The position numbers and the translations under genes were made by a program. The notes below the pieces were generated by a model. That model was not told where the DNA came from. It searched no databases and saw nothing but the letters and a program-made list of their open reading frames with translations. Below, piece by piece: positions 1 through 55,363 of a stretch of DNA of 55,363 bases (within the stretch, counting starts at the first letter, position 1; the number at the start of each line of letters is the position of its first letter). This stretch comes from a virus (lineage: Duplodnaviria > Heunggongvirae > Uroviricota > Caudoviricetes): IMG/VR virus record IMGVR_UViG_2721755498_000004; one strand, given 5' to 3'.

Positions 1-234
1 ATGAAATCAAAAGACACCCTAAAGTGGTTCCCTGCGCAGCTTCCTGAAGTAAGAATTATCCTAGGGGATGCTGTAGTGGAAGTAGCAAAACAGGGAAGAC
101 CTATCAATACCAGAACATTGCTTGATTACATTGAAGGAAACATAAAGAAAAAATCATGGCTGGATAACAAAGAATTATTACAAACAGCGATATCAGTTCT
201 TAAAGACAACCAAAATTTAAATGGTAAAATGTAA
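1..234 (+). CDS. ynaE: small prophage protein, YnaE/YdfK family (77 aa)
   Basis: Complete 77-aa ORF starting at base 1; sits outboard of pin as in the K-12 Rac order ynaE-pinR-tfaR-stfR. Assigned by synteny and size, not alignment. Confidence 0.5.
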   Translation: MKSKDTLKWFPAQLPEVRIILGDAVVEVAKQGRPINTRTLLDYIEGNIKKKSWLDNKELLQTAISVLKDNQNLNGKM

Positions 235-550
235 TATAATAAACTTACTTTTTTATCATTTTTCCACTTTAACAACATTTTGCTCCACTTTTCCACGACC
301 AAACAACTTGAAATCTGGTTAAAATAACACGCAACACTATTCTTCTTCCTTGAGTCCGCCCGGAACTCGAAAAACAAACCGAGTTAAAGCCATTTTTCAC
401 AAAATCGATTTTGGGTCTCACCAAAATTACGGGGTTGCATACGCATTCGTTTATTTTCGAACGTGTACATACAAATATGCACAAAAATAATCAAAATTAT
501 TTTCTGAGATGCATTATGATATGAACACCAATTTCGTATAGAGTCTCACT

Positions 551-1141
551 ATGTCTCGAATTTTTGCTTACTGTCGGATATCAACGCTGGATCAGACCAC
601 CGAAAATCAACGCCGGGAAATCGAAAGTGCAGGTTTTAAAATCAAACCTCAGCAAATAATCGAAGAACACATTAGCGGCTCAGCAGCAACCAGTGAGCGT
701 CCTGGTTTTAACCGGTTGCTTGCTCGCCTGAAATGTGGTGATCAATTGATTGTGACAAAACTGGATCGCCTTGGTTGTAATGCAATGGATATCAGGAAAA
801 CAGTGGAACAACTGACCGAAACAGGTATCAGAGTGCATTGCTTAGCATTGGGGGGCATTGACCTGACCAGTCCAACAGGAAAAATGATGATGCAAGTAAT
901 TTCAGCAGTCGCTGAATTTGAACGAGACCTTTTACTTGAACGCACTCATTCCGGGATAGTAAGAGCCCGGGGCGCAGGGAAACGTTTTGGTCGACCACCT
1001 GTGTTAAATGAAGAACAGAAACAGGTGGTATTCGAACGAATTAAGTCAGGTGTAAGTATAAGTGCCATTGCCCGGGAATTCAAAACCTCGCGGCAAACCA
1101 TTTTAAGAGCCAAAGCAAAACTTCAGACACCTGACATATAA
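551..1141 (+). CDS. pinR: serine recombinase / DNA invertase (Pin/Hin/Gin family)
   Basis: 196 aa; N-terminal catalytic motif YCRISTLDQ and C-terminal HTH typical of Hin-family invertases; adjacent to tfa/stf; size matches PinR. Confidence 0.9.
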
Positions 1142-1238
1142 AAAATAATCTCGGTGTGAGATGCTTTACGTCTTCCAAGCCACCTTCCTTGCCGTAAATG
1201 GAAAGATACATCTAATTATAGAATTTATATGTTTTACC

Positions 1239-1814
1239 CTACGGCAGTGCTGGCCATTCAATATCCTGTGCAGTTGACGTATCAACACGGTTCAGCAATA
1301 CCCGATACTTTTTCCATGCTTCCAGCAACGAGATTTCTTCCTCCGTTGCAATTTCCAGATCTGCAGCATCCTGAAGCGGCGCAATATGCTCACTGGCTAC
1401 CTGCATCAGGCTGTTTTTTGTTTCTTCCGCCTCCCGGATCCGGAACAGTTTTTCTGCTTCCGTATCCTTCACCCAGGCTGTGCCGTTCCACTTCTGATAT
1501 TCCCCTCCCGGCGATAACCAGGTAACATTTTCCGGTAACGGACCGAGTTCAGAAATAAATAACGCGTCGCCGGAAGCCACGTCATAAACCGTTTTACCCC
1601 GATGATCTTCAACGAGATGCCACGATGCCTCATCACTGTTGAAAACAGCCACGAAGCCTGCCGGAATATCTGGCGGTGCAATATCGATACTGTTTGCTGG
1701 CAGACCTGTATGAGGCGGAATATATGCGTCACCTTCACCAATAAATTCATTAGTTCCGGCCAGCAGATTATAAATTTTTATGGTCCGTGGTTGTTCACTC
1801 ATTCTGAATGCCAT
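1239..1814 (-). CDS. tfaR: tail fibre assembly protein (Tfa)
   Basis: 191 aa, immediately downstream of the side-tail-fibre C-terminus on the same strand (ATGA overlap at 1814); size and position match TfaR. Confidence 0.85.
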
Positions 1815-4800
1815 TATGCAAGCCTCACAATATAGTTAAATGCGATGTTTTTGACGGTGTTTTCCGCGTTACCAGCAGCGTTAACGGTGATGGTATGTCC
1901 ATGTGAACCAATCGCAACGGAGTGCGTATGAGCACCAATACCGACAGTATGTGCGTGTGCACCTGCGCTTGCAGCAGTACCCGATACAGAGTGCGTATGA
2001 GCGCCTGCAGAAGAAGTGTTAACACTGTATTTAGAATAATCAGATGCTCCACTTCCCGGAGCACCACTGGAACCACCTGAAACAAATGTCATCGAATGGG
2101 TATGTGCACCGGCTGAAGCAGCCGTACCGCTAACACTATGGGTATGCGCACCAGTGTTATTCGTGGATTTAGTGCCGTAATCAAACGACGATGTGGTTTT
2201 CGTCCCCAAATCCGTACTGGATACGCTGGCGCTGTGGGTGTGTGATTTAATGCCGTCCTGTTCCTGAGACAATACGGCCCGACCACTGGCGGGCTTGCCC
2301 TTAATCATCCAGCCACGCATATCAGGGATCACCCCTGACGGATAAGCCGCTGCAAGTTTCGGGTAAGCAGATTTGTCAAAAGTCTGCCCCTGCATCAGGG
2401 CATAACCAGACGGAACGGTATCTGATGGCCACGGGATTGGTGCGCCAACTGGGTAGCTTTCTGGTGGAAGATTTTTCGAGGTATAAACTTCTGCCCAGCC
2501 TTCCTCAAAACCATAGCCATCTCTTGAGGAACGGTAGAACAGACCTCCATTTCTGTAATGCGCCTTCATCTGCAGGGTCCGGCAACTTCCGACTCCGGTA
2601 TAGAAGTTAACCAGAATATAGGTGTCGCCAGAGCGGGTGACATTGTAAGCGCCTGATTCGGCATTCCAGGGAACGCCACCATCCGCATCGGCATATGTAT
2701 CCGTTGCCCTTCTGGCAAAAGCAGCCACATGCGCGGCGGTTAAAGTAATATCTCTGGAACCATCAAACTCAACACCAGAAACCAGTCTTGGCGTTTGCAG
2801 CTTTGTTGCTGTTCAATGCATTACCGTTCAGACTTGCGGACAGTTTGGTTCCAATAACCAGTTCGCCGGTTGCGTTATCAATAGCAAACGGTCTTAATGT
2901 ATTCCAGCCACCATAAACATCACCTTGATTGGTAAGCAGCAGGTAAGTTTTAGCGCCATCATTACGCCATAATGCACCATACTCCCCACCTATCATTCGA
3001 ATCTGATTACCACCACGCGCTACAATTTCGTCTGTGGCAAAAAGTTTTTTGCACGACAAGTTATCGTTAACGATTAACGAATGGGACTCATAAAAACCAC
3101 GCCCACTCTTAAAATCAAGGATAACGTCCGCCGCGATACATTCAGTCGCCGGATTTGTTGCCCCAAACTTATAGGTCGTATCATTAACAACGAGATCAGC
3201 ACCAGGTGCGGATATTGACAGGCCATCTTCGATGAACGCAAAAACAGGGAAAGCAGCGCCATCAACATAGAACACAGAGCGCAAATCATCGCCCTTATTA
3301 CTCATCATTATTGAGTGGATGGCTCGTTCATTGTTTTGATATTGCCAGAACATTCCATAAGCATAACGCCCCCTGTCAGTCCAGCCACCAGGCATAACAA
3401 ATCCGTTAAACTCGCAGTTATTCATCGGATCGTCTGCGGTTCGCGTTGCCGTGGTGATAATGACCCTTGATGCCAGTTCGCTTACTGAGCCAGCAGAACG
3501 CATAACAACAACAGGGTAATATTTTCCAGATGTTGCACCTGCAGGAGCGTTAACCCGCACATAACGCATACCACGCTTATCAGCAAAGTCTGTTTTACTG
3601 ACCGCGTTAATGTTGTTCAGGAAGCGTCCCTTATCGGGTATATCAGCGCCGTTCTGGTCTTTCTGCAGACGTTTCTCTGCATTGTCATAGGCTGCTTTTA
3701 CTGCCTTTGGCGTTGCCGCCAGCGTTTCAGACGTGCTGTTGGTCGCACTGCTGAGCTGTACTATCCCCTTTTTCGTCGTACTTGCATCCTCAAGCGCCAC
3801 GGCGGATGCAATATCCTCTGCCCGTTTTGCCGCTGTCTCGGCGCGCGTTGCCGCGGATTCCGCCGTACTTTTGCTCTGTGCTGCCGCCGTCGCACTGCCA
3901 GCTGCCTCTGTCGCCTTCGTGGATGCTGTCGTGGCGCTGCCCTTCGCTGCGGACGCTTGTCTGGTCGCCTCATCTTTTGAAGCAGACGCCGATGATGCCG
4001 ATGACGCCGCCGAACTGGCGGACGATGCGGCAGCCGTTTTTGAGGATTCTGCGCTGGTTTCCGACGCTTTCGCGTTCGTCTCGGATGTCTTCGCTGCGGA
4101 AGCAGACCTCGCTGCTGCGCTGGCCTGTTCAGTGGCTTCGCCAGCCTTCGTTGTGGCTGTTGAAGCAGACGATGCGGCACTTTCTGCCGATTTTCCGGCG
4201 GCGGTGGCACTGGCTGAGGCCTGCCCGGCACTTGTTGACGCTGCACTGGCAGACGACGCAGCCGCTGTTTTTGAGCCTGCCGCAGCCGAGGCGCTCTGTC
4301 CCGCTGCCGTTTCAGAAGACCTGGCGTTCGTCTCTGACGTTTTTGCCGCCTTCGCGGAATTTCCTGCCGCTGTTGCCGAGGAAGCTGCGCTACTGGCGCT
4401 CGAGGATGCGTTCGTTTCTGATGATTTTGCCGCCTCTTTTGAAGCCGCCGCATCCCGGGCTGAGGTGGCAGCTTCTGACGCTTTCGTAGTCGCGGTGGAT
4501 GCAGAAGTGGCTGCTGATTGTTGTGACGCTGCAGCATTCGTTTCTGACGTTTTCGCGGCACTGGCACTGGTAGCTGCCGCGCTTTTTGAGGACTCTGCAG
4601 CGGCAGCACTTTTTGATGCTTCAGTGGCCTTTGTTGATGCCGTTCCTGCGCTGGAAGTCGCTGACTGAGCCGACGACGCGGCCTGTCCGGCTGACGTGCT
4701 GGCTGCGCGTGCTGAGCCTGCAGCATCAGTCGCATGGGTTGCCGCCTCACGGGCTGATGTGCTGGCATCACTGGCTGACTTCTTCGCGGCTGCCGTGTTC

Positions 4801-5165
4801 TGTGCCACCACGGACGCGTTACGCGCCACCTCTTCCACCATCAGCTCAAAACGGCGCAGTGCCTCCGGACGGGCATCATCCTCCGTCATGGCACCGAGAA
4901 AATCATTCAGCGTACCGGGTCGGGAATCTTCATACACGGTGATGGTCCCGGCATGTGACGGCGGGAATCCTTCCACCAACAGAATAACGCTGTACTGACC
5001 GTACTCAACGTCCATGCTGTAACGCCCGGCTTCATCCGGATTTTCTGAGGCCAGCGTGTTCACCACCACCGCGGTGCTGTTACGTTTTGCTTTCAGCTGG
5101 ATTGTGCAGTTCTGTACCGGTTTTCCTGTGCCGTCTTTCAGTACACCTGAAATCTTTACTGCCAT
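1814..5165 (-). pseudogene. stfR: side tail fibre protein Stf, split into two ORFs by a frameshift
   Basis: ORF 2769..5171 (ATG at 5165, MAVKISGVLKDGTGKPVQ as in lambda Stf, long Ala/Ser/Thr-rich repeat core) and ORF 1814..2728 (Gly/His-rich distal part, frame open upstream to 2812) overlap in different frames between 2769 and 2812. Together about 1120 codons, the recalled StfR length. Confidence 0.7.
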
Positions 5166-5175
5166 ATTCACCCCA

Positions 5176-5203
5176 CAAAAAAGCCCGCCTGAACCGGCGG
5201 GCT
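5176..5203 (-). terminator. rho-independent terminator candidate between lom and stf
   Basis: GC-rich 8-bp stem agcccgcc/ggcgggct with 6-nt loop, followed on the minus strand by a run of 6 T. Hand-read. Confidence 0.5.
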
Positions 5204-5229
5204 GTCATAACACTGTGTTACCTGGCTAA

Positions 5230-5829
5230 TCAGAATTTATAACCAACACCAACGATGAACCCGTCAGTGCGCCAGTCGCCACTGCCGGAGCCTTCATAAG
5301 CGACATCAATGGCCACGGATTCGGTCGGGTTAAACTGCACGCCAGCCCCCCACGCCAGAGACGTGTTGCTGTGGCGACCGTCATCACTTCCGGTCAGCAC
5401 ATCGTGCTTTTTCCCCTTGTTGTCAGTTACGCGGAGATAATCCCCGGAGAAAGTCGACACACGGCTGTAAGCCACACCCGCCATCGCATACGCGCTGAAC
5501 CATTCATTCACGCGTACAGACGGCCCCGCCATCACGCTGAACCAGCGGTTACGAACGGAATCTTCATGCCAGCGGGTATCGCTGTAACGGGTAATCTGGC
5601 GATTCTTGTCTCCTGCATAGCTGAACGACGTCACCATCCCCAGTGTGTCCGTAAACTCATAACGGTATTTCACGTTAATCCCGTTCAGATCATCACTGCC
5701 GGGAACGTTCGTCCGGGCATGAAGATACCCCGCGCTCAGCGTGGACTGATGTTCAGACGCCCATGCAGGCGCACCGGATACGGCCAGACAAATGGCTGCG
5801 GACAAAATGGCGGCATAAAGTTTACGCAT
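5230..5829 (-). CDS. lomR: Lom/Ail-family outer-membrane beta-barrel protein
   Basis: 199 aa with signal peptide ([24 protein letters not shown]), aromatic-rich barrel strands and C-terminal GYKF; sits between J and stf as lom does in lambda. Confidence 0.85.
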
Positions 5830-5851
5830 AATTACCTCTCGCTTTTCTGCA

Positions 5852-5877
5852 ATAAAAAAGGCGTCATTTCTGACGCC
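5852..5877 (-). terminator. rho-independent terminator candidate between J and lom
   Basis: Stem ggcgtca/tgacgcc with tttc loop, followed on the minus strand by a T-run (plus-strand aaaaaa at 5853-5859). Confidence 0.5.
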
Positions 5878-5895
5878 CGTTCTGGGTTATAAAAT

Positions 5896-9295
<3,400 letters not shown>

Positions 9296-9355
9296 TCGTC
9301 ATGCTCCATAAACGATAAAACCGCCCGGAGGCGGTTTCACATAAAACGTTTTTCA

Positions 9356-10003
9356 TCAGCGACCAATCACCACAACCTGACCACCATCCCCTTCGTCTGC
9401 CGTGCTGATCTCCTGAGAGACCACCCGCGACCCCACGCGCATTTCACCGTACAGAACGGGCAGAACATTGCCCTGGGCAACCATGTTATCCAGTGACGAG
9501 AAATACGTGTTCTGTTTGCCGTTATCTGTACTGGCTGCCGTGGGCGTCGTGGCTTTCGGTGCCAACATCTGCGCCACACCGCCCAGGATCATACTGGCCC
9601 CTGCCGCATACATACCCGATACAGCCGTGGCCCCCAGCCAGCCCACAGGGTTCCACCATGCAACCGCAATCAGCGCCGCCCCCAGCACTGCCTGAAAAAT
9701 ACCGCCACTTTTAGCACCCGCCGGACGCGGTACGATGTGGATCACGGCACCATTTTCCAGCGGCTCATTAAGACGGGCAGACAATTCAGTTTCACCTGCA
9801 TCACGCCCGGCAATGCGTACCTGGTACCAGCCGTCGCTCAGTTTCTGACGAAATGCCGGGATCTGCATGGCCAGCGCCCGGATGGCTTCGGACCCCGTTT
9901 TCACTCGAAGGTCGATGCGGCGGCCAAATCGTTGTAAATCCCCGTAAAGGCAGATGCGTGCCATGCCCGGTGACGCCAGAGGGAGTGTGTGCGTCGCTGC
10001 CAT
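9356..10003 (-). CDS. tail assembly protein, lambda gpI-like
   Basis: 215 aa in the lambda I position between K and J; C-terminal hydrophobic/Gly-rich segment. Assigned mainly by synteny. Confidence 0.65.
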   Translation of the reverse strand: MAATHTLPLASPGMARICLYGDLQRFGRRIDLRVKTGSEAIRALAMQIPAFRQKLSDGWYQVRIAGRDAGETELSARLNEPLENGAVIHIVPRPAGAKSGGIFQAVLGAALIAVAWWNPVGWLGATAVSGMYAAGASMILGGVAQMLAPKATTPTAASTDNGKQNTYFSSLDNMVAQGNVLPVLYGEMRVGSRVVSQEISTADEGDGGQVVVIGR

Positions 10004-10644
10004 TTGTCGGTGTACCTCTCTCGTTTGCTCAGTTGTTCAGGAATATGGTGCAGCAGCTCGCTGTCACCACAGTAAATGGCGGCATGATTCGGCACCGATG
10101 AACCAAAACAGCACAGCAGCACATCGCCCGGCTGCGCCGCTGACAACGGCACCTGATACAGCCCTGTGGCCTCCAGATTATCCAGATAGAGATTCTGACC
10201 GTTACGCCACCAGTTATCCCCGCGATGAAAATCCGGCATCTCAATTCCCGCCAGATGGTAAGCGTCCCGGAACAGCGTGTAACAGTCCGTCACCCCGTGC
10301 TCAAAGCGCCGCCCGGTGAGATGCGGCACACAGCGGAATTTATGAATCGCCCCCCGGCAGACCAGCCACCACGGCAAATCACTCTGTACCTGCAGCCGCC
10401 GGTCGGCCTCACTCAGCCAGGGCAGACCACCGGGGTGGCTGTGGACCAGCGCCACAATCTCTCCCTGCATTTCTGCACTCAGCCAGTCCTCCGGCGACAT
10501 CCGGAAATACGCCTCCGGCTCACCGGAGATATTCACGCAGGGAAAATATCTTTCCTCCTCCGGCGTTCTCACCACGAAGCCGCACGACTCCGCTGGCGCA
10601 CATCGCCGGGCGTGCGCCAGAATCGCTGATTCTGTCTCTGTCAT
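9901..10644 (-). CDS. tail assembly protein, lambda gpK-like (MPN/JAB + NlpC/P60-like)
   Basis: 247 aa; HSHP metalloprotease-like motif and a Cys/His hydrolase-like C-terminal half; position between L and I. Confidence 0.7.
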   Translation of the reverse strand: MTETESAILAHARRCAPAESCGFVVRTPEEERYFPCVNISGEPEAYFRMSPEDWLSAEMQGEIVALVHSHPGGLPWLSEADRRLQVQSDLPWWLVCRGAIHKFRCVPHLTGRRFEHGVTDCYTLFRDAYHLAGIEMPDFHRGDNWWRNGQNLYLDNLEATGLYQVPLSAAQPGDVLLCCFGSSVPNHAAIYCGDSELLHHIPEQLSKRERYTDKWQRRTHSLWRHRAWHASAFTGIYNDLAAASTFE

Positions 10645-10649
10645 GGGAT

Positions 10650-11348
10650 TTACTGCGAAAGTTTGTTAATGGAAAGGAAGCTGCCAAAGTTGCCGACATT
10701 ATTGCGAAACTTACAGCCACTCAGGCATTTGCTGCATTTATCCTTCGTGATATCGGACGTCGGCTGGTCATATTCATCCGCGACCGCCGGACCGCTATAA
10801 CCGCACTCATCGCCGCGATAGGTCCAGGTGCAGGTGTTGGCCAGCATGATACGTCCCGGAAAAACAGCGCCATCCGTTTCAGTCGGCGTGGACAGTACAA
10901 AAGAGGCACTGACCGCGCTCAGTTCGCTGCACTGCTCGATGCGCCAGCGGCTGATCACCTCCTGCTCCGGATCGGCTTCGCTGTTTCCGTTGACGAAGTT
11001 CACCGCATCCAGAAAGCGGGCGTAAACCTTACGCCGGACCACCGTTCCGCCGACCAGACTCTGCAGATCTTCCGCCATCCCGGTGATCATGCCGTGCAGG
11101 TTAGAGACCGTCAGTGTCGGACGGGCAGCACTGCCCTTGCCGTTCATCTCAAATCCACTCCCCTGAATGGGATAGGCCTGATACTGCCGACTCTGCCAGG
11201 TGACAGACTCACCTTTTTCGTTCTGCTCATTACAGAAAAAGTAGCGATCCCCGCCTACCTCGGTCAGGTCGATTTCCCAGAGCACCACGCTGGCCGACTG
11301 CTCCGCACGGGTGCATTCATTCAGCGTTTCCTGTTGTATGTCCTGCAT
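10650..11348 (-). CDS. L: tail tip assembly protein, lambda gpL-like
   Basis: 232 aa (same length as lambda L); C-terminal Cys cluster (CSKCLSGCKF); position between M and K. Confidence 0.8.
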   Translation of the reverse strand: MQDIQQETLNECTRAEQSASVVLWEIDLTEVGGDRYFFCNEQNEKGESVTWQSRQYQAYPIQGSGFEMNGKGSAARPTLTVSNLHGMITGMAEDLQSLVGGTVVRRKVYARFLDAVNFVNGNSEADPEQEVISRWRIEQCSELSAVSASFVLSTPTETDGAVFPGRIMLANTCTWTYRGDECGYSGPAVADEYDQPTSDITKDKCSKCLSGCKFRNNVGNFGSFLSINKLSQ

Positions 11349-11686
11349 CAGATCACCACTTCGTCAAACTGACACGAAAAATCGGTATAGGTGATATGTT
11401 CTGTCGCTGACCACGTTCGACACACCACTCTGATTTTTCTGTTAATACCCGGCGGGCGCCAAAAAAAAGATTTATAGCCTTCATGCCGGGCTAAAAATTT
11501 TTCAAATGAATCACGTTCATTCGCCTCAACTTTGAAATCACAGGTGAAAACGCGCAGAGAATGATTAAGTCCATTTGGACTTCGTTGCTCATAACCATCG
11601 CCAAATCTTACAGTTTTTATCGATGGTTTATTTTCTGTTTTCATTCCATCCTCTGGTAACCAGTGAAATTCTTCCGTATTAGCCAC
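11348..11686 (-). CDS. M: minor tail protein, lambda gpM-like
   Basis: 112 aa; conserved VRFGDGYEQR and FxxFLxxHxGxKSFxWxPP-type motifs recalled from lambda M; follows the tape-measure gene. Confidence 0.8.
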   Translation of the reverse strand: MANTEEFHWLPEDGMKTENKPSIKTVRFGDGYEQRSPNGLNHSLRVFTCDFKVEANERDSFEKFLARHEGYKSFFWRPPGINRKIRVVCRTWSATEHITYTDFSCQFDEVVI

Positions 11687-13027
11687 TTAACATTCCCCCA
11701 TCACGTCGCATATTTAACAGATTGCCCTGCACCCGCTGATCAACCATCCCCATAAGTGCTTTTATTGCCTGAGGGCCAATCTCTCCATTCTGGCCGTCAT
11801 TTTGAATAGTGATTTGGTATACAGGGGCATAGGTAATATCTCCGCCTCCATTACCACTTTTACTATTAATAGCTCTGACACCAAGAGAACCATCGGAAGT
11901 TCGTGTTAATGGCATAATGGCTTCCGGACCAGCCTCACCAAAAACACCAGCCCCTCTTGCAAAAGCAAAAAATTGCGGGGAATCATAAATACCGTTCGAA
12001 TACGTGTTCAATGACGGAGACTCATAAACACCGCCCTTTGCATTCGGAATAAATTTACTAATAGCACTCCCGATAGTTCCTAAAATCCCCCCAGAAGAAC
12101 TGTTACTAATGCTGTCGAAAATCCCAGTAATTGAAGCCTTTAATGCTATTCGACTAAGATCCGAAATCACGGAAGTAGCGAAAGAACGAAAATTTGCCTT
12201 GCCTGTCGTGACAAAATCACCCAGCGCATCGGTCATTCCATCAAACATCTGAGTCGTGGTTGATTTTATCTGCTCACTGATATCCTTAGTGTCATCCAGC
12301 CAGTTATTGAATCCCTGGGAGGCACCACTAACCCAGTCTCCTGCCTGAATATCGAGCTGCTCGTTTTTCTGTCTGACAATTTCTTTTTCTCGTTCCAGAG
12401 CATCATTCAGAGCCTGCATTTTCTCCTGAAAAACATGATTTGACATCCCACGGGATTTATCTGCATAGTCACGTTCAAGTTGCAGACGCTGATTGTTATA
12501 TTCACGTTCAATCCGCAGTAATTCCTGCTGGCGTTGCTGATTTTTATCGCCAACCCCATAACCAGCAATCTGAATATCATACCCCTGTTGACGATTATCA
12601 ATCGAAGCCTGCAATGAATCACGCCATGCAGCTATTTCGGCGGATTCCTTGATTAGCCTGTTATTTTTTTCAATCGCAACATTTTTCTCCATCAACGCGG
12701 TTATTTCTTCCCGGTGTAAGAGAAGCGATTTCTGATCCTGGGTTAATTTCGATGACGGTCGTGACTCCAGGTCGGCAATCTGCTGACGCCACTTAACCAG
12801 TTCCTGTTCAGAGGAACTTAATTTAACGGTTAATTCAGTTTGTGAACTTAGTAACGCACTCTGTTGATTCAGATGATCAATCATTCGTTGGGCAGCATCA
12901 TCCGAATAACCTTTCGCCTTTGGTTGCTTTGGATCTTTATAACGCTCATTTATTTGAGCGATAAAATTATTATATTCTTCCTTTGAATACTGACTCTTTA
13001 GCTTTTCCAGTTTTGCAAGTTCACTAG
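11679..13027 (-). pseudogene. tail tape-measure protein H, C-terminal fragment (gene split by IS5)
   Basis: Reading frame enters from the IS5 left end. With the IS and one CTAG copy removed the frame joins the upstream fragment exactly (..EQQRA|SELAKLEK..). Confidence 0.8.
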
Positions 13028-14222
<1,195 letters not shown>

Positions 14223-16111
14223 CTAGCTCTCTGCTGCTCCCGGGTCTGATATTGTTTTGAAAAGGCATCTGCTCTCTGTCTGAGTTCAATTCCTTCCTGT
14301 TGTCGCTTGTTGTAATCGTTTATTGATGAATTTAGGACGTCCTGAGCAATTTTTTCTGCTTGAAGTACGCCCAATTGCTGCTTTAATCGTGCCAGCCTTT
14401 TATTTTGAGCTCCGCCATCTCCAATGCCACCTAACCCGAAAACTCCGGGTCGGGTATTTTTTTCTATTTCATCAATTTGACGGAGAACATCTGAGATTTT
14501 TTGATCAAGGGAGGCCTCACGGCCAATGTCCAGCATGGAATCCCATGCCCATTTTGCGGAGTCTGCGACAGCTTTCCATGCAGTCTCAAGATAACCAAGA
14601 TTTTCTTTAATCTGGTTGGTGCGCTGGATCATTGAGGATGAGTATGCTTCTGTCGCAATGCGGGCGGCCTCCTGCTGGTTCCCTTCATCCTGTAGCGCCT
14701 TAATCTGGTTATAAGTCGCAATTGTCAGAAAATGGTACTGATCATTAAGTTTTGATATGGCACTGACAGGATCCTTTGCAATTTCATTGAAGTCATTAAC
14801 CAGTTGTTCGGTTGATATTCCTGTTACTTCGCTCGTTTTTACTATCGCTGTCGTCACTTGCTCCAGCGAACTGCTCGCTACCTTTCCCGAACGCACAAGC
14901 TGGTTTAATACTGCCGCCGCAGCGCCAGTTGTCGAATCAGCCGCATTCCCGGCACGTTGAGCTATATCGGCCAATTGCCCGCTGGTTGTCCCCAACTGAT
15001 TTCCGGTAAGAATAAGAGATTTATTAAATTCGTCCTGCTCCTGAGAGCCTTTATAGTAAGCCAGTCCTAAGACCCCAACGGCTGCTGCGGCCAGGGTAAA
15101 AGGATTAATTAATCCCAGCACATAAGAACCTACACCTTTGATCGCCGGGCCAATCCCACCGAACATATCTTTTAGCTGGCCGCCCTGCTGCATTAACACC
15201 ATAAATGGCGACTGACCAGTGGACAACCCAACAACAATATCCGTCATTTGTGCAGGCAACATGCGCATAGCAAAAGCCGTTTGTTTTGCCGACATTCCGG
15301 TTTTGCTTAATTGTGATTGAGTAACCTCAAGCTCACTCCGCATAGCACGAAGTTTTCCAGAAAGCTCCTCATACATTTCAGGAGAAAGCATCCCCTTAGC
15401 TTTTGCTTCATTGAGCTGTTTCTGTTGTTCTACCAGACGATTAAAAGCAGTTCCGACAGGATCAAGTTGAGCAATCAGACGTTGCAAAGCAACAACCTGT
15501 TCATCATGCGCTTTTGCTGCTTCTCGCTCTGCCTGAGCCTCTCCGGTAAGCTCTCGCCGTGTTTCCTGTATTTTTCGGCTATAATTCTCAAACTGAGAAC
15601 CATTTATTTTCCCGGATGCAAACGCAGCATTAAGTTCATCATGCTGTTGTTCAAGATTTCTTAGCGCCGCAGCCAGAGGGTCGATCTTGTCCAGCATTCT
15701 TTGAAAGGCCTGAGCCTGCGCTTCCTGCTGGGCGGCAGCAAGTTTTCCGGCCTTCTCGGCTTCTCTCTGCGCTTGCGCAACCCCGCTCAATTCCTCTGTG
15801 GTTTCATTAAGTTTACGGACAAGAAATTCATATTCTTCTTTATCAATAAGCCCTTTATCGAAAAATTTCTTTAATTCAGAATAGCGTCGACCGACAGTAT
15901 CAATTGCGGCACCAACTGGATCAATAGCTGCTTTTAATTTTGCGAGCGCGTTCTTCTCATCTTCTGTTGCCTTAGTCACTTTCCCTGCGCTATTTGCAGC
16001 AGTTTCCCCAGCCTGCGTCATTTTGACTAATGAGGAGGTCAGATTGTCAGCATTATTTTTCGCTCCAGTGCTATCAATAATTATTGCGAGACGCGAGGTT
16101 TGCTCTGCCAT
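14223..16111 (-). pseudogene. tail tape-measure protein H, N-terminal fragment (gene split by IS5)
   Basis: Long coiled-coil-rich ORF directly downstream of G/T; the annotated ORF runs 69 codons into IS5 before stopping at 14015. Confidence 0.8.
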
Positions 16112-16276
16112 TTATTAAAACTCCTGACAACAAAAAAACCACCGCGAAGTGGGTTTCAGGCGACATAATAGTAGATATAGCGATTACGAGGCCACGCAAT
16201 GCTTTTCTCCAGGAGCATCATCGATTTAATTAAAGACACCATCACATCTCTGTAACAGAGTGTACGTAATTAACAA

Positions 16277-17046
16277 CTACACACACTGCTCCTGAAAATA
16301 CTGGTCATCCAGTGCAAAGATCACTGCTTCAAATTCATCGCGCTCAATCAATACCGGATGAGTGGCTAAATATTCATTTATCTCTGTCAGAGATAAAGGC
16401 AAAGGCACCCCAGCCATTCCAGCATAACGTCGGGCACGGGATATTACCGAATAGGCGTACAACAACTCCTTAAGCACCGGGTCTATTTCTGGTTCCGGTA
16501 TCGGTGGCAACCTGAGTTTTTCTCGCTTCCATCTTGCCTTTTCCCCCCTTTCTCCCCCGAACTCCGATAACCACCGCTGGGCAGCTATGGCTTTTTTATC
16601 GTATCCTGCTTCTGCTGCTCTTTACCCTGGGCGATGCTGGCTGCTTCTGCAAGGATCTGCCAGTACAACTCTGGATTCTGCTTAAGCAGCGCGATCCCTC
16701 GTTCTGCCGTATATTCCAGTGCAACCTCAACACCATTAACCAGTTCACCAACCCCTTTCCAGTCTTTCAGCAGATAACGAGCGGCATTATCAATGAGTAA
16801 ATCATCAACAGAATCCACCTCGGAAACCTTTGAAATATCAAACTCCTTCGTTCCGACGTGCAAACTGGCATCCATTTTCTCAATGTGGCGACGGATTAAT
16901 GCATTACGGGAGCGATACTGATCGTTATCACTGCTTGCCACCAACAGTTTTAACCCGTCTACAGGTTTTAAGTCCTTCATTGGCGTAAACCAGCGTTCTC
17001 CACCAATGATAATTTTCTGATTAAGAATAAACATCCATAACCTCAT
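16277..17046 (-). CDS. tail assembly chaperone G-T fusion made by programmed -1 frameshift
   Basis: The -1 frame from the heptamer AAAAAAG (plus 16591-16597) stays open to 16277 and is the frame of ORF 16277..16510; same arrangement as lambda G/GT. Confidence 0.7.
16585..17046 (-). CDS. G: tail assembly chaperone G
   Basis: 153 aa between major tail protein and tape measure; ends ...IKKP with slippery A AAA AAG just before the stop. Confidence 0.8.
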   Translation of the reverse strand: MRLWMFILNQKIIIGGERWFTPMKDLKPVDGLKLLVASSDNDQYRSRNALIRRHIEKMDASLHVGTKEFDISKVSEVDSVDDLLIDNAARYLLKDWKGVGELVNGVEVALEYTAERGIALLKQNPELYWQILAEAASIAQGKEQQKQDTIKKP

Positions 17047-17094
17047 TCAATGCGTCCCCCTGTAGGGCAGTACCACAGGAGAAATAACGGAAAA

Positions 17095-18057
17095 TCAACT
17101 AATCGCCTCAGCACTGGCTTTAGCGATCACGGCAGCCGGGGAATTTTTTTTTCTGGTTATCGTAGGTGCTTCATCTGCTGCGGTAATGCTCAATTGAACC
17201 TGGATAATGTCGCTATTACCCCCATCAGGCCATTCACCTGACACCTGAACCTTCGAGAAACTGAAAGTGTATGCCCCCTCTCCATTCGAAAGCGTGAAGC
17301 TGAACGGAACTGTTTCTCCAGTCAGTGTTTTACTCCAGATTTCCCACGCGGCTTTAGACCATGAAAGCGTCACCGTACCGGACGGTGTAAAAGTAGTCGG
17401 AATATTTGCTCCTGCATAAGGCGAGCCAGTCCCGATACAACGCTGTGTCTGGAGTTTGTTATCGAACTGAATATCAAAACTGTCGATACAAAAACCGTTA
17501 CCTCCGGCAACACCATTCAGGCTTACTGCTGAAACCTCCTTAAACGAATAACGTAGCTTTCCTGCACTATCCACAGGTTCGCCTTTGATAAAATTCGTAT
17601 CATCGGCCTTTGATTCCCAGTCCAGTCCGGCAAAGGTTACGGTCGCTGTAATATCGCCGTCGTTAGGGATCTGCATTTTCCATGAGCCAACCTGCGCTCC
17701 TCTGACGACAGAGGCAATTCCGACATCGGACGCATAGGTCGCCAGAGAAAATGTTATTCGCTCATTCCCCATTGTCAGAGAATCGCCTGACCATTCCGCG
17801 CCGAAACAGGATGCAAGAAAATCATCATGTTGACCCCAGCGAAATTTGGTACCAACATCACCGCCGACATCCACAGTGCCAGGCGTCGCCCCCTGAGCCA
17901 TCCGGGAGCCACCAATCTCATTATTTTCGCCTTTATTCTGGGTGGGTTTTACTCCCCAGCTTGTGCGTTTTAATAAACTCCAGTCACCACTTGCTGGCGT
18001 AGTGCCTGCAACCGTCTCCCGGATAAATGCCGAGATAACCTTTGCACCTGAACTCAC
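17095..18057 (-). CDS. major tail protein (not lambda gpV-like)
   Basis: 320 aa immediately upstream of G/T; Gly/Thr/Ser-rich beta-type composition; does not match recalled lambda V. Called by position. Confidence 0.65.
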   Translation of the reverse strand: MSSGAKVISAFIRETVAGTTPASGDWSLLKRTSWGVKPTQNKGENNEIGGSRMAQGATPGTVDVGGDVGTKFRWGQHDDFLASCFGAEWSGDSLTMGNERITFSLATYASDVGIASVVRGAQVGSWKMQIPNDGDITATVTFAGLDWESKADDTNFIKGEPVDSAGKLRYSFKEVSAVSLNGVAGGNGFCIDSFDIQFDNKLQTQRCIGTGSPYAGANIPTTFTPSGTVTLSWSKAAWEIWSKTLTGETVPFSFTLSNGEGAYTFSFSKVQVSGEWPDGGNSDIIQVQLSITAADEAPTITRKKNSPAAVIAKASAEAIS

Positions 18058-18083
18058 AGGAGCCTCCTATGTCATTAATTGCG

Positions 18084-18476
18084 CTAGAGCGCGCGATATG
18101 GAATTTGAAGATTAAGCTGGAACCAGCCATTCTTTTCGCCAACGGCTATTGAGGAAACAGCCTGGTAACTGAGACGATCGTCATCCTGAAACTCAAACAG
18201 TTCCCGCAATTTATCGGCTGTCTCAGTAATGAGTTTTGAACCAGAACCTGCGGGGACAAATAACTGAATAATGATTATCCCCGTGCGATAAACAACCGGC
18301 CCCGCGCCAATTTCATTAACTCCAGCCTGCCCGGAAATATTACTTAACCGCGCCCAGATTAACTTACCGGAAGGATCGAACGTTGGCCCGTTCGGATACA
18401 ATACGTCTTTTCCATCAATAATCGTCTGTGCCGTCATTCTGGAAATAACCGTATTTCTGATTTCAGTAAACTTCAT
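18084..18476 (-). CDS. tail terminator protein, lambda gpU-like
   Basis: 130 aa, N-terminus MKFTEIRNTV resembles lambda U (MKHTELRAAV); directly upstream of the major tail gene. Confidence 0.6.
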   Translation of the reverse strand: MKFTEIRNTVISRMTAQTIIDGKDVLYPNGPTFDPSGKLIWARLSNISGQAGVNEIGAGPVVYRTGIIIIQLFVPAGSGSKLITETADKLRELFEFQDDDRLSYQAVSSIAVGEKNGWFQLNLQIPYRAL

Positions 18477-18853
18477 TTGTAAGCCTGTAAAACACCATGA
18501 AAAGCGTTGGCATACACGCCAGTTGGCGCTTGTTGTGAATGACCGTTTTCAAGAGCCTCTGCATAAGGAAGGTTATTCTGGATATAAATAACCCCGTAAT
18601 TTGCAGCTTTCGAAATAACCCCGATCCCACGCTGAACAGCAATCGTACCGTTCGGATCCACGTTATCAGATATACCAAAATCGGGATGCTGTAACGACAC
18701 CAGGTTGTTATTTCTGAAACGTCCGGTATCAACCGGAGCAGCAATATCAATAGCAGTAAGAATCTGCATAGCGATGTAGCGAATCTTCAGCCCTACATCT
18801 TCCTCAATCATCCCGGCAAATATTGACGGTTCTATATCCCATGCCTTTGCCAT
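18473..18853 (-). CDS. tail completion / head-tail joining protein (HK97 gp10-like)
   Basis: 126 aa in the head-to-tail joining block; TGRFRNN motif; function by position. Confidence 0.5.
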   Translation of the reverse strand: MAKAWDIEPSIFAGMIEEDVGLKIRYIAMQILTAIDIAAPVDTGRFRNNNLVSLQHPDFGISDNVDPNGTIAVQRGIGVISKAANYGVIYIQNNLPYAEALENGHSQQAPTGVYANAFHGVLQAYK

Positions 18854-19237
18854 TTACGCTCTCCTTAACTGGATAGAGTAAACTGATGCGGAAGGATCTA
18901 CACTTGCTGTAATTACCTCGTATCGTTGTAACTGCCTTGATACAGGATCATAAATCTCAATAATATGGTCGACAGCTGGTTTATCCGTAACCTCGCATAC
19001 CAGAGCGGTTAATTTAAGGTCACCATGCAAAATATTAATCCCATCAATTCTGCCCAGCTTATAACGTGTCAACACGCCTCGCCCGGTATAGATTGCGGTG
19101 GATTCGCCGCCAGTTTCCGTCACAGGATCCCAGTGCCGGTGCGTAACGTAAGAACCAGAAAAATCACTCACGGCGTCCGCTAAATCCTCATCAAAAGCAG
19201 CGGCAACCTCTGACTGAATCTCTTCACGAAGCCCCAT
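18854..19237 (-). CDS. head-tail adaptor / head closure protein
   Basis: 127 aa, in the small-gene block between capsid and tail genes. Confidence 0.45.
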   Translation of the reverse strand: MGLREEIQSEVAAAFDEDLADAVSDFSGSYVTHRHWDPVTETGGESTAIYTGRGVLTRYKLGRIDGINILHGDLKLTALVCEVTDKPAVDHIIEIYDPVSRQLQRYEVITASVDPSASVYSIQLRRA

Positions 19238-19632
19238 TATCCCCCCCTCACAACCCTGACTTGTGAGCGACTAAGTCCGTACGGTTTCAGCAGTGCTATC
19301 GCAAGCTGTAAATCGGGTTCAAGCAATGCAGTGCTGTTTGCTGGCAACTCAGAAAATGATTTCGATACACTGACCCCGTCAGCCGACACGGCTTTACTGA
19401 TAACAACGCCAGAATCATTTTTCTGCTGAAACAACTTACCGAATGAGGCAATTCTGGCTGCATATGCTCCCGCAAGTTTTACCTCTTCCGGAATACGGGA
19501 TGGGTTAATTTTCAGGTTGAAGCCATTAAGCCAGGCATTAGCCATTAAAACAGCTTTATTTTTAGCGTTCTCACTCGTCCAGGCGTTCCCAAACGCATTA
19601 TCAACGTCATCACAGGTCACGTAAGTGATCAT
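19237..19632 (-). CDS. head-tail connector protein
   Basis: 131 aa, ATGA-overlapped with the downstream gene; first structural gene after the capsid gene. Confidence 0.45.
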   Translation of the reverse strand: MITYVTCDDVDNAFGNAWTSENAKNKAVLMANAWLNGFNLKINPSRIPEEVKLAGAYAARIASFGKLFQQKNDSGVVISKAVSADGVSVSKSFSELPANSTALLEPDLQLAIALLKPYGLSRSQVRVVRGG

Positions 19633-19635
19633 GTG

Positions 19636-19812
19636 TTACTCCTGAGTTTTCCAGCCCATGGCCTTCCAGTTGTCAACTTCATCAGGATGAACATTAGCGA
19701 TAGTTGGTGCGCCGGGAAACATCTGATAATCGGTCACCATAACCACTAACTCAATTTGCGTTTTTTGTGCGGCTTCACGCTGTGCTCTTTGCTCTTTAGT
19801 TAATCCGGCCAT
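19636..19812 (-). CDS. hypothetical small protein (58 aa)
   Basis: Hand-found ATG..TAA ORF (MAGLTKEQRAQREAAQKTQIELVV...) below the ORF-track size cut-off, filling the gap between capsid and connector genes; weak RBS. Confidence 0.3.
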   Translation of the reverse strand: MAGLTKEQRAQREAAQKTQIELVVMVTDYQMFPGAPTIANVHPDEVDNWKAMGWKTQE

Positions 19813-19821
19813 ATGCCCCCC

Positions 19822-19847
19822 ATTAAAAATGGGGCCGAAGCCCCATT
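19822..19847 (-). terminator. rho-independent terminator candidate after the major capsid gene
   Basis: 8-bp stem aatggggc/gccccatt with cgaa-type loop, followed on the minus strand by a T-run; 8 bp past the capsid stop. Confidence 0.55.
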
Positions 19848-19854
19848 TGAATGT

Positions 19855-20994
19855 TTAACCAAGAATCAGACAACCATGTGCCGGCTTCACTGATGAAACA
19901 CCCCATGCCAGTCCAACTTCATAGCGCACCTGGCGATACTGACGATACAGTGCAATCTGGAACGTAATCCCTGAAATCGGGTCCGTAACATTCATTACAT
20001 CATCAGCATTATCGCCACCTTCCGGCATTGCCGGAGTACGGGATGCCAGCAGAAACGCGTTGCGATCAAACGCCATATTTGCAGTAAAGGCCCCAACAAC
20101 TGTGATGGCAGTATCATCGGCCAGATCCTGACGCAGTCCGGGCGCTGCAAGAGTAATCAGATTGCTGGTCGCTGCTGCCACAACATACTGATTCGGATCA
20201 CCAGCGAACGTAACAATCTGACCTGCAGAAATACTCCCCGAACCAGTATCAATGGAAATAAGAACATCGCCTTCTTTTTTCTCTCCATTCACGAGATAAC
20301 CAGTTGCAGCAACCTTTGGCGCTCGTTTCACACCTGCCGAACTGTGAATATTGAATCCCTCCAGACGCCCCAACACGCCCTCACGCAGTAGCTGTTCAGT
20401 GCCGGATTCATTCACTTTAAACAATACAGACTGTTTTCCACGCAAATTAGCAATGGCAGTGGAGCCAAGCACCATCTGCAGATCGGTTGTCGGTGCGCCG
20501 TTATCCTCCAGAACCTGACGAGCCAGAGCAGCATCAGAAAGATCATCTTTAACACCAAACGGCGTTGTCCCTGCGGTTCCCACGGCGCGGGAAGCACCGA
20601 AATACAACGCACCAAGATCAGCCTCAACCTCGTTTGCAAGGGCGCGAAAAGCCTGCTTGAACTGATCAGCCAGAATGGTGTTGTAAGTCCCTGAAGGGCC
20701 AAGAGCCAGTTGTTCTTCACCATTCCATTTAACCGGTGCCATTTTGGATTTAGTAATTTTTACATCAACAGTGCCAATATTTTGATCACCGGTATTCGGA
20801 GCTGACGGCCCCGGTACGATATCTTCGGTTTTCGCCTCAGGCGCAACTGGCGCGGTTACCGTCTGATCTTTTGCTGCGGCGTCAGCTTTTGCGTTTTTTG
20901 CTACCGCAGGGATAAAACCTACCTGCTCACGGGATACAACATCCAGGGCGGTATAAATAGTCGGGATCAACCCGGTCAGGGTATTTCCAGCCAT
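19855..20994 (-). CDS. major capsid protein
   Basis: Largest ORF after the scaffold gene. Start placed at internal ATG 20994 (MAGNTLTGLIP...), which has an AAGGA RBS; the track's earlier start at 21087 would overlap the scaffold gene. Confidence 0.75.
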   Translation of the reverse strand: MAGNTLTGLIPTIYTALDVVSREQVGFIPAVAKNAKADAAAKDQTVTAPVAPEAKTEDIVPGPSAPNTGDQNIGTVDVKITKSKMAPVKWNGEEQLALGPSGTYNTILADQFKQAFRALANEVEADLGALYFGASRAVGTAGTTPFGVKDDLSDAALARQVLEDNGAPTTDLQMVLGSTAIANLRGKQSVLFKVNESGTEQLLREGVLGRLEGFNIHSSAGVKRAPKVAATGYLVNGEKKEGDVLISIDTGSGSISAGQIVTFAGDPNQYVVAAATSNLITLAAPGLRQDLADDTAITVVGAFTANMAFDRNAFLLASRTPAMPEGGDNADDVMNVTDPISGITFQIALYRQYRQVRYEVGLAWGVSSVKPAHGCLILG

Positions 20995-21092
20995 AATTAA
21001 ATATTCCTTAAAAATTTGCGTAATTGTGAATAGATGGAGTAATGAGCTATCCAGCCCTGACACCAGCTCCCATCCGGAAGCTGACAAATGTG

Positions 21093-21857
21093 TTAATCAA
21101 CGATTGTGATACCGTCTTTCAATGCGTTTTGCTTACCTGCAACATCCAGTGCATCAAAAGCAGAGCGTTTCATCGTTTTCTGACCAATATCATGCTGTGT
21201 CGGACGGGAGCCGCCGCCATTGTTGCCACTGGCTTTCAGGATGTAGTCTTTCTGAGGGTTATTTTCGACAAGGAACTCCAGCGCCTCATCAAACTGCGCC
21301 AGTTCGCCAGGCTTCGCGCGGGAATAAATTTTGTTGCCGGAAGCGTCATAAGCAACGATCCTCCCTTCTTCCACTTTGAATGCCTGCCCGAAGCGGGCTT
21401 GTAATAAATCTGCCGGGATCGCAATTTTATCGGCAATATATTTTGAACCCGCAAAACTACCGCCAATCATAGAATCGTAAAGCTGCTTCTCCAGCATCTG
21501 AGAGCGTTGCTTTTCTTCATCTAATTGCTGCTGAAAATTTTTCGTAATTTCTGCCTTAACCTGGTCAACCTGTCCCGCATCGAGCAGCTTTTTCTGGTCG
21601 ATTTTTGACAGCATTTCCAGTGCCTCGATCGCCTTCTTCGGGTCTTCGATAGCGGCAAACTTAGCCAGTTTTTCCTCTGCAGCTTCTTTAGCCAGGCGAT
21701 GATTTTTTGCCTCGCCATTAAGCTCTGTAATTTTTTTTGTCGCCAGCGGTGCATCGAAGCCAATTTCTTTACCATCGTCGTGCACATAAACTGGCAGGCC
21801 AGCAGTATCAATTTCTGCGTATTGTTTTCCGTTAATCTCGACCGTTTTCAGTTTCAT
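21093..21857 (-). CDS. capsid scaffolding protein
   Basis: Charged, helix/coiled-coil-rich (many E/K/Q), directly upstream of the capsid gene; start chosen at MKLKTVEING with RBS. Confidence 0.65.
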   Translation of the reverse strand: MKLKTVEINGKQYAEIDTAGLPVYVHDDGKEIGFDAPLATKKITELNGEAKNHRLAKEAAEEKLAKFAAIEDPKKAIEALEMLSKIDQKKLLDAGQVDQVKAEITKNFQQQLDEEKQRSQMLEKQLYDSMIGGSFAGSKYIADKIAIPADLLQARFGQAFKVEEGRIVAYDASGNKIYSRAKPGELAQFDEALEFLVENNPQKDYILKASGNNGGGSRPTQHDIGQKTMKRSAFDALDVAGKQNALKDGITIVD

Positions 21858-21961
21858 ATTAGTACCTGGTTTAAGTCTTCCGACAGTTACGCTGCTCACC
21901 ATCCGGATCGCAGCAATAAAAAAGGCCACCCGAAGGTAGCCTGTTGTAATAAATGATTTAT

Positions 21962-23077
21962 TTAAATCCCTGCTTTTCTGAATACCTGTGCATCACGCTC
22001 ACGGAGCTGCTTCAGCGTCAGCCATTCGCCTTTATCGGTGTAAAATTCATCTGGCGACATACCACCATCCCGAATCAGCTTTGCTCGGGTTTCCCCCACA
22101 ATCTGTTTTTGTCTGGTGTAAGGCTGACGCAAAAACCATTCCCTGTAGGTTGTATCTCCGGCCACCACGCCATCCATGCTGGCCCGCTCAGCCGGGGAAA
22201 TATCGCGAACATCAATACCCAGTTCCTTCGCTGATTTCAGAATGAACGTTTCCGTTGAGCGGCAGCAGAAATGAATTTTTCCCGGCCCCTGCAAATAAGG
22301 CACGCTGTGACCTACAGGTTTATTATTCAGCGTATATTTGAGGCGATCCCTGATTCGACATTGTGGCGTAGTACGATTATCAAGCGTTGATAACCATTGC
22401 TTACCCTTAATCAAATCATTATTCGCGCTGGCAAAACTCTCACGGGCAGTAGCAGCAAGATGTCCAACCGCTGTTTTTGCAATGCTGGCCGCATTAGCCC
22501 GGCTCATCTGCAATGCACCATCCTGAAATCCCTTACTGACATGTCCCCGAATTTTTCTTGCGATCTGCTCATTGGTATCCCCCAGCAAAAAACCCTGACG
22601 CACTGTATTTGTTATGCGTCTGAGCCGATCCGCCTCAAGATTTGAGGCCCACTCACTGAGCAGTCGTCCCTGGAATGGTCGCGCCATTGCAGCGGCATAA
22701 AGTGCATCAGGAGAGATACCAACCAGAGGGTGAACATCAGCAACAAAATCAGGTAGCATAGAATCAAACAGACTTAACTGATAACCAGCCTCATAAATTG
22801 CCAGCTCGTTCAGCTCTCCGGAGAGACTGGTAAACATGCTGTTAATAGCAGTGCGGTTAACCTCTCTGACGCTCGCCAGAAGTGACTCCAGGCGCTTAAC
22901 GGTAAAACTACCTGGATCGAGGCTGTCCAGTGCTATCAGCAGGCGAGCAGTAAGTTCCGCATCGCTGTCATTCAGTATTTTCACCATTCTGGCAGCCACG
23001 CCAGTGCTATAGCGGGATATCCAGACTGCATGAGCAATTGATTCATCACGCAGCCGTTCATTCACGGTTTGCATCAT
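21962..23077 (-). CDS. head morphogenesis protein (Mu gpF / SPP1 gp7-like)
   Basis: 371 aa directly after the portal gene, the usual place for this family. Confidence 0.6.
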   Translation of the reverse strand: MMQTVNERLRDESIAHAVWISRYSTGVAARMVKILNDSDAELTARLLIALDSLDPGSFTVKRLESLLASVREVNRTAINSMFTSLSGELNELAIYEAGYQLSLFDSMLPDFVADVHPLVGISPDALYAAAMARPFQGRLLSEWASNLEADRLRRITNTVRQGFLLGDTNEQIARKIRGHVSKGFQDGALQMSRANAASIAKTAVGHLAATARESFASANNDLIKGKQWLSTLDNRTTPQCRIRDRLKYTLNNKPVGHSVPYLQGPGKIHFCCRSTETFILKSAKELGIDVRDISPAERASMDGVVAGDTTYREWFLRQPYTRQKQIVGETRAKLIRDGGMSPDEFYTDKGEWLTLKQLRERDAQVFRKAGI

Positions 23078-24464
23078 TGATTTCCATCAGCATTACACTC
23101 TGATTTTTTAATTCATCGATCACTTCCTCTGGACGGGAATCCTGATCGATAAATTTCAACGCCTGCAACACCCGAACCGCATCAATCTGACGTATATCAC
23201 CGCCCTGACGCAATGACTGAACAGCCAGCGCGGAGGATGAGTCAAACACCTGGGCAGATACATCCAGTTCAGTGCGCACATCAACATTGCCACCGCAACT
23301 CTCTCCGATCCATTCCGCCATTATCTGGAGAATATTATCGAGGGCATCTTCGAGGGAGTTCGCCATTGTATAAAGCGGCGAGTTTTCCTGCATTCGCTCT
23401 TCATTAGTCTGATCAACAGATTTGGTGGATGTATTTTCAGCACGCAGAAGTTTAGCGCCGGCATGACGCATCTGATTTTCCAGCTTCTCAAGTGATGTTT
23501 CGCCAGATTCTATCGCTGCGCCACTATGTTCAACATATTCGAGGCCATTTTTTGTTCTGTCCTCAAAAATCGTAGCGGTGGATGCACCAACCGTCAGTTC
23601 TTCATTCCTGTCCAGCCCGTAGGCCACCAGCAATGGAACGCGGGCAACATGAAGAATATTGTCCTGCTCGCTCTGGCTTTGCCAGTGCTTGATATTCAGC
23701 AAGCCAAGATTAAGCAATGGCGGTGTACCACGCATAAATCCTGTTTTCTTCGTGTACAGTGTTACCAGAGGAATATCATCACGGCTGGTATTCCATGACT
23801 CATGAAGCGTCCAGACAGATTCGCCATTAGTGCCTTCGCTACGTCGATAAATTTCAACTCGACGGGGCATAATATGGCGGATCTGCTCCACCTTCTTCTG
23901 CCCGAAATCATCACCATCAATAATGATGACCTCTTTTATACGCAAATCAGTGAGAACAACTTTCCCTTTTTCAACTTTCGATTTCCATCCAATAACCTGG
24001 CGTGGATTCAGCATCGTAACGTACGGACGACCACCGGTCGCGTTTTCATCGGCTTTTGTCCGAATCTCTTTCATATCCGTTCGTGGATAGTCCACCAGCG
24101 CATGTGCCACACCATACTGAAATGCGAGGCTGAAAAATTGCTGCGCCCACACATCCAGTCGGCTCCCCTCCATGTCGATATTTTCTGCATATTCCCTGAT
24201 TTTTGCCGGCGTTTCCTCACTCAATACTGTCGGCTCTGCAAATATGCGCCCAATATTTTGCTTGATGCTTTCTTCATACACAGGAAGTAGCGTAGCCACA
24301 GACAGGCGTTTTTTATAAGCGTCTTCATCTTCGTTAGGCCATTTTGGGAGATAATTTTCCCCCTGCCTGCGCATTTCAAGCGTACCGCCCATCAGTGCGT
24401 CGTTAATATCCCACGCCTCCAGCATATCGTTATAGTCGAGGTTGGGTGTTGATATATCAGCCAT
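23058..24464 (-). CDS. portal protein
   Basis: 468 aa immediately after the large terminase; acidic, helix-rich, portal-sized. Confidence 0.7.
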   Translation of the reverse strand: MADISTPNLDYNDMLEAWDINDALMGGTLEMRRQGENYLPKWPNEDEDAYKKRLSVATLLPVYEESIKQNIGRIFAEPTVLSEETPAKIREYAENIDMEGSRLDVWAQQFFSLAFQYGVAHALVDYPRTDMKEIRTKADENATGGRPYVTMLNPRQVIGWKSKVEKGKVVLTDLRIKEVIIIDGDDFGQKKVEQIRHIMPRRVEIYRRSEGTNGESVWTLHESWNTSRDDIPLVTLYTKKTGFMRGTPPLLNLGLLNIKHWQSQSEQDNILHVARVPLLVAYGLDRNEELTVGASTATIFEDRTKNGLEYVEHSGAAIESGETSLEKLENQMRHAGAKLLRAENTSTKSVDQTNEERMQENSPLYTMANSLEDALDNILQIMAEWIGESCGGNVDVRTELDVSAQVFDSSSALAVQSLRQGGDIRQIDAVRVLQALKFIDQDSRPEEVIDELKNQSVMLMEINDANRE

Positions 24465-24466
24465 AA

Positions 24467-25777
24467 TTAAATCCGAAGTGATGTGACTCTTCCGGTCGGT
24501 TTGACAATAGGGAATTGCTTAACGATGAAATAACCTCCGGCATCATTCGGGTGATCATTGCCAGATTTTTTATCAGGCTCCCCCTTCTCATCCCAGACCT
24601 GTTGCTCCAGAGATTCGGCATATAACGGGCAACGCTTCACATTAACTTTATAGCGACGCTCACCATTGGCATTGCAGAACATTGCATTCATTGAGTTAAC
24701 GCGATCTTTTACTGGCGGGTTCGAGCTGTTCACCACAACGTTAAAACCAGCCTGCTTAAGCTGGGCTATATCCGTCGTACTTGCGTTACTTGATTTTCTG
24801 GAATCCCCGGAAGCATCTGGATAAATATAAATTTCCCTCACTTTCCGGTAATCATTCCCATCATACAGCCAGAAGCGTTCTTTAATGATGCGGATCATAT
24901 CCGGCGTATCGTAGGCATTGATGATTTCAGTTACCGCACATGGAAGCCCCAAACGCAGCACATGGACGATTCCCGCCATCTTTCCAACGTTAAAATCCAT
25001 CCCAATATAAATCGGCTCCCCTGGCTGCTCCACTTCTTCGCAATTATTCAGTTTCCGGTCAAACTGATGGTAAACAGTACCACTTGTCAGGTTAGTAAAC
25101 TGTCCTCGAAGATAGGCTTTAATCAGCTCTGGAGGGTATGATTCAAGAAGCGAAGGAATGTAATCTGCTGGCAGGTTCTTTTCATTATCGAAAGTAGATG
25201 CCTGCACCAGACCATACAGTGAGGCCAGCTCTGTTTTTTCACGCACGGCTTTAACAAACTGCTCGTAGACAAATTTGAATCCTTCCGGCGTGGTTGTAAC
25301 GTCAATACCGTTGCGAAGTCCATCAATCTTATAACGCATACGTGCAATTATCTTGCGCCACGCCGTTCTGGCTTTTTCCTTCGGCAAAATGTCCAGTTCA
25401 TCCACCAACGCATTACCAATTTTGAAACCGACGATCGTTTGTGGCTTCTCCATCGATCTGCAGATAGTGGTTCCCCGATACTGGCGTCCGTAATAAAAGT
25501 GAACCTCTTTATTTCCCTCATTAATTTTTACGTTCAATCCCCAGTCAGCAGCAACTTCTTCCACTGTAGGGTAAAAAATATCGCGAATTTGGGGATACGT
25601 TGGCGCAAAATATCCCTGATTTATACCTGGATGCTCCCAAATCCCCTTGCATATGCCGCCACACCCAACCCATGTTTTGCCCGAGCCAAAACCAGCAATA
25701 TAGGCTTTAAATTTATGGGGCATTGAAAGAAATCGCGCCTGAGGCACATTAAGCGTCGGAGAGATCATCTTCATCAC
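24467..25777 (-). CDS. terminase large subunit
   Basis: 436 aa with N-terminal Walker A (GFGSGKT) and downstream acidic nuclease-type motifs; follows the small subunit. Confidence 0.85.
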   Translation of the reverse strand: MMKMISPTLNVPQARFLSMPHKFKAYIAGFGSGKTWVGCGGICKGIWEHPGINQGYFAPTYPQIRDIFYPTVEEVAADWGLNVKINEGNKEVHFYYGRQYRGTTICRSMEKPQTIVGFKIGNALVDELDILPKEKARTAWRKIIARMRYKIDGLRNGIDVTTTPEGFKFVYEQFVKAVREKTELASLYGLVQASTFDNEKNLPADYIPSLLESYPPELIKAYLRGQFTNLTSGTVYHQFDRKLNNCEEVEQPGEPIYIGMDFNVGKMAGIVHVLRLGLPCAVTEIINAYDTPDMIRIIKERFWLYDGNDYRKVREIYIYPDASGDSRKSSNASTTDIAQLKQAGFNVVVNSSNPPVKDRVNSMNAMFCNANGERRYKVNVKRCPLYAESLEQQVWDEKGEPDKKSGNDHPNDAGGYFIVKQFPIVKPTGRVTSLRI

Positions 25778-26843
25778 TCCTTACTCTGGCATCAACCACA
25801 TTAATATTGATCGCCACAGGCTGGGGATGTTCATTATCTTCCACCGTTTCGATCTCTTTGCGCAGCTTCTGGTTTTCCATTCTGCGCCGTTCAATTTCCA
25901 GTTCCTGTAGCCGCTTATCTGCACATAAAGCCCCGCCAGCAGAAAGCAAACGCAACAATTCACGCCGGGCGGCAGCCTTATCCTCCAGCAGGATCTCAAC
26001 GCCGAATTTTCCGAATTTTGCCCCTGCATATAATTGCCGCGCATCCCCATCAAGCAGAGTGGTATCAGCCATATAAAGCTGTCCCGTTCCCTCACCGCAG
26101 CACTTCGGGCAGTCCGGATTGGGTATGGCGTTATCAACAAAGCCGAGGCCTCCATATTCCGGTTCGGGTTTGCCATCTCTGGAAGCCTGCGCCGCTGCCT
26201 TGTCGAATTCTGCTATATCGCGCCACTGGTAGAGATGATTCTCGCCCCAGCAATAACGGCAGTTAACACGGCGAAATTGTGCAAGCTGATTGGGGTCGGC
26301 CAGGACAATGGCCATCAACTGACTCACTAGTAAATCCAGGTCTGCGGTATAGCGTTTCTGGTACTGATTGCGGAAGTAGCTGATAGCGCGAAAAACCCTG
26401 GCATTTCTAAGCATACGACTGGCGTTGCTGTTAGCTGTCGCACCTTGCCCCTCATAACCGGCTAGTCGGTACGCCTCTGTCGGCTTTTTACCCTGAGCAA
26501 CAAGCATCGCAAACTTAGCCTGCTGGTCAGAAATGCCGAATTCATCGGGACAGAACGAAAATTCCTCCGCGTCGCCCTCATTCAGGCCCGCATCGAATAC
26601 TGGCTTTTTTTCCTGAGATTTTTCGTTCCGCTTTTGTGCAGTCTGCGCAGATTTTTTCTGCGCACTTTTTTGCGCAGTTTTGCGCATTTCTGTCTGCGCA
26701 TTTTTCGGAGTTTTTTTGATGTAACGACGGGCTGTTGCGTAATTCAGTCCCCTTGCTTCACACCATGCCACCGGAGATATACCGGAGCGGGTGTATTCAG
26801 CAATATACTCCTGCTGCAACGCCCCCCAGTCCGGTCTGCTCAT
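25749..26843 (-). CDS. terminase small subunit (P27-family-like)
   Basis: 364 aa; N-terminal HTH-like segment, KRNEKSQEKK basic linker, paired CxxC..CxxC motifs, acidic C-terminus; immediately upstream of and overlapping TerL. Confidence 0.65.
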   Translation of the reverse strand: MSRPDWGALQQEYIAEYTRSGISPVAWCEARGLNYATARRYIKKTPKNAQTEMRKTAQKSAQKKSAQTAQKRNEKSQEKKPVFDAGLNEGDAEEFSFCPDEFGISDQQAKFAMLVAQGKKPTEAYRLAGYEGQGATANSNASRMLRNARVFRAISYFRNQYQKRYTADLDLLVSQLMAIVLADPNQLAQFRRVNCRYCWGENHLYQWRDIAEFDKAAAQASRDGKPEPEYGGLGFVDNAIPNPDCPKCCGEGTGQLYMADTTLLDGDARQLYAGAKFGKFGVEILLEDKAAARRELLRLLSAGGALCADKRLQELEIERRRMENQKLRKEIETVEDNEHPQPVAININVVDARVRSDEDDLSDA

Positions 26844-26846
26844 CAG

Positions 26847-27098
26847 TTAGTCCTGATTTTTATCCACCCTGAGTAGTTCGCGCAGAGCAAAGGCATCCCC
26901 TTTTCTGGCAAGCTTAAACAATGCCGCTCGTAACTCGGCTTCACCTTTCGCTCTGCCCTTACGGATGGCCGCATAAAAATCTGTCATTGCTTCCCGATTT
27001 TCTTTCAGTCGGTTCAGATCAACATCCAGAACGTCAGCGATTTGTTGTGCAGTCATCCGGCACGCTGCCAGAGACTCGACTTTCGAATACGGAATCAT
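26847..27098 (-). CDS. hypothetical protein (83 aa)
   Basis: Small helical, charged ORF upstream of TerS; overlaps the 3' end of the next gene by about 65 nt, so its true start is uncertain. Confidence 0.35.
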   Translation of the reverse strand: MIPYSKVESLAACRMTAQQIADVLDVDLNRLKENREAMTDFYAAIRKGRAKGEAELRAALFKLARKGDAFALRELLRVDKNQD

Positions 27099-27987
27099 TT
27101 GTCACCCCCATTGATATGCAGGGTGTCTTCTTCCTGTATTTTTCGTGAAGGATTTTTACTGCAGCGTTGTTCCAGGTGACCTGATGGTGAATGCGTTTAT
27201 GGCTGGCACCCATCAGTGAAATTTTTACGCACGACGGCGCATACATGACGGAGTAAAAACTTTTAACGTAGGTTCCGGAATCCAGATACAGCTCGGTCAT
27301 TCCGCCGCTGTTTTTCTGCGTCTGTTTCTGCCCTAACTGGACAGCACCGATCGTCATAAACAATTCACCACAGCGACCGAGATTCGTGTACGTATTCACA
27401 TCCTCGTTAATGCGCCCCATGAATGAGAACGGTCGATCAACCGAACAGATAAAGCTGTTCATTGCCTTGCGTTTCACCCACGAAGCATGGCCGCCATTGT
27501 CACCAAGAAAATCCCCGCCCTGCGACATAGCGATGGAAAGAGCAGGTATTGATTCGTAGTACGCCAGCATTTCAGAAAGGATCGCATCCAGTTTCCTTAT
27601 CGGAAAATAGGCCTGGTCATAGTTGCGATCCACCCGAAACTGGAACTCGTGATAATCATCATCGAGCTGAATGAAGTATTTACACCCGACCAGTTTTGCC
27701 AGGTCAAAACAGGCATTACGGGCGTAAAAAATTGAGCGGCGGTCACAGAAATTATCGGCTTCGTCAAAACGACTGGCGATATCGGCTTTGGAAAACACCA
27801 GCACCTGTTCACCAAATTCAGCCATGTACTGATGCCGTGTCTTATCTTCATCATCAACAACGATAAAAATTTTCCCGGTATAGCCAGCACGACGCAACGT
27901 CCGGTAAGTCAGAACTTTGTCTGGTCGCCCGTGAGTCAGAATAAAGGCGCAAAAATCATCACGCATATTCCTCCTCCTCACCACCAT
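27034..27987 (-). CDS. uncharacterised protein with GT-A-like glycosyltransferase motifs
   Basis: 317 aa; FILTHGRPDK near the N-terminus, VVDDED, a DXD-like QLDDDY about 100 residues in, and NEDV further on, spaced as in family-2 GT-A enzymes. No TM segments. Motif reading only. Confidence 0.5.
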   Translation of the reverse strand: MVVRRRNMRDDFCAFILTHGRPDKVLTYRTLRRAGYTGKIFIVVDDEDKTRHQYMAEFGEQVLVFSKADIASRFDEADNFCDRRSIFYARNACFDLAKLVGCKYFIQLDDDYHEFQFRVDRNYDQAYFPIRKLDAILSEMLAYYESIPALSIAMSQGGDFLGDNGGHASWVKRKAMNSFICSVDRPFSFMGRINEDVNTYTNLGRCGELFMTIGAVQLGQKQTQKNSGGMTELYLDSGTYVKSFYSVMYAPSCVKISLMGASHKRIHHQVTWNNAAVKILHEKYRKKTPCISMGVTNDSVFESRVSGSVPDDCTTNR

Positions 27988-28750
27988 GCATGATCTCCAC
28001 CATGCGCTGCGTCATCCGGACAAATCCATTTTCAATAGCCTGCTGATAATCAATGATCACCAGCGCCGACTCCTCGAAAAAACACTGAATTTCAGCGGGG
28101 GCGTGAGCGTAATAGTCCGCAATTCTGCTGAAATTAAACACCGTGTGACGTTCTGCCGCACACAGGAGGAATTTCTCAATATCAGGCTCAAGGGACGCCG
28201 AACGTATCCGGCTGATCAGCTCCTGAGTTTTCGTATCGTCGTACAGTTCACTGATATCCGGTTTACCGCCCGACGGCTCATAAACAGGCGTATCAATTTT
28301 CGTCGTATACGGCTCCTCCTCATTTCCTGTACCGGGCAAAACATCCGTCAACAGTTCATCAATTTCTGTCGGGATGAAGCCTGTCAGGGAGACATCAAAA
28401 TCAGCATTGATTAGGTCCGACAGCTCCATCCGCAACAGATCTTCATCCCAGCCAGCATTCATCGGCAGGCGATTATCTGCCAGGCGGTACGCCTTTTTCT
28501 GCTCATCCGTCAGGCCAGACAGAACAATGACCGGAACAGAATCCATTTTGAGCATTTCAGCCGCCATAACACGACCGTGACCCGCAATAATTTCGCCCTT
28601 TTCGTCAATCAGCACCGGATTAGTCCAGCCGAATTGCTTAATACTTTCTACCAGTTGTGCCACCTGCTCAGGGCTGTGCGTCCTGGCGTTGTGCGCATAC
28701 GGTGACAATTCTTGTAATGGGCGATAGACTATCTTTAATTTCTCGCTCAT
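27959..28750 (-). CDS. ParB N-terminal-domain (ParB/Srx-like) protein
   Basis: 263 aa; N-terminal block ...NPVLIDEKGEIIAGHGRVMAA... with the GxxR motif of ParB-like nuclease/NTPase domains; acidic C-terminus; overlaps the GT-like gene by 29 nt. Confidence 0.65.
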   Translation of the reverse strand: MSEKLKIVYRPLQELSPYAHNARTHSPEQVAQLVESIKQFGWTNPVLIDEKGEIIAGHGRVMAAEMLKMDSVPVIVLSGLTDEQKKAYRLADNRLPMNAGWDEDLLRMELSDLINADFDVSLTGFIPTEIDELLTDVLPGTGNEEEPYTTKIDTPVYEPSGGKPDISELYDDTKTQELISRIRSASLEPDIEKFLLCAAERHTVFNFSRIADYYAHAPAEIQCFFEESALVIIDYQQAIENGFVRMTQRMVEIMHGGEEEEYA

Positions 28751-28887
28751 ACAGCCTTGCTTTATGAATAAAACGCACCCCAGCAGCCAGTGCTACTGGG
28801 GGCGGAGGTGTTGCTGGTAAAGTTAGGTATTGGATCAATGAGTGAGTCAACATAATATTAAACTCACAATTATAAATCAGCCATATA

Positions 28888-30345
28888 TTAGGAGCGCCAA
28901 AAAAAACCTGAAAACAATATAATAACAGGATAAATTTCAAGGCGACCAAGAATCATAGCTATGCACATTAAATATTTTGCAATGTCATTAAGCACTCCGA
29001 ATGACGATGCAGTAGCCCCAAAACCTAATCCCATATTATTAATACATGCAGCCACTGTTGCAAATGATGTAAGAAAATCATATCCCATACCATTTAACAC
29101 CAGTATAAAAAACACCGTGAAGAGAGTATAAAGAAAAAAGAAACTCCATACAGACCTCATTACACGATCTGTAACTATCTTCCCTCCTACATTTACACTC
29201 AACAACGCTCTGGGATGAGAAAGCTGATTTATCTCGTGTTTGCTTTGTTTGAAAAGTATAAGAAATCGAAGTGACTTAATTCCACCACAGGTTGAACCTA
29301 TACATCCCCCAAAGAAACTTGACAACAGCAAAAACACTATCGTGTGCGTGGGCCAGTTTGCATAATCCTGCGTAGCTAAACCATTATCAGTGAGCATGGA
29401 GCTGGCAAGAAAAAACGAATGAATAAAACTTCCATGCAAGTCATACATACCTATATGCCAGACCTGGAAAGAGGTAACAATGATCACCCCTAAGGCTATT
29501 AACAGAAAGAAACGAAGTTCAATATCTCTGATTAAAGGTTTTATCGTTTTTCTGCTAATAACAATATACCAAAGAGTGAAGTTGAAAGCCGATAGCAGGG
29601 AAAAAGAACCAGCCACCAGCTCAACCAAATAGTTATTAAAATATCCGATACTCTCGCTATGAGTTGAGAAACCACCAAGCGAAACTGTGGAAATCCCGTG
29701 ACAAATAGCATCAAACAAAGGCATTCCTGCAAGTCTATAACAGACAATACAAGCAATACCTAATAAAGAATAAGTTATCCACAGTGTCCGTGACGTATCG
29801 GCCAGGCGGGGAGTGAGTTTGTCATCCTTAAATGGCCCCGGCATTTCTGACTGATAAAGCTTTGCACCACCAATACCCAATAATGGCAATACTGCAACCG
29901 CCAGAACAATAACTCCTAAACCACCTATAAAATTTAACTGTGACCGATAGTACAAATATGCCCGAGGTAATGAACTAACATCATCAATTACAGTTGCTCC
30001 TGTTGTTGTTATTCCAGAAACCCCTTCAAACAGAGCATCAATGAACGTTAAATTAAGTTCTGAGTCAATCCATAAAGGGAATGCACTAATAACAGAAAAC
30101 AAAATCCAAAACATTACAATTATAATAAACCCATCACGGGTACGTAATTGAATGCCAGATTTCTTAGTTGTATACCACGCTCCGCCACCAATGCAAAAAA
30201 ATATAACGAAAGTTATAAAGAAAACGAACAGGCTTTTTTCTTTATAAAACAATGCTACAACCATTGGTGGCAACATTGAAAGACTATAGAGCCAAACCAA
30301 GAACCCACACATATGAGTAACAACTCTTACATGAGATGTATTCAT
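28888..30345 (-). CDS. trkG: TrkH/TrkG-family potassium uptake protein
   Basis: Polytopic membrane protein; from MNTSHVRVVTH it is 485 aa, the length of K-12 TrkG, which is a known Rac cargo gene; AT-rich relative to neighbours. Confidence 0.9.
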   Translation of the reverse strand: MNTSHVRVVTHMCGFLVWLYSLSMLPPMVVALFYKEKSLFVFFITFVIFFCIGGGAWYTTKKSGIQLRTRDGFIIIVMFWILFSVISAFPLWIDSELNLTFIDALFEGVSGITTTGATVIDDVSSLPRAYLYYRSQLNFIGGLGVIVLAVAVLPLLGIGGAKLYQSEMPGPFKDDKLTPRLADTSRTLWITYSLLGIACIVCYRLAGMPLFDAICHGISTVSLGGFSTHSESIGYFNNYLVELVAGSFSLLSAFNFTLWYIVISRKTIKPLIRDIELRFFLLIALGVIIVTSFQVWHIGMYDLHGSFIHSFFLASSMLTDNGLATQDYANWPTHTIVFLLLSSFFGGCIGSTCGGIKSLRFLILFKQSKHEINQLSHPRALLSVNVGGKIVTDRVMRSVWSFFFLYTLFTVFFILVLNGMGYDFLTSFATVAACINNMGLGFGATASSFGVLNDIAKYLMCIAMILGRLEIYPVIILFSGFFWRS

Positions 30346-30482
30346 ATCTAAATATTCTTTCAATTATAACCACCTTGCTGCAATATTATGATTATACTGT
30401 ATAAAATTTAACTCCTCTTAGATCTTACTTCACTGTTCCTTATGAAACAATCATCAAAATGAATCATATTGTAGTTAAGATT

Positions 30483-30947
30483 TTACTTTAAACACTGCTC
30501 GGTTATGTATTGCTGAGCACCTTCAAGTTGGGCCTGCATCATTACCAGTCGTTCCCGGAGGGTGAAATAATCCCGTTCAGCGGTGTCTGCCAGTCGGGGG
30601 GAGGCTGCATTATCCACGCCGGAGGCGGTGGTGGCTTCACGCACTGACTGACAGACTGCTTTGATGTGCAACCGACGACGACCAGCGGCAACATCATCAC
30701 GCAGAGCATCATTTTCAGCTTTCGCATCAGCTAACTCCTTCGTGTATTTTGCATCGAGCGCAGCAACATCACGCTGACGCATCTGCATGTCAGTAATTGC
30801 CGCGTTCGCCAGCTTCAGTTCTCTGGCATTTTTGTCGCGCTGGGCTTTGTAGGTAATGGCGTTATCACGGTAATGATTAACAGCCCATGACAGGCAGACG
30901 ACGATGCAGATAACCAGAGCGGAGATAATCGCGGTTACTCTGCTCAT
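30483..30947 (-). CDS. rzpR: i-spanin Rz
   Basis: 154 aa, near-identical to recalled lambda Rz ([15 protein letters not shown]...); follows the endolysin gene. Confidence 0.9.
30542..30727 (-). CDS. rzoR: o-spanin Rz1 (lipoprotein), embedded in Rz in the +1 frame
   Basis: 61 aa with lipobox LVVVGC and Pro-rich mature part, entirely inside Rz. Confidence 0.85.
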
Positions 30948-31420
30948 ACCTCAATCTCTCTGACCGTTCCGCCAGCTTCTTTGAATTTTGCAATCAGACT
31001 GTCAGCCTTATGCTCGAACTGACCATAACCAGCGCCCGGCAGTGAAGCCCATATATTGCTGCAACGGTCGATAGCCTGACGGATATCACCGCGATCAATC
31101 ATCGGCAAAGCGCCACGCTCTTTAATCTGCTGCAGCGCTACAGCATCCTGACTTTCTGGAGAAAAATCTTTCAGGCCAAGTTGCTTGCGGTAGGCATCCC
31201 ACCAGCGTGAAAGAAGCTGGTAACGTCCAGCGGCTGTTGATTTGAGTTTCGGATTTAGCGTGACAAGTTTGCGGGGGTGATCGGAGTAATCAGTGAACAG
31301 TCCGCCACCGACAATAACATCATAACCGTGATTTCTGGTTTTCTGCCGTCCGTTATCTGTTCCTTCTGACCATGCCACCATATCAAGGAAAGCTTTACGC
31401 TGGGAATTAAGTGTCTGCAT
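30944..31420 (-). CDS. R: endolysin, lambda R-type lytic transglycosylase
   Basis: 158 aa, near-identical to recalled lambda R (…[32 protein letters not shown]…). Confidence 0.9.
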
Positions 31421-31423
31421 TAA

Positions 31424-31765
31424 TTACTCCTTATGGGCACCGAACTTGTTACCGATGACCCTCATTGCCGCACCACGAATAGCATCAACACCAATCAGCC
31501 CCACCCCACCACCAATGGCAACAGAAAGTGATTTAGGCCATCCGACATACTCAAGCGCGGATGCAAAGGTCAGCGTCAGAGCACCACAAAGCAGAATCTC
31601 AAGCGTTTTTCGTTTCCAGCCGCCGCCACAGCCAAAATAGGCAATGCGCAAACCAGCCATAATAATTGACATAACCACTGCACCCAGCGGCGTATCTCCA
31701 CGCCACCAACTTTGTAAGAGTTCCAGTAAGTCAGGCCAGGAATGAGGGGCATTGTGCATTTTCAT
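31424..31765 (-). CDS. holin (class I-like) with dual-start motif
   Basis: Three predicted TM segments, directly upstream of the endolysin. ATG codons at 31765 and 31759 give MKMHN..., a Met-Lys-Met dual start like lambda S; GGAGG RBS upstream. Track start 31774 is GTG. Confidence 0.7.
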   Translation of the reverse strand: MKMHNAPHSWPDLLELLQSWWRGDTPLGAVVMSIIMAGLRIAYFGCGGGWKRKTLEILLCGALTLTFASALEYVGWPKSLSVAIGGGVGLIGVDAIRGAAMRVIGNKFGAHKE

Positions 31766-31861
31766 AAGCCTCACCTCCGAGAGTTCGGATGGTGCTAAGT
31801 GTAAGATTCAGGCTCTCAGGCTTGCTAACAAGAAGTCGAGGATGTTTCCGGAGCCTAACAA

Positions 31862-31888
31862 CGAAAAAGCCCCGGGACATGCCGGGGC
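31862..31888 (-). terminator. rho-independent terminator candidate after the Q-S moron
   Basis: 7-bp GC stem gccccgg/ccggggc with 6-nt loop, followed on the minus strand by UUUUU. Confidence 0.55.
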
Positions 31889-31982
31889 CAGATGGAGTGC
31901 CAGATTAAGCTTCTGGCGGTATATACTCGTGTTTGATATCGTTAAATCGCCAAAAGTAACAATTCAAACAAAGAGGATTTTT

Positions 31983-32144
31983 ATGTCTGAAAAAAACAAA
32001 CCACAAGGTGAAAATAAACCTCAGCAACCCGTGGCACCAAAACCAACTCCAACACAAAGTACTACAGACTTTGCTACACGTCGTGTTTTTGTTGGAGATT
32101 CTGCCGACTCAGTCATTGAACATATAAAAAAACAGCCGAGATAA
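31983..32144 (+). CDS. hypothetical small hydrophilic protein (53 aa, Pro/Gln-rich)
   Basis: Internal ATG of ORF 31752..32144 preceded by aaagagga RBS; convergent with, and overlapping by 32 nt, the 3' end of the membrane-protein gene. Confidence 0.35.
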   Translation: MSEKNKPQGENKPQQPVAPKPTPTQSTTDFATRRVFVGDSADSVIEHIKKQPR

Positions 32145-32682
32145 ACATCGCCGCTACCGGAGCAAGGATGGTATACATCCTTGCTTTATCGAGACTCGTG
32201 CGGATTTTCTCATTTTCCAACAGTAACTCTCTTGCTGTATCACTCAAGTCAACAAGGCGATACCTTCGTATAAGCGGCAATAACTTATCAGGTCCTAAAT
32301 ATCCTGCATCAGCGAATATTTTAAAGCTCGAGGGCTCCATATCCTTATATTTTTCATGATATAGATGATCAGGAGGGGCATTGATCAGGCCCCTAACCTT
32401 CACAGATAAACCAGTACATACCAAGTAAATAGCGCACCATGTCCATAGTAATGTAAATGTGGTAATTCCGGCGGTGAGAAAATCGAAATTAGTTTTCTGT
32501 GTCAGCAATAAAAAAGATGAACCAATTCCAACAATCTGAATGTTCAGAAGTTTGTATCCATTCTCAACATTGGTTTTGTTAGAAAGATGAATCTCTCGTA
32601 TCGTCTCTTCCCCTTGTTTTTCAAGATAATCGACGAGCTCATCATCTACTCCTAAAAAATAATCTTTAGGTAGTTCTCTCAT
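32113..32682 (-). CDS. uncharacterised membrane protein (189 aa, about 3 TM segments)
   Basis: AT-rich ORF between the Q-like gene and the holin; acidic N-terminus, two central TM helices, soluble segment, C-terminal TM helix. No family recognised. Confidence 0.55.
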   Translation of the reverse strand: MRELPKDYFLGVDDELVDYLEKQGEETIREIHLSNKTNVENGYKLLNIQIVGIGSSFLLLTQKTNFDFLTAGITTFTLLWTWCAIYLVCTGLSVKVRGLINAPPDHLYHEKYKDMEPSSFKIFADAGYLGPDKLLPLIRRYRLVDLSDTARELLLENEKIRTSLDKARMYTILAPVAAMFISAVFLYVQ

Positions 32683-32790
32683 CTCACCTCCACATCCTGT
32701 ACTGAAAACAATTTTACCAGAATGTCTCGATTCTAGGTATTCCGCCAGGAATCGCGCTCCAGAAATGAAACATCAGGTTCGCCAGTACCA

Positions 32791-32820
32791 GAAACAACAA
32801 AACCCGCTCAATGGCGGGTT
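32791..32820 (-). terminator. rho-independent terminator candidate downstream of Q (tR'-like position)
   Basis: Stem aacccgc/gcgggtt with 6-nt loop, followed on the minus strand by ttgttgttt. Confidence 0.45.
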
Positions 32821-32903
32821 CTGGTAAAGTTCATGCGCTTGGTTCGCCTCGCGATACAGCTTTGCGAAGCATACCGGAATTGAAGCAGTTTATGCGTAAA
32901 AAA

Positions 32904-33106
32904 TCAAGCTATTTTTTGAGCAAATGATTCTCGCATGGGAATATATAGGGCATACTCAGCAACAGCCAACCAATTAGCAATTCGCTTTTCGCATGTGCTA
33001 AAACACCACTCAGGATGTGCATCATTTAGCAATTCAGCCATTTTGCGCTTAGTCATCCCCCGTCCTTCATACCGTTGCCGGAGGACACTAATCAATCCAG
33101 GATGCT
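32904..33106 (-). pseudogene. late antiterminator Q-like protein, C-terminal fragment (gene split by IS3)
   Basis: The frame of ORF 32904..33122 reconnects exactly with the fragment at 34365..34707 once IS3 and one GCT copy are removed. Q identity is from position after the nin genes, not a recognised motif. Confidence 0.5.
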
Positions 33107-33171
33107 TGATCTTACCCAGCAATAGTGGACACGCGGCTAAGTGAGTAAACTCTCAGTCAGAGGTGACTCAC

Positions 33172-33471
33172 ATGACAAAAACAGTATCAACCAGTAAAAA
33201 ACCCCGTAAACAGCATTCGCCTGAATTTCGCAGTGAAGCCCTGAAGCTTGCTGAACGCATCGGTGTTACTGCCGCAGCCCGTGAACTCAGCCTGTATGAA
33301 TCACAACTCTACAACTGGCGCAGTAAACAGCAAAATCAGCAGACGTCTTCTGAACGTGAACTGGAGATGTCTACCGAGATTGCACGTCTCAAACGCCAGC
33401 TGGCAGAACGGGATGAAGAGCTGGCTATCCTCCAAAAGGCCGCGACATACTTCGCGAAGCGCCTGAAATGA
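33172..33471 (+). CDS. insE: IS3 transposase OrfA
   Basis: [32 protein letters not shown]... recognised as IS3 InsE; ATG 9 nt inside the track ORF, which starts at GTG 33163. Confidence 0.9.
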
Positions 33472-34334
33472 AGTATGTCTTTATTGAAAAACATCAGGCT
33501 GAGTTCAGCATCAAAGCAATGTGCCGCGTGCTCCGGGTGGCCCGCAGCGGCTGGTATACGTGGTGTCAGCGGCGGACAAGGATAAGCACGCGTCAGCAGT
33601 TCCGCCAACACTGCGACAGCGTTGTCCTCGCGGCTTTTACCCGGTCAAAACAGCGTTACGGTGCCCCACGCCTGACGGATGAACTGCGTGCTCAGGGTTA
33701 CCCCTTTAACGTAAAAACCGTGGCGGCAAGCCTGCGCCGTCAGGGACTGAGGGCAAAGGCCTCCCGGAAGTTCAGCCCGGTCAGCTACCGCGCACACGGC
33801 CTGCCTGTGTCAGAAAATCTGTTGGAGCAGGATTTTTACGCCAGTGGCCCGAACCAGAAGTGGGCAGGAGACATCACGTACTTACGTACAGATGAAGGCT
33901 GGCTGTATCTGGCAGTGGTCATTGACCTGTGGTCACGTGCCGTTATTGGCTGGTCAATGTCGCCACGCATGACGGCGCAACTGGCCTGCGATGCCCTGCA
34001 GATGGCGCTGTGGCGGCGTAAGAGGCCCCGGAACGTTATCGTTCACACGGACCGTGGAGGCCAGTACTGTTCAGCAGATTATCAGGCGCAACTGAAGCGG
34101 CATAATCTGCGTGGAAGTATGAGCGCAAAAGGTTGCTGCTACGATAATGCCTGCGTGGAAAGCTTCTTTCATTCGCTGAAAGTGGAATGTATCCATGGAG
34201 AACACTTTATCAGCCGGGAAATAATGCGGGCAACGGTGTTTAATTATATCGAATGTGATTACAATCGGTGGCGGCGGCACAGTTGGTGTGGCGGCCTCAG
34301 TCCGGAACAATTTGAAAACAAGAACCTCGCTTAG
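33468..34334 (+). CDS. insF: IS3 transposase OrfB (DDE domain)
   Basis: 288 aa, recognised as IS3 InsF; overlaps orfA as expected for the -1 frameshift fusion. Confidence 0.9.
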
Positions 34335-34364
34335 GCCTGTGTCCATATTACGTGGGTAGGATCA

Positions 34365-34707
34365 GCTCTGCCAGCACCTCACTTATGACTCTATCAATAC
34401 ATAACGCCTCTGCATCAGTACAATGCGCCAGCCAGGTCTTTTGCTTGCCATTGATCATCTCTCGCAAAAACGCTTCCAGCTCAGGTTTCTCTATTCCCGC
34501 TTTTTTCATCCTGCGCAGGGCTTCATTGACGGCTGTTTTCGTCAATTTTTTGGATGCCAGCAACTGGTTAAACATATTTCCCGTCTTACCGCCGCCAATA
34601 TACGACCAGCGCCCCCACATGCGCAGTTTTCCCTGAATCCAGACACTTTCCAGCGTGGTGAGACGAAGGTGTTCCCCGCTTTTGCCTGTATTTGTTGGGT
34701 AAATCAT
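34365..34707 (-). pseudogene. late antiterminator Q-like protein, N-terminal fragment (gene split by IS3)
   Basis: Start taken at ATG 34707 (MIYPTNTGKS..., AGGAAGG RBS, ATGA overlap with the upstream stop); the frame runs into IS3 and stops after 5 IS-encoded codons at 34348. Confidence 0.5.
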
Positions 34708-34994
34708 AAATAACCTTCCTTTCTCCAGATTTCTTGTGTGCGAAAAACACCTTCTGCATGCATCAGGCGTAATTCTTCTTTGGTGTAATCGCTGGTTTTT
34801 ACCCGCCCGTCGATTAAATCGTGGCATGAGCTACAGGCAATCGCTGCCTGCATATCGTGTGGTTTTGTCGCTGTTCCGCACGTCCCCGCCAGCCTGTAAT
34901 GCGCCAGCACAGAGGTTTCGGGATTGTGATTGCAGTAGCCAGGGATTCTGATCTGGCACATCTGGCCTTTAGCCGCTTTACGTAAATTCACCAT
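34704..34994 (-). CDS. DUF1364-family protein, YbcO-like
   Basis: 96 aa with Cys cluster (..CQIRIPGYCN..ETSVLAHYR..C...IACSSCHD..) resembling recalled DLP12 YbcO; nin-region position. Confidence 0.7.
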   Translation of the reverse strand: MVNLRKAAKGQMCQIRIPGYCNHNPETSVLAHYRLAGTCGTATKPHDMQAAIACSSCHDLIDGRVKTSDYTKEELRLMHAEGVFRTQEIWRKEGYL

Positions 34995-35593
34995 TACGCA
35001 AACTCCAGTAGTTGTGCGGCCACATTTTCAACTTCCTCCTGAGAGGAGAATTTACGGAACAGAATCCAGTTCCACAGCACATTCAGAACAGATTTATAAA
35101 CCTGCTGAAACTCGGTTTCGTCCATATTCGCAAACGCGATGGATTTCGCCCTGCGCCCACGGCTACCGTCCGGATAAATATGCTCGGTGTAAAATCCGGC
35201 CTGAATGGTTACCCACTCGCGGAAAGCCTCAAACGACTTTAGCAATGCCGTATCCCGAGTTCTGCGTGTCGCAACTGTATTTAGATATTGCTCTGCGGCA
35301 TCACTCAGGGCTGGTGTGTGTTCCCGACCAACTGATTCGCACAAGTAATCCACGAAACCAGACAGCAGTTCTCGTTCGCGAGGTGTGATCGCCCCACCGA
35401 CCGGAGTCCAGTAATCGAATCCCAGTTGCAGGAGTTTGAAAAAACGCTTGTGGAATGCGTAGTTACGCACACGCTTAAAGTCTGCGTGTATCCACTCACC
35501 TATTTTGATTTGATGCAGAAAATCGCAACTCTCCGGCGTCGCCGGGAGAAGTAAACCAGAAGAGGTTTGTTTGACCAGTTGTATATGCGCCAT
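34994..35593 (-). CDS. nin-region protein (DUF1367-like)
   Basis: 199 aa immediately upstream of the YbcO-like gene; family assignment is from weak recall. Confidence 0.45.
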   Translation of the reverse strand: MAHIQLVKQTSSGLLLPATPESCDFLHQIKIGEWIHADFKRVRNYAFHKRFFKLLQLGFDYWTPVGGAITPRERELLSGFVDYLCESVGREHTPALSDAAEQYLNTVATRRTRDTALLKSFEAFREWVTIQAGFYTEHIYPDGSRGRRAKSIAFANMDETEFQQVYKSVLNVLWNWILFRKFSSQEEVENVAAQLLEFA

Positions 35594-35873
35594 TTCTCAA
35601 TCTCTCGATGGCGCAGCGCAGCAGATGCCAGTTGTTCAGGCTGACGAATAAAGTATAAATAAACTGGCTATGGTGTAAAGCCCCACATAGCATGAACAAA
35701 CACTACATATCAAATAGCTGGTACAAGGATAGAAATACGACATTTATTATTAAAAACGATTAGATAAATTACATTTTAATGTTATGCAAAAGTTCTTTTT
35801 TATCATAACATTTCAATAAAAGCATTACAGATGCAATCATCCCGTCATCATCAATTATTTAAGGTGGTTAAAC

Positions 35874-35960
35874 ATGGAAAATAACAAGTTCGCACATCTC
35901 GCTCCTTTTTTATCCGTAATCCTTTTCGCTTGTTGTTTTATATGGGCATTATTTTTATAA
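35874..35960 (+). CDS. candidate small hydrophobic membrane peptide (28 aa)
   Basis: Hand-found ORF MENNKFAHLAPFLSVILFACCFIWALFL preceded by AAGGTGG at 6-nt spacing, in a 790-bp AT-rich stretch with no other ORF. Confidence 0.35.
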   Translation: MENNKFAHLAPFLSVILFACCFIWALFL

Positions 35961-36406
35961 AGTAGCCACATGATAAGTTGCTGGAATCATATTTCCCACT
36001 CAAGTCATTAACATTTGATAAGATATATCTAAAAGGACGCCTTTACATTATTTATGTGTATATAATTTATTTATATACACAGTAAAGGTATCCTGGGAAA
36101 ATATTTATCGTTAAAAAATACATCATAAATAATTAAGCTGAAATTTCAGAACACAACTAATACACACAATAAGGTTCAGTAACAATAATCTATGTGGACT
36201 ACATCGAGATTTTTTGATTAAACTTTAATAACTTATTCCTAACACACAGAATGCATAAACTAAAAGTAAAACAAATAGTTATACGAAAAACAACCATATT
36301 TATTATATCTTCTCCTCTAATCAACATATCAATTATGTGTTTCATAACAGCTTGACATAACCCTCAAAAACACGCATTTATAATGCATGTTTTTGATGAG
36401 GTGGTT

Positions 36407-36745
36407 ATGACACACAAGAGAATTCCTAAAGATTGGGTAATCAAACGCTCAACTCCGTTCTTCACAAAAGAGAACGTACCTTCAGCGTTATTAACACATC
36501 ATAATACAGCAGCAGGTGTTTTTGGGCAGTTGTGCGTAATGGAAGGCACTGTAACATATTATGGTTTTACTGATGAGAATGCTACTGAACCGGAGATAAA
36601 AGTAGTCATTAATGCTGGCGCTTTTGCAACAAGCCCACCACAATACTGGCACCGTGTTGAACTAAGCGATGATGCTCAGTTTAATATTAACTTTTGGGTC
36701 GCTCCAGACTTCTCGGGCGAAAAAGTCTATAGCACCAAAAAATAG
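36407..36745 (+). CDS. YeaR-like protein (DUF1971)
   Basis: 112 aa from MTHKRIPKDW; shares RSTPF...VMxGxVxYxGxxDE...EP...AGxFAxxPPxxWH...FNIxFxVAP with recalled E. coli YeaR. Confidence 0.65.
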   Translation: MTHKRIPKDWVIKRSTPFFTKENVPSALLTHHNTAAGVFGQLCVMEGTVTYYGFTDENATEPEIKVVINAGAFATSPPQYWHRVELSDDAQFNINFWVAPDFSGEKVYSTKK

Positions 36746-36774
36746 ATGATCATATTAAAAATGCTTTAACAGTC

Positions 36775-36811
36775 AGACCCGGCAGGGCTATCCCCGACGG
36801 GTCTCATTTTT
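36775..36811 (+). terminator. rho-independent terminator after the yeaR-like gene
   Basis: Imperfect 12-bp GC-rich stem (gacccggcaggg / ccccgacgggtc) with 4-nt loop, followed by TTTTT, 30 bp past the stop. Confidence 0.6.
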
Positions 36812-37468
36812 GTAAATATATTGGTTCTACATTGACAGGAGACTTCAACCATAAGAAGTAATCTGAATACTTGAGCAATAAATTTACTTAAGATTAATGA
36901 GCGCACCTTGCCGGACAAAGATAAACCAAGGTAACACCTTTTTTCTAGCCAGTATGTAATCAATCAGAAAGCCGCTCCATAAGAACAACAGCAAGACAAT
37001 AAATTGCCATTACAGCCGCAATAGCTAGCGCACATTTGAGAACCAGCACGACAACCTCCTGTATTGGACGTACACCAGTTCTGATAAATATGAGGCTGTC
37101 TCATCATTGATTCAATATAACTATTGGGTATAGTTTCTGTGATTTTGTTCTGTAGAAATGGAACACAACAACCAGTCACCACCAGCACTTCTTTAAATAC
37201 GCCAAGTCCGACGCAAGCTAACCTTCTAGTCCGCTTTGAGCGAGGAGCGGACCAAACCCGGCCAACTGACTCTTAAAGGGGCCGCAGGAATTTTTCGTCT
37301 GAACTTTCGAAGCTCCTCTCCCTGAAGACAGAAAACTTCTGTGTGCTGTGGGAATATTGAATCTTTGCCTTAGATATAAATAATTTTATCCCGCCTGAAG
37401 TTTACATTATTTTATTTATCTGTTTTTCTAAATCAGACTGCACTCCTTACTTAAATCAGGAGCCAGTC

Positions 37469-38668
37469 ATGCCATTTGTTATTTATGTGTTTACTATCAG
37501 TGCCTTTGCGCTCGGACTCGCGGAATTTGTCCCCATTGGGCTGACAGACGTTATGGCTCAGGGGTTGTGTGTGGGTGTGGAGCAGACCGGGGCAGCGGTT
37601 ACAACCTATGCACTGGGGGCAACGTTCGCGGCACCCGTACTGTCTGCGCTGACAGCAAGCTGGAGCCGGAAAAATGTAATGCTTACAACTGCCGTTGTGT
37701 TTACTGCCGGTAGTCTGGCGGCCGCGTTTGCAGCCACATTACCTCAGCTCCTGTTAGCGCGGTTCATTGCTGGTCTGGGACACGGCCTGTTTCTGGCTGC
37801 GGCATCCAGTACCGCAGCTCGTCTTGCTGGACCGGGTAAAGCAGGCAGAGCGGTGGCTGTGGTATTTGGTGGCTTTACTCTGGCGATGGCAATCGGCGTA
37901 CCGCTGAGTACATGGTTGGGGGGGGTGGTCTCATGGCGTCCAGTTCTCGGCGCTATTGCCGCTTTTGGCGCGTTCGGATTCCTTGGACTGTTGTTCGGTA
38001 TGAAAGATCCCGTACGCAGCGTGCCCGGTGAACATAGTGACTCAGCAATGCAGAATATCGGCATGCTGTTTAACCGTAAGTTGCTGGCCGGCGCGCTGGT
38101 TACGGTGCTGGCGTATGCAGGCTCGTTTACGGCTTACACCTTTATCGCACCTATTCTGACGCAGGTGACAGGGGTTACCGGAGCAACGGTGAGTCTGTTT
38201 ATGCTGGTTTACGGTATTACAGCTGCGGTAGGTAATATTCTTGGTGGGAAACTTACCGACAGCATGGGGGTTAATCGTGCCAATATACTCATCATTAGCG
38301 GCATTGTTGTTGTCGTGCTTGGTATGTGGCTGCTGTCATCCTCACCGGTGAGCATGGGCATTCTGGTTGCGCTGCTGGGTATGGTGACATTTGCCGCAGT
38401 GCCGGCACTGCAGGCCCGTCTGATTGGTGTCGCTGAGCAACATGCTCCTCATGCGCATGGTGTTGCTGCCGGCCTGAATATTGCGGGCTTCAACTCAGGT
38501 ATAGCGCTGGGATCAGTACTGGGCAGCATTACTATAAGCCACGCCGGTATCGTGTATACCGGTATCAGCGGTGCGATTGTTTCTCTGCTCGGCCTGCTGT
38601 TGCTGCTTGCACAAATCCGTCGCAGCCACAGTCGTAAATTTCAACAGGTTAAAATCGTAGGCCAGTAA
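37469..38668 (+). CDS. MFS transporter (12-TM)
   Basis: 399 aa, hydrophobic throughout, Gly/Ala-rich helices typical of major-facilitator permeases; GC-rich relative to phage genes. Confidence 0.8.
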   Translation: MPFVIYVFTISAFALGLAEFVPIGLTDVMAQGLCVGVEQTGAAVTTYALGATFAAPVLSALTASWSRKNVMLTTAVVFTAGSLAAAFAATLPQLLLARFIAGLGHGLFLAAASSTAARLAGPGKAGRAVAVVFGGFTLAMAIGVPLSTWLGGVVSWRPVLGAIAAFGAFGFLGLLFGMKDPVRSVPGEHSDSAMQNIGMLFNRKLLAGALVTVLAYAGSFTAYTFIAPILTQVTGVTGATVSLFMLVYGITAAVGNILGGKLTDSMGVNRANILIISGIVVVVLGMWLLSSSPVSMGILVALLGMVTFAAVPALQARLIGVAEQHAPHAHGVAAGLNIAGFNSGIALGSVLGSITISHAGIVYTGISGAIVSLLGLLLLLAQIRRSHSRKFQQVKIVGQ

Positions 38669-38679
38669 AGGGAGGTTAT

Positions 38680-39372
38680 ATGCTTACCCGTGAAAATATG
38701 CTTAATGGCACATTTGTCAGGGTGCATGAAGCGCTGCTCCCGGCGAATATGCTCTGGGACGCTGAAAAAATACGCGCATCAATGAACTCTACTCTGGAGG
38801 AGCGCCCGACGGGTGCTCCTGTCTGGATATTTGCCTACGGGTCATTGATGTGGAATCCCGTGCTGGCGATTGAAGAAATGCAACGGGCCCGTCTGAAAGG
38901 ATGGCAGCGCAGTTTCTGCATTCGTTTGATATCCGGACGAGCGACTCCTGATGTCCCCGGCAGGATGTTATCGCTCGACGAAGGTGGAATTACCGAAGGT
39001 ATTGCGTTCAGACTGCCGGAATCGACTCTTATTAATGAGCTGGAAATTGTCTGGACGCGCGAGATGATAACCGGTCTTTACCGTCCGGTCTGGGCAGACG
39101 TTTCGCTAGGAAACGGTGAGGAAATTCAGGCGCTGGCTTTCGTATCAGACAGACTGCATCCGCATTATGAACAGGACAATCTTACAGCGACCGTAGCGTT
39201 GAGCATCGCATCTGCCCGTGGAGACATTGGCACGAATGCAGATTATGTATGGAAACTGCAGGCCACTCTGGGTGCGTTGGGAATACGGGATGATTACGTG
39301 AGTGAACTGGCCCTTGCTCTGCATGAGGCTCCCTGTAACGATAAACTTCATCAGCGAGGCGCTTCACTATGA
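38680..39372 (+). CDS. ChaC-like gamma-glutamylcyclotransferase family protein
   Basis: 230 aa with YGSLMWNP motif, collinear with recalled E. coli ChaC; 11 bp after the MFS gene. Confidence 0.7.
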   Translation: MLTRENMLNGTFVRVHEALLPANMLWDAEKIRASMNSTLEERPTGAPVWIFAYGSLMWNPVLAIEEMQRARLKGWQRSFCIRLISGRATPDVPGRMLSLDEGGITEGIAFRLPESTLINELEIVWTREMITGLYRPVWADVSLGNGEEIQALAFVSDRLHPHYEQDNLTATVALSIASARGDIGTNADYVWKLQATLGALGIRDDYVSELALALHEAPCNDKLHQRGASL

Positions 39373-40250
39373 GCCATCTGAGCCATCTGCGAACGTTTCT
39401 TGAGGCCTATCGCTCTGGCTCCTTTTCAAAGGCGGCAGAACTACTGGGCATCACTCAGCCCGCGGCGTCACAGCATATCCAGTCTCTTGAGACTCTGGTT
39501 GGTAAGCGTCTGTTTATCAGGCAGGCCAGAGGCGTGACGGCAACCGAAGCTGCGGATGAGCTTGCCCGCTCAGTTTCACCCTTCATTGATGGTCTGGAAG
39601 AAAAGCTGTCCTCTTTCCGGTCAGGCTCTGTACGCGGGGGAACAATTAATCTGGCAGGACCGCCAGATTTTATTCATTCCCGGCTTGGGACAGTAATGGC
39701 TCCACTAATGAAGGAGGGGTATCGCCTACGCTTTCATACCGGCAATAAGCAACGTATTTATTCCCTTTTGCATGACGGGAGCGCCGATCTCGCTGTTACC
39801 GCATCTATGCCTGATGACCGTCTGTACGGCTATGCACATCTACTGACTGAACGCATGCTCCTTGTTCATGCTCCCGCCATGTCAGAGATCATCGGATCAG
39901 AACCTGGTGCTGAAACGCTTGCCTCATTACCGCTGATTGCTTATGACGAAGAGTTGCCACTGATTAGAGCGCTCTGGGCCTCCATGTTTCAGAGAGCCCC
40001 TGAGATGCAGGCTACATTCACCATTCCGGATTTACGTATTATCCGCGACTTGGTCTGTGACGGCCACGGGTGGACAGTGCTGCCGGATTATCACTGTGAC
40101 AATGACCTGAAAAGTGGTCGCCTGATTTCAGTGACACCTGCAGACCTCGCTCCGACTAATCATCTTTATCTGGTCTGGAACAAAAGGACGGCTAATAACA
40201 GCCGAACCGCCTATGTTCGGGATTACATTCTTAAAACGTTTCCGCGTTGA
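39369..40250 (+). CDS. LysR-family transcriptional regulator
   Basis: 293 aa; N-terminal HTH (..FSKAAELLGITQPAASQHIQSLE..) and LysR-type substrate-binding domain; 4-bp overlap with the ChaC-like gene. Confidence 0.85.
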   Translation: MSHLSHLRTFLEAYRSGSFSKAAELLGITQPAASQHIQSLETLVGKRLFIRQARGVTATEAADELARSVSPFIDGLEEKLSSFRSGSVRGGTINLAGPPDFIHSRLGTVMAPLMKEGYRLRFHTGNKQRIYSLLHDGSADLAVTASMPDDRLYGYAHLLTERMLLVHAPAMSEIIGSEPGAETLASLPLIAYDEELPLIRALWASMFQRAPEMQATFTIPDLRIIRDLVCDGHGWTVLPDYHCDNDLKSGRLISVTPADLAPTNHLYLVWNKRTANNSRTAYVRDYILKTFPR

Positions 40251-40380
40251 TGTTTGAAACGGATGATTGGCGATGCGTATCATAAGTTACGTATGTCCGC
40301 TTCTGGCACAAAGCAGACGCCCACTCTCACGCGAATGCTTTGCCCTTGACTTGCCAACAACCGTATCGCTTGCTCCGCAA

Positions 40381-41673
40381 CTATGGTTTTTTATTAGAAT
40401 CTTCGCCACTAAATAAATTATAATAAATTGATTTTATTAGATATCTGTCAGAATCTATATGGTCAGCACGAGTAGCATGCTCTAATGTTTCAAATGCCAG
40501 AGTATGTGCGGCTTCAGCAAATATCCCAGGCCAACCCTTACTCAGCATCGACAGTCCTTTAAGTACCCTTATCTGAATTTCCCTCATACTGGCACCATCG
40601 CGCGCAACAGGTGAGAAAAAGTCTTCAAGTAGATCGTTATTCTGAAGTGGTGCAACATGTACAGAAGGATATTTCACTTCTATTTCATCAGATTTATTCT
40701 GCGCGTAAGCGGAAAGTATACGTACACCTCTGCCAATGACATCAATGGCGGTTCCAGGATCGTTCACTGCGGGGGAAAGGGCTCGGCAGGCTATTTCGGC
40801 CATGACGCTAAGACAAAATCGGGGGTCCTGAGCAAATGAACGTACATCCGAGACAATAATCGTCTCAAGTAAATCGGTGCTGATTGATGACTCCTGGCCC
40901 TGACTCAGGTACAAAACTGGCGTGGACGGATGTATGAAACTGCCCGGCTGCGCCACGAGGTATACATGACGGGGATCATTGGTCAGCAGCTTGCTGAGTT
41001 TCACCATATCAACATATTCAACATAGCCAATCTTTTTCGGATAAACTGCAACCGTTCCTTTCGGCTGTTCATTGTTCTCAAGCCATGGATATCCGCCGAG
41101 ACAGGGATTTCTTGCTCTCGCAATAAATGTTTCGATGGCCGCCTGTTCTACTTTTGCCGTTGTCTCACCAACCCTCCCCAGAGAGGTCAAATGCTGTATC
41201 CAGCGAAGCAATGTGATGAGGATTAAGGCAATGACAACCAGTGTTACAATGAATAAAATGACTCTCCCCCTTTCTCCATAAGCTCCCATATTGAGGGCAA
41301 TAATCCCTACCAGACTGAAGAGAAAAGAACCGATGAAGGTGGCCAGTACATTTTGTGTGGTGACGTCTTCAACAACTAAACGAGTAGCTCTGGGAGTCAC
41401 ATTAGTAGTGGCTGAACCGTAGGCTGTGACCATGATGCTCAGCGAAAATGTGGTCACTGCCAGCATACTCGATGCCAGTATGTTCAGAATGTTATCGACT
41501 GCTTCCGCACCAACCTTCACGGAAACCGACTCAGGTATCATTGATTTAAAAAGAATTGATAAAAGGGCCGTTATTATTGCGACAATTGCGAATAACGTTG
41601 CCCTGAACCATAGTTTTTTAAATGTCTGCTTCAGCATCCATTTCCAGCGTGAAATCATTCTGCATTCCCTCAT
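40381..41673 (-). CDS. DUF2254-like membrane protein
   Basis: 430 aa; N-terminal block of about 4 TM helices and a large soluble C-terminal domain. Family name from recall. Confidence 0.5.
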   Translation of the reverse strand: MRECRMISRWKWMLKQTFKKLWFRATLFAIVAIITALLSILFKSMIPESVSVKVGAEAVDNILNILASSMLAVTTFSLSIMVTAYGSATTNVTPRATRLVVEDVTTQNVLATFIGSFLFSLVGIIALNMGAYGERGRVILFIVTLVVIALILITLLRWIQHLTSLGRVGETTAKVEQAAIETFIARARNPCLGGYPWLENNEQPKGTVAVYPKKIGYVEYVDMVKLSKLLTNDPRHVYLVAQPGSFIHPSTPVLYLSQGQESSISTDLLETIIVSDVRSFAQDPRFCLSVMAEIACRALSPAVNDPGTAIDVIGRGVRILSAYAQNKSDEIEVKYPSVHVAPLQNNDLLEDFFSPVARDGASMREIQIRVLKGLSMLSKGWPGIFAEAAHTLAFETLEHATRADHIDSDRYLIKSIYYNLFSGEDSNKKP

Positions 41674-41685
41674 ATTGCAGCCGGG

Positions 41686-41714
41686 ATAAATAAATGCCGC
41701 CTCTGTGGCGGCAT
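41686..41714 (-). terminator. rho-independent terminator candidate after the BCCT gene
   Basis: Stem atgccgcc/ggcggcat with 5-nt loop, followed on the minus strand by ttatttat; between the BCCT stop and the DUF2254 start. Confidence 0.5.
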
Positions 41715-41721
41715 GTTGCTG

Positions 41722-43725
41722 TTAACGAACCAGATGCAGGAAGTGCAGGTGTTTTTCGTACTGGTCCAGTATGTCATTAATCAGCTGTTCCTGATTCCAG
41801 CCCATTACATCATAATTTTGGCCGCCCTCTTTGAGATAGACTTCAGCGCGATAATATCGATGTTGTTCACTCTGCTGCTCATCATTATCCAGCGCAGCGA
41901 GCGCGAAGGTCGGTGAGTTATACCCGCGAAGCCTCACTTCATATATATAATTCAGCTCGTTGCCCAAATCGACTTCAAGGCGAATACGATCCTCGGCGGC
42001 GTCACTGATGTGGCTTATCGTTCCCTGCTTGTTAAGTTCCTCCTGAACCAGCGTCATGGCGGGTTGGATAATGTCGTCCATAAAACGTTTCACAAGAGAG
42101 CGCTTCGGCAAATACGCGATATTGCGTAACCTTCTCTGCCAGGGAATTGGGTTACGTGCAGCCGTAGGAGCAATAGTCGCCATGCTAAGGCTTTCACGCT
42201 TGGTTAAATCCCGACGCAGGGCTTTTAACAGTCCGTATATGGATATTAATAAGATAACTGAGAAGGGCAATGCACTCGCTATCGTTACGGTTTGCAACGC
42301 ACTCAGCCCCCCTGCGATCAGCAGGGCAATAGCAACAACGCCCATGAGCGATGCCCAGAAAATTCGCTGCCAGACGGGCGTGTTTGCCACCCCACCTGAT
42401 GCCAGAGTATCCACAACCATTGCCCCCGAATCAGCAGACGTTACAAAGAAGACGATGACCATCGCCATTGCAATGAATGACAGCACGGAAGAGAACGGGA
42501 AATGCTCCAGGAAATTAAACAGGGCAAGCGCAACATCCTGCTGAACGGTATTGGCGAGGTCAGTGGCGCCCTGGTTCATGATGAGATAGATGGCGCTGTT
42601 TCCAAACACCGTCATCCACATGAGCGTAAAGCCGGCGGGAACAAACAACACGCCAGTCACGAACTCACGAATTGTCCTGCCGCGGGAAACGCGTGCAATG
42701 AACATACCTACAAACGGCGACCATGAAAGCCACCATCCCCAGTATAATAATGTCCAGCCCCCCAGCCAGTTGCTCGACTTGGGTTCATACGCGTAAAGGT
42801 TGAACGTTTTACTCACCAGTTCCGACAGATAACCACCCGTATTTTCCACAAATGACTTCAGCAGAAGCACAGTGGGACCCAGGCACAAGACCAGCGCCAG
42901 GAGCAACACCGCCAGGCCCAGATTAAGCTCAGACAGGATGCGTATTCCCTTGTCCAGGCCGGACACCACCGAAATCGTCGCTAACCCCGTGATGACCACG
43001 ATCAAAATGACCTGTACCGTTTCATTGATGGGCACGCCGAAAAGATGGTTCAAACCGGCATTCACCTGCAATACACCGTAACCCAGCGATGTTGCAACGC
43101 CAAAGACAGTGCCTATCACGGCGAAGATATCAACCGCGTGGCCTATAGGCCCGTAAATGCGATCGCCGATAATGGGATAGAGCGCAGAACGCAGCGTTAA
43201 AGGCAGACCGTGACGGTAACTGAAAAAGGCCAGAATCAGCGCCACGATGGCATAAATTGCCCATGCGTGCAGACCCCAGTGGAAGAACGTCAGGCGCATG
43301 GCTTCCTTCGCTGCCGCAACGGTCTCTGGAGTGCCGACAGGTGGCGAAAGATAATGCATCACAGGTTCGGCAACGCCAAAGAACATCAGGCCGATCCCCA
43401 TCCCTGCCGAAAAAAGCATCGCGAACCAGGAGTGGTAGCTGAAATCAGGCTGCGCATGGTCTGGGCCCAGCTTTATATCACCGTAACGTGAGAGTCCAAG
43501 GAACGTGACGCTCAGTAAAATCAGGGCCACAGCAAGTATGTAGAACCAGCTGGCATTCGTGAAGATTTGTTGCTGAAGTAGTTTAAAATTTTTGTCGGCG
43601 ACATCCGGGAATACGGCGGCAAAGGCGACAAGAAGGAAAATTAGCAAAGCAGATGTAAAGAATACCGCTTTGTTAATCTGGCTTGTAGACTTCTTTGGGG
43701 TTGTATCATTTTCACTCATAATCAT
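41722..43725 (-). CDS. BCCT-family transporter (BetT-like)
   Basis: 667 aa; 12-TM core with Trp-rich segment (WTLLYWGWWLSWSPFVGMFIARVSRGRTIREF) typical of BCCT carriers, plus a long cytoplasmic C-terminal extension as in BetT. Confidence 0.85.
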   Translation of the reverse strand: MIMSENDTTPKKSTSQINKAVFFTSALLIFLLVAFAAVFPDVADKNFKLLQQQIFTNASWFYILAVALILLSVTFLGLSRYGDIKLGPDHAQPDFSYHSWFAMLFSAGMGIGLMFFGVAEPVMHYLSPPVGTPETVAAAKEAMRLTFFHWGLHAWAIYAIVALILAFFSYRHGLPLTLRSALYPIIGDRIYGPIGHAVDIFAVIGTVFGVATSLGYGVLQVNAGLNHLFGVPINETVQVILIVVITGLATISVVSGLDKGIRILSELNLGLAVLLLALVLCLGPTVLLLKSFVENTGGYLSELVSKTFNLYAYEPKSSNWLGGWTLLYWGWWLSWSPFVGMFIARVSRGRTIREFVTGVLFVPAGFTLMWMTVFGNSAIYLIMNQGATDLANTVQQDVALALFNFLEHFPFSSVLSFIAMAMVIVFFVTSADSGAMVVDTLASGGVANTPVWQRIFWASLMGVVAIALLIAGGLSALQTVTIASALPFSVILLISIYGLLKALRRDLTKRESLSMATIAPTAARNPIPWQRRLRNIAYLPKRSLVKRFMDDIIQPAMTLVQEELNKQGTISHISDAAEDRIRLEVDLGNELNYIYEVRLRGYNSPTFALAALDNDEQQSEQHRYYRAEVYLKEGGQNYDVMGWNQEQLINDILDQYEKHLHFLHLVR

Positions 43726-44059
43726 TTATTCCATTAATTAAATCCGCACTGGATAGAAGGTACTACCTCTCACAGAGTAGCAAAGTTCAACTGGCTATGC
43801 GGGGTTAATCGGAATGCATGGTGGAATGAGTGCCGATACAAATCATCCTATATTCTAAGGAGTTTTAAGTTACTCAGCCTGCCAATTACTGGGGCATTTA
43901 ATTTGTATGATCTGTATCAAAGCTGGGATATAAGTTAAGTGAAGTATATTAGGCACGAATTACCAGCGTCTGCTCTTGGCACAAAGCGGACAACCACGCT
44001 AGCTCTACCCTGTGCCACAAAATGTCAATTTGCATCTGAACTAATGCACTTTAATCTCG

Positions 44060-44482
44060 TCACTTCAATAAATACCGAACATCCCCCTGATAAAACGACA
44101 ATATGCGCTGCATAACTTCGCTCTTCCGGCACTCGCGACAGATTATGTTTAGGCGACTGTCGTAGCGACGTATTTCTCCGTCAGGTAATGACCAGATAAG
44201 GTCCGGATCAACCACAACCGGTTTCTTCAGCTTTGCCCTCGATAATTTTTTGCGGACATTTTGCCAGTCTTTACGAGCCTGTTCAGACGGGAATAACCCG
44301 TAGCCAGAATTGTATACATCGCCACTGGCAACCAGCTCTCTGGCCAGAACGCTCATCAGATATCTTGTTGCCCCAGTTTTAGCTTCCAGTTGTCGTAACG
44401 TCTCGCGCCCACTCTGGCGTACGAGTTCAAGAACCTGCCCTTTAATTTTTTCCCGCTCTTCTTGTGTAAAAACTTTTGCCAC
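44060..44482 (-). CDS. hypothetical protein (140 aa), last gene of the replication-side block
   Basis: Basic protein with a CRECRK segment, downstream of the initiator-like gene; not DnaC-like. Confidence 0.4.
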   Translation of the reverse strand: MAKVFTQEEREKIKGQVLELVRQSGRETLRQLEAKTGATRYLMSVLARELVASGDVYNSGYGLFPSEQARKDWQNVRKKLSRAKLKKPVVVDPDLIWSLPDGEIRRYDSRLNIICRECRKSEVMQRILSFYQGDVRYLLK

Positions 44483-44522
44483 AAGCCCTCCTGAAAATTA
44501 CCTCATGACCAGAAATTAACAC

Positions 44523-45599
44523 TTACCCCCTGAAGCCCGGCGGAATTTCGTTATCCGGTTCAGAAATATGATTCACACAACGCTGGTTGTTCGTGCCGCT
44601 TACCGGGAGCAACCAGGGGTTCTCAAAATTCCGGTCCGGTCCAAAAAACGTCGTCGCTCGCTGAACAAATTCCGTTCCCGTTTTCCCGGTAGCCGCCAAG
44701 TATCTTGCGTAACGCCTCACGCCATCCAGCATGGCCTCTGGTGGCACCCCCTCGCGTAATCTGGCCTTCCAGGCACTGAAAGCGGATTTCTTCGGGTTTG
44801 CCCCAGCACGCAACGGGTACTCCCGCCAGACCTGTTCGAACACATCCGGATAATCCACTCGTCCCACAGACTGCCCGGTGTTTTCCGGGACTACCCGATC
44901 GGCTTCCCGCTGAATGGCGGAATCGGCTTCAGGCTGCTGCAGTTGGTGTGATTGCTCCGCCCTTGCGGTCATCACCTGCTGCACAGCGCCCGAATCGGCT
45001 TTCAGCGCATACGCTGAATCGGCTTCCGGTGTCGTGCCTGCTGGCTGACCAAGATTGACGGTCTGAACATCCCCTGCCTGGTTCGTGGCGTTTTTTACGC
45101 CATGGACCATAGTGTTTTGATCTTCTTGATCTGTATCTTTATCTGTATCTTTATCTGTCGTGACTCGTCGTGACATGTGCGTGACATTTCGTGACGCGCC
45201 GTGACAATCGCCATTTTGTTCCCGCTTTCTTTCCCTCTCTCGCTGCGCCCTCTTGCGCTCTGCAGGAGATTTTGCGGTTTGCGAAATATTGCCGTTGTCC
45301 TCTTTAAGCACCTGGCGTTTTTCCCATCCAGTGATTAAATCACCATCAAGTACCCGCCCCTGCATCGTCTGCAAAATTGAATCAATTACCTCTTCTGTCA
45401 CGTCGAGCGCACTTGCCAAATCTTCTGTCGTGACATCAATGTGACCTCGCGTGACATTTCGTGACGCGCTCACCAGGAGGTGGATATACACTGCCATCAC
45501 TGTTGCAATTGGCTGTCCTGACACCCTGGCAATTGTTCGCCACTTAGGGTCATTTGGCATGTCATGCCATAATCTGAGCCAGGCGTTAGCCATACTCAC
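44523..45599 (-). CDS. replication initiator-like protein (lambda O-position), contains iteron-like repeats
   Basis: 358 aa; N-terminal domain, internal acidic TDKDTDKDTD linker encoded by DNA repeats, C-terminal domain; located after the Cro-like and YdaT-position genes. Confidence 0.5.
   Translation of the reverse strand: MSMANAWLRLWHDMPNDPKWRTIARVSGQPIATVMAVYIHLLVSASRNVTRGHIDVTTEDLASALDVTEEVIDSILQTMQGRVLDGDLITGWEKRQVLKEDNGNISQTAKSPAERKRAQRERERKREQNGDCHGASRNVTHMSRRVTTDKDTDKDTDQEDQNTMVHGVKNATNQAGDVQTVNLGQPAGTTPEADSAYALKADSGAVQQVMTARAEQSHQLQQPEADSAIQREADRVVPENTGQSVGRVDYPDVFEQVWREYPLRAGANPKKSAFSAWKARLREGVPPEAMLDGVRRYARYLAATGKTGTEFVQRATTFFGPDRNFENPWLLPVSGTNNQRCVNHISEPDNEIPPGFRG
45129..45205. 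repeat. iteron-like array 1: tandem ATCTGTATCTTT x2 then five CGTGAC repeats at 10-11-bp spacing
   Basis: CGTGAC at about 45159, 45169, 45180, 45190, 45200; read directly from the sequence. Confidence 0.6.
45430..45470. repeat. iteron-like array 2: four (C/T)GTGAC repeats at 10-11-bp spacing
   Basis: Repeats at about 45430, 45441, 45451, 45461; the 21-bp block gcgtgacatttcgtgacgcgc (45450-45470) is identical to 45179-45199. Confidence 0.6.
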
Positions 45600-45664
45600 C
45601 TCTTTTGATACCGAATCTTTTTACTCACAAATTGCCGGAAGTGATCCGGTATGAATATTGCGAG

Positions 45665-46090
45665 TCAATGCACAGCCACAATATTTCCTGCAGGGCCACC
45701 ACGATTCATCTGGTTGAAACCAGCGATCGCCACTGCGACAAAATCATCAGCGTCTCTCACCAGTCGTTCCCGCGTCTCCACTAGTTCCCGAAAATAGGCT
45801 GAGCTATGGCTGCGCATTCGGGCCACCAGCAGAGGTGGCATTGCTTTTTCGATAGCTGGTAACAACGCCTGAATTTTTTCAACTGCATCAGGGGTGTCTT
45901 TCTCTACCCAGCGGAAAATTTTCTGGGTATTGCGAGCCAGGGCTTCCGGATGGCTGTCGTCATACAGTTCTGGGAACGTCATACCCAGTTCAAAATAAGC
46001 CCTGGTTATTTCAGCTGCCGGAACTTTTTCACCGTCCGGATGCGCCCAGGCATTCATCGCCATGCGGATGTGTTCATGCTTGATTTTCAT
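45665..46090 (-). CDS. early-region protein in the YdaT position (141 aa)
   Basis: Second gene of the rightward-early-like operon after the Cro-like gene; size matches K-12 YdaT (140 aa). Identity by synteny only. Confidence 0.45.
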   Translation of the reverse strand: MKIKHEHIRMAMNAWAHPDGEKVPAAEITRAYFELGMTFPELYDDSHPEALARNTQKIFRWVEKDTPDAVEKIQALLPAIEKAMPPLLVARMRSHSSAYFRELVETRERLVRDADDFVAVAIAGFNQMNRGGPAGNIVAVH

Positions 46091-46355
46091 GAATCAAGCT
46101 CCTAGAAAGTGGTTGTGTTAACATTTTGGTATCTTCCAGCTCGGGCCAAATATTCATCCAATCAAAAGGCCTTAGTTGCTGACGTGTAACTTCACCATTA
46201 CTGGCTCGCTCAATAAGGACACATAACGATGCCCCTAACACTTGACCTTTACTCAATGCCTTTCTTAGATAACCGATGCTGGTACCACACTCGCATGCAA
46301 ACATACGCTGTTCATCTGACGAAAGAGAATTGAGAAATATTCTTAATTCTTCCAT
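46074..46355 (-). CDS. Cro/CI-type HTH protein, divergent from the repressor gene (YdaS position)
   Basis: 93 aa with HTH-like segment (GTSIGYLRKALSKGQ); divergently transcribed from racR across an operator-bearing intergenic region. Confidence 0.55.
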   Translation of the reverse strand: MEELRIFLNSLSSDEQRMFACECGTSIGYLRKALSKGQVLGASLCVLIERASNGEVTRQQLRPFDWMNIWPELEDTKMLTQPLSRSLIHENQA

Positions 46356-46384
46356 AGCTACTCCTTAGTAAACACAGCAAAGAA

Positions 46385-46462
46385 TACCCATAGGTAAACA
46401 TAAGTCAATACCCACAGGTTGTTTACCTTGCAGTAATCGCATCTATTATTTACCTATGGACA
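46385..46462. promoter_or_regulatory. candidate operator cluster between the Cro-like gene and racR
   Basis: TACCCATAGGTA (46385-96), TACCCACAGGTT (46409-20), TACCTATGGACA (46451-62, overlapping the racR ATG); consensus palindrome TACCCATGGGTA. Confidence 0.55.
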
Positions 46463-46875
46463 AATATGAATTTAGACGACAGCAACTCATCAAAATTCGT
46501 GATGAGAAATGCGATGGTAAAGCGGTTAACGTGGCCAGAAAGATCGGGCGCGAGCCTTCTTATGTATCAAGAATGTTGTACCCAGAGGGGAAAAAGGGAA
46601 AAAAACGGATCGCTGATGATATGGTGGAGATTATCGAAGAGTCCTTTGGGTTACCCCGGGGATGGATGGATGGTATCGTTTCATCATCAACGAACACAGC
46701 CTCCAGTTATGAAACAAGGGTTCTTACGCCACGACAACGTATTTTTTTAGATCTCTTGGACGAACTGCCAGAAAGTGAAGCGGATAACTTATTAAAAACT
46801 CTTGAAGAGAAAAAACAGTATTACAATATGATCTACGAAGAAATCCGTAAAAAGAAAGCACAAAACGCATCATAG
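46456..46875 (+). CDS. racR: prophage repressor
   Basis: 139 aa, divergent from the Cro-like gene and flanked on both sides by palindromic operator-like sites. K-12 RacR is recalled as 158 aa, so start or identity may differ. Confidence 0.6.
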   Translation: MDKYEFRRQQLIKIRDEKCDGKAVNVARKIGREPSYVSRMLYPEGKKGKKRIADDMVEIIEESFGLPRGWMDGIVSSSTNTASSYETRVLTPRQRIFLDLLDELPESEADNLLKTLEEKKQYYNMIYEEIRKKKAQNAS

Positions 46876-46917
46876 CTCACCAAACAACTAGTCACCAGTT
46901 AAGACACCGTAAAAAGT

Positions 46918-46954
46918 TACCCATGGGTATTTACTTTTTAAATACCTATGGGTA
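46918..46954. promoter_or_regulatory. candidate operator pair downstream of racR
   Basis: Perfect palindrome TACCCATGGGTA (46918-29) and TACCTATGGGTA (46943-54), centres 25 bp apart, upstream of ydaG. Confidence 0.55.
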
Positions 46955-47129
46955 TCCTTCTTTTCATACCAACCCACCCCGCCCCACAGAATGCAGGGCA
47001 ATACTTCGAGTTACCAGGCAGTGGTCAGGGGTTAAGTAGCCAGCCCGAGGCGTAAGAACATGACGGCGGGATTCAAATTTTGCAGTGCAGCAGTTAGTTC
47101 CGCCACCCGGCGTTAAGGGGAGAGATAAG

Positions 47130-47264
47130 ATGGTGCATTACGAAGTAGTTCAGTATTTGATGGATTGTTGCGGTATCACTTACAACCAGGCTGTGCAGGC
47201 TTTACGCAGCAACGACTGGGATCTCTGGCAGGCAGAAGTCGCTATACGTAGCAACAAGATGTGA
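47130..47264 (+). CDS. ydaG: small protein YdaG-like (44 aa)
   Basis: Hand-found ORF (MVHYEVVQYLMDCCGITYNQAVQALRSNDWDLWQAEVAIRSNKM) with GGGGAGAG RBS; below the track cut-off; size and position match K-12 ydaG. Confidence 0.5.
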   Translation: MVHYEVVQYLMDCCGITYNQAVQALRSNDWDLWQAEVAIRSNKM

Positions 47265-47274
47265 GATTCGCAAA

Positions 47275-47430
47275 ATGCAAAAAATCGACCTCGGCAACAA
47301 CGAATCCCTGGTGTGCGGCGTGTTCCCCAACCAGGATGGAACGTTCACTGCCATGACGTATACCAAAAGCAAAACATTTAAAACCGAAACTGGTGCGCGC
47401 CGATGGTTGGAGAAGCACACAGTAAGCTAA
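47275..47430 (+). CDS. ydaF: small protein YdaF-like (51 aa)
   Basis: Hand-found ORF (MQKIDLGNNESLVCGVFPNQDGTFTAMTYTKSK...) 10 bp after ydaG; size and position match K-12 ydaF. Confidence 0.5.
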   Translation: MQKIDLGNNESLVCGVFPNQDGTFTAMTYTKSKTFKTETGARRWLEKHTVS

Positions 47431-47915
47431 CGATTAAAACGTCTACTCCTGCTGTTCCAGAATAACTTCATAAAATGGGAGTATTTTTCGGTGACGAGAT
47501 AATAAGAACAGTTTGCGCTATCACTCTGATGTTGAATGATGCCCTTCCGTTCTAATTTTTTCATAACCGGGTTACGGCAAGGAGAAGTGATAATAAGATT
47601 TCCTGTTTTAAGGAAATCTTTAAATACAGCGATTTCTTTCTCAGATAAACGAAGCAATACTCGTTGCTCTGGTAGTAATGAATAATGCTTTTGAATATGT
47701 GCTCGCAATCTTGAGAAGGAAATGGCGACCACGAAAGAAAAGGCAAAAACGATAATCTGAAAGAGCCAAGGTATTTCAGTATAAGCATTGAATGCGACAG
47801 TAAACTCTTTCGGTATCAGCCAGAGAGTGAGACCAAAAATGATAATCGTATACATAAGTCTTTCGAGTGGCTCGTTAGCAAAAAGTTTCAACAATGGAGT
47901 AAATACATCCAACAT
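47427..47915 (-). CDS. sieB: superinfection exclusion protein B
   Basis: Hydrophobic N-terminal half with basic C-terminus; 162 aa from MLDVFTPLLK (track ORF starts 5 codons earlier at 47930); position in the immunity region as in Rac. Confidence 0.7.
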   Translation of the reverse strand: MLDVFTPLLKLFANEPLERLMYTIIIFGLTLWLIPKEFTVAFNAYTEIPWLFQIIVFAFSFVVAISFSRLRAHIQKHYSLLPEQRVLLRLSEKEIAVFKDFLKTGNLIITSPCRNPVMKKLERKGIIQHQSDSANCSYYLVTEKYSHFMKLFWNSRSRRFNR

Positions 47916-47966
47916 ATCAATAACTCTCAACTGTAAGGGTATTGAAATGTTGGTAATGACTCCAAC

Positions 47967-48470
47967 TTATTGATAGTGTTTTATGTTCAGATAATGCCCG
48001 ATGACTTTGTCATGCAGCTCCACCGATTTTGAGAACGACAGCGACTTCCGTCCCAGCCGTGCCAGGTGCTGCCTCAGATTCAGGTTATGCCGCTCAATTC
48101 GCTGCGTATATCGCTTGCTGATTACGTGCAGCTTTCCCTTCAGGCGGGATTCATACAGCGGCCAGCCATCCGTCATCCATATCACCACGTCAAAGGGTGA
48201 CAGCAGGCTCATAAGACGCCCCAGCGTCGCCATAGTGCGTTCACCGAATACGTGCGCAACAACCGTCTTCCGGAGCCTGTCATACGCGTAAAACAGCCAG
48301 CGCTGGCGCGATTTAGCCCCGACGTATCCCCACTGTTCGTCCATTTCCGCGCAGACGATGACGTCACTGCCCGGCTGTATGCGCGAGGTTACCGACTGCG
48401 GCCTGAGTTTTTTAAGTGACGTAAAATCGTGTTGAGGCCAACGCCCATAATGCGGGCTGTTGCCCGGCAT
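47967..48470 (-). CDS. insB: IS1 transposase InsB
   Basis: 167 aa recognised as IS1 InsB. Confidence 0.9.
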
Positions 48471-48664
48471 CCAACGCCATTCATGGCCATATCAATGATT
48501 TTCTGGTGCGTACCGGGTTGAGAAGCGGTGTAAGTGAACTGCAGTTGCCATGTTTTACGGCAGTGAGAGCAGAGATAGCGCTGATGTCCGGCGGTGCTTT
48601 TGCCGTTACGCACCACCCCGTCAGTAGCTGAACAGGAGGGACAGCTGATAGAAACAGAAGCCAC
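48389..48664 (-). CDS. insA: IS1 protein InsA
   Basis: 91 aa with zinc-finger-like CxxC..CxxC N-terminus, recognised as IS1 InsA. Confidence 0.9.
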
Positions 48665-49133
48665 TGGAGCACCTCAAAAACACCATCATACACTAAATCA
48701 GTAAGTTGGCAGCATCACCTGAAATGTTAACACAAGCTCTCGCTGTAGGGGTATAGCCGAGACCACCGAAGCCCGGAGGTGGTGAAATAAAACCGGGCAC
48801 AACACGAAGGCGCATTTCCGATATCCATAAAGAGTCGGTCTTGTCTGTTAAATTTAAATGGTGGGAGTGCGCCTCCGGTTGTAAATAACGACATTGCTGT
48901 GTGTAGTCCTGGCGGCATCAGTTTTTTTCTTGAAGTTCGGCTGATGTCCGCCCTTTTTAAAGTGAATTTTGTGATGCGGTGAATGCGGCTAAGCGCACGT
49001 GGCACAGTTAAAAGTCATGTTAGTCCTTATTGGTTTGGGTGGGAAAGCCGACTGTAATTGTTAACTGGTTGCAGTCACCTGGAGGCACCAGACACCGCAT
49101 CAACAAAGTTCATTTGTAAAAATGGAGATAATT

Positions 49134-49355
49134 ATGATTGCACATCACTTCGGAACTGATGAAATACCACGTCAGTGTGTGACTCCTGGCGATTATGTTC
49201 TTCATGAAGGCCGGACATATATTGCCTCGGCAAACAATATTAAAAAGCGAAAACTATATATTCGTAACCTGACCACAAAAACATTCATTACTGACCGCAT
49301 GATTAAAGTCTTCCTCGGTCGTGATGGTTTACCTGTAAAGGCGGAGTCATGGTGA
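49134..49355 (+). CDS. kilR: cell-division inhibitor KilR
   Basis: 73 aa from [14 protein letters not shown] (GGAG RBS); size and position, first gene of the kilR-ydaE-racC-recET block, match Rac KilR. Confidence 0.75.
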
Positions 49356-49525
49356 TGACTAAGAAAATAAAATGTGCTTACCACCTTTGCAAAAAAGACG
49401 TTGAAGAAAGCAAAGCTATTGAAAGAATGCTTCACTTCATGCACGGGATTTTATCAAAAGACGAACCGAGAAAATATTGCAGTGAAGCTTGTGCCGAAAA
49501 AGACCAGATGGCACATGAACTTTAA
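49355..49525 (+). CDS. ydaE: small zinc-binding-like protein YdaE-like (56 aa)
   Basis: Hand-found [23 protein letters not shown]...CSEACAEKDQMAHEL, start overlapping the kilR stop; below the track cut-off. Confidence 0.55.
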   Translation: MTKKIKCAYHLCKKDVEESKAIERMLHFMHGILSKDEPRKYCSEACAEKDQMAHEL

Positions 49526-49599
49526 TTAATTGACTATTCGAAACTGAATTTATGCCAGAAATGGCAGGTATTCGCTCAACCTTAATTAAGGAGAAAAAC

Positions 49600-49875
49600 A
49601 TGATTACCAATTATGAAGCCACTGTTGTAACTACCGATGACATTGTTCACGAGGTGAATCTGGAAGGAAAGCGCATTGGCTACGTAATTAAAACAGAAAA
49701 TAAAGAAACCCCATTCACTGTGGTTGATATCGATGGTCCATCAGGCAACGTAAAAACACTTGATGAAGGTGTCAAAAAAATGTGCCTGGTGCATATCGGA
49801 AAGAATCTGCCCGCAGAAAAAAAAGCCGAATTTCTGGCAACTCTAATTGCAATGAAATTAAAAGGTGAAATCTGA
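49600..49875 (+). CDS. racC: RacC protein
   Basis: 91 aa from MITNYEATVV (AAGGAG RBS); immediately upstream of recE. Confidence 0.7.
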   Translation: MITNYEATVVTTDDIVHEVNLEGKRIGYVIKTENKETPFTVVDIDGPSGNVKTLDEGVKKMCLVHIGKNLPAEKKAEFLATLIAMKLKGEI

Positions 49876-49976
49876 AAGAAATAGCCTGCGTATGGCGCAG
49901 GCTATGAACAGTGTGTATCCGGCAAGATCATTCACTGAACAAAACGAATTTTAATCTGAGTTGAGGTTAAAAAACA

Positions 49977-52577
49977 ATGAGCACAAAACCACTCTTCCTG
50001 TTACGGAAAGCGAAAAAATCATCCGGTGAACCTGACGTCGTCCTGTGGGCAAGCAACGATTTTGAATCGACCTGTGCCACTCTGGACTACCTGATCGTTA
50101 AGTCAGGTAAAAAACTGATCAGCTATTTTAAAGCTGTTGCCACGAATTTTCCTGTCGTTAATGACCTGCCCGCTGAAGGTGAGATCGATTTTACCTGGAG
50201 TGAACGCTATCAACTCAGCAAAGACTCCATGACATGGGAACTAAAACCGGGAGCAGCACCAGACAACGCTCACTATCAAGGCAATACCAACGTCAACGGC
50301 GAAGACATGACTGAGATTGAGGAGAATATGCTACTCCCAATTTCTGGCCAGGAACTGCCCATTCGTTGGCTTGCTCAACACGGCAGCGAAAAACCGGTAA
50401 CGCACGTTTCACGCGACGGACTCCAGGCATTACACATTGCTCGGGCTGAAGAACTACCGGCTGTTACTGCCCTGGCTGTTTCCCACAAAACCAGCCTGCT
50501 CGACCCGCTGGAAATTCGCGAACTCCACAAACTGGTTCGTGACACTGACAAAGTTTTCCCTAATCCTGGTAATTCAAACCTGGGACTGATAACTGCTTTT
50601 TTCGAAGCATACCTGAACGCTGACTACACCGATCGAGGACTGCTGACAAAAGAGTGGATGAAGGGTAATCGTGTTTCACACATCACTCGCACGGCTTCCG
50701 GTGCTAATGCTGGCGGCGGAAACCTCACCGATCGCGGCGAAGGTTTCGTACACGATCTGACGTCACTGGCGCGCGACGTAGCCACTGGCGTACTGGCCCG
50801 TTCAATGGATCTGGACATCTATAACCTTCATCCGGCACACGCTAAACGCATTGAGGAAATTATCGCTGAAAATAAACCGCCCTTTTCTGTTTTCCGCGAC
50901 AAATTCATCACCATGCCTGGCGGGCTGGATTATTCCCGCGCCATCGTGGTTGCGTCCGTAAAAGAAGCACCAATTGGGATCGAGGTCATCCCCGCGCACG
51001 TCACTGAATATCTGAACAAAGTACTGACTGAAACCGATCATGCCAACCCTGATCCGGAAATCGTGGATATTGCCTGCGGTCGCTCCTCTGCCCCGATGCC
51101 GCAGCGAGTAACAGAAGAAGGAAAACAGGATGATGAAGAAAAACCGCAACCATCTGGAACAACGGCAGTTGAACAGGGAGAGGCTGAAACAATGGAACCG
51201 GACGCAACTGAACATCATCAGGACACGCAGCCGCTGGATGCTCAGTCACAGGTAAATTCTGTTGATGCGAAATATCAGGAACTGCGGGCAGAACTCCATG
51301 AAGCCAGGAAAAACATTCCATCAAAAAATCCTGTCGATGCCGATAAATTGCTTGCTGCATCACGTGGTGAATTTGTTGACGGAATTAGCGACCCGAACGA
51401 TCCGAAATGGGTAAAGGGGATCCAGACTCGCGATTGTGTGTACCAGAACCAGCCAGAAACGGAAAAAACCAGCCCGGATATGAATCAACCTGAGCCAGTA
51501 GTGCAACAGGAACCGGAAATAGCCTGCAATGCCTGCGGCCAGACTGGCGGGGATAACTGCCCTGACTGTGGTGCGGTGATGGGCGACGCAACATACCAGG
51601 AAACATTCGATGAAGAGAGTCAGGTTGAAGCTAAGGAAAATGATCCGGAGGAAATGGAAGGCGCTGAACATCCGCACAATGAGAATGCTGGCAGCGATCC
51701 GCATCGCGATTGCAGTGATGAAACTGGCGAAGTCGCAGATCCCGTAATCGTAGAAGACATAGAGCCAGGTATTTATTACGGAATTTCGAATGAGAATTAC
51801 CACGCGGGTCCCGGTATCAGTAAGTCTCAGCTCGATGACATTGCTGATACTCCGGCACTATATTTGTGGCGTAAAAATGCCCCCGTGGACACCACAAAGA
51901 CAAAAACGCTCGATTTAGGAACTGCTTTCCACTGCCGGGTACTTGAACCGGAAGAATTCAGTAACCGCTTTATCGTAGCACCTGAATTTAACCGCCGTAC
52001 AAACGCCGGAAAAGAAGAAGAGAAAGCGTTTCTGATGGAATGCGCAAGCACAGGAAAAACGGTTATCACTGCGGAAGAAGGCCGGAAAATTGAACTCATG
52101 TATCAAAGCGTTATGGCTTTGCCGCTGGGGCAATGGCTTGTTGAAAGCGCCGGACACGCTGAATCATCAATTTACTGGGAAGATCCTGAAACAGGAATTT
52201 TGTGTCGGTGCCGTCCGGACAAAATTATCCCTGAATTTCACTGGATCATGGACGTGAAAACTACGGCGGATATTCAACGATTCAAAACCGCTTATTACGA
52301 CTACCGCTATCACGTTCAGGATGCATTCTACAGTGACGGTTATGAAGCACAGTTTGGAGTGCAGCCAACTTTCGTTTTTCTGGTTGCCAGCACAACTATT
52401 GAATGCGGACGTTATCCGGTTGAAATTTTCATGATGGGCGAAGAAGCAAAACTGGCAGGTCAACAGGAATATCACCGCAATCTGCGAACCCTGTCTGACT
52501 GCCTGAATACCGATGAATGGCCAGCTATTAAGACATTATCACTGCCCCGCTGGGCTAAGGAATATGCAAATGACTAA
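49977..52577 (+). CDS. recE: exonuclease VIII (RecE)
   Basis: 866 aa, the length of K-12 RecE; the C-terminal nuclease-domain sequence is recognised. Confidence 0.9.
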
Positions 52578-53379
52578 GCAACCACCAATCGCAAAAGCCG
52601 ATCTGCAAAAAACTCAGGGAAACCGTGCACCAGCAGCAGTTAAAAATAGCGACGTGATTAGTTTTATTAACCAGCCATCAATGAAAGAGCAACTGGCAGC
52701 AGCTCTTCCACGCCATATGACGGCTGAACGTATGATCCGTATCGCCACCACAGAAATTCGTAAAGTTCCGGCGTTAGGAAACTGTGACACTATGAGTTTT
52801 GTCAGTGCGATCGTACAGTGTTCACAGCTCGGACTTGAGCCAGGTAGCGCCCTCGGTCATGCATATTTACTGCCTTTTGGTAATAAAAACGAAAAGAGCG
52901 GTAAAAAGAACGTTCAGCTAATCATTGGCTATCGCGGCATGATTGATCTGGCTCGCCGTTCTGGTCAAATCGCCAGCCTGTCAGCCCGTGTTGTCCGTGA
53001 AGGTGACGAGTTTAGCTTCGAATTTGGCCTTGATGAAAAGTTAATACACCGCCCGGGAGAAAACGAAGATGCCCCGGTTACCCACGTCTATGCTGTCGCA
53101 AGACTGAAAGACGGAGGTACTCAGTTTGAAGTTATGACGCGCAAACAGATTGAGCTGGTGCGCAGCCTGAGTAAAGCTGGTAATAACGGGCCGTGGGTAA
53201 CTCACTGGGAAGAAATGGCAAAGAAAACGGCTATTCGTCGCCTGTTCAAATATTTGCCCGTATCAATTGAGATCCAGCGTGCAGTATCAATGGATGAAAA
53301 GGAACCACTGACAATCGATCCTGCAGATTCCTCTGTATTAACCGGGGAATACAGTGTAATCGATAATTCAGAGGAATAA
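52570..53379 (+). CDS. recT: recombinase / single-strand annealing protein RecT
   Basis: 269 aa from [16 protein letters not shown], recognised as RecT; overlaps the recE stop. Confidence 0.9.
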
Positions 53380-53435
53380 TTCAGCCTGGCGGTGTAATGC
53401 ACCGCCAACTTGAAATATTTTTTATGAGAAAAATT

Positions 53436-53630
53436 ATGAGATATGACAATATTAAACCATGTCCATTTTGTGGTTGCCCATCAGTAACGGTGAAAGCCAT
53501 TTCAGGATATTACCGAGCGAAGTGTAACGGATGCGAATCCCGAACCGGTTATGGTGGAAGTGAAAAAGAAGCACTCGAAAGATGGAATAAACGAACCACT
53601 GGAAATAATAATGGAGGTGTTCATGTATAA
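53436..53630 (+). CDS. ralR: restriction-alleviation protein / toxin RalR (Lar)
   Basis: 64 aa from MRYDNIKPCPFCGC with CxxC..CxxC zinc ribbon; follows recT. Confidence 0.8.
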   Translation: MRYDNIKPCPFCGCPSVTVKAISGYYRAKCNGCESRTGYGGSEKEALERWNKRTTGNNNGGVHV

Positions 53631-53832
53631 AATTACCGCCACTATTGAAAAGGAAGGTGGCACTCCTACTAACTGGACAAGATATTCAAAATCTAAACTA
53701 ACGAAATCAGAATGCGAAAAAATGCTCTCAGGTAAAAAAGAAGCAGGCGTTTCCAGAGAGCAGAAAGTAAAACTGATAAATTTTAATTGCGAGAAACTTC
53801 AGTCCTCGAGAATTGCATTGTATTCAAATTAA
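53623..53832 (+). CDS. ydaC: small protein YdaC-like (69 aa)
   Basis: Internal ATG with GGAGG RBS (MYKITATIEKEGG...); overlaps the ralR stop; size matches K-12 YdaC. Confidence 0.55.
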   Translation: MYKITATIEKEGGTPTNWTRYSKSKLTKSECEKMLSGKKEAGVSREQKVKLINFNCEKLQSSRIALYSN

Positions 53833-53910
53833 AACTTCATAGCTGATTATTAATAATCAACATCGGGCGTCAATTTCAGTCTAACATTGGCGCCTGCCAG
53901 AGGTGATGCG

Positions 53911-54126
53911 ATGGCACAAGTAATCTTTAATGAAGAGTGGATGGTTGAATACGGCCTGATGCTTCGCACTGGTCTGGGGGCCAGACAAATTGAAGCATAC
54001 CGCCAGAACTGTTGGGTGGAGGGCTTCCACTTCAAACGAGTATCTCCTTTAGGTAAGCCAGACAGCAAACGAGGGATTATCTGGTACAACTATCCAAAGA
54101 TAAATCAGTTTATCAAAGACTCATGA
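53911..54126 (+). CDS. xisR: excisionase
   Basis: 71 aa from [21 protein letters not shown], immediately upstream of the integrase. Confidence 0.8.
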
Positions 54127-54127
54127 T

Positions 54128-55363
54128 ATGTCTAAATTACCAACAGGTGTCGAGATTAGAGGTAGATACATTCGCATCTGGTTCATGTTTCGAGGAAAAC
54201 GATGTCGGGAAACATTAAAAGGCTGGGAGATTACAAACAGTAATATTAAAAAGGCCGGAAATTTAAGAGCGCTGATAGTTCATGAAATAAACTCCGGTGA
54301 ATTTGAGTATTTAAGACGTTTTCCCCAGTCCAGCACTGGGGCAAAAATGGTGACAACGAGAGTCATAAAAACGTTCGGAGAGCTTTGTGATATCTGGACA
54401 AAAATTAAAGAGACAGAGTTAACAACAAACACAATGAAGAAAACGAAATCACAATTAAAAACACTCAGAATAATAATTTGTGAAAGTACCCCGATATCAC
54501 ATATTCGTTATAGCGATATCTTAAACTACCGGAATGAACTGCTGCATGGAGAAACGCTTTACCTGGATAATCCAAGATCCAACAAAAAAGGAAGAACCGT
54601 GCGCACAGTTGATAACTATATCGCCCTGCTCTGTTCGCTGTTGCGTTTTGCGTATCAGTCGGGATTTATATCAACCAAACCATTTGAAGGAGTAAAAAAA
54701 TTACAGCGAAACAGAATAAAGCCTGATCCGTTATCTAAAATAGAATTCAATGCATTAATGGAAAGTGAAAAAGGACAGAGCCAGAACTTGTGGAAATTTG
54801 CCGTTTACTCAGGACTTCGTCACGGGGAACTGGCAGCTCTGGCGTGGGAGGATGTGGATCTCGAAAAGGGAATAGTGAATGTCAGAAGAAACCTGACGAT
54901 ACTTGATATGTTCGGTCCCCCAAAAACAAATGCCGGGATCCGAACAGTAACACTACTGCAGCCTGCTCTTGAAGCACTGAAGGAGCAATACAAACTGACC
55001 GGGCATCATCGCAAAAGCGAAATCACCTTTTATCATCGGGAGTACGGCAGAACCGAAAAGCAAAAACTGCATTTTGTTTTCATGCCCAGGGTGTGTAACG
55101 GAAAACAAAAACCTTATTACTCGGTAAGCAGTTTGGGGGCAAGGTGGAATGCAGCAGTAAAACGTGCTGGTATTCGCCGCCGTAATCCGTACCATACGCG
55201 GCATACTTTTGCCTGCTGGCTGTTGACGGCAGGAGCGAACCCGGCATTTATAGCCAGCCAAATGGGGCATGAAACTGCGCAGATGGTGTATGAAATTTAC
55301 GGTATGTGGATTGATGACATGAACGACGAACAGATAGCCATGTTGAATGCGCGGTTATCGTAG
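54128..55363 (+). CDS. intR: tyrosine integrase
   Basis: 411 aa with C-terminal catalytic motifs (..HTRHTFACWL.., ..GHETAQMVYEIY..); stop codon is the last 3 bases of the window. Confidence 0.9.
   Translation: MSKLPTGVEIRGRYIRIWFMFRGKRCRETLKGWEITNSNIKKAGNLRALIVHEINSGEFEYLRRFPQSSTGAKMVTTRVIKTFGELCDIWTKIKETELTTNTMKKTKSQLKTLRIIICESTPISHIRYSDILNYRNELLHGETLYLDNPRSNKKGRTVRTVDNYIALLCSLLRFAYQSGFISTKPFEGVKKLQRNRIKPDPLSKIEFNALMESEKGQSQNLWKFAVYSGLRHGELAALAWEDVDLEKGIVNVRRNLTILDMFGPPKTNAGIRTVTLLQPALEALKEQYKLTGHHRKSEITFYHREYGRTEKQKLHFVFMPRVCNGKQKPYYSVSSLGARWNAAVKRAGIRRRNPYHTRHTFACWLLTAGANPAFIASQMGHETAQMVYEIYGMWIDDMNDEQIAMLNARLS

What the first reader, a model, noticed from the sequence alone, without database searches (positions are those of the whole stretch)
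26847..28750. Uncharacterised ParB-like + glycosyltransferase-like gene pair between the lysis cassette and the small terminase
Two overlapping minus-strand genes sit where phages often carry DNA-modification genes, just upstream of terS. One has a ParB/Srx-type N-terminal domain with a GHGR motif; the other (317 aa, soluble) has motifs spaced like a GT-A fold sugar transferase. No methyltransferase or PAPS-reductase motifs were seen, so it does not look like a ParB-methylase or IbrAB-type pair. It could be a DNA or virion glycosylation module, or an anti-restriction / defence function. Short K-12 Rac ORFs at this position (ynaK, ydaY) may be its remnants.
Basis: partly seen in the sequence, partly recalled or inferred. 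Interest (0 to 1): 0.6.

Follow-up and report, generated by a model that had tools for sequence, protein, structure and literature searches.

The report
Phage ParB-adaptor plus orphan sugar transferase
A Rac-like E. coli prophage carries, just upstream of its DNA-packaging genes, a sugar-transferring enzyme of the DNA-glycosylating TAGT family and a ParB-like partner protein; the pair is widespread in phages but lacks the usual enzymes that prepare DNA for glycosylation, so its target is unknown and could be tested directly in E. coli.

Summary

New here:
- The invariant partner of this GT is not ParB_N. It is the Pfam-unassigned, acidic C-terminal ~120 aa of the ParB-like protein (Yx6PxY plus a helical domain). 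It precedes the GT in 89 of 91 loci and sometimes stands alone.
- The pair sits upstream of four unrelated TerL families in at least 52 of 64 loci, across many bacterial phyla; an archaeal virus carries it too.
- No TET/5mYOX, hydroxymethylase or DNA methylase was found in the window or in two complete small phages.
- The ParB_N module is interchangeable with that of phage ParB-DNA-methylase fusions, which occupy the same slot.

Best reading (about 0.45): a two-subunit, late-expressed DNA glycosyltransferase whose acceptor is unknown. Rivals are protein glycosylation (possibly of the partner's invariant tyrosines), another acceptor, or a packaging role.

K-12 ynaK is a remnant of the ParB-like gene; ydaY is not a remnant of the GT.

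The family is catalogued in databases, and no experimental characterisation was found in the library searched.

The parts
27959..28750 (-). Gene for the 263-aa ParB_N-CTD partner protein (acidic, pI 4.5). K-12 ynaK is its 5' remnant.
   Evidence: ORF; Pfam ParB_N; phrog_620 E 1e-90; pI; K-12 comparison
28451..28750 (-). ParB/Srx N-terminal domain (residues 1-100). It carries GHGR (28571-28582) in place of GERR. R60 and N93 are invariant.
28331..28450 (-). Helical 'GWD' extension (residues 101-140). It is shared with phage ParB-DNA-methyltransferase fusions.
   Evidence: phrog_498 match over residues 3-141, E 1e-50; PADLOC MTase_II match over residues 10-144, E 2.5e-38; tblastn to methylase N-termini at up to 50-55% identity
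27962..28330 (-). C-terminal domain (residues 141-263), the invariant partner of this GT clade. It has a disordered Yx6PxY motif (28280-28309), a helical domain with invariant R201, Y214, E226, D234 and G242, and an acidic tail. It has no Pfam family.
27959..27966 (-). ATGCGTGA overlap of the ParB-like stop codon and the GT start codon, preceded by a GGAGGAGGAGGAA Shine-Dalgarno sequence. This arrangement implies translational coupling.
   Evidence: Sequence. The same -7 to +8 nt junction occurs in most relatives.
27034..27966 (-). Gene for the 310-aa GT-A glycosyltransferase, Pfam TAGT / 'GREB1-related protein'. DDD lies at 27655-27663. The last ~25 residues are an E. coli-specific, low-confidence tail.
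26847..27098 (-). Small ORF (83 aa; PGAP 69 aa starting at 27056), basic, with similarity to terS. It overlaps the GT tail and is probably part of the packaging recognition apparatus rather than of the pair.
   Evidence: phrog_309 E 8e-23; annotation
28778..28801 (-). Terminator-like hairpin after trkG, just upstream of the ParB-like gene.
   Evidence: Scan; sequence
24467..26843 (-). Context: terS (25749-26843, Terminase_2) and terL (24467-25777, Terminase_6N/6C), directly downstream.
   Evidence: Pfam

Best explanation
The pair encodes a two-subunit nucleic-acid-directed glycosyltransferase.

Shown:
- The 310-aa protein has the fold and the invariant DxD motif of a GT-A Leloir glycosyltransferase. 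It belongs to the TAGT family and looks catalytically intact.
- Its gene is translationally coupled to a partner gene.
- The partner's C-terminal ~120 residues are found upstream of this GT clade in almost every locus examined.

Inferred:
- The C-terminal domain (CTD) binds the GT and may complete its acceptor site.
- The N-terminal ParB/Srx module is the same module that phages fuse to DNA methyltransferases. It is proposed to act as an NTP-binding dimerising adaptor that holds the enzyme on DNA or activates it there. This would resemble the recently shown action of ParB-like proteins on phage thymine dioxygenases acting on dsDNA.
- Because the pair is expressed as the first genes of the late packaging operon, it would glycosylate replicated phage DNA just before or during packaging. 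The likely benefit is protection from host nucleases or marking of the DNA.
- The acceptor is not hydroxymethyl-pyrimidine made by the phage, since no such pathway was found. It must be something universally available, and it is not identified.
For: - Partnership: the genes overlap by ATGCGTGA. The CTD HMM hits the upstream ORF nearest the GT in 89 of 91 loci, with E mostly 1e-27 to 1e-45. It does so even where ParB_N is absent and the partner is a standalone protein of about 135 aa.
- DNA link, ParB_N module: residues 10-144 match the N-terminus of the PADLOC type II methylase model at E 2.5e-38. Residues 1-144 are up to 50-55% identical to the N-termini of genes annotated as phage DNA methylases. 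A ParB_N-methylase gene lies just upstream of terS/TerL in Streptococcus phage Javan447, and a ParB_N gene annotated as a methylase does so in Vibrio phage phi 2.
- DNA link, NTP pocket: R60 and N93 are invariant.
- DNA link, gene context: the first large downstream gene is a TerL of four unrelated families, or a terS, in at least 52 of 64 loci. The remainder include DNA pol III beta and DnaB. In the Vibrio 191-kb phage the pair sits between primase/exonuclease and a helicase.
- Universal substrate: the GT is 44-59% identical across many bacterial phyla and 43% identical in an archaeal virus, while the neighbouring virion and terminase proteins are unrelated.
- Glycan tailoring: some relatives insert a second TAGT paralogue, a Methyltransf_23 enzyme or a P-loop protein between the two genes. 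The same accessory types are described for DNA glycan clusters (bioRxiv 10.1101/2023.12.21.572611).
- Precedent: ParB-like proteins lacking a DNA-binding domain activate phage 5mYOX on dsDNA (PMC13229309).
Against: - No hydroxymethyl-pyrimidine source (TET/5mYOX, ThyS-like hydroxymethylase) and no DNA methylase was found in the window or in complete phages c5 and phi jlb1. All characterised TAGT-type enzymes are O-glycosyltransferases, and canonical DNA bases offer no hydroxyl.
- The partner is strongly acidic (pI 4.3-4.6) and has no recognisable DNA-binding domain.
- One TAGT relative, GREB1, glycosylates a protein (PMC7968844).
- No experimental data exist for this clade.
- The AF2 models are only moderate (pLDDT 73 and 65), and no model of the complex could be run.
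Confidence: 0.45

Rival explanations
1. Protein O-glycosylation. The GT glycosylates a protein. The most economical candidate is its own partner, on the invariant tyrosines (Y148/Y157) or neighbouring Thr/Ser of the disordered YTxKIxTPxYEPS segment, in the manner of glycogenin. The alternative is a packaging or virion protein.
For: - GREB1, a TAGT-family member, is a protein O-GlcNAc transferase (PMC7968844).
- Known TAGT enzymes all glycosylate a hydroxyl, and no DNA hydroxyl donor pathway is present.
- Y148, P155 and Y157 are 100% conserved in a segment with pLDDT below 50. This segment lies next to the presumed docking domain.
- The pair lies next to the structural module.
Against: - The GT and CTD are 44-59% identical across phyla, while the adjacent terminase, portal and capsid proteins belong to unrelated families. 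A virion or terminase target is therefore unlikely; only the partner itself co-varies.
- The partner's N-terminal module is the one fused to DNA methylases.
- Some phages place the pair in replication modules.
- L002 carries separate GT2-type genes after the capsid gene, which is the usual arrangement for virion glycosylation.
- The invariant R201, E226 and D234 in the CTD look more like a functional subunit than a passive substrate.
Confidence: 0.25
2. Another acceptor. The complex acts on a nucleotide, RNA (for example tRNA) or a small molecule, or it hydrolyses or depletes a host NDP-sugar. The ParB/Srx module would supply NTP binding, or kinase-like chemistry as in SerK or sulfiredoxin.
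For: - GHGR is closer to the Srx-type GCHR than to GERR.
- A P-loop protein is inserted in one relative.
Against: - ParB_N is dispensable: standalone CTD partners exist. Chemistry that depends on ParB_N therefore cannot be the core function.
- The top structural and sequence matches are true glycosyltransferases with DxD.
- The tight linkage to terminase genes is unexplained by a metabolic role.
Confidence: 0.15
3. Packaging accessory. The pair is part of the terminase recognition or cleavage machinery, like the HNH proteins of cos phages. The ParB-like protein would bind near pac/cos, and the GT would act structurally or mark the packaging site.
For: - At least 52 of 64 relatives place the pair directly upstream of terS/terL.
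- In phage c5 the pair is the first two genes after cos.
- In Nocardia phage NTR1 the pair directly abuts TerL, with no annotated terS in between.
- Iyer et al. 2013 suggested that ParB directs modification during packaging, as cited in PMC8256090 and PMC13229309.
Against: - The pair occurs with four unrelated TerL families and several terS types. It also occurs away from terminase genes.
- Most phages with the same terminase types lack it. Only 42 of 50,697 phage records carry the GT.
- The invariant catalytic DxD argues for enzymatic sugar transfer rather than a structural role.
Confidence: 0.1
4. Prophage-encoded defence or superinfection-exclusion function expressed in the lysogen.
For: - The pair is carried by 866 of 5426 complete E. 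coli genomes, on often defective prophages. The window's prophage carries IS5, IS3 and IS1 insertions.
- It is adjacent to the moron trkG.
Against: - PADLOC gives no hit for the GT and only the methylase-type ParB_N hit for the partner.
- The pair lies in the late operon, behind a terminator-like hairpin.
- Related phages c5 (no annotated integrase) and the 191-kb Vibrio phages carry it.
- K-12 has lost it without a known phenotype.
Confidence: 0.05

Closest known systems
TAGT family (Pfam PF20691): TET-associated phage glycosyltransferases, T2/T6 beta-glucosyl-HMC-alpha-glucosyltransferase, kinetoplastid base-J GT, GREB1
   Same: Clear sequence membership (122 bits against a cut-off of 27.5). 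GT-A fold with DxD. Phage-encoded. The nearest predicted viral structures are all TAGT-domain proteins.
   Different: No TET/5mYOX, C5-methylase or hydroxymethylase partner was found. Identity to the T4-like-phage (Aeromonas) representatives is only 22-24%. The enzyme is obligately paired with a dedicated CTD protein and is linked to terminase genes. The acceptor is unknown.
ParB-dependent phage thymine dioxygenases (5mYOX176/ParB176; PMC13229309)
   Same: A phage ParB-like protein with an N-terminal NTP-binding fold and a C-terminal domain but no DNA-binding domain, encoded next to a DNA-modifying enzyme. It provides a model for an adaptor or activator acting on dsDNA.
   Different: The partner enzyme here is a glycosyltransferase, not a dioxygenase. 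Here ParB_N is dispensable in some lineages.
Phage ParB_N-DNA methyltransferase fusions (phrog_498; PADLOC MTase_II; PF02195+PF01555)
   Same: The N-terminal ~144 residues are homologous (E 1e-50 and 2.5e-38; up to 50-55% identity). The genomic slot just upstream of terS/terL is the same.
   Different: The methylase domain is replaced by the CTD, which brings in a separate GT polypeptide.
Chromosome/plasmid partition ParB (Spo0J, KorB, Noc)
   Same: ParB/Srx N-domain fold. The Box II arginine and Box III asparagine are conserved.
   Different: GHGR replaces GERR. There is no HTH domain, no ParA-binding motif and no parA neighbour. The protein is acidic. TIGR00180 scores 38 bits against a cut-off of 58. 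It is not a partition protein.
IbrAB-type ParB + PAPS-reductase pairs
   Same: A ParB-like protein paired with an enzyme in a mobile element.
   Different: No PAPS-reductase domain was detected.

Membership tests
TAGT (PF20691) glycosyltransferases | Match to the family HMM above the gathering threshold | tested here: met
   122.1 bits against 27.5, E 3.8e-35, profile positions 4-205 of 205
TAGT (PF20691) glycosyltransferases | GT-A (Fringe-like) fold with a DxD metal/NDP-sugar motif | tested here: met
TAGT (PF20691) glycosyltransferases | Genomic association with TET/JBP (5mYOX) or another source of hydroxymethyl-pyrimidine as acceptor | tested here: not met
   None in the window by Pfam scans of the non-structural ORFs or in the PGAP annotation of a related Rac-like prophage that is identical across the pair. 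None annotated in complete phages c5 and phi jlb1.
TAGT (PF20691) glycosyltransferases | Transfer of a sugar from an NDP-sugar to a DNA base or DNA-linked sugar | not testable with these tools
   Requires biochemistry or LC-MS of DNA
ParB/Srx superfamily (PF02195) | HMM match and fold | tested here: met
Partition ParB (TIGR00180; ParABS) | GERR Box II, HTH DNA-binding domain, ParA partner, parS | tested here: not met
   GHGR in place of GERR. TIGR00180 scores 38.4 against a cut-off of 58.45. No HTH domain or other Pfam hit beyond ParB_N. No parA in the window.
ParB-CTPase-fold NTP switch | Conserved P-motif arginine and Box III asparagine; NTP binding | tested here: inconclusive
   R60 and N93 are invariant, but the catalytic Glu is replaced by His. 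NTP binding cannot be tested here.
ParB-dependent 5mYOX activators (PMC13229309) | ParB N-terminal nucleotide-binding domain plus CTD without a DNA-binding domain, encoded next to and required by a 5mYOX | tested here: not met
   The architecture is similar, but no 5mYOX is present. The neighbouring enzyme is a GT.
ParB_N-DNA methyltransferase fusions (phrog_498 / PADLOC MTase_II) | ParB_N module fused to an N6/N4 methyltransferase domain | tested here: not met
   Only the N-terminal module matches (residues 3-141 and 10-144). There is no methyltransferase domain.
IbrAB-type pair | Adjacent PAPS-reductase-like protein | tested here: not met
   The adjacent protein is TAGT. No PAPS-reductase hit.
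Terminase small subunit / packaging accessory | Sequence similarity to terS families or HNH-type accessory proteins | tested here: not met
   Neither protein of the pair hits a terS or HNH family. Only the separate small ORF hits phrog_309.
Known anti-phage defence systems (PADLOC) | Match to a defence-system protein model | tested here: not met
   GT: no hit. Partner: only the methylase-type ParB_N module.

The most novel reading that the evidence does not exclude
This is a widespread two-subunit enzyme (TAGT-type GT plus a dedicated CTD subunit, usually fused to a ParB-like NTP-binding adaptor). It would glycosylate DNA that carries no hydroxymethyl handle. The acceptor would be a canonical base (N-glycosylation), the backbone or the DNA ends, modified as genomes enter the packaging pathway. 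That would be a new chemical class of post-replicative DNA modification. It would be present in phages of most bacterial phyla, in an archaeal virus, and in about one in six complete E. coli genomes.
Probability: 0.25. Interest if true: 0.85.

Novelty: new variant of a known kind. Interest (0 to 1): 0.62.

Why it matters
Surveys of phage glycosyltransferases report that about two thirds of GT-containing contigs lack any enzyme that makes a hydroxymethyl-pyrimidine acceptor (bioRxiv 10.1101/2023.12.21.572611). Their function is left open.

This locus is a clean, abundant and genetically tractable example of that unexplained class:
- It is present at 80% coverage or more in 866 of 5426 complete E. 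coli genomes.
- It is a compact two-gene unit with a defined obligate partner domain.

If the target is DNA, it would reveal a new modification chemistry. It would also extend the emerging rule that phage ParB-like modules act as adaptors for DNA-modifying enzymes (methylases, dioxygenases and now glycosyltransferases). That would bear on restriction evasion, on sequencing artefacts and on enzymes for DNA labelling.

If the target is the partner protein or another protein, it would be a bacterial-virus counterpart of GREB1-type protein glycosylation.

Either outcome is decidable with simple co-expression and mass spectrometry.

Tried and rejected
- PDB sequence searches with the GT, as a single sequence and as a profile, found nothing useful. 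Only fold comparison placed it.
- NCBIfam gave no informative hit for the GT.
- The CTD matched no Pfam family and no solved fold. Its AF2 confidence was low, so its structure remains unknown.
- The first viral-contig scan with the GT profile returned only near-identical E. coli prophages and added no diversity. The genome-contig scan was the useful one.
- Iyer et al. 2013 (NAR 41:7635), the paper that defined TAGT, is not held in the library. Its ideas are cited second-hand from PMC8256090 and PMC13229309.
- Sequences of the 5mYOX-associated ParBs were not available. Homology of the two C-terminal domains was therefore not tested.
- Literature searches for ynaK, HHTV-2 and ParB+glycosyltransferase found no functional study of this pair.
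- The 317-aa start codon was rejected in favour of the 310-aa start.
- 'Partition protein', the GenBank annotation in the phage records, was rejected (see the membership test).
- ydaY as a GT remnant was rejected.
Full report
**What is there.** The window is a Rac-like lambdoid prophage of E. coli. On the minus strand the gene order is:
- holin, lysozyme and Rz (31774-30483);
- the low-GC moron trkG (30363-28888), followed by a terminator-like hairpin (28801-28778);
- a 263-aa ParB-like gene (28750-27959);
- a glycosyltransferase gene (27966-27034);
- a small basic ORF (27098-26847);
- terS (26843-25749, Terminase_2), terL (25777-24467, Terminase_6N/6C) and portal.

The flagged 1.9 kb is at least 99% identical in 1135 E. 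coli records. It is present at 80% coverage or more in 866 of 5426 complete genomes and in 10 phage records. PGAP names the products 'ParB/Srx family N-terminal domain-containing protein' and, in newer annotations, 'GREB1-related protein'.

**The glycosyltransferase.**
- The mechanical ORF is 317 aa. Homologues begin at MRDDF, PGAP uses that start, and a GGAGGAGGAGGAA Shine-Dalgarno sequence precedes it. The product is therefore 310 aa, and its ATG overlaps the upstream stop codon (ATGCGTGA).
- It matches Pfam PF20691 TAGT at E 3.8e-35 and phrog_842 at E 7e-104.
- DDD(Y) 102-105, NEDV 187-190, QGGD 149-152 and TQxxxGGMT 216-224 are invariant or nearly so in 35 homologues. The enzyme therefore looks catalytically competent.
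- TAGT includes the T2/T6 enzyme that adds a second glucose to glucosyl-hmC (PMC13216743, PMC13390438). It is related to the base-J glucosyltransferase and to GREB1, a protein O-GlcNAc transferase (PMC7968844).

**The partner.**
- GHGR (residues 57-60) aligns with GERR of Spo0J. The second arginine (R60) and the Box III asparagine (N93) are invariant, while the catalytic glutamate is replaced by histidine.
- Residues 1-144 match the N-terminal part of phage ParB-DNA-methyltransferase fusions: phrog_498 E 1e-50, PADLOC MTase_II E 2.5e-38, and up to 50-55% identity by tblastn in 400 phage records.
- There is no HTH domain, no parA and no methylase domain. The whole protein is acidic, with pI 4.5 here and 4.3-4.6 across 32 homologues. 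It is not a partition protein.

**The key comparative result.** I built separate HMMs for the N-terminal part (residues 1-140) and the C-terminal part (141-263). I searched them against 91 loci that contain a relative of the GT. These came from a one-genome-per-species scan covering many bacterial phyla, from metagenomic phage contigs and from GenBank phages.
- The C-terminal domain (CTD) was found in the upstream ORF nearest the GT in 89 of the 91 loci; in the other two the contig begins at the GT. In most loci that ORF ends within about 25 nt of the GT start, commonly -7 to +8 nt. E-values were mostly 1e-27 to 1e-45. In a few loci another gene is inserted between the two.
- The ParB_N HMM was often weaker or absent. 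In roughly a dozen complete loci the partner is a standalone CTD protein of about 135 aa, for example in the Vibrio 191-kb phages. Longer partners that the ParB_N HMM missed have only weak Pfam ParB_N hits.
- The CTD has no Pfam family and no structural match.
- It forms 1188 clusters at 50% identity in a library of 1.84 billion proteins. In the 150 best hits it is always C-terminal.
- Across 84 diverse sequences, Y148, P155 and Y157 (a Yx6PxY motif in a disordered stretch) and L195, R201, A211, Y214, E226, D234, A238 and G242 are invariant.

So the conserved functional unit is CTD plus GT. ParB_N is a frequent but dispensable adaptor.

**Genomic context.**
- The order ParB-like, GT, terS, terL, portal recurs in phages of Lactobacillus and Porphyromonas and in metagenomic contigs. 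In phage c5 the pair is ORF1/ORF2, directly after cos. In Nocardia phage NTR1 the pair directly abuts TerL. The archaeal virus HHTV-2 has the pair about 3 kb upstream of TerL.
- 68 loci had at least 3 kb of sequence downstream of the GT. In 64 of them there is an ORF of at least 350 aa within 4 kb. That ORF is a TerL of four unrelated families (Terminase_6N 25, Terminase_3 14, TerL_ATPase 6, GpA 5) or a Terminase_2 terS (2). That makes at least 52 of 64. Others are DNA pol III beta (3) or DnaB helicases (2).
- ParB_N genes annotated as DNA methylases occupy the same slot in Streptococcus phage Javan447 and Vibrio phage phi 2.
- In a few relatives extra genes are inserted between partner and GT: a second TAGT paralogue (L163, L168), a Methyltransf_23 enzyme (L151, L154) or a P-loop protein (L170). 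These are the accessory types reported for DNA glycan hypermodification clusters.

**What is missing.** The window has no TET/JBP (5mYOX), no thymidylate-synthase-like hydroxymethylase and no DNA methyltransferase. This rests on Pfam scans of the non-structural ORFs and on the PGAP annotation of a related Rac-like prophage that is identical across the pair. The same holds for the annotations of the complete phages c5 (31.8 kb) and phi jlb1 (38 kb). The canonical TAGT acceptor is therefore absent.

**Interpretation.** The best-supported reading (about 0.45) is a two-subunit DNA-directed glycosyltransferase.
- Shown: the fold, the motifs, the translational coupling and the near-universal CTD-GT adjacency.
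- Inferred: the CTD binds the GT and perhaps completes it. ParB_N acts as an NTP-binding adaptor or activator on DNA, as shown for ParB-dependent phage thymine dioxygenases (PMC13229309) and as proposed by Iyer et al. 2013 (cited in PMC8256090). Late expression ahead of the terminase genes lets progeny DNA be modified before packaging.
- The main weakness is chemical. There is no evident hydroxyl acceptor on unmodified DNA, the partner is acidic, and one TAGT relative acts on protein.

Rivals:
- Protein glycosylation, notably of the partner's invariant tyrosines (about 0.25).
- Another acceptor such as a nucleotide, RNA or small molecule (about 0.15).
- A packaging-accessory role (about 0.10).
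- A lysogen defence role (about 0.05). This one is disfavoured by the PADLOC result, the late-operon position and carriage by phages such as c5, which has no annotated integrase.

**K-12.** Alignment of MG1655 Rac to the window shows homology running through trkG and ynaK up to window 28497. It then jumps to window 16936. This is an 11.6-kb deletion that removed the rest of the ParB-like gene, the GT, the terminase genes and the head genes. ynaK is the 5' remnant of the ParB-like gene. ydaY is a chimeric ORF made mostly of the C-terminus of the tail-region ORF at 16585-17046, so it is not a GT remnant.

**Novelty and verdict.** The protein families are catalogued (Pfam TAGT, PHROGs 620 and 842, the PGAP names). 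ParB association with phage DNA-modification genes has been noted before (PMC8256090, PMC13229309, bioRxiv 10.1101/2023.12.21.572611).

I found no experimental or dedicated bioinformatic treatment of three things: the TET-less, terminase-linked ParB_N-CTD/TAGT pair, the CTD as the GT's invariant partner, and its acceptor. I rate it a new variant of a known kind, with interest 0.62. The open question of what an orphan TAGT glycosylates is directly testable in E. coli.

Noticed in passing
window 28888-30363 (-), with hairpin 28778-28801: trkG, a low-GC (0.32-0.40) potassium-transporter moron, sits between the lysis cassette and the late packaging genes. It has its own terminator-like hairpin directly upstream of the ParB-like gene. 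Late transcription must read through this hairpin to express the pair.
   Followed up: partly
window 13027-14224; 33163-34334; 47967-48693: Three insertion sequences lie in the prophage. An IS5 copy (99.4% identical to K-12 IS5Y) splits the tape-measure gene into ORFs 11679-13097 and 14015-16111. An IS3-family element (rve transposase) lies in the nin region. An IS1 lies next to sieB. The prophage is probably defective although the ParB/GT pair is intact.
   Followed up: partly
window 36383-43725: A cargo island of about 7 kb lies inside the prophage, between the DUF1367/DUF1133 genes and the replication genes. It encodes a DUF1971 (TehB-like) protein, an MFS transporter, ChaC, a LysR regulator, a DUF2254 membrane protein and a BCCT betaine/carnitine/choline transporter. 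The related prophage in NZ_CP038791.1 carries different cargo at this spot.
   Followed up: no
L001 21121-21904 (NZ_CP038791.1), equivalent to window 27967-28750: PGAP annotates the intact 263-aa ParB-like gene, 100% identical to the window, as a pseudogene 'ynaK, incomplete, missing C-terminus'. It covers only the first 258 nt and leaves the CTD-coding part unannotated. This looks like an artefact of naming from the truncated K-12 protein.
   Followed up: partly
L163 6138-7001; L168 6166-7008; L151 about 4100-5272; L154 5838-6716; L170 6407-6985: In some relatives extra genes are inserted between the CTD protein and the GT. These are a second TAGT paralogue, a Methyltransf_23-type SAM methyltransferase, or a P-loop (AAA_18-like) protein. 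They hint at elaboration of the transferred sugar (disaccharide, methylation, phosphorylation).
   Followed up: partly
L146 7874-10030; L149 7874-10033; L152 7883-10042: In three loci from uncultured bacteria (two assigned to Bacteroidota and Kiritimatiellae) the GT is followed, 4 nt later, by an ORF of about 720 aa. Three ORFs in this downstream set carry DNA polymerase III beta (sliding clamp) domains and are probably these. A terminase does not follow.
   Followed up: no
L014 (phage phi jlb1) 11350-12746: A gap of about 1.4 kb with no annotated gene lies directly upstream of the ParB-like gene in Lactobacillus phage phi jlb1.
   Followed up: no
window 27034-27110: The E. coli GT has a C-terminal extension of about 25 residues (pLDDT below 50) that is absent from homologues of about 288 aa. 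It overlaps the start of the small terS-like ORF in another frame. It probably arose at a recombination junction between modules.
   Followed up: partly
L009 (Nocardia phage NTR1) 3-3408: The ParB-like gene and the GT directly abut the large terminase gene, with no annotated small terminase between them. It is unclear where terS is, or whether the pair substitutes for it.
   Followed up: no

Follow-up and report, generated by a model that had tools for sequence, protein, structure and literature searches.

A convergent gene pair for a membrane protein and a proline-rich small protein as a candidate mobile cassette between the antiterminator and holin genes of lambdoid prophages

Introduction

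Prophage-borne toxin-antidote modules in many cases act in phage defence. Among type I toxin-antitoxin systems, TxpA/RatA and BsrG/SR4 of B. subtilis have a convergent 3' overlap; type I toxins are typically shorter than 60 aa, and their antitoxins are non-coding RNAs. Lambda OOP RNA, also non-coding, is antisense to the 3' end of cII and regulates the choice between lysis and lysogeny. A further group of prophage genes encodes inner-membrane exclusion proteins (SieB, P22 SieA, T4 Imm, HK97 gp15, and RexB), none of which, to our knowledge, has a convergent small-protein partner.

The pR' insertion site is where lambdoid prophages carry accessory genes, or morons (Juhala et al. 2000, as cited in PMC4104026); Stx phages, for example, have stx there, and Qin has cspB/cspF. 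In EHEC and EPEC prophages, AsxR/AgvB form convergent sRNA pairs with STnc100/PasD (Tree et al. 2014, PMC4104026; Zhu et al. 2026 preprint).

Here, we describe a locus in a 55,363-nt window (the whole stretch of DNA analysed), where a gene for a 189-aa inner-membrane protein and a convergent gene for a 53-aa small protein lie between the antiterminator Q and the holin. The locus resembles pR'-site morons in its position from Q/pR'-tR' to the lysis genes, its foreign composition, its terminators on both sides, and its swapping between otherwise differing phages. It differs in that the cargo is a convergent overlapping gene pair, one partner of which opposes the late operon, and in that its leader is common to ~12 other cargo families. 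With AsxR/AgvB and STnc100/PasD it shares an antisense unit that immediately adjoins the holin region on its upstream side and, as predicted from gene orientation, transcription that converges at the moron site's 3' boundary, but here that unit codes for a conserved protein and extends into a protein-coding gene. As judged from sequence alone, the locus is also like TxpA/RatA and BsrG/SR4, i.e., it is found in a prophage and the 3' end of a membrane gene would lie under a convergent transcript with a stable hairpin. Unlike type I toxins, the membrane protein has 189 aa and large predicted cytoplasmic parts, and unlike type I antitoxins, the antisense unit encodes a protein, with a dN/dS of 0.26. 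As with lambda OOP, a short convergent transcript over the 3' end of a phage gene could direct its cleavage, although OOP has no sequence relation to the cassette and is non-coding. Last, the membrane protein is, like SieB, SieA, Imm, gp15, and RexB, a small inner-membrane protein carried as prophage cargo, and its distant relatives occupy repressor-adjacent positions as sieB- and rex-type genes do; it has no detectable homology to SieB-type exclusion proteins (SieB profile comparison, Pfam).

Results

The cassette occupies a moron site between Q and the holin

The host element is a Rac-like prophage of E. coli whose described features run on the minus strand in the order Q (DUF1133), a tR'-like terminator, the 189-aa membrane gene, a second terminator, and the holin. 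The elements that frame the interval are as follows:

34365..34707, minus strand: N-terminal two-thirds of a Q-like antiterminator (DUF1133), severed by IS3; Pfam model positions 1-114
33107..34364, plus strand: IS3, 1258 bp, with a 3-bp target duplication (AGC); orfA and orfB; annotated as IS3 in E. coli genomes
32904..33106, minus strand: C-terminal third of the Q-like gene; Pfam DUF1133 positions 114-175, PHROG 'anti-termination protein Q-like'
32940..32969, minus strand: candidate pR'-like late promoter from a consensus scan (TTGGCT, 18 nt, TATATT)
32798..32823, minus strand: tR'-like intrinsic terminator in the gap between Q and the membrane gene, from a terminator scan
31858..31889, minus strand: intrinsic terminator just upstream of the holin; the scan gave a GC stem and T-run at 31889-31868, with a tail to ~31858
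31424..31774, minus strand: lambda-type holin (Pfam Phage_holin_3_1), a neighbour of the cassette and not a member of it

A preliminary description had reported a Q-like gene ending at 32904. This gene is indeed a DUF1133 Q homologue, but only its C-terminal third lies there, the rest being cut off by IS3, whose junctions we defined by alignment to the intact Q of a relative (L001) in which both parts are contiguous. Because Q is split, Q-dependent late expression is impossible in this prophage, and Q-independent expression alone remains possible. We infer the pR'-like candidate from its placement relative to Q and the terminator, which is as in lambdoid phages.

The interval itself, described before as ~1.1 kb and AT-rich, measures 1129 nt (32903 down to 31775) and is relatively AT-rich, since its GC content is 42.2% vs 51% in the holin, 49.5% in the lysozyme, and 48.3% in the whole window (flanks, ~50%). 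It corresponds to the position beyond pR' at which morons are known to insert, with foreign base composition and terminators on both sides, as expected of the cargo slot that had been proposed. The membrane gene, at 38.8% GC, departs from the 49.5-51% of the lysis genes as a moron would, and in relatives such as L038, L087, and L066 other cargo lies between the same Q and holin.

Most related loci have a GC hairpin and T-run at the tR' position, and most have a hairpin and A-run, equivalent to the 31868-31889 terminator, at the corresponding position next to the holin. The terminator scan by itself is at the level of shuffled sequence (2 found, 1.9 expected by chance), and the strength of the observation comes from conservation across genera. 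The holin-side terminator had been regarded as the membrane gene's own. It is present on the strand of that gene and its position is conserved, but it is common to other cargo types and sits 225 nt past the membrane-gene stop, beyond the entire small ORF and its leader. As it is found with the holin in prophages bearing other cargo, it belongs to the site's conserved right-hand boundary and not to this gene alone. The tR'-like terminator upstream of the membrane gene is an addition to the earlier account.

The membrane protein is conserved but belongs to no family with assigned function

The membrane gene and the motif ahead of it are as follows:

32113..32682, minus strand: gene for a 189-aa inner-membrane protein (phrog_11870); ORF list, PHROG, topology, and AlphaFold2 model
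32711..32725, minus strand: conserved motif CATTCTGGTAAAAT (consensus CATTCAGGTAAAAT) with, 36-42 nt ahead of the start codon, a -10-like TAAAAT

The ORF, already assigned to 32113-32682, begins with an ATG preceded 4 nt upstream by GGAGG. Three transmembrane segments had been claimed, and a Kyte-Doolittle plot agrees, with two strong segments (residues 76-94 and 170-188) and a weaker third (residues 45-62; mean hydropathy ~1.4, summed by hand and not a tool output). In the AlphaFold2 model (pLDDT 83.7), the weak segment forms the membrane end of a long helix. The predicted topology is N-in with three membrane helices, the cytoplasmic parts being the N-terminal helix and residues 93-168.

Searches with both proteins of the pair and with a 49-member distant alignment found no match in Pfam, NCBIfam, PADLOC, or PDB (sequence), and neither protein matched PADLOC 2.0 at E values up to 1. 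In PHROGs, both fall only in families without assigned function (phrog_11870 and phrog_14506). Both are annotated only as hypothetical, and a literature search by RefSeq accession found no paper. Neither an antiholin nor any other lysis protein emerged as a homologue; such homology was what the preliminary description had named as telling against its reading. As a separate comparison, a relationship to SieB (PF14163) was rejected, as hhalign against the SieB that the window itself encodes (47430-47930) gave a probability of 0.1%.

A consensus promoter scan called nothing for either gene of the pair, and hence the candidates given for these two genes are weak and were found by eye. The TAAAAT upstream of the membrane gene has no -35 and was not called by the scan. 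Most distinct cassettes, over a range of protein identity from 100% to 50%, retain the CATTCTGGTAAAAT motif, which is possibly the gene's own promoter or a 5' UTR element. It is absent from the Morganella and Pantoea versions, in which the membrane gene directly follows tR' with no promoter-like motif between, so the membrane gene may be purely late and phage-serving.

Such a late function would consist of lysis timing, preparation of the inner membrane, or a superinfection block during the lytic cycle, with the antisense small gene merely silencing the membrane gene in lysogens. Several features fit it: the membrane gene is always co-oriented with the late operon, lies between tR' and the holin, and is the first late gene in ~10 genera; in the Morganella and Pantoea versions there is no space for a promoter of its own; and the small gene opposes late transcription and would be overrun on induction. 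Yet we consider this explanation unlikely. The cassette goes with unrelated holin families and is missing from most lambdoid phages (7 phage records; 222/5426 E. coli genomes), its distant homologues are found outside lysis regions (beside cI, in a tail module, in the chromosome, and beside a defence island), and the membrane protein matches no holin, antiholin, or spanin family. The neighbouring holin, moreover, already has a dual-start antiholin, since its translation (MRLMKMHNAP) contains the M-K-M motif that provides its own antiholin start. The unrelated holins, the occurrence outside lysis regions, and this dual start led us to set aside an antiholin identity.

The small ORF is a gene and ends next to an antisense hairpin

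On the opposite strand, we recognised four elements:

31897..31925, plus strand: weak promoter candidate for the small ORF (GTGCCA, 17 nt, TATATA), found by eye and tentative
31934..31969, plus strand: conserved leader block, beginning TGATATCGTTAAATCGCCAAAAGTAAC, common to unrelated cargo genes
31983..32144, plus strand: gene for a 53-aa Pro/Gln/Lys-rich small protein (phrog_14506); PHROG, conservation, and dN/dS
32159..32187, plus strand: conserved RNA hairpin of 11-12 bp, 15 nt past the small-ORF stop and inside the membrane coding sequence (codons ~166-175)

The 53-aa ORF had been noted for its good ribosome-binding site and its 32-nt overlap with the membrane gene; both hold, as GAGGA precedes the ATG by 5 nt and the overlap spans 32113-32144. 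Its product ends in a conserved motif, F-x-x-[RK]-R-V-F-V-G-D-S-A-[DE], and its dN/dS is ~0.26 in frame vs 1.3-1.5 in the other frames, as under purifying selection. Because of this in-frame value and because the ORF accompanies the membrane gene from Escherichia to Gilliamella, its conservation pattern identifies it as a genuine gene.

The hairpin falls within the last 26 codons of the membrane gene. Across the alignment, 94.4% of its cells are paired, vs ~50% in slid controls; 6/12 pairs have compensatory changes, and the hairpin is present in both MFE and centroid folds. We assign it to the small-ORF transcript because G.U pairs number 63 on the plus strand vs 6 on the minus strand. A hairpin on the small-ORF strand, inside the membrane coding sequence, would build antisense coupling into the pair. 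Antisense control had been proposed from the convergent overlap, and it gains backing from a conserved hairpin that appears to be selected on the antisense strand within the membrane gene. Gene layout and hairpin also fit what is expected of a type I antisense unit, as predicted from sequence. The hairpin is likely the 3' end or a stabiliser of the small-ORF transcript; as it has no good U-tract, a terminator role is a candidate only.

Upstream, the small-ORF promoter candidate has 8/12 consensus matches and was hence uncalled by the scan. It contains an inverted repeat (GCCAGA..TCTGGC, 31899-31917), the TCTGGC arm of which is conserved. The C/A-rich leader block occurs in at least 120 IMG/VR contigs, and 106 of 108 copies are followed 46-53 nt downstream by a Shine-Dalgarno sequence and the start codon of an ORF from one of 12 families. 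In an ungapped alignment of the leader block, RNAalifold found no structure, and a crude count gave one covarying position, which is suggestive at most. By their distribution, the leader and the holin-side terminator are boundary elements of the site that are common to other cargo.

The main plus-strand product could instead be a dual-function sRNA acting in trans on targets in the host, like AsxR/AgvB at this site in EHEC prophages, its overlap with the membrane gene being incidental. The region just upstream of the holin is known for antisense sRNAs and convergent sRNA pairs (PMC4104026; Zhu et al. 2026 preprint), and a conserved C/A-rich leader and a conserved 3' hairpin would suit such an RNA. 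This seems very unlikely to us given the clear purifying selection on the small ORF at the protein level, the lack of an Hfq-binding-type U-tract at the hairpin, and the fact that, among leader-block loci, the small gene is never found without the membrane gene except as truncated remnants. Nor do the described sRNAs themselves occur here: the AsxR, AgvB, and STnc100 models (Rfam RF02703, RF02702, and RF02076) match nothing at E values up to 1 in 31300-33300. The same covariance search in Sakai Sp5, as a positive control, returned AsxR at 88 bits and STnc100 at 208 bits.

The two genes form one conserved and mobile module

We noted that at least 80% of the interval is carried by 222 of 5426 complete E. 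coli genomes and that the cassette occurs in ~10 other genera. Among phage records, just 7 show any match to the interval, and most lambdoid phages are without the cassette, as is E. coli K-12. It lies behind three Q families (DUF1133, PF06530, and PF06323) and precedes PF05106 holins, PF04971 holins, and unclassified holins. This distribution indicates that the pair moves as a mobile cassette.

The small ORF is convergent to the membrane gene in Leclercia, Klebsiella, Trabulsiella, Serratia, Yersinia, Morganella, Proteus, and Pantoea. In Gilliamella, a 26-aa version of the small ORF adjoins a membrane protein of 32% identity, in a metagenomic phage the convergent pair adjoins cI/cro, and further distant loci have Pro-rich convergent ORFs. 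Since the pair persists down to 27-32% membrane-protein identity and in other genomic positions, the two ORFs constitute one module. The earlier picture of a moron with a convergent ORF beside it thus stands as regards the moron site, but the ORF is not incidental; both genes belong to a single conserved unit.

Two variants break the pair. One Leclercia membrane gene is frameshifted with its small ORF intact, and in a Salmonella variant (a cluster of 88 sequences) the small ORF is missing beside a membrane gene that appears intact, which argues against an obligatory antidote. Both bear on a selfish addiction module, whose sole effect would be to stabilise the prophage segment by means of a membrane toxin that is stable and an antidote, either the small protein or its RNA, that is labile. 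The toxin-antidote-like layout, the mobility of the cassette between phages, and the decayed Leclercia membrane gene beside an intact small gene are in keeping with this possibility, against which stands the Salmonella variant without the small gene. We judge addiction as such to be highly improbable; it also overlaps with the explanation that we prefer (see Discussion), because prophage toxin-antidote modules often act in phage defence.

Distant relatives occur beside repressors and in other contexts

The family has roughly 100 representatives, and the genomic contexts of 7 distant homologues of the membrane protein were examined. Two (L142 and L149) lie beside lysogeny repressors, and in L142 the small ORF and the repressor gene are co-oriented, as expected of a gene expressed in the lysogen. 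Another is found within a Burkholderia tail module (L145). A fourth (L148) lies beside CBASS-type E1-E2/JAB and WYL/BrxR genes; this is a single defence-island locus, and the argument from defence context is anecdotal. The preliminary description had suggested that the membrane protein could serve in exclusion, abortive infection, or envelope modification; as a whole, these contexts favour an accessory or defence role over that of a lysis accessory.

Two homologues (L147 and L152) are in ordinary chromosomal contexts, which would suit lysogenic-conversion cargo unrelated to defence, for example, a factor for transport, fitness, or membrane stress that the small protein regulates. The moron architecture and foreign composition are compatible with such cargo, and the site bears many unrelated cargo genes without assigned function. 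We think it quite unlikely all the same: the membrane protein has no transporter-like or enzyme-like features, very little of it is exposed to the periplasm in the predicted model, and a tight antisense brake is more typical for a harmful product.

Discussion

We suggest, tentatively, that the pair is a mobile accessory cassette in which a membrane effector is restrained by a small protein and an antisense RNA and acts in phage exclusion, a reading that we hold to be plausible but short of probable. In a lysogen, transcription of the small gene would proceed from the conserved leader in opposition to the late operon and end at the hairpin, yielding an RNA of ~260 nt. Any membrane-gene mRNA, be it from a weak promoter of its own or from read-through of tR', would have its 3' end and 3' UTR complementary to this RNA, and the pairing would keep the membrane protein low. 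The small protein may additionally bind to a conserved helix of the membrane protein that is acidic and cytoplasmic. Once a Q protein switches late transcription on, the brake would be overrun and the membrane protein would accumulate, and as a toxin-like effector with a built-in antidote it would then act at the inner membrane, so that phage infection is excluded or aborted.

Taken together, the observations might describe a hitherto undescribed and widespread exclusion or abortive-infection system that combines two-level restraint, Q-fired release, and a leader platform; we regard this joint reading as doubtful, if possible. Under it, the pair may be the founding member of a two-component system of Gammaproteobacteria and beyond, and one convergent gene may supply two levels of restraint, namely a proline-rich protein and an mRNA with an antisense 3' hairpin. 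The leader upstream of the holin may likewise be a general platform for swapping antisense-oriented cargo among lambdoid phages.

A protein-coding antisense RNA with a hairpin inside the coding sequence of its partner and release by late antitermination is a testable design, which would couple a membrane effector to the lytic switch of the phage. If the pair does act in defence, it represents a family missed by current defence catalogues. The gap between Q and the holin carries Shiga toxin and regulatory sRNAs, and one more recurrent class of cargo there bears on how prophages change their hosts. The leader sequence TGATATYGTTAAATCGC provides a simple handle for mining further cargo genes.

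Anatomy of the interval between Q and the holin

The window represents a lambdoid E. coli prophage that resembles Rac; its late genes are encoded on the minus strand.

Features of the Q-to-holin region
34994-35593, minus: DUF1367 gene, upstream of Q in late-strand order
34704-34994, minus: DUF1364 gene, between DUF1367 and Q
34365-34707, minus: Q-like antiterminator (DUF1133), N-terminal part (codons 1-114), cut off by IS3
33107-34364: IS3, 1258 bp, splitting the DUF1133 Q gene; 3-bp target duplication AGC
32904-33106, minus: C-terminal part of the Q-like antiterminator (DUF1133), 3' fragment
32969-32940, minus: promoter-like site inside the end of Q, upstream of the second terminator
32823-32798, minus: second terminator, between Q and the membrane gene
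32113-32682, minus: membrane gene, 189 aa, GGAGG 4 nt before ATG
32159-32187, plus: RNA hairpin, 11-12 bp, 15 nt past the small-ORF stop, inside the membrane coding sequence
31983-32144, plus: small ORF, 53 aa, GAGGA 5 nt before ATG
31934-31969: leader block, 36 nt, TGATATCGTTAAATCGCCAAAAGTAAC... (TGATATYGTTAAATCGC...), before the small-ORF ribosome-binding site
31897-31925: best promoter candidate, GTGCCA, 17 nt, TATATA, 8 of 12 matches
31889-31868, minus: intrinsic terminator, hairpin and T-run, downstream of the membrane gene
31424-31774, minus: lambda-type holin, downstream of the interval
30944-31420, minus: lysozyme gene, after the holin, followed on this strand by Rz/Rz1 and then trkG

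Between the Q stop and the start of the holin lie 1129 nt, and every feature that the preliminary description had listed for this interval was found in the window. The interval is AT-rich as stated (42.2% GC, with 38.8% in the membrane gene versus 49.5-51% in the lysis genes), and the proposed terminator after the membrane gene is present as a minus-strand hairpin and T-run. The second terminator had been missed. Together with the promoter-like site in the end of Q, it forms a pR'-tR' arrangement as in lambdoid late operons; the terminator lies ~110-135 nt downstream of that site (32798-32969), and the two would give a short pR'-tR' RNA, which we take to be analogous to lambda 6S RNA or StxS of Stx phages. 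On the late strand, an inverted repeat (GCCAGA..TCTGGC, 31899-31917), whose arms co-vary in relatives (CCAGA/TCTGG to CCAGT/ACTGG), and the terminator at 31868-31889 together form a tandem pair of stem-loops that ends in a U-run, resembling an Hfq-type sRNA or an RNA derived from a 3' UTR; this double stem-loop (31868-31917) had no Rfam match.

The gene described earlier as Q-like does belong to a Q-like family (DUF1133), and only its 3' fragment had been recognized, since IS3 separates codons 1-114 from the C-terminal part. Strain ET846 has an uninterrupted Q gene in an otherwise identical region without the IS. With IS3 inside Q, the late operon of this prophage should not be switchable on; late induction is removed, and therefore Q-independent expression is the sole possibility for the membrane gene in the window. 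The holin begins M-R-L-M-K-M (31757-31774) and so carries the Met-Lys-Met dual-start motif by which lambda S yields antiholin and holin from one gene.

The small ORF is a partner gene

As described, the small ORF has a good ribosome-binding site and converges on the membrane gene with an overlap of 32 nt. A convergent ORF of 46-55 aa, overlapping the membrane-gene 3' end by 20-32 nt, occurred in every intact relative examined (Leclercia, Klebsiella, Trabulsiella, Serratia, Yersinia, Morganella, Proteus, and Pantoea), with the consensus MS[EQ]xNKP..E.KPQ..P..KP.P....DF[AST]x[RK]RvFVGDSA[DE]...KK.K. Outside the overlap, differences are concentrated at third codon positions, and the median dN/dS is 0.26 in frame versus 1.3-1.5 in the other two frames. 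The small ORF is hence a genuine gene, partner to the membrane gene, and its protein is under selection. Annotations that make the ORF longer (71-130 aa) lack support: the sequence upstream is conserved at the DNA level, but in differing frames.

The pairing extends to remote relatives. Gilliamella has a 26-aa version (..PKPVPRFVGNE..KKK) with a membrane protein that is 32% identical, and a metagenomic phage has a version of 60-odd aa (MSNEKQPDKP...FDSVDS) with a 27%-identical homologue; Burkholderia and other distant loci have Pro-rich convergent ORFs too divergent to call homologous. There are exceptions: a Salmonella variant lacks the small ORF, one locus has an IS in its place, two loci retain a truncated small ORF alone with the membrane gene absent, and Leclercia has an intact small ORF beside a frameshifted membrane gene.

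A conserved RNA hairpin lies inside the membrane gene

The hairpin spans membrane-gene codons of about 166-175 (K-A-R-M-Y-T-I-L-A-P) and was found in every relative, including Gilliamella. Among 27 distinct sequences, 94.4% of cells were paired and 6 of the 12 pairs had changed on both sides (44 cells), a level of covariation reached by no shuffle; sliding the partner by 1-3 columns lowered pairing to ~50%. These changes drive correlated amino-acid replacements in the membrane protein (A...A versus V...T). Pairing holds in 306 of 324 cells (63 as G.U) when the small-ORF strand is considered, but in only 249 (6 as G.U) for the membrane-mRNA strand; therefore, the hairpin is selected on RNA of the small-ORF direction. 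Most simply, it would be the 3' end of that RNA. It has no good U-tract and may either terminate transcription or protect a processed end. As a consequence, the last 26 membrane-gene codons would be covered by small-gene RNA in antisense. Membrane mRNA, in turn, has to extend as far as the terminator at 31868 and is therefore antisense to the small gene over its full length. The antisense control suggested beforehand thus gains support from the hairpin, as a conserved design and not an accident of overlap.

The pair is a mobile module at the moron insertion site

In all close relatives, the pair lies between Q and the holin. The linked Q genes come from three unrelated families (DUF1133, PF06530, and PF06323), and the holins are lambda-type, phage-21-type, or unclassified. 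The pair is thus a conserved, horizontally mobile two-gene module. A terminator almost always lies upstream of the membrane gene. In most versions, the next element is a conserved motif, CATTCAGGTAAAAT, placed 36-42 nt ahead of the start, and this motif may serve as a -10 element or as a signal in the 5' UTR. It is missing from the Morganella and Pantoea versions, whose membrane gene starts straight after the terminator. EHEC prophages have a "moron insertion site" downstream of pR', holding Stx2 and then the convergent sRNAs STnc100 and AsxR (PMC4104026), and the cassette occupies this position, in line with the earlier proposal of a lambdoid cargo slot. We confirmed STnc100 and AsxR in Sakai Sp5; a search of 31300-33300 in the window found no match to either at E up to 1.

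In Actinobacillus phage vB_Apl-pPE4 (PP818812.1, 16418-17366), a phage of a Pasteurellaceae host, the membrane-gene 5' half and upstream region have matches that are 71% identical in nucleotide sequence; for the leader block, the figure is 97%. The cassette seems to cross bacterial orders.

A leader block is shared by unrelated cargo

No coding sequence in the interval is as strongly conserved as the leader block. At least 120 viral contigs (L022-L141) contain its 17-mer, and in 106 of 108 copies a Shine-Dalgarno sequence and start codon follow 46-53 nt downstream. The ORFs after it belong to 12 unrelated families, including the small protein, a 67-aa zinc-ribbon protein, a DUF2441 protein, and a 92-99-aa family, and run opposite to the late operon; where a holin is recognizable in the flanks, its start lies on the opposite strand at a distance of ~160 nt. 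Swappable cargo genes thus seem to share the block as a platform for their expression. No convincing sigma-70 promoter was found for the small gene. Weak covariation hints that a stem from the block's flanks may instead belong to late-strand RNA.

Two other cargo types examined (loci L087, L041, L093, and L110) have convergent partners as well: ORFs of 61-87 aa for the 92-99-aa protein and 71-118 aa for the DUF2441-like protein of ~179 aa, all uncharacterized. Convergent pairing may be a general feature of the hot spot.

The membrane protein family and its proposed role

Of the three transmembrane segments proposed earlier, two are strongly hydrophobic and the third just moderately so. An AlphaFold2 model (43 homologues; pLDDT 83.7) shows three helices, of which 14-62 and 134-188 are very long and 68-92 is shorter; the positive-inside rule predicts the acidic N-terminal helix and residues 93-168 to be cytoplasmic. 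Homologues, all annotated as hypothetical, are nearly constant in length (~189 aa), with identities down to about 42%, and occur in Escherichia, Klebsiella, Citrobacter, Enterobacter, Salmonella, Serratia, Yersinia, Pantoea, Morganella, Proteus, Providencia, Sodalis, and others. Close homologues share 24 invariant columns, including acidic and polar residues of the N-terminal helix (E21, E25, S34, N38, and E40), the GIGSS motif of membrane helix 1, P104, and R140. When 1.84 billion representatives were searched with a profile, only about 100 clusters emerged, every one of 150-250 aa. Neither protein matched Pfam, NCBIfam, or PADLOC, and each falls in a PHROG family of unknown function; the membrane family matched no solved structure, and fold searches gave generic helical bundles only. 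A profile comparison with the prophage's own SieB was negative.

We placed seven distant homologues in genomic context. Two lie next to a lysogeny repressor (L142 and L149); in L142, a small ORF follows cI on the same strand, placed like lambda rexAB. One is inside the tail module of a Burkholderia prophage, one (L143, from a GC-rich organism) follows a candidate Q-like gene and precedes an HNH gene, one (L148) has as neighbours a CBASS-type E1-E2/JAB gene and a gene for a WYL/BrxR regulator, and two are in ordinary chromosomal surroundings. Such locations are typical of the accessory and defence genes of prophages and islands, and not of lysis genes. The L148 region (5001-10464), likely a defence island, encodes a fused E2/E1/JAB protein (CBASS-type models), the WYL/BrxR-type regulator, and a 397-aa protein with a weak LmuA match.

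We tentatively predict a role in exclusion or abortive infection, a possibility favoured because of the context, the expression brake, and the independence from any one holin or Q. In a lysogen, the small gene would be on and the membrane gene held down through RNA pairing; the small protein might also bind the conserved acidic cytoplasmic helix. Upon induction, Q protein would fire pR', and transcription would overrun both terminators and the small-gene promoter so that membrane protein is made. The main rival, a function in the phage's own lytic cycle, draws on the constant placement of the membrane gene as first late gene, and we consider it unlikely. Lesser alternatives to exclusion or abortive infection are a conversion factor unrelated to defence, a regulator that acts mainly as RNA, and an addiction module that is purely selfish. 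Cargo at the pR' moron site whose layout is antisense-coupled and toxin-like is already a known kind. Apparently undescribed so far are the family itself, its antisense partner that codes for protein, the hairpin within the gene, and the leader shared with other cargo. Both proteins are annotated just as hypothetical, and an accession search turned up no paper. The anatomy of the module is solid and directly testable, and the role is one that we infer.

Other cargo in the prophage

The prophage sieB gene (PF14163) lies beside an IS1 transposase gene (47430-48470), and a gene for a YdaT-toxin-domain protein is at 45668-46090. A non-phage block at 37469-43725 encodes an MFS transporter, a ChaC-like protein, a LysR regulator, a DUF2254 membrane protein, and a BCCT betaine/choline transporter, and is entered via a very AT-rich stretch (35.5-36 kb, 31-38% GC). 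ET846 has DUF1971, SIR2, NTP pyrophosphatase, and adenosine deaminase genes at the corresponding place, so this is a second variable cargo site.

Follow-up and report, generated by a model that had tools for sequence, protein, structure and literature searches.

Six non-phage genes in a Rac-family prophage

The locus raises the question of how six non-phage genes came to lie between the replication module and the nin/Q region of a lambdoid prophage, and whether they form one unit, as the description of a block of about 8.5 kb in the initial annotation would suggest. The window (the whole stretch of 55,363 nucleotides analysed here) was 99% identical to two annotated loci (L001 and L003) carrying intR/ttcA, recET, ralR, kilR, sieB and trkG. 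The features that define Rac were found, namely intR adjoining ttcA (ttcA itself lies outside the window), recET, ralR/RalA, kilR, sieB and trkG, with the RalA sRNA at 53629-53807 (225 bits) and a TrkH domain in the trkG product. On this sequence evidence the host element of the block was assigned to the defective Rac-family lambdoid prophages of E. coli. The prophage is interrupted by three IS insertions (the window holds copies of IS1, IS3 and IS5) and is thus defective, so that mobility of this copy by infection at the present day is unlikely.

All six genes were confirmed by Pfam (Table 1). The reported heterogeneity of composition was borne out, with a GC content of 0.30 in the spacer next to ninB, 0.41 at 36746-37252, 0.55 in the MFS gene, 0.45 in the DUF2254 gene and 0.51 in the BCCT gene. 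Composition alone did not show a foreign origin, as the cargo had a GC content of 0.50, against 0.485 for the rest of the prophage and 0.51 for genes of the chromosomal flank. A promoter scan gave results at chance level (14 found, 13.7 expected), and the DUF1971, MFS, ChaC, LysR and DUF2254 proteins, the five submitted, matched no known defence model in PADLOC.

Table 1. Features of the accessory interval and its backbone flanks (window positions).
Feature	Position	Strand	Support or remark
DUF1367, NinB/Orf-like recombination mediator, left backbone flank	34994..35593	-	Pfam DUF1367 5.9e-98; phrog_319 NinB/Orf 3.2e-70
AT-rich spacer upstream of ninB	35594..36406		GC 0.30; in shared Rac-like accessory segment, outside variable cargo
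DUF1971 (YeaR/TehB-N-terminal-like)	36383..36745	+	Pfam DUF1971 2.6e-26; RefSeq 36407-36745, 112 aa
Conserved segment, upstream of hokD in Qin/Rac-like prophages	36945..37252		ends in L palindrome
L palindrome, left end of variable cargo	37229..37252	+	GTCCGCTTTGAGCGAGGAGCGGAC
Cassette 1	37253..40294	+	216-bp upstream region, then MFS, ChaC-like, LysR
MFS transporter	37469-38668	+	Pfam MFS_1 2.9e-42
ChaC-like gamma-glutamylcyclotransferase	38680-39372	+	Pfam PF04752 3e-35
LysR regulator	39369-40250	+	HTH_1 4.4e-21, LysR_substrate 3.6e-26; start overlaps ChaC stop
Cassette 2 as mobile unit, DUF2254 and BCCT genes plus the palindromes at its two ends	40293..43992		
R-type palindrome, cassette 1/cassette 2 joint	40295..40318	+	GTCCGCTTCTGGCACAAAGCAGAC; also direct repeat
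DUF2254 membrane protein	40381..41673	-	Pfam 1.6e-92; RefSeq 425 aa, 40381-41658
Intrinsic-terminator-like hairpin + T-run	41694..41714	-	directly past BCCT stop codon
BetU/BetT-type BCCT transporter	41722..43725	-	RefSeq 665 aa, start 43719
R palindrome, right end of variable cargo	43968..43991	+	GTCTGCTCTTGGCACAAAGCGGAC; 69 nt after DUF977 stop
DUF977, Ren-like, right backbone flank	44060..44482	-	Pfam 6.5e-28; phrog_142 'Ren-like exclusion protein' 2.3e-44
358-aa replication initiator, DnaD-like helicase-loader C-terminal part	44523..45599	-	phrog_3729 2.2e-257

Boundaries and distribution of the cargo

The comparison with other Rac-like prophages, proposed in the initial annotation as a way to define the insertion boundaries, placed the variable cargo at 37253-43967 (6715 bp): prophages that carry other cargo are homologous up to 37252 and again from 43968 onwards. 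Of the single block, the presence of non-phage cargo at this place stood, but the block proved to be a mosaic, made up of three or more pieces whose distributions are independent of one another. In the annotated interval, the leftmost 1.66 kb (35594-37252) is a separate accessory segment common to many Rac-like prophages; window 34901-37252 was 96.8% identical to the prophage locus L006, though the cargo of L006 differs. Within this segment the DUF1971 gene is an independent small moron, alternating or co-occurring with hokD across strains: strain BL12 has hokD at the DUF1971 position with the downstream cargo unchanged, L007 has both genes, and L006 has DUF1971 next to SIR2/deaminase cargo. 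The conserved segment that follows contains a 29-aa hydrophobic ORF (36960-37049, minus strand) that 35 distinct homologous segments retain, at 85-100% nucleotide identity; this conserved segment is the only part of the query matched by about 1,600 E. coli genomes (estimated as 1993 with any match minus about 350 that match most of it).

The array itself is far from general among Rac-like phages. It was found in 229 of 5426 complete E. coli genomes (at least 80% of 35000-44600 covered) and the MFS unit in 296, only at identities of at least 99%, so that about 4-5% of complete genomes carry it. Copies of IS3, IS100 and ISKpn26 in some strains are secondary interruptions of an otherwise identical array.

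A palindrome at every joint

The palindrome GTCCGCT-N10-AGCGGAC was present at all three joints: the two ends of the variable cargo and the junction between the cassettes (Table 1). It is 24 bp long, with 9-bp arms (GTCCGCTyT and AAAGCGGAC) around a 6-bp centre. A loose form of the pattern had three matches in the 55-kb window, all three at the joints, while Markov simulations gave a mean of 0.21 matches and reached three in 1 of 300. Homology to L006, L004 and L100 stops at the 3′ end of the L palindrome, and backbone homology to L004 and L006 begins at the R palindrome. L and R lie in a 37-nt inverted repeat, 76% complementary, whose arms are exactly 6715 nt apart. Every joint is chimeric in its arm and flank sequences; in the internal copy, the left side follows the relatives of the LysR unit, and the right arm and its flank follow the betU unit.

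Different relatives of the two cassettes

The search for chromosomal relatives, also suggested in the initial annotation, led to different sources for the two cassettes. A three-gene unit of the same architecture as cassette 1 is chromosomal in Enterobacter sp. BIGb0383, at 87% nucleotide identity over window 37356-40253, and the unit occurs in other contigs at 82-90% (87-90% for its chromosomal copies in Enterobacter-like bacteria), which points to an Enterobacter-like chromosome as the origin. Cassette 2 has a chromosomal paralogue in E. coli, which covers 40299-43828 at 94.6% nucleotide identity; values for the chromosomal copy otherwise stood at 93-94%. Cassette 2 was 99.7% identical to IncY plasmid pECO-6dfa over exactly 40293-43992 and was found at an identity of at least 99% in 68 plasmids. 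Genomes with the Rac or plasmid allele mostly lack a second copy of the gene pair, and in chromosome, plasmids and Rac alike the DUF2254 gene was invariably linked to the BCCT gene.

Recurrence of the palindrome in other elements

In viral contigs, the cargo found inside 58 L..R pairs falls into 20 clusters, with sizes of 0.4-5.8 kb, and at least 20 other kinds of cargo in lambdoid phages are bounded by the palindrome; the contig sample was gathered with the exact R pattern, which biases its R variation and slot frequency. The enclosed cargo includes HAD+NUDIX, RelA_SpoT, DUF4365, Macro, GIY-YIG, SIR2, MFS+hydrolase+LysR and WYL+SDR types. Among 69 distinct R contexts, mean pairwise identity was 0.89-0.98 within the 24-mer and fell to 0.26-0.38 to either side of it. 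In phage 899, as in the P2-like prophage L223, the palindromes delimit two cassettes, and in the lambdoid phage mEp460_ev081 a single one; further copies were seen in an IncY plasmid and on a chromosomal island of ATCC 25922. Between the cassettes of other arrays lies a doublet, R-18 nt-L, which was present in 1518 of 5426 E. coli genomes, at a median of one place per genome and a maximum of four.

In phage P2 (AF063097), copies of the same palindrome at 15335-15358 and 17432-17455 flank fun(Z). From their position, we infer that these are the repeats described in 2004. For the repeats around P2 fun, a dedicated site-specific recombinase was reportedly proposed by Nilsson, Karlsson and Haggard-Ljungquist in that year. 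Inverted repeats flanking fun are described as enabling site-specific exchange (PMC8987985, citing Nilsson 2004). The window thus shows the characters of a cassette hotspot flanked by inverted repeats: cargo bracketed by repeats, repeats corresponding to those of P2 fun(Z), unrelated cargo at one site, and breakpoints at the repeats.

Recombination at the palindromes and its alternatives

The reading that best accounts for these data, with a probability of roughly 0.7, is that the interval between the Ren-like gene (DUF977) and ninB (DUF1367) is an accessory-gene hotspot of a Rac-family lambdoid prophage, in which a small moron region of older date and wide distribution (DUF1971 and a hok-locus remnant) is followed by a two-cassette array with a palindrome at each joint, the cassettes having entered by recombination at the palindromes. 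L and R would be inverted copies bracketing the slot; exchange at L and at R would swap the cargo and leave the phage genes untouched, and an additional R x R event would have added the betU unit. The exchange may be carried out by a dedicated site-specific recombinase, or by short-homology recombination via phage RecET/Orf-type functions. No recombinase acting on the palindromes was identified and most slots contain none, a 200-227-aa tyrosine recombinase being present in a few cassettes only. The stems of the palindromes show no compensatory changes, and the junction copies B and C fold weakly as DNA (-3 and -5 kcal/mol); structure conservation thus gives no support to a hairpin mechanism.

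An ordinary moron history, with illegitimate entry and spread by homologous recombination in the conserved phage flanks, would leave the palindromes as conserved backbone elements by ren and hok (for example transcriptional insulators or protein-binding sites) with no role in recombination. The slot-end copies do belong to conserved backbone, where a weak inverted repeat runs on for another 13 nt, Rac itself encodes RecET, and DNA exchange between phages and defective prophages is reported for Rad52-like phage recombinases (PMC3945230). We nevertheless regard this history as rather unlikely, as the palindrome also stands at the internal joint, and as the doublet between cassettes in other arrays. 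It bounds the betU unit in the plasmid, whose flanks are unrelated to phage except for an IS1 copy, lies beside the same gene pair at its chromosomal locus, and bounds cargo in P2-like phages with an unrelated backbone. The near-random identity between contexts on both sides of the 24-mer argues likewise against a conserved backbone element.

It is quite unlikely that the palindromes are REP/BIME-like repeats of donor chromosomes, at which cassettes end since REPs are recombination-prone, with no dedicated cassette system. The GC-rich viral contigs L137, L140 and L191 (GC 0.54-0.57) do carry BIME-like clusters of ATGTCCGCTTT-N6-7-AAAGCGGACAT with varied centres and a period of about 45 nt, and an R-18-L doublet lies in an ordinary intergenic region of Enterobacter sp. 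BIGb0383 (L089, 20293-20358). Against this, the doublet is not a many-copy repeat in E. coli, given its median of one place per genome, and an examination of some 190 kb of sequence from E. coli chromosomes and prophages turned up copies only at slots. AT-rich cargos of many unrelated types have the same two palindromes, and the native MFS-ChaC-LysR unit of Enterobacter has no palindromes at its ends.

Arrival of the betU pair in an IS-flanked composite transposon, with the remainder of the block unrelated, is very improbable. Such a vehicle exists in Tn6062, an IS1 composite transposon with the same gene pair, including betU, on IncHI1 PST6 plasmids of S. Typhi (PMC3139670); IS1 and IS26 are also nearby in plasmids, and the window has its own IS copies. 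However, no IS or IS remnant was found within 37253-43967, the nearest outside the slot being IS3 at 33163-34334 and IS1 at 47952-48719, the unit common to the plasmids ends exactly at its two palindromes, and the IS copies within the array in some strains are the secondary ones noted above.

The initial annotation further suggested that the block may have replaced part of the replication module. In the initiator, residues 124-358 match phrog_1701 'DnaD-like helicase loader' (8.5e-63) and the C-terminal tail has a weak DnaT-like match. The pair formed by this gene and DUF977 (RepOrg+DUF977) adjoins many unrelated cargos in viral contigs and is also present in the plaque-forming phage mEp460_ev081. 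In Rac-like phages that have the ydaU/ydaV(DnaC-like)/DUF1627 module instead, DUF977 is again the last gene before the slot. The module of the window is a complete alternative type, not a damaged one. Although the window has no separate DnaC or lambda-P loader gene between initiator and ren, and K-12-type Rac has the DnaC-like ydaV, loss of a DnaC/P-type loader to the block is hardly credible and already contradicted by gene order, since an intact DUF977 adjoins the block, ydaV-type modules have their loader upstream of DUF977, away from the slot, and the initiator has a loader part of its own.

Comparison with known systems

The closest parallel is the Z/fun locus of P2. Of the 24 positions, the P2 R-type copy shares 22 with the R consensus, and the L-type copy shares 19 with the window L; P2-like Z/fun regions have the same order (backbone, L, cargo, R, backbone), their cassettes being separated by R-18 nt-L, and take up unrelated cargo at one fixed site. 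The phage families and intervals differ (lambdoid ren-ninB here, G-FI in P2), as do the outer flanks (AGCTAACCTTCTA and AACCACGCTAGCT here, TCTGACA and TGTCAGA in P2). The cargo here is for transport and metabolism rather than exclusion or defence, and the internal joint is a single R copy instead of a doublet.

Rac has a second transporter of foreign origin in trkG, the classic foreign K+ transporter cargo of this prophage. It is in the same window (28888-30363, GC 0.377), but in a different slot, after the lysis genes, and lacks flanking palindromes. The pdif modules of Acinetobacter plasmids are flanked by inversely oriented XerC/XerD sites. They resemble the present cassettes in being modules bracketed by short inverted arm-spacer-arm sites, arranged in arrays and found among unrelated replicons, whereas the palindrome is unrelated to dif in sequence and its arms are identical to each other (9-6-9), which suggests recognition by a homodimer rather than by XerC and XerD. 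Integron cassettes likewise form arrays with a short structured site (attC) per joint and diverse cargo; unlike them, the window has no IntI integrase or attI, the 24-mer lacks R''/R' GTTRRRY cores, there are two inverted sites per cassette instead of one attC, and palindrome and window had no Rfam match to attC. Lambdoid morons are said to have been described by Juhala et al. 2000. In common with these, the additional genes here are interposed between phage genes, should be expressed from the prophage and would be dispensable for phage growth; they differ in forming operons of several genes (3-3.7 kb) that have their own regulator and end at defined palindromes.

Predicted functions and consequences for the lysogen

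Cassette 1 would be a LysR-controlled operon that moves and cleaves a gamma-glutamyl compound. The ChaC-like product has the N-terminal YGSL motif (FAYGSLMW, aligned with FGYGSLIW of human ChaC2, 6ky1), and its TREMITGLY stretch resembles the RE..GGY motif, though the alignment to 6ky1 there is of low confidence. The layout is atypical for a LysR regulator, in that the gene here runs in the same direction as, and overlaps, the genes presumably under its control.

In cassette 2, the DUF2254 protein has four N-terminal hydrophobic helices by hydropathy and a soluble domain of about 265 aa (AF2 model, mean pLDDT 78). The BCCT domain of its partner is full-length (Pfam PF02028, 7.2e-199, profile 1-485/485). 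The protein passed the cutoff of the NCBIfam BetT subfamily NF007399 (752 bits; cutoff 695) and fell below that of the glycine-betaine equivalog NF047988 (593 bits; cutoff 650). Residues 7-667 align with PDB 8ybq (full-length match, 3.9e-193), and a long C-terminal cytoplasmic extension gives the BetT/BetU-type architecture shared, like the pairing with DUF2254, with Tn6062 and BetU; unlike Tn6062, the vehicle here is a prophage slot, and 40293-43992 has no flanking IS1. BetU of uropathogenic E. coli was reportedly described by Ly et al. 2004, a study cited in PMC3139670.

The pair matches the two-gene fragment of Tn6062 in position and size, as judged from a primer site and the fragment length: the 3′ 20 nt of one cloning primer are identical to window 40391-40410, there are five mismatches at the site of the second primer, and the amplicon predicted from the window is 3403 bp, against the published 3405 bp. 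That two-CDS fragment confers growth in 0.8 M NaCl (PMC3139670), which, with the BetT subfamily score, is consistent with the osmoprotectant role that the initial annotation suggested for the BCCT gene. Taken together, the hotspot is of a type already known, its cargo block is ordinary, and the boundary element is under-appreciated. If the cargo is expressed in the lysogen, BetU-type uptake of glycine betaine or proline betaine would be expected to raise osmotolerance, and the expected effect on the host would be one of lysogenic conversion.

Slot occupancy and state of the prophage

The right half of the window is 99% identical to annotated Rac loci beside ttcA with intR, xisR, recET, ralR, kilR, and sieB, and the window represents a full-length but defective Rac-family prophage. 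Its tape-measure gene is cut by an IS5-type element into a C-terminal Tape_meas_lam_C part and an N-terminal TMP_2 part (11679-13097 and 14015-16111) and, being split, does not allow tails to be made. The gene for the Q-like antiterminator (DUF1133, 34348-34707), which adjoins an IS3-family element, has about 180 codons in other strains and a stop at 34348 here, and therefore appears to have been truncated C-terminally by IS3. The prophage copy is chromosomally fixed, and its cargo now passes on by vertical inheritance or travels by other means.

In PHROGs, DUF977 was assigned as Ren-like, DUF1367 as a NinB/Orf recombination mediator, DUF1364 as an HNH endonuclease, and DUF1133 as a Q-like antiterminator, which places the cargo in the ren-ninB interval of the lambdoid map. 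All six genes named for the interval bounded by DUF1367 (34994-35593) and DUF977 (44060-44482), namely DUF1971, MFS, ChaC, LysR, DUF2254, and BCCT, were confirmed by Pfam, and slot comparison agreed with the initial annotation that they are non-phage cargo between the replication module and the nin/Q region. The patchy base composition reported for the interval was borne out by GC. As the whole cargo (GC 0.50) could not be distinguished by composition or codon usage from phage (0.485) or chromosomal genes (0.51), composition was not useful for defining boundaries. Signals in a promoter scan of the region were at chance level.

The initial annotation had also suggested that the cargo may have replaced part of the replication module, as no helicase loader was seen. 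Upstream of DUF977 lies the gene of a 358-aa phage replication initiator (phrog_3729, 2e-257), whose residues 124-358 match the 'DnaD-like helicase loader' of PHROGs (8.5e-63). The two-gene module of initiator and DUF977 adjoins many other cargos in viral contigs and also in the isolated phage mEp460_ev081, and in Rac-like prophages with the other module (ydaU-like, ydaV/DnaC-like, DUF1627) DUF977 is likewise the last gene before the slot. Loader replacement was therefore rejected: it is contradicted by the gene order, and the DnaD-like part of the initiator speaks against it. PDB sequence searches with DUF977 and the replication protein gave nothing significant except a weak DnaT-like tail in the latter (residues 335-358; NCBIfam E 7e-4; PDB 6aep E 0.003), a resemblance that hints at a possible route of host-replisome recruitment.

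Mosaic structure and origins of the cargo

The window was compared by BLAST with 5426 complete E. coli genomes and with fetched loci. Comparison with Rac-like prophages revealed sharp homology limits, and the limits of the mosaic pieces define the variable cargo, including its insertion boundaries, as 37253-43967 (6715 bp). The initial annotation had treated 35594-44059 as one block; the comparison resolved it into a mosaic, with chromosomal relatives for cassette 1 (MFS-ChaC-LysR) and for cassette 2 (DUF2254 and BCCT, the betU unit). Window 34901-37252 is common to strain 22AR0434 at 97%, and beyond this shared part the slot of that strain carries SIR2, NTP pyrophosphatase, adenosine deaminase, and TetR genes. 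The sub-segment 36945-37252 is the hokD-upstream region in Qin- or Rac-like prophages of well over 1000 genomes. In strain BL12, hokD replaces DUF1971 and the downstream cargo is the same as in the window, and both genes occur together in another strain, which marks DUF1971 as an independent small moron. The same sub-segment contains an unannotated 29-aa hydrophobic ORF with a GTG start (MLVLKCALAIAAVMAIYCLAVVLMERLSD). In other prophages its place is upstream of hokD, and the frame stays open across 35 distinct homologous segments (85-100% nucleotide identity), with mostly conservative changes in the checked C-terminal 16 residues (V/I, E/D; also M/T). It may encode a small membrane protein or a type I toxin.

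Cassette 1 (37238-40318) occurs in E. coli solely at ≥ 99% identity, in 296 genomes. A donor-like context was found only via a large protein collection: the unit lies, ChaC/LysR overlap included, on the chromosome of Enterobacter sp. BIGb0383 (87% nucleotide identity), and it is present in two other contig families (82-90%) whose neighbouring genes differ. No phage genes were seen near these non-E. coli units, except a TolA-like gene in the contigs L092 and L093. A ChaC scan of GTDB species representatives gave a best match of 62%, without conserved neighbours. Cassette 2 is 99.7% identical, over exactly 40293-43992, in the IncY plasmid pECO-6dfa, and this exact span led us to reject an IS-mediated origin. 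It was found at ≥ 99% identity in 68 plasmids (E. coli, Klebsiella, Enterobacter), and in many genomes a chromosomal paralogue (94.6%) adjoins the fec/IS island. Of the 5426 genomes, 229 have the full array (≥ 80% of 35000-44600), and the cargo was absent from every INPHARED phage record.

Palindromes at the cassette joints

The top-ranked inverted repeat of the region has 37-nt arms (37216-37252 and 43968-44004) exactly 6715 nt apart, and the direct-repeat family ranked second, the longest of all, pairs 40295-40327 with 43968-44000. Their core is a 24-bp palindrome, GTCCGCT-N10-AGCGGAC. A loose form of this pattern matched three times in the 55-kb window, each time at one of the three joints, against an average of 0.21 in Markov simulations. 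The R form (GTCCGCTyyTGGCACAAAGCGGAC) adjoins DUF977, and the L form (GTCCGCTnTGAGCGArrAGCGGAC), on the hok side, is roughly its reverse complement. Similarity to each relative starts or stops inside the palindrome or at its edge, and each arm tracks its own side: at the middle joint, the left flank follows relatives of the LysR unit, while to the right both the arm (AAAGCAGAC) and the flank match the betU unit as it stands in the plasmid and even in the chromosomal locus. The array is a two-cassette cargo in an inverted-repeat-bounded phage hotspot.

An integron reading was rejected, as the window has no integron integrase, each cassette carries two inverted sites, and Rfam gave no match at the palindromes at gathering or permissive thresholds. 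The stems showed no compensatory changes, so that a purely structural RNA or ssDNA hairpin role was not supported; together with the weak folding of the junction copies, this is easier to reconcile with protein binding to the duplex, or with a role of sequence identity, than with a hairpin.

Features in the window and in comparison sequences
Feature	Sequence	Position	Strand	Remark
IS009 candidate sRNA (Rfam)	window	1273-1471	minus	221 bits vs gathering score 117; inside tail-fibre-assembly (tfaR-like) gene region
IS5-type transposase gene	window	13096-14076	plus	DDE_Tnp_1, DUF772
trkG	window	28888-30363		TrkH domain; GC 0.377, lowest among genes checked
IS3-family element	window	33163-34334		orfA 33163-33471, orfB 33468-34334; rve domains
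29-aa ORF	window	36960-37049	minus
Palindrome, L	window	37229-37252
Palindrome, R-type	window	40295-40318
Palindrome, R	window	43968-43991
Replication initiator gene	window	44523-45599
IS1 copy	window	47952-48719		immunity/sieB region; 99.7% identical to IS1A of plasmid pECO-6dfa
RalA	window	53629-53807		Rfam
R-type and degenerate L-type palindromes	phage P2 (AF063097)	15335-15358, 17432-17455		flank fun(Z)
Degenerate palindromes, Qin	K-12 locus L221 (NC_000913.3)	9982-10005, 10973-10996		genome ~1645981, ~1646972
Second Qin copy and flank	plasmid pECO-6dfa (L094)	151-174
Cassette array	contig L092 (DKLQ01000009, GCA_002455885.1)	7763-16649
Palindrome cluster	GC-rich contig L137	310-1404
Palindrome clusters	GC-rich contig L140	100-169, 6721-6835
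Palindrome cluster	GC-rich contig L191	7175-7443
Short tyrosine recombinase	locus L004	7870-8472
Short tyrosine recombinase	locus L222	7125-7727
Short tyrosine recombinase	locus L139	5393-6076

Distribution of the palindromes

Scanning of viral contigs with the exact R pattern found it in at least 120 contigs. Among the matches listed and the E. coli loci, at least 58 L..R pairs enclose at least 20 unrelated cargo clusters of 0.4-5.8 kb, including HAD and NUDIX proteins, a RelA/SpoT-like protein, DUF4365, a Macro-domain protein, GIY-YIG, SIR2, another MFS-hydrolase-LysR operon, and a WYL-SDR pair. In at least 69 distinct R contexts, mean pairwise identity was 0.89-0.98 in the 24-mer versus 0.26-0.38 directly outside it, on both sides. 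Consecutive cassettes are usually joined by a doublet of R, 18 nt, and L. In the P2-like prophage L223, a sheath gene is followed by L, a DUF6650 cassette, the doublet, a second cassette, R, and a tail-fibre assembly gene, and phage 899 has the same layout. Copies also flank fun(Z) in phage P2, and a small island of E. coli ATCC 25922 and the betU unit of the IncY plasmid are likewise delimited by them. The MAG of an enterobacterium other than E. coli (L092) has a palindrome-bounded MFS-ChaC-LysR unit with a frameshifted LysR gene, followed by the doublet, a 915-aa HD-CE/HATPase protein, an R copy, and the TolA-like gene; flanked by hydN/fdhF-like and hyc genes, this arrangement resembles a cassette array of a chromosomal island or prophage remnant. 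The degenerate copies in K-12 Qin sit beside relB/ydfV and between flxA and ydfW, which places the K-12 relBE-ydfV-flxA genes in a slot of this kind.

GC-rich viral contigs (GC 0.54-0.57) contain clusters of ATGTCCGCTTT-N6-7-AAAGCGGACAT, with constant arms, varied centres, and a spacing of about 45 nt, beside integrated elements (serine or tyrosine recombinase, terminase, and capsid genes). These clusters look like REP/BIME-type repeats of some other host, and such same-arm palindromes make a REP-like origin of the palindromes in other hosts possible. Of the 5426 E. coli genomes, 1518 have the doublet, with a median of one site in each; in E. coli it is therefore not a genome-wide REP element.

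Functions of the cargo genes

The osmoprotection role proposed for the cargo in the initial annotation is likely. The BCCT protein passed the NCBIfam BetT-subfamily cut-off (752 vs 695), did not reach that of the glycine-betaine equivalog (593 vs 650), and aligned over its full length, C-terminal tail included, with a solved BCCT transporter. Holt et al. cloned the two CDS of Tn6062, betU and the gene of the adjoining membrane protein (3405 bp), and showed that S. Typhi carrying them could grow in 0.8 M NaCl (PMC3139670). The 3′ 20 nt of one Tn6062 primer exactly match window 40391-40410, and the second primer site (43772-43793) has a 14-nt identical core and five mismatches overall, giving an implied amplicon of 3403 bp. 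A betU-like gene was found in 1958 of the 5426 genomes, as a ≥ 99% allele of Rac and plasmids (406 records) or a ~93% chromosomal allele (1554). As it is mostly single-copy per genome, the mobile allele mainly supplies strains without the chromosomal allele. Hydropathy and a structure model of the DUF2254 protein show four hydrophobic helices at the N-terminus and a soluble domain that is well predicted; structure comparison gave no informative resemblance to solved structures. The products of cassette 1 are a DHA1-type MFS protein, a YGSL-motif enzyme of the ChaC family, and a LysR regulator whose gene is translationally coupled to the ChaC gene. A defence-system reading was rejected, as PADLOC gave no defence-model match for the five proteins submitted (DUF1971, MFS, ChaC, LysR, and DUF2254). 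The Rac prophage in the window carries a second transporter cargo, trkG, without flanking 24-bp palindromes.

Proposed cassette exchange at the palindromes

In the 24-mer, a pair of inverted 9-bp arms can be read on either side of an asymmetric 6-bp centre (TGGCAC in R; TCGCTC in L, same strand sense), and this 9-6-9 layout is that of a recombinase core site. A cargo bracketed by two different sites in inverse orientation could be swapped by paired L x L and R x R crossovers, with no excision step. A lone R x R event would insert a unit of the betU kind, and betU has an R copy on each side in both the window and the plasmid. If the palindromes are crossover points, site-specific recombination would be the leading candidate at somewhat under even odds. 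Short-homology recombination by phage RecET and Orf/NinB functions, using the 24 bp of identity, would follow close behind; some other process would be improbable. Among the cassettes examined, a recombinase was present in few only: a 200-227-aa tyrosine type with a Phage_integrase domain, such as WP_001305361.1, found beside proteins without assigned function and a HEC-08 candidate defence protein. It is possibly the cassette recombinase, or simply cargo.

Returning to site-specific exchange, a 2004 study, as summarised in PMC8987985, proposed such recombination at the P2 copies around fun, and from their position we infer that those repeats are the present palindromes. Later surveys of phage defence hotspots leave these repeats unmentioned and call the exchange mechanism open (PMC9122126; PMC13586616). 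In the open-access papers searched, no description was found of the lambdoid ren-ninB slot as bounded by these repeats or of this cargo in Rac, and a search by sequence strings gave no relevant match. We tentatively propose, with a probability of roughly 0.3, that one cassette-exchange system, with two heterospecific inverted 9-6-9 sites and a putative recombinase, is common to unrelated mobile elements of Enterobacteriaceae (the lambdoid ren-ninB slot, the P2 G-FI slot, plasmids, and chromosomal islands), as a natural recombinase-mediated cassette exchange that moves transport and metabolic operons as well as defence genes.

The boundary element connects lambdoid, P2-like, plasmid, and chromosomal cargo sites, a point worth follow-up, and linking the P2 repeats with the surveyed hotspots makes the exchange question directly testable. 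If true, the single exchange system would be the mechanism for the hotspot swapping called unknown in those surveys of 2022 and 2026. A phage hotspot best known for defence genes can hold 3-kb metabolic operons with their own regulator, and the betU unit is also in circulation among E. coli, Klebsiella, and Enterobacter plasmids. As cargo, the block plausibly contributes to fitness, since it carries a BetU-type osmoprotectant importer in about 4-5% of E. coli genomes, most of them without a chromosomal copy.

Follow-up and report, generated by a model that had tools for sequence, protein, structure and literature searches.

A conserved 28-codon reading frame at the edge of a prophage cargo slot in Escherichia coli, very probably an unrecognised gene for a small predicted membrane protein

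The AT-rich DNA between the nin genes and the cargo genes of a Rac-type lambdoid prophage of Escherichia coli very probably holds a genuine protein-coding gene that had previously gone unrecognised. The prophage is the window, that is, the whole 55,363-nucleotide stretch that was analysed (IMG/VR record IMGVR_UViG_2721755498_000004), and the gene is an open reading frame (ORF) of 28 codons on its plus strand (35874–35960), which starts with the ATG at 35874, closes with a TAA ending at 35960 and specifies MENNKFAHLAPFLSVILFACCFIWALFL. To judge by the substitutions that separate related copies, purifying selection acts on the peptide sequence, and it does so in this frame specifically. As far as the collections searched can tell, what is new is an uncatalogued gene for a small prophage membrane protein, outside every protein and RNA family examined; the kind of gene is in itself unsurprising.

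The reading frame, its surroundings and the catalogues

The ATG at 35874 is the earliest start codon downstream of an in-frame stop. It is preceded by the Shine–Dalgarno (SD) sequence AAGGTGG (35861–35867, plus strand), from which it is separated by the 6-nt spacer TTAAAC. The initial annotation, made from the letters of the window, had described a hydrophobic ORF of 28 codons with this motif six nucleotides before its start and had predicted a single transmembrane helix. Translation and hydropathy confirm the coordinates, the length and the hydrophobic character, the motif lies where it was reported, and the best Kyte–Doolittle mean over 19 residues (2.46) fits the predicted helix. As a matter of composition only, the peptide is compatible with one membrane helix reaching the C-terminus: about eight polar residues form a short N-terminal segment, and residues 9–28 make up the hydrophobic helix. 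Among the first five peptide variants, 18 of the 28 residues are invariant, and P11, C21 and W24 are unchanged. Substitutions in the helix across variants mostly exchange hydrophobic or small residues (A/V/T, F/L/C/G/S, I/V/A and L/V); the exceptions are L9Y, Gly or Ser at position 20 and one F12S variant. The SD reads AAGGTG in most lineages and AAGGTA in the locus L049, and the Qin-type lineage has a weaker form, AAAGTG or AAAGCG.

The gap in which the ORF lies, from the start of the DUF1367 gene (35593) to the DUF1971 gene, measures 789–813 bp with 25–35% GC, in agreement with the roughly 790 bp first given, and the DNA on both sides stands at about 50%. The DUF1971 ORF runs from 36383, and the start assigned by PGAP corresponds to 36407. 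The ORF had also been called the only coding candidate of the gap. Seven ATG ORFs of at least 28 codons are present when both strands and nested starts are counted, so the description holds in a narrower form: this ORF is the sole one with an SD match. When the gap was shuffled 2000 times with dinucleotides preserved, 14% of the products had an ATG ORF that reached 28 codons or more and carried a 5-nt SD match, and 3% had one that was hydrophobic as well. Hydrophobic ORFs are known to be common in AT-rich intergenic DNA through composition alone (PMC11188072). Taken by itself the ORF is weak evidence for a gene, barely beyond chance, and because it hardly exceeds the shuffled expectation, the case for a gene rests on comparison with other copies.

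Two further frames in this DNA were considered and set aside. An antisense ORF of 38 codons (35855–35971, minus strand) is interrupted by stop codons in other lineages and is not a conserved frame. A 48-codon ORF on the minus strand (36199–36345), also hydrophobic (MKHIIDMLIRGED...) and distinct from the SD-matched ORF of the gap scan, is kept only in near-identical relatives, is longer in some of them and carries amino-acid-replacing changes; no evidence for coding was found in it.

Existing catalogues do not contain the peptide. It had been called unannotated, and no feature lies beneath the match in any of the RefSeq E. coli matches listed. A collection of some 15 billion proteins contains no exact copy of the peptide in any of the three variants searched. 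The earlier statement that no known family could be recognised holds for Pfam, NCBIfam, PHROG and PADLOC alike: hmmscan of two variants against Pfam-A and NCBIfam, with E-values up to 10 admitted, returned no Hok/Gef, Ldr, TisB, ShoB, Ibs, DinQ or Zor, and matching against PHROG and PADLOC gave no family, all PHROG matches having E ≥ 0.1. One match to a Borrelia lipoprotein family (E = 0.03) was regarded as noise. Rfam models run over 2.6 kb surrounding the site produced no match with E under 1.8 and no antitoxin RNA. Text searches of the literature for the peptide and for PFLSVILF found no occurrence, and the peptide was not found in the accessible parts of the supplements to an O157:H7 Sakai Ribo-seq small-gene paper or to an Enterobacteriaceae microproteome preprint, an outcome that leaves absence from either source unproven. 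The usual minimum of gene callers lies above 28 codons, and the gene has never been catalogued because its 28 residues fall below the size that such programs report.

Conservation, selection and module architecture

The ORF belongs to a module of about 230 bp (35738–35965, plus strand), carried by lambdoid prophages of the Rac and Qin types in Escherichia and Shigella, that extends from 136 nt before the ATG to 5 nt beyond the stop. Its limits were set with the locus L049, the most diverged copy: blastn of L049 positions 620–880 matches E. coli genomes across query positions 24–251 only. This copy has other surroundings, with a tail-fibre gene and integrase remnants nearby, and what it has in common with the rest is only the interval from −136 to stop+5; likewise, homology of the window type to other lineages ends a few bases after the TAA. 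Of 5426 complete E. coli genomes, 1175 match the 228-nt stretch delimited in this way and have one or two copies of it each. The module is also present in four induced phages as well as in Shigella and E. ruysiae, and among species representatives outside E. coli it was found only in Shigella flexneri and E. ruysiae. Two matches in a plasmid collection were discarded as plasmids, their records of about 4.8–4.9 Mb being evidently chromosomes. In E. coli K-12, Qin has ydfU-rem at the corresponding place and Rac has lost the nin region by deletion; the module is in neither, so small-protein studies in K-12 have missed it.

A megablast search with positions 35600–36400 against the same 5426 genomes gave matches in 851, and in 366 of these the match is about 76% identical, covers query positions 1–362 only and ends at the stop codon of the ORF. 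In four such loci that were inspected, the ORF is intact with SD, ATG and TAA in register, and the DNA beyond is unrelated, consisting of IteA/IteS, hokD-relBE, a Sll1717-type ATPase or DUF1971-hok-KilA-N.

Two samples of loci were drawn without the ORF as bait, one anchored on the DUF1367 protein and the other on the upstream block. Among the 70 DUF1367-anchored loci with enough upstream sequence, 53 have homologous upstream DNA, and all 53 hold an intact frame of exactly 28 codons; in the remaining 17 this position is taken up by unrelated DNA, be it hok directly, rem or another sequence. From the block-anchored sample, 118 of 120 loci were judgeable by sequence length, and the 28-codon ORF is intact in every one. 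No frameshifted, truncated or extended copy occurs among these 53 and 118 loci, which do not represent independent events because the two sets overlap in contigs. At least 15 peptide variants and at least 18 distinct nucleotide versions are represented; most copies fall into a few near-clonal groups, and the diversity comes from about three deep lineages. Conservation in related prophages, which the initial annotation had left as a check on its candidate, was examined in this way, and the ORF proved intact in every homologous copy examined.

The substitutions are distributed as in a coding frame. The ORF has 6 variable sites at first, 9 at second and 17 at third codon positions (p = 0.016), and pN/pS in the ORF frame between deep lineages is 0.12–0.37 (Fisher p = 5.9e-6 for the window versus L049 and 1.6e-4 for L049 versus L050), statistics that draw on few independent substitutions because only about three deep lineages supply the diversity. 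Four control frames gave pN/pS values of 0.5–6, mostly about 1, and none significantly below 1. An antisense frame that shares the wobble positions yields a similar signal, but it contains stop codons in other lineages. Between the window and either lineage B or L049, the 5′ UTR is 55–60% identical with 2–5 gap columns, whereas the ORF is 78–84% identical with no indel, and about 1% of simulated ORFs drifting at the UTR rate remained intact. Synonymous change is almost absent from the last six codons.

The most conserved part of the module lies upstream of the ORF, not in it. A 44-nt block (35743–35786, plus strand; CTTATTATTAAAA..G.TTA...AAATT..ATTTTAATGTTATG) is 86–93% identical between deep lineages, which exceeds the identity of the ORF. 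This block is probably the promoter and transcript start. A candidate promoter within it combines a −35 element TTATTA (35747–35752), a 17-nt spacer and a −10 element TACATT (35770–35775). The pair TTATTA-17-TA(A/C)ATT is present in 67 of 69 unique modules and is the sole promoter-like pair on the plus strand in nearly all copies; with 7 of 12 matches it is weak, and matches of this kind are common in AT-rich DNA such as that around it. The block is conserved beyond the needs of a simple promoter, which hints at a further layer, for example an RNA element or a protein-binding site. It is followed by a conserved stem-loop (35778–35812, plus strand), in which AATGTTATG and CATAACATT enclose 17 nt and a small stem forms at the apex. 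Changes in the basal stem are confined to G-C/G-U exchanges that preserve pairing; the sequence of the apical stem is particular to each lineage yet still pairs, two of its pairs having changed on both sides. Folding energies do not decide the strand of this stem-loop, which would stand first in the mRNA were transcription to start from the candidate promoter. The remaining leader of about 60 nt is variable and unstructured.

Folding of the leader together with the ORF gave no significant structure (MFE z-score −0.17), and no sequestration of the ribosome-binding site (RBS) is predicted: the consensus structure has −8.4 kcal/mol and leaves the SD essentially open. A 5-bp pairing of the start of the block with the SD is predicted and is too weak to rely on. 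On the minus strand, a promoter-like site at 35948–35976 (TTATCA-17-AATAAT, 9 of 12 matches), a candidate only, would read back into the ORF. A −35 element TTATC(T/A) or TTCATC with the −10 element AATAAT recurs at the 3′ end of the ORF in many lineages, and the −10 is destroyed in the L002/L009 lineage by GCG GTA codons. A second site of this kind lies over the start codon (TTTCCA-16-TATGAT, 9 of 12). No terminator for an antisense RNA was found, no antisense promoter and terminator pair is conserved in all lineages, and the only direct repeat found, of 10 nt, does not suit a divergent trans-antitoxin. The search for a nearby antisense sRNA that had been proposed at the outset gave no convincing candidate: there are weak minus-strand promoter-like sites, and neither a terminator nor an Rfam match was found.

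Prophage context and the cargo slot

The region is identical in strain 165, where it is annotated on the minus strand. On the nin side, this annotation has DUF1133 (Q-like), DUF1364 and DUF1367, and beyond the gap it has DUF1971, an MFS transporter, gamma-glutamylcyclotransferase (GGCT), LysR, DUF2254 and a BCCT transporter. Past the BCCT gene follow DUF977 and a gene annotated only as hypothetical protein, in whose place ydaV, a replication gene, is found in other loci. The module adjoins the nin/Q genes, and the stop codon of the ORF forms the left edge of a slot in which cargo and defence genes are exchanged. Its left neighbour varies, being DUF1367 in Rac-type loci, a 92-aa ORF with ydfU in Qin-type loci and an IS2 insertion in L039, where an IS2-like element (1520–2793) separates DUF1367 from the module and both module and ORF are intact just beyond it. 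To the right of the stop codon, the DNA falls into at least 14 sequence classes, and the hairpins found there differ with the cargo.

The swap point can be placed at 35961 onward by comparison of the window with L002, L003, L004, L005, L008 and L009, the cargo differing by strain. The types seen are DUF1971+MFS+GGCT+LysR+DUF2254+BCCT in the window and, in other loci, IteA/IteS, hokD-relBE-ydfV-flxA, a Sll1717-type P-loop ATPase and DUF1971+hok+KilA-N. IetAS context was sought in the Vassallo preprint, which offered nothing useful. In most lineage-B loci the ORF is convergent with hok, whose terminator hairpin starts about 20 nt past the stop, and relBE is adjacent. The small ORF is found with and without hok, and hok is also found without the small ORF.

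Orientation sets the ORF apart from the neighbouring phage genes: two induced phages with the module, vB_EcoS-666R9 and vB_EcoS-683R6, have every one of their replication, nin, Q and lysis genes on the strand opposite to it. Outside the module, a divergent promoter-like site on the minus strand (35652–35679; TTTACA-16-TATACT, 10 of 12 matches) stands 60–85 nt upstream of the DUF1367 start. Apart from L049 and the IS-disrupted L039, no lineage shows any variation in this stretch. Because it is unchanged even in Qin-type loci, where the first gene differs, it suggests that the nin/Q genes have a promoter of their own downstream of the cargo slot.

Several features of the surrounding DNA were observed in passing. 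An IS3-family element (about 33200–34347, with a transposase ORF at 33468–34334) interrupts the DUF1133/Q-like antiterminator gene of the window, which is intact in strain 165 (543 bp), and because of this interruption the window prophage is probably unable to switch on its late genes. The cargo-side AT-rich DNA contains a perfect 11-bp inverted repeat with a 5-nt loop (36055–36081; TGTGTATATAA TTTAT TTATATACACA), and related sequence is present in L005-type loci. The interval between DUF1971 and the MFS gene (36960–37190) resembles DNA upstream of hok in L050, with similar spurious ORF translations, and is probably the remnant of a hok locus displaced by cargo. In K-12 Qin, an unannotated ORF of 92 codons lies between ydfU and rem (L006 1307–1585, minus strand), and a clear homologue adjoins the small-ORF module in Qin-type loci (L050 2456–2866).

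Possible functions and biological meaning

The reading that we favour, with a chance somewhat better than even once the functional class is included, is a moron-type small inner-membrane protein made in the lysogen. The comparisons directly support a gene under selection, the limits of its module, its position and its orientation, and the mechanism proposed here would be built on these. The module would be a self-contained unit of upstream block, 5′ stem-loop, variable leader, SD, 28 codons and stop, in which the block would act as a weak sigma-70 promoter. Transcription in the lysogen would most likely start from this own promoter, as in a moron or lysogenic-conversion gene, because the gene points against the early-right operon (replication, nin, Q and lysis). 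Translation would begin at the exposed SD, and the peptide would insert in the inner membrane through its 20-residue helix with the conserved Pro11, Cys21 and Trp24. There it may touch, helix to helix, a membrane protein of the host or the phage and in this way serve as a modulator or an exclusion factor, presumably not as a classical RNA-controlled toxin.

The lambda morons bor and lom, HK97 gp15 and the YnaM and YnfT genes of Rac and Qin are likewise accessory, placed in an orientation of their own, lower in GC and patchy in presence; for the small ORF, presence or absence at the same position in related phages (53 versus 17 of the 70 loci) and a GC content (28–35%) lower than the roughly 50% of the nin genes were both seen. 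YnaM, a hydrophobic protein of 37 residues from the same prophage, is similarly tiny but has no sequence relation to it. A second group of parallels is provided by MgtR, MgrB, AcrZ and MgtS, single-pass peptides of about 30–50 residues that act through helix contacts, have an exposed RBS and have no antitoxin. These are chromosomal and tied to a defined regulon or partner, whereas the present gene is phage-borne and polymorphic for presence, and no partner, regulon or co-varying neighbour of the small ORF was identifiable. H-NS frequently silences AT-rich DNA that E. coli has acquired horizontally, which would count against expression in the lysogen, and the weakness of the candidate promoter and the degraded SD of the Qin-type lineage also speak against the moron reading. 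Three facts are left unaccounted for by a simple moron model: the over-conserved block, the near-absence of synonymous change in the last six codons and the company of hok and relBE.

These same facts bear on the alternative of a new type I toxin, in which the peptide would damage the inner membrane and an antisense RNA would restrain its synthesis, either as a minus-strand sRNA in or next to the ORF or through early-right read-through. We consider this unlikely. The E. coli type I toxins ShoB and Ibs (19–26 residues) share with the small ORF its very short length, a polar N-terminus followed by a C-terminal helix, a location in unannotated AT-rich intergenic DNA and a small transcription unit of its own, which is putative for the small ORF; there is no sequence similarity between them, ShoB and Ibs are chromosomal while this gene sits on lambdoid prophages, no OhsC- or Sib-like RNA was detected here and the leader is not strongly structured. 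Toxin–antitoxin genes are near neighbours in most lineage-B loci, where the ORF converges on hok about 20 nt from its terminator and beside relBE. The recurrent minus-strand sites at the 3′ end (TTATCx-17-AATAAT) and over the start codon would suit an antisense RNA, an upstream block conserved above the ORF is what would be expected where a toxin leader overlaps its antitoxin RNA, and the nearly silent last six codons and the weakened SD of one lineage can be read in the same sense. Against this, the families and antitoxin RNAs of Pfam, NCBIfam and Rfam give no match, the antisense −10 is lost in L002/L009, no antisense terminator was found, the single 10-nt repeat does not fit a divergent trans-antitoxin and the peptide has no charged tail. 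Type I toxin mRNAs are usually structured, with a sequestered RBS; here the RBS is exposed and the mRNA is not unusually structured. The Hok/Gef type (hokD) is also a small membrane peptide gene of the same Rac/Qin region, adjacent and convergent in most lineage-B loci, but it has about 50 residues, a periplasmic domain, an overlapping mok, a Sok antisense RNA and a long folded mRNA, all of which the small ORF lacks, and the two share no similarity. Since the searches for a family, an Rfam RNA, an antisense pair and RBS structure found none, it is size and hydrophobicity that carry the toxin reading at present, and the moron reading is preferred to it because no antitoxin RNA could be identified, no SD-hiding structure was predicted, no known toxin family matched and the antisense −10 is lost in one lineage. 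A bolder proposal, which we hold to be doubtful, is a new RNA-regulated, Escherichia-specific membrane toxin or phage-exclusion peptide that would mark and guard the conserved edge of the slot for cargo and defence genes in Rac/Qin-type phages, with the 44-nt block and stem-loop as its control element (the target of an antitoxin RNA or a repressor operator) and with convergent transcription into the 3′ end of hok coupling two membrane toxins.

It is improbable that the frame is no gene at all and merely a by-product of T-rich DNA conserved for other reasons, such as a regulatory region of nin/Q, an RNA element, or recent shared ancestry or recombination. The ease with which hydrophobic ORFs arise in AT-rich intergenic DNA (PMC11188072), the 3% of shuffles that equal this one, the few near-clonal groups that hold most copies and the still better conservation of the adjoining non-coding block would all be accommodated by such an origin. 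A non-coding artefact nevertheless fits poorly because the substitution pattern is frame-specific: changes favour third codon positions, and the synonymous excess is significant in the ORF frame only. In addition, no copy has an indel or stop in the ORF next to a diverged, indel-bearing leader, and the start, the stop and mostly the SD are kept in three deep lineages and at least two genomic contexts. Still less probable is a leader or regulatory ORF, in which ribosome traffic and not the peptide would control downstream transcription or RNA stability, acting on co-oriented cargo (DUF1971 here) or on the 3′ end of a convergent hok mRNA. Such a role would agree with the constant position directly at the slot border, with the co-oriented DUF1971 gene 420 bp downstream in the window and with the short distance between the stop and the hok terminator hairpin (about 20 nt) in hok-linked loci. 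It fits poorly because selection acts at the amino-acid level (pN/pS 0.12–0.37, and 18 of the 28 positions identical across the first five variants), which a pure leader would not need, and because the downstream genes are wholly different between loci and mostly convergent. DUF1971 moreover has its own RBS and promoter-like region, the 420-bp spacer lies outside the conserved module and no attenuator-like alternative structures were found.

As a gene for a small moron-type membrane protein, which remains the preferred reading, the ORF would mean that about one fifth of sequenced E. coli genomes carry a conserved membrane protein gene that is missing from annotation pipelines and protein databases. 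It sits where Rac/Qin-type prophages swap defence, toxin–antitoxin and transporter cargo, and its stop codon offers a landmark by which this slot may be located elsewhere. If the peptide is toxic or excludes phages, the biology of prophages and their hosts would gain a new family of small proteins; if it is a benign modulator, it would provide a clean test case of purifying selection on a protein of 28 residues.

Follow-up and report, generated by a model that had tools for sequence, protein, structure and literature searches.

The locus consists of three open reading frames on the plus strand of the window, i.e., the whole 55,363-nucleotide stretch of viral DNA that was analyzed (IMG/VR record IMGVR_UViG_2721755498_000004):

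37469-38668, plus strand: MFS transporter gene (DHA1/YdhP-SotB-Cmx-like), 399 aa; ORF list, Pfam, NCBIfam and PDB
38680-39372, plus strand: ChaC-family gamma-glutamylcyclotransferase paralogue gene, 230 aa; Pfam and residue alignment
39369-40250, plus strand: LysR-type transcriptional regulator gene, 293 aa; its start overlaps the stop of the chaC-like gene (ATGA)

The arrangement described in the original prediction was reproduced, with an 11-bp gap between the MFS and chaC-like genes and a 4-bp overlap (ATGA) between the chaC-like gene and lysR. Pfam returned MFS_1, ChaC (PF04752) and HTH_1 with LysR_substrate, in that gene order, in agreement with the families originally named. Location on one strand, short or overlapping junctions and a conserved order together give the trio the layout of an operon. 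Co-transcription of the three genes as one unit appears to be backed indirectly, since their order and tight junctions are kept past synonymous-site saturation and all three are under purifying selection. Promoter- and terminator-like matches at the trio are weak and derive from consensus scans. Separately, a terminator-like hairpin was observed within lysR, at 39648-39669.

The description of the trio as clearly more GC-rich than the surrounding phage DNA proved overstated: its GC content is 53.2% against 48.3% for the window, approximately 1.2 SD over the mean, and 14.6% of equal-length segments across the whole stretch match or exceed it, with the tail region reaching 58-61%. The contrast is mostly local, being set against 36% in the flank at 35600-37468 and 45% in the DUF2254 gene. 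As a mark of foreign origin, GC content was considered weak, the trio reaching only the 85th percentile.

Carriage by a prophage, also part of the original prediction, was borne out by the near-identical E. coli strain C2 (99.5% identity over the window), in which phage genes surround the locus. There, the trio sits between replication genes (DUF977, YdaT) and DUF1367/DUF1364/DUF1133; intR, xisR, recET, kilR and sieB lie to one side and the lysis, head and tail genes to the opposite side, and ttcA is found past the integrase. The host element is a Rac-type lambdoid prophage of E. coli. The prophage in the window bears IS1 and IS3-family insertions, and the trio is oriented antisense to phage early transcription.

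Of 5426 complete E. coli genomes, 310 carry the trio cassette, nearly always between the same flanks; it had no match in the 50,697 phage records of INPHARED. The segment 37228-40319 is 92.5% identical to the Klebsiella IncF plasmid NZ_LR890357, and the homology ends at both edges. The gene order recurs between unrelated flanks on the chromosome of Enterobacter sp. BIGb0383, in Citrobacter wls619, on plasmid pJ1 and in a metagenome. All three genes show dN/dS values of 0.03-0.17, with dS saturated between clades. The trio is very probably a real, selected, LysR-linked mobile operon, and it is ordinary accessory cargo common to prophages, plasmids and chromosomes. A literature search found nothing on an MFS-ChaC-LysR trio.

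Module linkage was surveyed in 80 metagenomic loci, which were de-replicated to 28. A cognate LysR gene lies beside the MFS orthogroup in 19 of the 28, placed downstream in the same direction or upstream in divergent orientation, and ChaC immediately follows the MFS gene in 12, under both LysR arrangements. MFS and LysR are the conserved core of the module, and ChaC is an optional add-on. The MFS-LysR pair was found without ChaC in L004, L113-L116, L119, L124, L126-L130 and L158. Identity of the MFS protein is 82% to the ChaC-less plasmid copy L004 and 72-74% to the Citrobacter/pJ1 clade, values consistent with the ChaC-less form having arisen by secondary loss.

ChaC paralogues of 55-62% identity also occur without a trio-type MFS gene (L007, L008, L090, L091). 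Both kinds of partial locus would fit a loose coupling of the genes, in which MFS and LysR make up an inducible pump that expels some unrelated drug or metabolite, with ChaC as a co-transferred glutathione-turnover enzyme that shares no substrate with it. We consider this improbable: ChaC is found directly 3' of the MFS orthogroup in those 12 lineages, with two LysR arrangements, and an MFS-ChaC junction of 11-26 bp and translational coupling survive dS saturation. Such adjacency and such kept junctions would be unlikely for a gene that occurs once or twice per genome.

The neighbors of related modules include OYE reductases (4), DJ-1/PfpI (2) and DsbA-like proteins (2), luciferase-like monooxygenases, glyoxalase, Grx2 and GFA, which amounts to a weak redox/electrophile theme. 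Across the neighbors of 24 loci, no conserved fourth gene was found beside the module and, apart from other LysR genes, no family was present in more than 4 loci.

The middle protein matched the Pfam ChaC profile with 122.3 bits against a cut-off of 21, its residues 48-212 covering profile positions 1-171 of 176; NCBIfam returned no match for it. The conserved ChaC-like residues are Y53-G54-S55-L56, R87, E128, Y134 and Y189, among which Y53-G54-S55-L56 and E128 (the catalytic Glu) are invariant across 17 homologues. Alignment to human ChaC2 equates E128 with Glu83, and R87, Y134 and Y189 with Arg40, Tyr87 and Tyr144 (PMC7022552); K-12 ChaC carries the same active-site residues. The residues needed for gamma-glutamylcyclotransferase chemistry are kept, in support of the original family assignment, and the protein, whose active site is predicted to be intact, is a paralogue of ChaC, the glutathione-specific gamma-glutamylcyclotransferase.

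Compared with E. coli ChaC (b1218) and eukaryotic ChaC1/ChaC2 (PF04752), the trio protein shares a full-length ChaC domain, the YGSL motif, Arg87, Glu128, Tyr134 and Tyr189, and its 230 aa are similar to the length of K-12 ChaC. At 45% identity to b1218, however, it is not an orthologue of the chaBC-linked ChaC: chaA/chaB lie beside canonical ChaC loci and are absent from the trio-type clade, a separate paralogue clade whose members adjoin trio-type MFS genes or redox enzymes. Unlike K-12 ChaC, the trio paralogue would fall under LysR control. Overexpressed K-12 ChaC lowers GSH in vivo (bioRxiv 10.64898/2026.05.15.725350). The trio adds a second, differently regulated predicted glutathione-cleaving enzyme to approximately 6% of sequenced E. 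coli.

The transporter matched MFS_1 (PF07690) with 145 bits, and SotB (6KKI) was its sole match in a PDB search (residues 7-384 against 44-412, E = 3e-27). Its top NCBIfam matches were Cmx/CmrA, SotB, AraJ and NepI, with equivalog cut-offs not reached (Cmx/CmrA, 207 vs. 400 bits; SotB, 160 vs. 401; AraJ, 139 vs. 499). Although it aligns end to end with 12-TM exporters of the DHA1 type (SotB 6KKI, the Cmx/CmrA chloramphenicol pumps, AraJ, NepI, YdhP), it stays under every equivalog cut-off and forms a separate orthogroup, whose members are named 'arabinose efflux permease / DHA1' in the source records and share approximately 70% identity from Enterobacterales to Burkholderiales and Pseudomonas. 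The trio defines a widespread, uncharacterised MFS-LysR(-ChaC) module, conserved to this extent from enterobacteria to Burkholderia and Pseudomonas.

The interpretation first given to the trio, a small uptake/catabolism module, stands in part. Recurrent gene order between unrelated flanks and the dN/dS values argue for one functional module; uptake as the direction of transport is not favored by the sequence comparison, as the nearest MFS relatives are all exporters. Were the trio catabolic, the MFS protein would import glutathione or a gamma-glutamyl compound, ChaC would free 5-oxoproline and Cys-Gly, or an amine, to supply sulfur, nitrogen or carbon, and a substrate-responsive LysR would induce the genes. 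Transporter, cytosolic cleaving enzyme and regulator do make up a classical catabolic layout, and MFS-only versions could use the housekeeping ChaC, which adjoins chaA/chaB in most enterobacteria. In addition, luciferase-like monooxygenase and FMN-reductase neighbors of some relatives resemble sulfur-scavenging sets, and plant ChaC-like GGCTs are described in one report as induced by sulfur starvation (PMC9804317). However, ChaC is missing from the majority of related MFS-LysR modules, so the logic of a permease feeding an enzyme fits less well, and no peptidase or 5-oxoprolinase linked to the module was found. Moreover, an ABC system for GSH import already exists in E. coli. Taken with the exporter relatives of the transporter, these points make uptake and catabolism rather unlikely, if still arguable.

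The region upstream of the MFS gene contains two features of possible regulatory relevance:

37376-37389, plus strand: dyad ATAAATAATTTTAT (extended GATATAAATAATTTTATC, 37373-37390); candidate LysR operator, 93 bp ahead of the MFS start
37436-37468, plus strand: predicted leader hairpin, GACTGCACTCCT paired with AGGAGCCAGTC, which would occlude the MFS Shine-Dalgarno

The regulator itself scored 75 bits for HTH_1 and 92 bits for LysR_substrate, both over the Pfam cut-offs. Its best sub-family match in NCBIfam is ArgP/LysG, a weak one with scores far under the sub-family cut-offs; ArgP and LysG are regulators of exporters. A PDB search with the protein returned CrgA only and was uninformative. 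Of 31 distinct regions that precede MFS orthologues, 19 contain the perfect ATAAA-N4-TTTAT dyad, compared with 0.6 expected, and in loci with a divergent LysR gene it falls within the LysR-MFS intergenic region. Its spacing is T-N10-A, as opposed to the classical T-N11-A of LysR-type sites. Judged by this pattern, the dyad is likely the LysR operator. As in LysG-LysE and ArgP-ArgO, a protein with HTH_1 and LysR_substrate domains is combined with an AT-rich dyad upstream of the presumed target transporter, and relatives of the trio show the classical divergent arrangement. In the trio, by contrast, lysR comes last in the operon presumed to be under its control, which would imply autoregulation.

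A hairpin containing the Shine-Dalgarno is predicted in all co-directional relatives, with differing stem sequences, and the copy in the window has a mismatch (z = -0.5). We do not claim a Shine-Dalgarno-sequestering hairpin, given that the shuffle control gave no significant difference (0.66 vs. 0.59 mean pairing, with only 7 of 31 sequences at or below 0.05). Rfam returned nothing relevant for positions 36700-37600, hence no known riboswitch or leader lies there.

We tentatively propose an export or disposal physiology for the trio, to which we give somewhat less than an even chance. LysR would bind the upstream ATAAA-N4-TTTAT dyad (93 bp from the MFS start), sense a thiol-related or gamma-glutamyl effector and drive transcription of MFS-chaC-lysR. 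The MFS protein would export glutathione, either free or conjugated, or a product of its cleavage, and the cytosolic ChaC paralogue would cleave glutathione or its conjugate into 5-oxoproline and Cys-Gly. Either activity would reduce the cytosolic level of glutathione or its adducts, and this would account for ChaC as an optional reinforcement of the MFS-LysR core. The beneficiary would be the lysogen, as for a moron, and not phage development. Against export, family resemblance does not fix the direction of transport, and where an operon places a cytosolic hydrolase after a transporter, the usual logic favors a transporter that brings in the substrate of the hydrolase. Reports on characterised ChaC enzymes describe them as specific for GSH, so ChaC activity on conjugates is speculative.

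The trio is the first of two cassettes in a hypervariable slot that separates the replication genes (DUF977) from the hokD/nin region, and short palindromes mark every cassette edge:

37229-37252, unstranded: type B 24-nt palindrome (GTCCGCTTTGAGCGA joined to GGAGCGGAC), left cassette edge, where homology to the Klebsiella plasmid NZ_LR890357 starts
40295-40318, unstranded: type A 24-nt palindrome (GTCCGCTTC joined to TGGCACAAAGCAGAC), right edge of the trio, end of the Klebsiella plasmid homology and left edge of DUF2254-BCCT
40381-43725, minus strand: DUF2254-BCCT, second, independent cargo module (DUF2254 membrane protein, 40381-41673; BetT-like BCCT transporter, 41722-43725)
43968-43991, unstranded: type A 24-nt palindrome (GTCTGCTCT joined to TGGCACAAAGCGGAC), right edge of the cargo slot, abutting the phage DUF977 flank

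Slot content differs between otherwise near-identical prophages, as is typical of a moron or cargo location, and the slot is also present in phages Evi and Tritos, where it carries other cargo. The DUF2254-BCCT module was detected in 1965 of the 5426 E. coli genomes, and also on plasmids and in IS-flanked islands; no copy was found in the INPHARED phage genomes. PHROGs gave nearly perfect matches for DUF1971, DUF2254 and BCCT; for the trio, its matches were limited to distant families of MFS and LysR proteins, and ChaC had none. Like prophage morons and cargo hotspots (trkG in Rac; the P2/P4 defense hotspots, PMC9122126), the trio comprises non-phage genes with their own regulatory region in a variable slot between conserved phage genes. 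It differs in that the cargo is a regulated transporter-enzyme operon with no defense or virulence gene, and in that the trio is common to plasmids and chromosomes as a discrete unit.

In other prophages, the cargo of this palindrome-bounded slot includes the anti-phage systems PD-T7-1, PD-T7-5, DarTG, TIR-domain proteins, PDC-S06/S15/S33/S35 and methyltransferases, which raises the question of whether the cassette has a role in conflict between phage and host or between phages, e.g., through collapse or alteration of the glutathione pool upon infection. This seems very improbable, considering that PADLOC matched none of the six island proteins at E <= 0.01, the three trio proteins included, that the trio also occurs in ordinary chromosomal and plasmid contexts, that it is built as a metabolic module under presumed LysR control, and that the slot carries plainly non-defense cargo as well (DUF2254-BCCT, SDR, GNAT, glyoxalase).

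The boundary elements are of wider value than the operon, as identical 24-nt half-sites frame dozens of cargo modules. The consensus of type B, which lies toward hokD, is GTCCGCTTTGAGCGA joined to nnAGCGGAC, and that of type A, which lies toward DUF977, is GTCYGCTnn joined to TGGCACAAAGCGGAC. Three such sites occur in the window, compared with 0.05 expected. The first 15 nt of the type B element are constant in all prophages with the slot, the remainder being cargo-specific, and overall the constant half-sites adjoin cargo-specific halves in at least 18 distinct left and at least 14 distinct right junctions. The cassettes are thus bounded by sites, with repeated elements at every edge and homology breaking inside them. 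No empty site was found among the 5426 E. coli genomes, queried with a synthetic junction of the left flank and the DUF2254 flank, or among 39 viral loci, where the smallest slot content is 1032 bp; nor was any recombinase consistently linked to the palindrome-bounded cassettes.

Several known classes of element were considered and set aside. The palindromes have no U-tract on either strand, which speaks against intrinsic terminators, and they are not known to resemble dif/cer, gix, attC, REP or lambda nut/iteron sites. The arms show no compensatory changes, only Y/R wobble variants, and nothing was found in the literature on the palindrome sequence. The closest parallels are the PeSL (promoter-early stem-loop) cassettes of T4-type phages (PMC2839356) and integron attC cassettes, in which short stem-loop or palindromic repeats likewise flank variable non-essential genes and homology breaks inside. 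In contrast to these, the present elements are 24 nt long, have no attached promoter or U-tract, fall into two related types, occur in temperate lambdoid phages and plasmids, and come without a linked integrase or a fixed cargo orientation.

It is possible, though we hold it with some doubt, that the palindromes are working sites of an undescribed cassette-exchange system common to lambdoid phages and enterobacterial plasmids, with cargo, the trio, DUF2254-BCCT and many anti-phage systems included, swapped by recombination inside the elements. Such recombination could be site-specific or rely on short homology (RecET/Red-type). If so, the system would be a temperate-phage analogue of T4 PeSL or integron cassettes, and the elements would serve as a guide to new cargo and defense genes and would allow experiments on gene swapping in temperate phages. 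In the prophage slot, the same elements frame a further 33 or more cargo modules, anti-phage systems being numerous among them. The elements also flank the same cassettes on plasmids, as well as flxA in the Qin prophage of K-12.

Open reading frame and Pfam analysis recovered the three genes of the original prediction exactly where it had placed them, with the junctions it described: an 11-bp gap between MFS and ChaC, and a 4-bp overlap between ChaC and LysR. The gap contains a GGGAGG Shine-Dalgarno sequence, and the overlap reads ATGA.

37469–38668, + strand, MFS transporter (399 aa; Pfam MFS_1)
38680–39372, + strand, ChaC-like gamma-glutamylcyclotransferase (230 aa; Pfam ChaC)
39369–40250, + strand, LysR regulator (293 aa; Pfam HTH_1 and LysR_substrate)

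The prophage comes from E. coli, in which strain C2 matches most of the window at 99.5% identity. The C2 annotation places the trio between genes of a Rac-type lambdoid prophage beside ttcA, so that its assignment to a prophage was correct. On one side lie intR, xisR, recET, racC, kilR, sieB, ydaT and a DUF977 replication-module gene; on the other, DUF1367/DUF1364/DUF1133, lysis genes, trkG, terminase, and head and tail genes. The phage genes here are on the - strand, which puts the trio in antisense orientation to early-right transcription of the phage. The claim that it is clearly more GC-rich than its surroundings proved weak: GC content is 53.2% in the region and 48.3% in the window as a whole, 14.6% of windows of the same length equal or exceed the region's value, and 58–61% is reached among the tail genes. 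The region stands out only from its immediate neighbours, a stretch of 36% GC to the left and the DUF2254 gene, at 45%, to the right.

The prophage copy in the window is probably defective; it carries two insertion elements, one of them apparently truncating the DUF1133 gene.

47952–48719, IS1, between sieB and kilR, not at this place in C2
about 32700–34360, IS3-family element (rve-domain ORF 33468–34334), abutting and apparently truncating the DUF1133 gene
34348–34827, DUF1133 gene, apparently truncated (profile positions 1–114 of 176 left), in the late-antiterminator position

The IS1 copy also produces spurious matches to the Klebsiella plasmid pJ1. The lysis region (30947–34365) differs from that of C2. 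A potassium transporter of the TrkG type (TrkH family) is encoded at 28888–30363 on the - strand, with the lysis genes on one side and the ParB-like/terminase genes on the other. trkG is the classical Rac cargo gene; with it and the BCCT transporter, this prophage carries several genes for ion/osmolyte transport.

Of 5426 complete E. coli genomes, 310 contain the trio, 309 of them in copies at least 99% identical, and the flanks are nearly always the same; no copy was found in 50,697 sequenced phage genomes. The segment 37228–40319 is shared with a Klebsiella pneumoniae IncFIB/FII plasmid at 92.5% identity, with homology ending sharply on both sides. The same gene order occurs in four further places, each with unrelated flanks: the Enterobacter sp. 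BIGb0383 chromosome (ChaC 90% identical at the amino acid level), a soil metagenome contig (83%), Citrobacter sp. wls619 (52–56%), and plasmid pJ1. Pairwise dN/dS was 0.03–0.10 for MFS, 0.07–0.17 for ChaC and 0.04–0.09 for LysR, and the order was kept even where dS was saturated. These genome comparisons show the trio to be a LysR-linked operon that is mobile and under selection; the prophage holds it as one cassette of its cargo slot.

A metagenome scan with the MFS gave 80 loci, in which arrangements were counted on de-replicated orthologues of at least 60% identity (n = 28). Four arrangements recur: MFS–ChaC–LysR, MFS–LysR, divergent LysR with MFS–ChaC, and divergent LysR with MFS alone. 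A cognate LysR (53–81% identity) adjoins the MFS in 19 of the 28 loci, several of the remainder being incomplete contigs, and ChaC directly follows the MFS in 12, under both LysR arrangements. By these counts, MFS–LysR is the core of the module and ChaC a frequent partner of the MFS, linked far above chance. That the three genes are functionally unlinked is quite unlikely. The ChaC-less Klebsiella MFS is 82% identical to the window clade versus 67% to the Citrobacter clade, consistent with secondary loss of ChaC. ChaC paralogues (55–62% identity) were also found apart from this MFS, near LysR or TetR regulators, SnoaL/FMN-reductase, Grx2, OYE, HxlR, GFA or luciferase-like monooxygenase genes.

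The families of all three proteins are well known and imply no unusual mechanism; the operon itself is only modestly interesting. The ChaC-like protein scored 122 bits against Pfam ChaC (gathering score 21); its 45% identity to K-12 ChaC and the absence of chaA/chaB neighbours mark it as a paralogue. Its active site is intact: it retains Y53-G54-S55-L56, R87, E128, Y134 and Y189, as does K-12 ChaC, corresponding in human ChaC2 to the YGSL motif, Arg40, the conserved catalytic Glu83, Tyr87 and Tyr144 (PMC7022552). Overexpression of K-12 ChaC lowers cellular GSH (bioRxiv 10.64898/2026.05.15.725350). The MFS is exporter-like: its top NCBIfam matches are Cmx/CmrA, SotB, AraJ and NepI, every one under its cut-off, its PDB relatives are SotB structures only, and its orthologues are annotated as 'arabinose efflux permease' or 'DHA1'. 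Identity within the orthogroup stays at about 70% across Enterobacterales, Pseudomonas and Burkholderiales, suggesting a specific, common substrate. The best LysR sub-family score, for ArgP/LysG, was weak.

Conservation extends over the 110 bp that precede the MFS start, even when the divergent clades are compared. A perfect ATAAA-N4-TTTAT dyad was present in 19 of 31 distinct MFS upstream regions (0.6 expected; never more than 5 in 500 shuffles). Its position is -93 where the module is co-directional; in divergent modules it falls between LysR and MFS, at -115 to -121. In the Citrobacter/pJ1 clade it reads TATAGA...CCTATA, a change near-symmetric across both half-sites. The window copy, at 37376–37389, is probably the LysR operator. 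A leader hairpin (37436–37468), which would bury the MFS Shine-Dalgarno sequence, is predicted in all co-directional relatives with differing stem sequences and carries a weakening G-to-C change in the window; its shuffle control was not significant, so it is only a lead. Rfam found nothing in the MFS upstream region, and scanning for consensus promoters and terminators gave hits at about the chance level. A terminator-like hairpin lies inside the lysR coding region (39648–39679, + strand), with an 8-bp stem followed by TTATTCATTC.

We tentatively propose, at somewhat short of even chances, LysR-induced export and cleavage that lower cytosolic glutathione or its adducts. LysR at the dyad would induce MFS-chaC-lysR upon a thiol or gamma-glutamyl signal; ChaC would cleave glutathione in the cytosol, and the MFS would pump out glutathione, a conjugate or a product of the cleavage. 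Both activities would reduce cytosolic glutathione or its adducts, which would account for ChaC being dispensable in many lineages. Glutathione export by an MFS has precedent in the yeast exchangers Gex1/2. In the neighbourhood of related modules, OYE, DJ-1, DsbA-like, glyoxalase and luciferase-like genes are weakly enriched, which fits a thiol/electrophile theme. The original prediction of a ChaC-centred, LysR-regulated prophage module is borne out; its uptake component is probably wrong given the exporter-like MFS, leaving uptake and catabolism a rather doubtful reading.

The palindromic boundaries of the cassette are the most promising lead from this locus. Three 24-nt palindromes of two related types, centred on GAGCGA (B) or GGCACA (A), occur in the window versus 0.05 expected.

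37229–37252, type B palindrome, left end of the plasmid-shared segment
40295–40318, type A palindrome, right end of the plasmid-shared segment
40381–43725, - strand, DUF2254 membrane protein and BetT-like BCCT transporter, a separate two-gene mobile module
43968–43991, type A palindrome, far end of the DUF2254–BCCT pair, abutting the phage DUF977 flank

Their positions define an island B-[MFS-ChaC-LysR]-A-[DUF2254-BCCT]-A. The DUF2254–BCCT pair, which has a near-perfect PHROGs match, occurs in 1965 of the 5426 E. coli genomes, and likewise in plasmids and IS-rich islands; copies are about 94.5% identical in IS-rich chromosomal islands and at least 99% in prophages and plasmids. It again lies between A elements in E. 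coli plasmid pMB07152, and the Klebsiella plasmid trio lies between B and A. A DUF1971 gene (TehB N-terminal-like, YeaR-like; 36383–36745, + strand, and about 36060–36220), in the 36% GC stretch adjoining the hokD position, is missing from the related prophage of E. coli TW01221 and so is probably a small cargo outside the palindrome-bounded slot. In TW01221 (L005, 9126–9182), an IS1 has removed all sequence between a point 44 bp ahead of the MFS start and the interior of DUF977, so that the entire cargo array is lost.

An exact-pattern scan of viral contigs found at least 120 stretches, and framing was analyzed in 80 loci. Every cargo-module edge bears a palindrome, in the window as in the compared loci L002 (7930/10995), L094 (2222/5976/9649), L095 (6285/8501), L296 and L297. 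Across the 80 viral loci listed, element pairs frame at least 33 different modules of 0.5–9.5 kb; the DUF977-side flank is present in 55 and both phage flanks in 39. With that flank at the right, the order is B A in 28 loci and, as in the window, B A A in five. Elements on the hokD side all open with the same 15 nt (GTCCGCTTTGAGCGA) and continue with cargo-specific sequence, in at least 18 variants. Those on the DUF977 side open with 9 variable nt and share TGGCACAAAGCGGAC, in at least 14 variants. The point where homology with other prophages and plasmids breaks thus lies within the elements. The slot is also present, with different cargo, in the sequenced phages Evi and Tritos. No U-tracts were found at the elements, no compensatory arm changes in the 80 loci, no empty site in the 5426 E. 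coli genomes or the 39 viral loci with both flanks, and no recombinase constantly linked to the elements. Our literature search found no paper with the palindrome sequence or describing the elements; among the published systems it did find, the PeSL cassettes of T4-type phages (PMC2839356) come closest.

Many palindrome-framed modules are known anti-phage systems: other arrays carry PD-T7-1, PD-T7-5, DarT/DarG, TIR-domain proteins, PDC-S06/S15/S33/S35 and methyltransferases, along with SDR, glyoxalase, GNAT, NUDIX and ABC/C39 genes. The cargo slot suggests a conflict or defence role for the trio itself, which we regard as highly improbable. In the Qin prophage of K-12 MG1655 (L298, NC_000913.3), an A element and a B-like element (1645981–1646004 and 1646972–1646995) flank ydfV'/flxA, beside relBE-hokD; the cassette architecture is thus present in a standard laboratory strain and open to testing there. 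Copies in non-phage settings, at 6984–7007 in L007 (Serratia montpellierensis), 749–772 in L115 and 2555–2578 in L140, lie near a ChaC paralogue and MFS–LysR modules, so the elements may travel with these modules outside prophages.

Follow-up and report, generated by a model that had tools for sequence, protein, structure and literature searches.

The replication origin oriJ was defined in the Rac prophage of Escherichia coli K-12. In phage lambda, the origin consists of iterons followed, in the direction of transcription, by an AT-rich tract, and sits midway along the gene for the initiator (PMC7466680, PMC3349717, PMC5043065); the lambda iterons are 18-19-bp inverted repeats that bind dimers of the O protein (PMC5043065). 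Iteron plasmids (P1, F, RK2, R6K and pSC101) carry further iteron arrays outside the minimal origin (PMC5043065). Here we describe a stretch of 55,363 nucleotides (the window) that holds a Rac-like prophage at ttcA whose immunity and replication module differ from those of K-12 Rac. A sequence-only reading had suggested that phased repeats in an initiator-like gene of this DNA form a lambda-like prophage origin, perhaps oriJ. The core of that idea is strongly supported by comparative evidence, whereas the identity with oriJ is not. We consider it quite probable, from sequence comparison, that the region is the replication origin of this lambdoid prophage, placed inside the gene for its own initiator.

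The early-right operon has the following order: a repressor-like gene, the divergent genes for a YdaS-like (Cro-type) and a YdaT-like (CII-type) protein, the initiator gene, a DUF977/Ren-like gene and then cargo. The initiator (replisome organizer) gene is an open reading frame of 358 codons on the minus strand (44523-45599; phrog_3729). RefSeq places its start at the ATG at 45593, giving a product of 356 aa (WP_001262352.1) that is annotated as "hypothetical protein". The protein matches PHROG 3729, "replication initiation protein", from end to end (E 2e-257). No Pfam family scored above its cut-off, and Phage_rep_O gave no hit even at E <= 10; both PF09681 (12.8 bits against a cut-off of 23.3, E 0.12) and TIGR01714 (15.4 against 49.8, E 0.016) fell below threshold. 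In an AlphaFold2 model, residues 1-95 form a confidently predicted N-terminal domain (pLDDT >90), with the topology helix, loop/strand, helix, helix, beta-hairpin of a winged helix; residues 99-245 are largely disordered and are followed by a three-helix C-terminal domain. The fold-level likeness of the modelled N-domain to the N-terminal domain of DnaD makes a distant kinship with Phage_rep_org_N possible. It is within the gene for this full-length phrog_3729 protein, with its winged-helix N-domain, that the repeats lie.

Two arrays of direct repeats, spaced by about one helical turn, are present in the gene, and their spacing is shared by homologues. Array B, the proposed core iterons (45159-45205, minus strand), comprises five GTCACG hexamers on the coding strand. 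Read on the plus strand, CGTGAC starts at 45159, 45169, 45180, 45190 and 45200, with steps of 10, 11, 10 and 10 bp, in line with the sequence-only reading; Tandem Repeats Finder reports a period-10 tandem array at 45157-45206. Array A, the proposed accessory iterons (45429-45465, minus strand), had been described as four copies. The array is there, but only three of its copies are exact (GTCACG at 45460-45465, 45450-45455 and 45429-45434, or CGTGAC from 45460, 45450 and 45429 on the plus strand); the fourth, at 45440-45445, is the one-mismatch variant GTCACA (TGTGAC on the plus strand). In gene order, from 45460 through 45450 and 45440 to 45429, the copies are spaced by 10, 10 and 11 bp. A lone inverted copy on the plus strand (45397-45402) specifies the residues D-V-T, which lie in the turn that links helix 2 to helix 3, and many homologues also have an inverted hexamer at +158; offsets, here and below, are taken from the base that opens the MPNDPKW codon run. 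The window holds 28 copies of the hexamer, and nine of them fall within 307 bp, where about 0.16 would be expected (Poisson P ~1e-13).

The exact 21-mer gcgtgacatttcgtgacgcgc occurs twice (45179-45199 and 45449-45469), 270 bp from start to start rather than the 271 bp first given. Because this distance is in frame, the peptide ASRNVT is duplicated, its two copies standing 90 residues apart in the 358-aa open reading frame; the TDKDTDKD linker that had been noted alongside it is present too. Since both arrays are built of near-identical iteron units, the exact duplication is not independent evidence. The duplicated peptide and the acidic linker are by-products of the DNA repeats and not features in themselves.

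Adjoining array B is an AT-rich tract (45110-45158, minus strand) that is a candidate DNA-unwinding element. Its coding strand is purine-rich (ACAGATAAAGATACAGATAAAGATACAGATCAAGAAGATCAAAACAC). The tract includes the AT-rich 12-mer TCTTTATCTGTA, which had been seen as two tandem units and which Tandem Repeats Finder counts as 2.9 copies (45124-45158), abutting array B. The GC content of 45120-45159 is 0.30, the minimum of the gene, and 45115-45154 is the least stable 40-bp duplex of the gene (dG -43.4 kcal/mol, against a gene mean of -57.3 and sd of 3.7), with a stability comparable to that of intergenic regions. In nearly all homologues, and in each subfamily of them, a tract of 30-50 bp directly follows array B, as (GATAAA/GATACA)n of the form CAGATAAAGATAAAGA...; it is ~65-78% AT even in loci or genomes that are only 31-42% AT overall. 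In all, 41 loci keep such a tract beside array B.

Directly beside the tract, at 45079-45109, lies an imperfect inverted repeat with 13-bp arms (TGGTTCGTGGCGT/ACGCCATGGACCA), which also scores as a terminator-like hairpin on the plus strand. When inverted repeats after the tract were tested for conservation, the median control fraction was 0.31, with 8 of 41 loci at <=0.1; comparable palindromes follow the tract in L008, L016, L022 and L036 and are not general among homologues. We do not count this hairpin as part of the origin.

Repeats inside a gene could in principle owe their existence to the protein. Either protein-level constraint or a simple duplication of peptides (ASRNVT, DKDTDKD) might have produced them with no function in DNA, and indeed protein alignments show no variation at the encoded S, R, N, V, T, G and H, and the 21-bp duplication keeps the reading frame. 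With steps of 10-11 bp, however, successive GTCACG copies fall in different frames, so that one hexamer gives different dipeptides across all three: S-R (G-TCA-CG), V-T (GTC-ACG) and G-H (G-GTC-AC). The linker array of many homologues uses it to encode C-H as well. We compared codon use in 18 non-redundant loci of the GTCACG group, whose mean DNA identity is 68% over 330 nt. Within hexamers, the codons are fixed or nearly so (GCG 94%, TCA 94%, GTC 100%, ACG 100%, GGT 100% and CAC 100%). Outside them, synonymous positions are free: each invariant residue uses 2-6 codons, the commonest accounting for 33-78%, and the Arg codon between two hexamers takes four different forms. Random synonymous recoding of the window gene yielded 0.77 +/- 0.82 GTCACG copies, with a maximum of 5 in 20,000 trials, compared with the 8 observed (P < 5e-5). 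Moreover, array B lies in a disordered and otherwise unconserved linker, and a silent GTC/GTA switch, described below, occurs in concert with it. An explanation at the level of the peptide is thus already contradicted, and we give it next to no likelihood. The sequence-only reading had named, as a result that would refute it, homologues that keep the protein while their DNA repeats are scrambled; the opposite is found, with hexamer codons 94-100% fixed. These comparisons show that selection acts on the repeat DNA, not on the peptide.

Further support for a DNA function comes from a wider set of homologues. We fetched 52 loci encoding relatives of the N-domain, one genome per species. About 25 of them have GTCACG at +95, +105, +115 and +126 (array A) and a further 3-5 copies around +345 to +400 (array B); their GC content ranges from 0.34 to 0.69, and their hosts include Pseudomonas, Bordetella, Acidovorax, Serratia, Rahnella and Chromobacterium. 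More distant relatives without GTCACG carry GTAACG or CGAACG at the same places, in both arrays. Overall, 41 homologous loci have an array of 3-7 copies at the place equivalent to array B, made of the same hexamer type as array A. An unbiased test gave the same picture: of 51 loci, 41 have a phased hexamer (9-12-bp spacing) that is common to region A and region B and 10 have none, and in 0 of 51 does region A have one in common with the upstream or downstream control regions. The repeat therefore co-varies with the DNA-binding domain of the initiator, as GTCACG, GTAACG and CGAACG subfamilies. The concerted change is sharpest among three related enterobacterial loci. At six homologous positions, three per array, the Erwinia locus reads GTCACG and those of Pantoea and Enterobacter read GTAACG; at the V-T codons this difference is a silent GTC/GTA switch. 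The layout also survives exchange of the rest of the protein: Pseudomonas phage P7869, whose N-domain is 69.5% identical and is joined to another C-terminal domain, followed by primase/helicase, keeps both arrays (14 GTCACG copies in 6.4 kb, with 4.2 expected). Matches from a scan of IMG/VR were identical copies only and add no independent diversity.

This pattern bears on what binds the hexamers. Short repeats also serve host factors, repressors, and packaging or partition proteins, and that the initiator binds the iterons is something we infer, so some other DNA-binding protein might be the one that recognizes them. We regard this as extremely unlikely, because the type of hexamer tracks the N-domain subfamily of the initiator across unrelated hosts, from Acidobacteria to Enterobacteria, while the neighbouring genes differ among loci. 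No DnaA boxes were found in or near the initiator gene.

The conserved tract might alternatively be a device of recombination, the (GATAAA)n run and its flanking repeats acting mainly as a joint at which N- and C-terminal initiator modules are shuffled among phages. In keeping with this, at least four or five C-terminal domains that are unrelated to one another are found joined to the same N-domain just after the tract, and the unrelated YdaU protein of K-12 has the same AATAAAGATACAGATAAAGAT at its domain boundary. But a joint would not explain the phased iterons, their covariation with the N-domain or the existence of array A, and it is compatible with the tract serving as an unwinding element. 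We therefore see recombination as an added role at most; as a replacement for the origin it is very unlikely.

Two of the homologous loci, L048 (a Serratia MAG) and L055 (Pantoea sp.), have the same N-domain fused, from ~+290 of the anchor, to a segment containing ...YVYYVATTDGDVVRVGISRNPWARCKDL... that by eye looks like a GIY-YIG/T5orf172-type domain; they have ACTACG repeats in the linker only, with array A absent. The layout of the window gene recurs, with other repeats, in Shigella phage 75/02 Stx (L003, 2681-2997), the initiator of which has a different N-domain and a homologous C-terminal half: AAGGGGCTT occurs twice in the part encoding the N-domain, and inverted AAGCCCCTT-like copies in the linker are followed by (GAACAG)5.5. 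A gene for a DnaC-like loader follows that initiator. In the window, four plus-strand copies of (G)AATCGGCTT at 44898-45029 encode PEADS/KADS/READ repeats in the second disordered stretch of the protein. The Shigella phage has AAGCCGAT copies and PEADS peptides there as well; because it shares only the C-terminal half, repeats of the PEADS type belong to the C-terminal module.

The two arrays differ in what they encode and in how widely they are kept. Array A, at about codons 45-58, encodes the end of helix 1 and then the loop and first strand of the winged helix (SRNVTRGHIDVT), not the recognition helix, and this stretch differs in length among lineages by whole iteron units. Array B falls in the disordered linker; apart from the residues that the iterons and the AT tract encode, nothing is conserved there. 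Array A is missing, and array B kept, in L042, L056 and L048/L055; because some lineages keep B without A, array B seems to be the core and array A an accessory. We also considered whether the arrays are held in constant helical phase with each other, and rejected this, since the distance between them varies from 250 to 350 bp among homologues.

At its other end, the initiator has a tail (GTNNQRCVNHISEPDNEIPPGFRG, the last 24 codons, 44523-44594) that closely matches the C-terminus of DnaT (PDB 6aep, 9zbt). The match of these last 24 residues has an E of 7e-4 with NF002770 and of 0.003 with PDB 6aep, and the tail carries ...SEPDNEIPPGFRG. The DnaT-like ssDNA-binding domain PF17948 was not detected in the initiator, although other proteins with this type of N-domain do have it. 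The resemblance hints that phage initiators may imitate DnaT to reach the helicase-loading machinery of the host.

We propose that the N-terminal winged-helix domain of the initiator binds the 10/11-bp iterons through their GTCACG core, those of array B lying on one face of the helix. The bound oligomer would distort the DNA and melt the adjoining purine-strand tract at 45110-45158, and the C-terminal domain, with its DnaT-like tail, would then bring in the host helicase. Because no phage helicase or loader gene is adjacent to the initiator in the window, the recruitment of helicase is conjecture. Array A, 260 bp upstream within the sequence encoding the DNA-binding domain, would bind the same initiator as an accessory site, and might act by looping, by enhancement or by feedback on expression of the initiator itself. 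Transcription from the early promoter would pass through the origin. A pR-like promoter that could drive it is found by consensus scan at 46381-46408 (minus strand), upstream of the initiator gene and its ydaS-like and ydaT-like neighbours; it is only a candidate because the counts from promoter and terminator scans were not above shuffled expectation. We infer all of these steps, from initiator binding through melting and helicase recruitment to origin firing. A search of the literature outside subscription journals found no paper that describes the origin of this family or links GTCACG with iterons.

A purely regulatory role would account for conserved binding sites as well, and this is the main rival to the origin. 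The arrays would then be initiator-binding sites that control copy number or expression of the initiator and would not be where replication starts; they might do so as an intragenic roadblock to transcription or by handcuffing one copy to another. Array A indeed lies, at about codons 45-58, within the gene for the very protein that binds it, in plasmid iteron systems additional arrays serve for control (PMC5043065), and covariation demonstrates a common binding protein, not the firing of an origin. However, array B is joined to an easily melted AT-rich tract, which an origin needs and a control site does not; array B is the one kept when an array is lost; and no other origin-like element is seen in the replication module. 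Control alone is accordingly an unlikely account of the whole region, although it may well apply to array A.

A more speculative idea concerns how the initiator and its sites change together. The most variable stretch of the winged helix (the loop and first strand encoded by array A, with the copy at the start of helix 3) is written by the initiator's own sites. Were this stretch involved in recognition, the same nucleotides would serve as the site and also encode the protein that reads it. We think this rather unlikely. If true, a change of iteron type would rewrite protein and target at once, with array B following by conversion or selection, and phages would have a built-in route to new origin specificities and hence to replication incompatibility groups. 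No residue outside the array-coded stretch that cleanly separates the three iteron subfamilies passed a strict filter. This is compatible with the idea, bearing in mind that the subfamilies are small.

The module is widespread. The N-domain occurs in about 800 protein clusters; relatives are encoded on at least 591 IMG/VR contigs; at least 80% of this 2.9-kb region is found in 476 complete E. coli genomes; and an isolated coliphage, vB_EcoS-689R5, encodes a protein that is 98.6% identical. Two 50.9-kb circular "plasmids" of clinical P. aeruginosa (CP137943.1 and CP124671.1; L058) are lambdoid phage genomes that carry this N-domain and a gene for a DnaB-like helicase; an element with the N-domain has thus been assembled as an episome. 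In the window itself, non-phage cargo lies directly 3' of the DUF977 gene (41722-43725 and upstream; 13470-19720 of L001), at the position of the lambdoid nin region: a BCCT transporter, a DUF2254 protein, a LysR regulator, a gamma-glutamylcyclotransferase and an MFS transporter. This Rac-like prophage, which has cargo directly downstream of its replication module, may be defective. IS1-type insA/insB reading frames are found at 47967-48664, just past the sieB-like gene (47427-47930); in the near-identical prophage of strain CP53, the annotation shows no transposase between sieB and kilR.

Several implications follow. The analysis provides a concrete candidate origin for a phage replication module that is widespread and unannotated, its initiator appearing in RefSeq as a "hypothetical protein". 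The three natural variants of the iteron, together with the pairing of Erwinia with Pantoea/Enterobacter, in which six sites differ by one base each, lend themselves to the study of origin specificity and its evolution. The sites should also be useful in predicting which prophages are competent to replicate and how co-resident prophages interfere with one another. Finally, a mis-assignment is corrected, in that Rac-like prophages at ttcA do not all have the oriJ module of K-12.

That last point rests on direct comparison with K-12 Rac, which belongs to the same prophage family, occupies the same ttcA site and has its module at the same place, after the ydaS/ydaT-like genes. At this position it carries ydaU (DUF1376) and ydaV. 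YdaU has only its last 19 residues and a DK-rich linker in common with the window protein, the N-domains being unrelated, and GTCACG is absent throughout ydaS-ydaW of K-12. Instead, YdaU has repeats of its own, RTGTTSAA, of which a stretch of 9 kb has seven copies; six fall within ydaU, one of them inverted, and 0 of 200 shuffles reached seven. This cluster (4267-4660 of L005, NC_000913.3, or about 1421266-1421659 in K-12) is followed by the AT-rich AATAAAGATACAGATAAAGAT, as in the window, and then by a C7...G6 palindrome. By analogy, the RTGTTSAA cluster is likely to be the physical location of the real oriJ. We therefore reject the suggestion that the repeats in the window are oriJ of K-12 Rac. 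Because a Rac-like prophage at ttcA here has a different replication module, they are at most its positional counterpart; on sequence grounds, the window holds a different module in a Rac-like backbone. The two modules do share a plan, each having clustered repeats upstream of an AT-rich GATAAAGATACAGATAAAGAT element and a C-terminal ...PPGFRG tail. They differ in that K-12 Rac has a DUF1376 protein with an unrelated N-domain, a different repeat and the DnaC-like YdaV, which the window lacks.

The closest parallel in design is lambda O and ori-lambda, with their variants in Stx phages. As in the window, iterons for the initiator are followed by an AT-rich tract of ~40 bp downstream, in the middle of the gene, and the O gene likewise comes after cro- and cII-like genes under a pR promoter, the counterpart of which in the window is a candidate. 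The N-terminal domain of O binds the origin while its C-terminal part recruits helicase, and we propose the same division of labour for the window initiator. Yet the two initiators belong to different families, that of the window having no Pfam match to Phage_rep_O. Unlike the iterons of lambda, those of the window are 10/11-bp direct repeats with a non-palindromic hexamer core, and so are more like plasmid iterons; the window also differs in that a second array lies within the code for the DNA-binding domain and that neither a P-like nor a DnaC-like gene is adjacent.

Two other groups of systems invite comparison. The replisome organizers of Gram-positive phages (SPP1 G38P/Phage_rep_org_N and DnaD) are matched only far below cut-off by way of PF09681 and TIGR01714, and the hosts of the window family are instead Proteobacteria and Acidobacteria. 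Like the window, iteron plasmids have short direct repeats that occupy a single helical face; in the window, by contrast, the arrays are inside the coding sequence of the initiator, DnaA boxes are absent and the context is that of a phage. The lambda-type design is already known, and the origin proposed here would be a new and well-supported case of it; what is unusual about it is the second array in code for the DNA-binding domain, the concerted switching of iterons, and an AT-rich cassette that is common to unrelated initiators.
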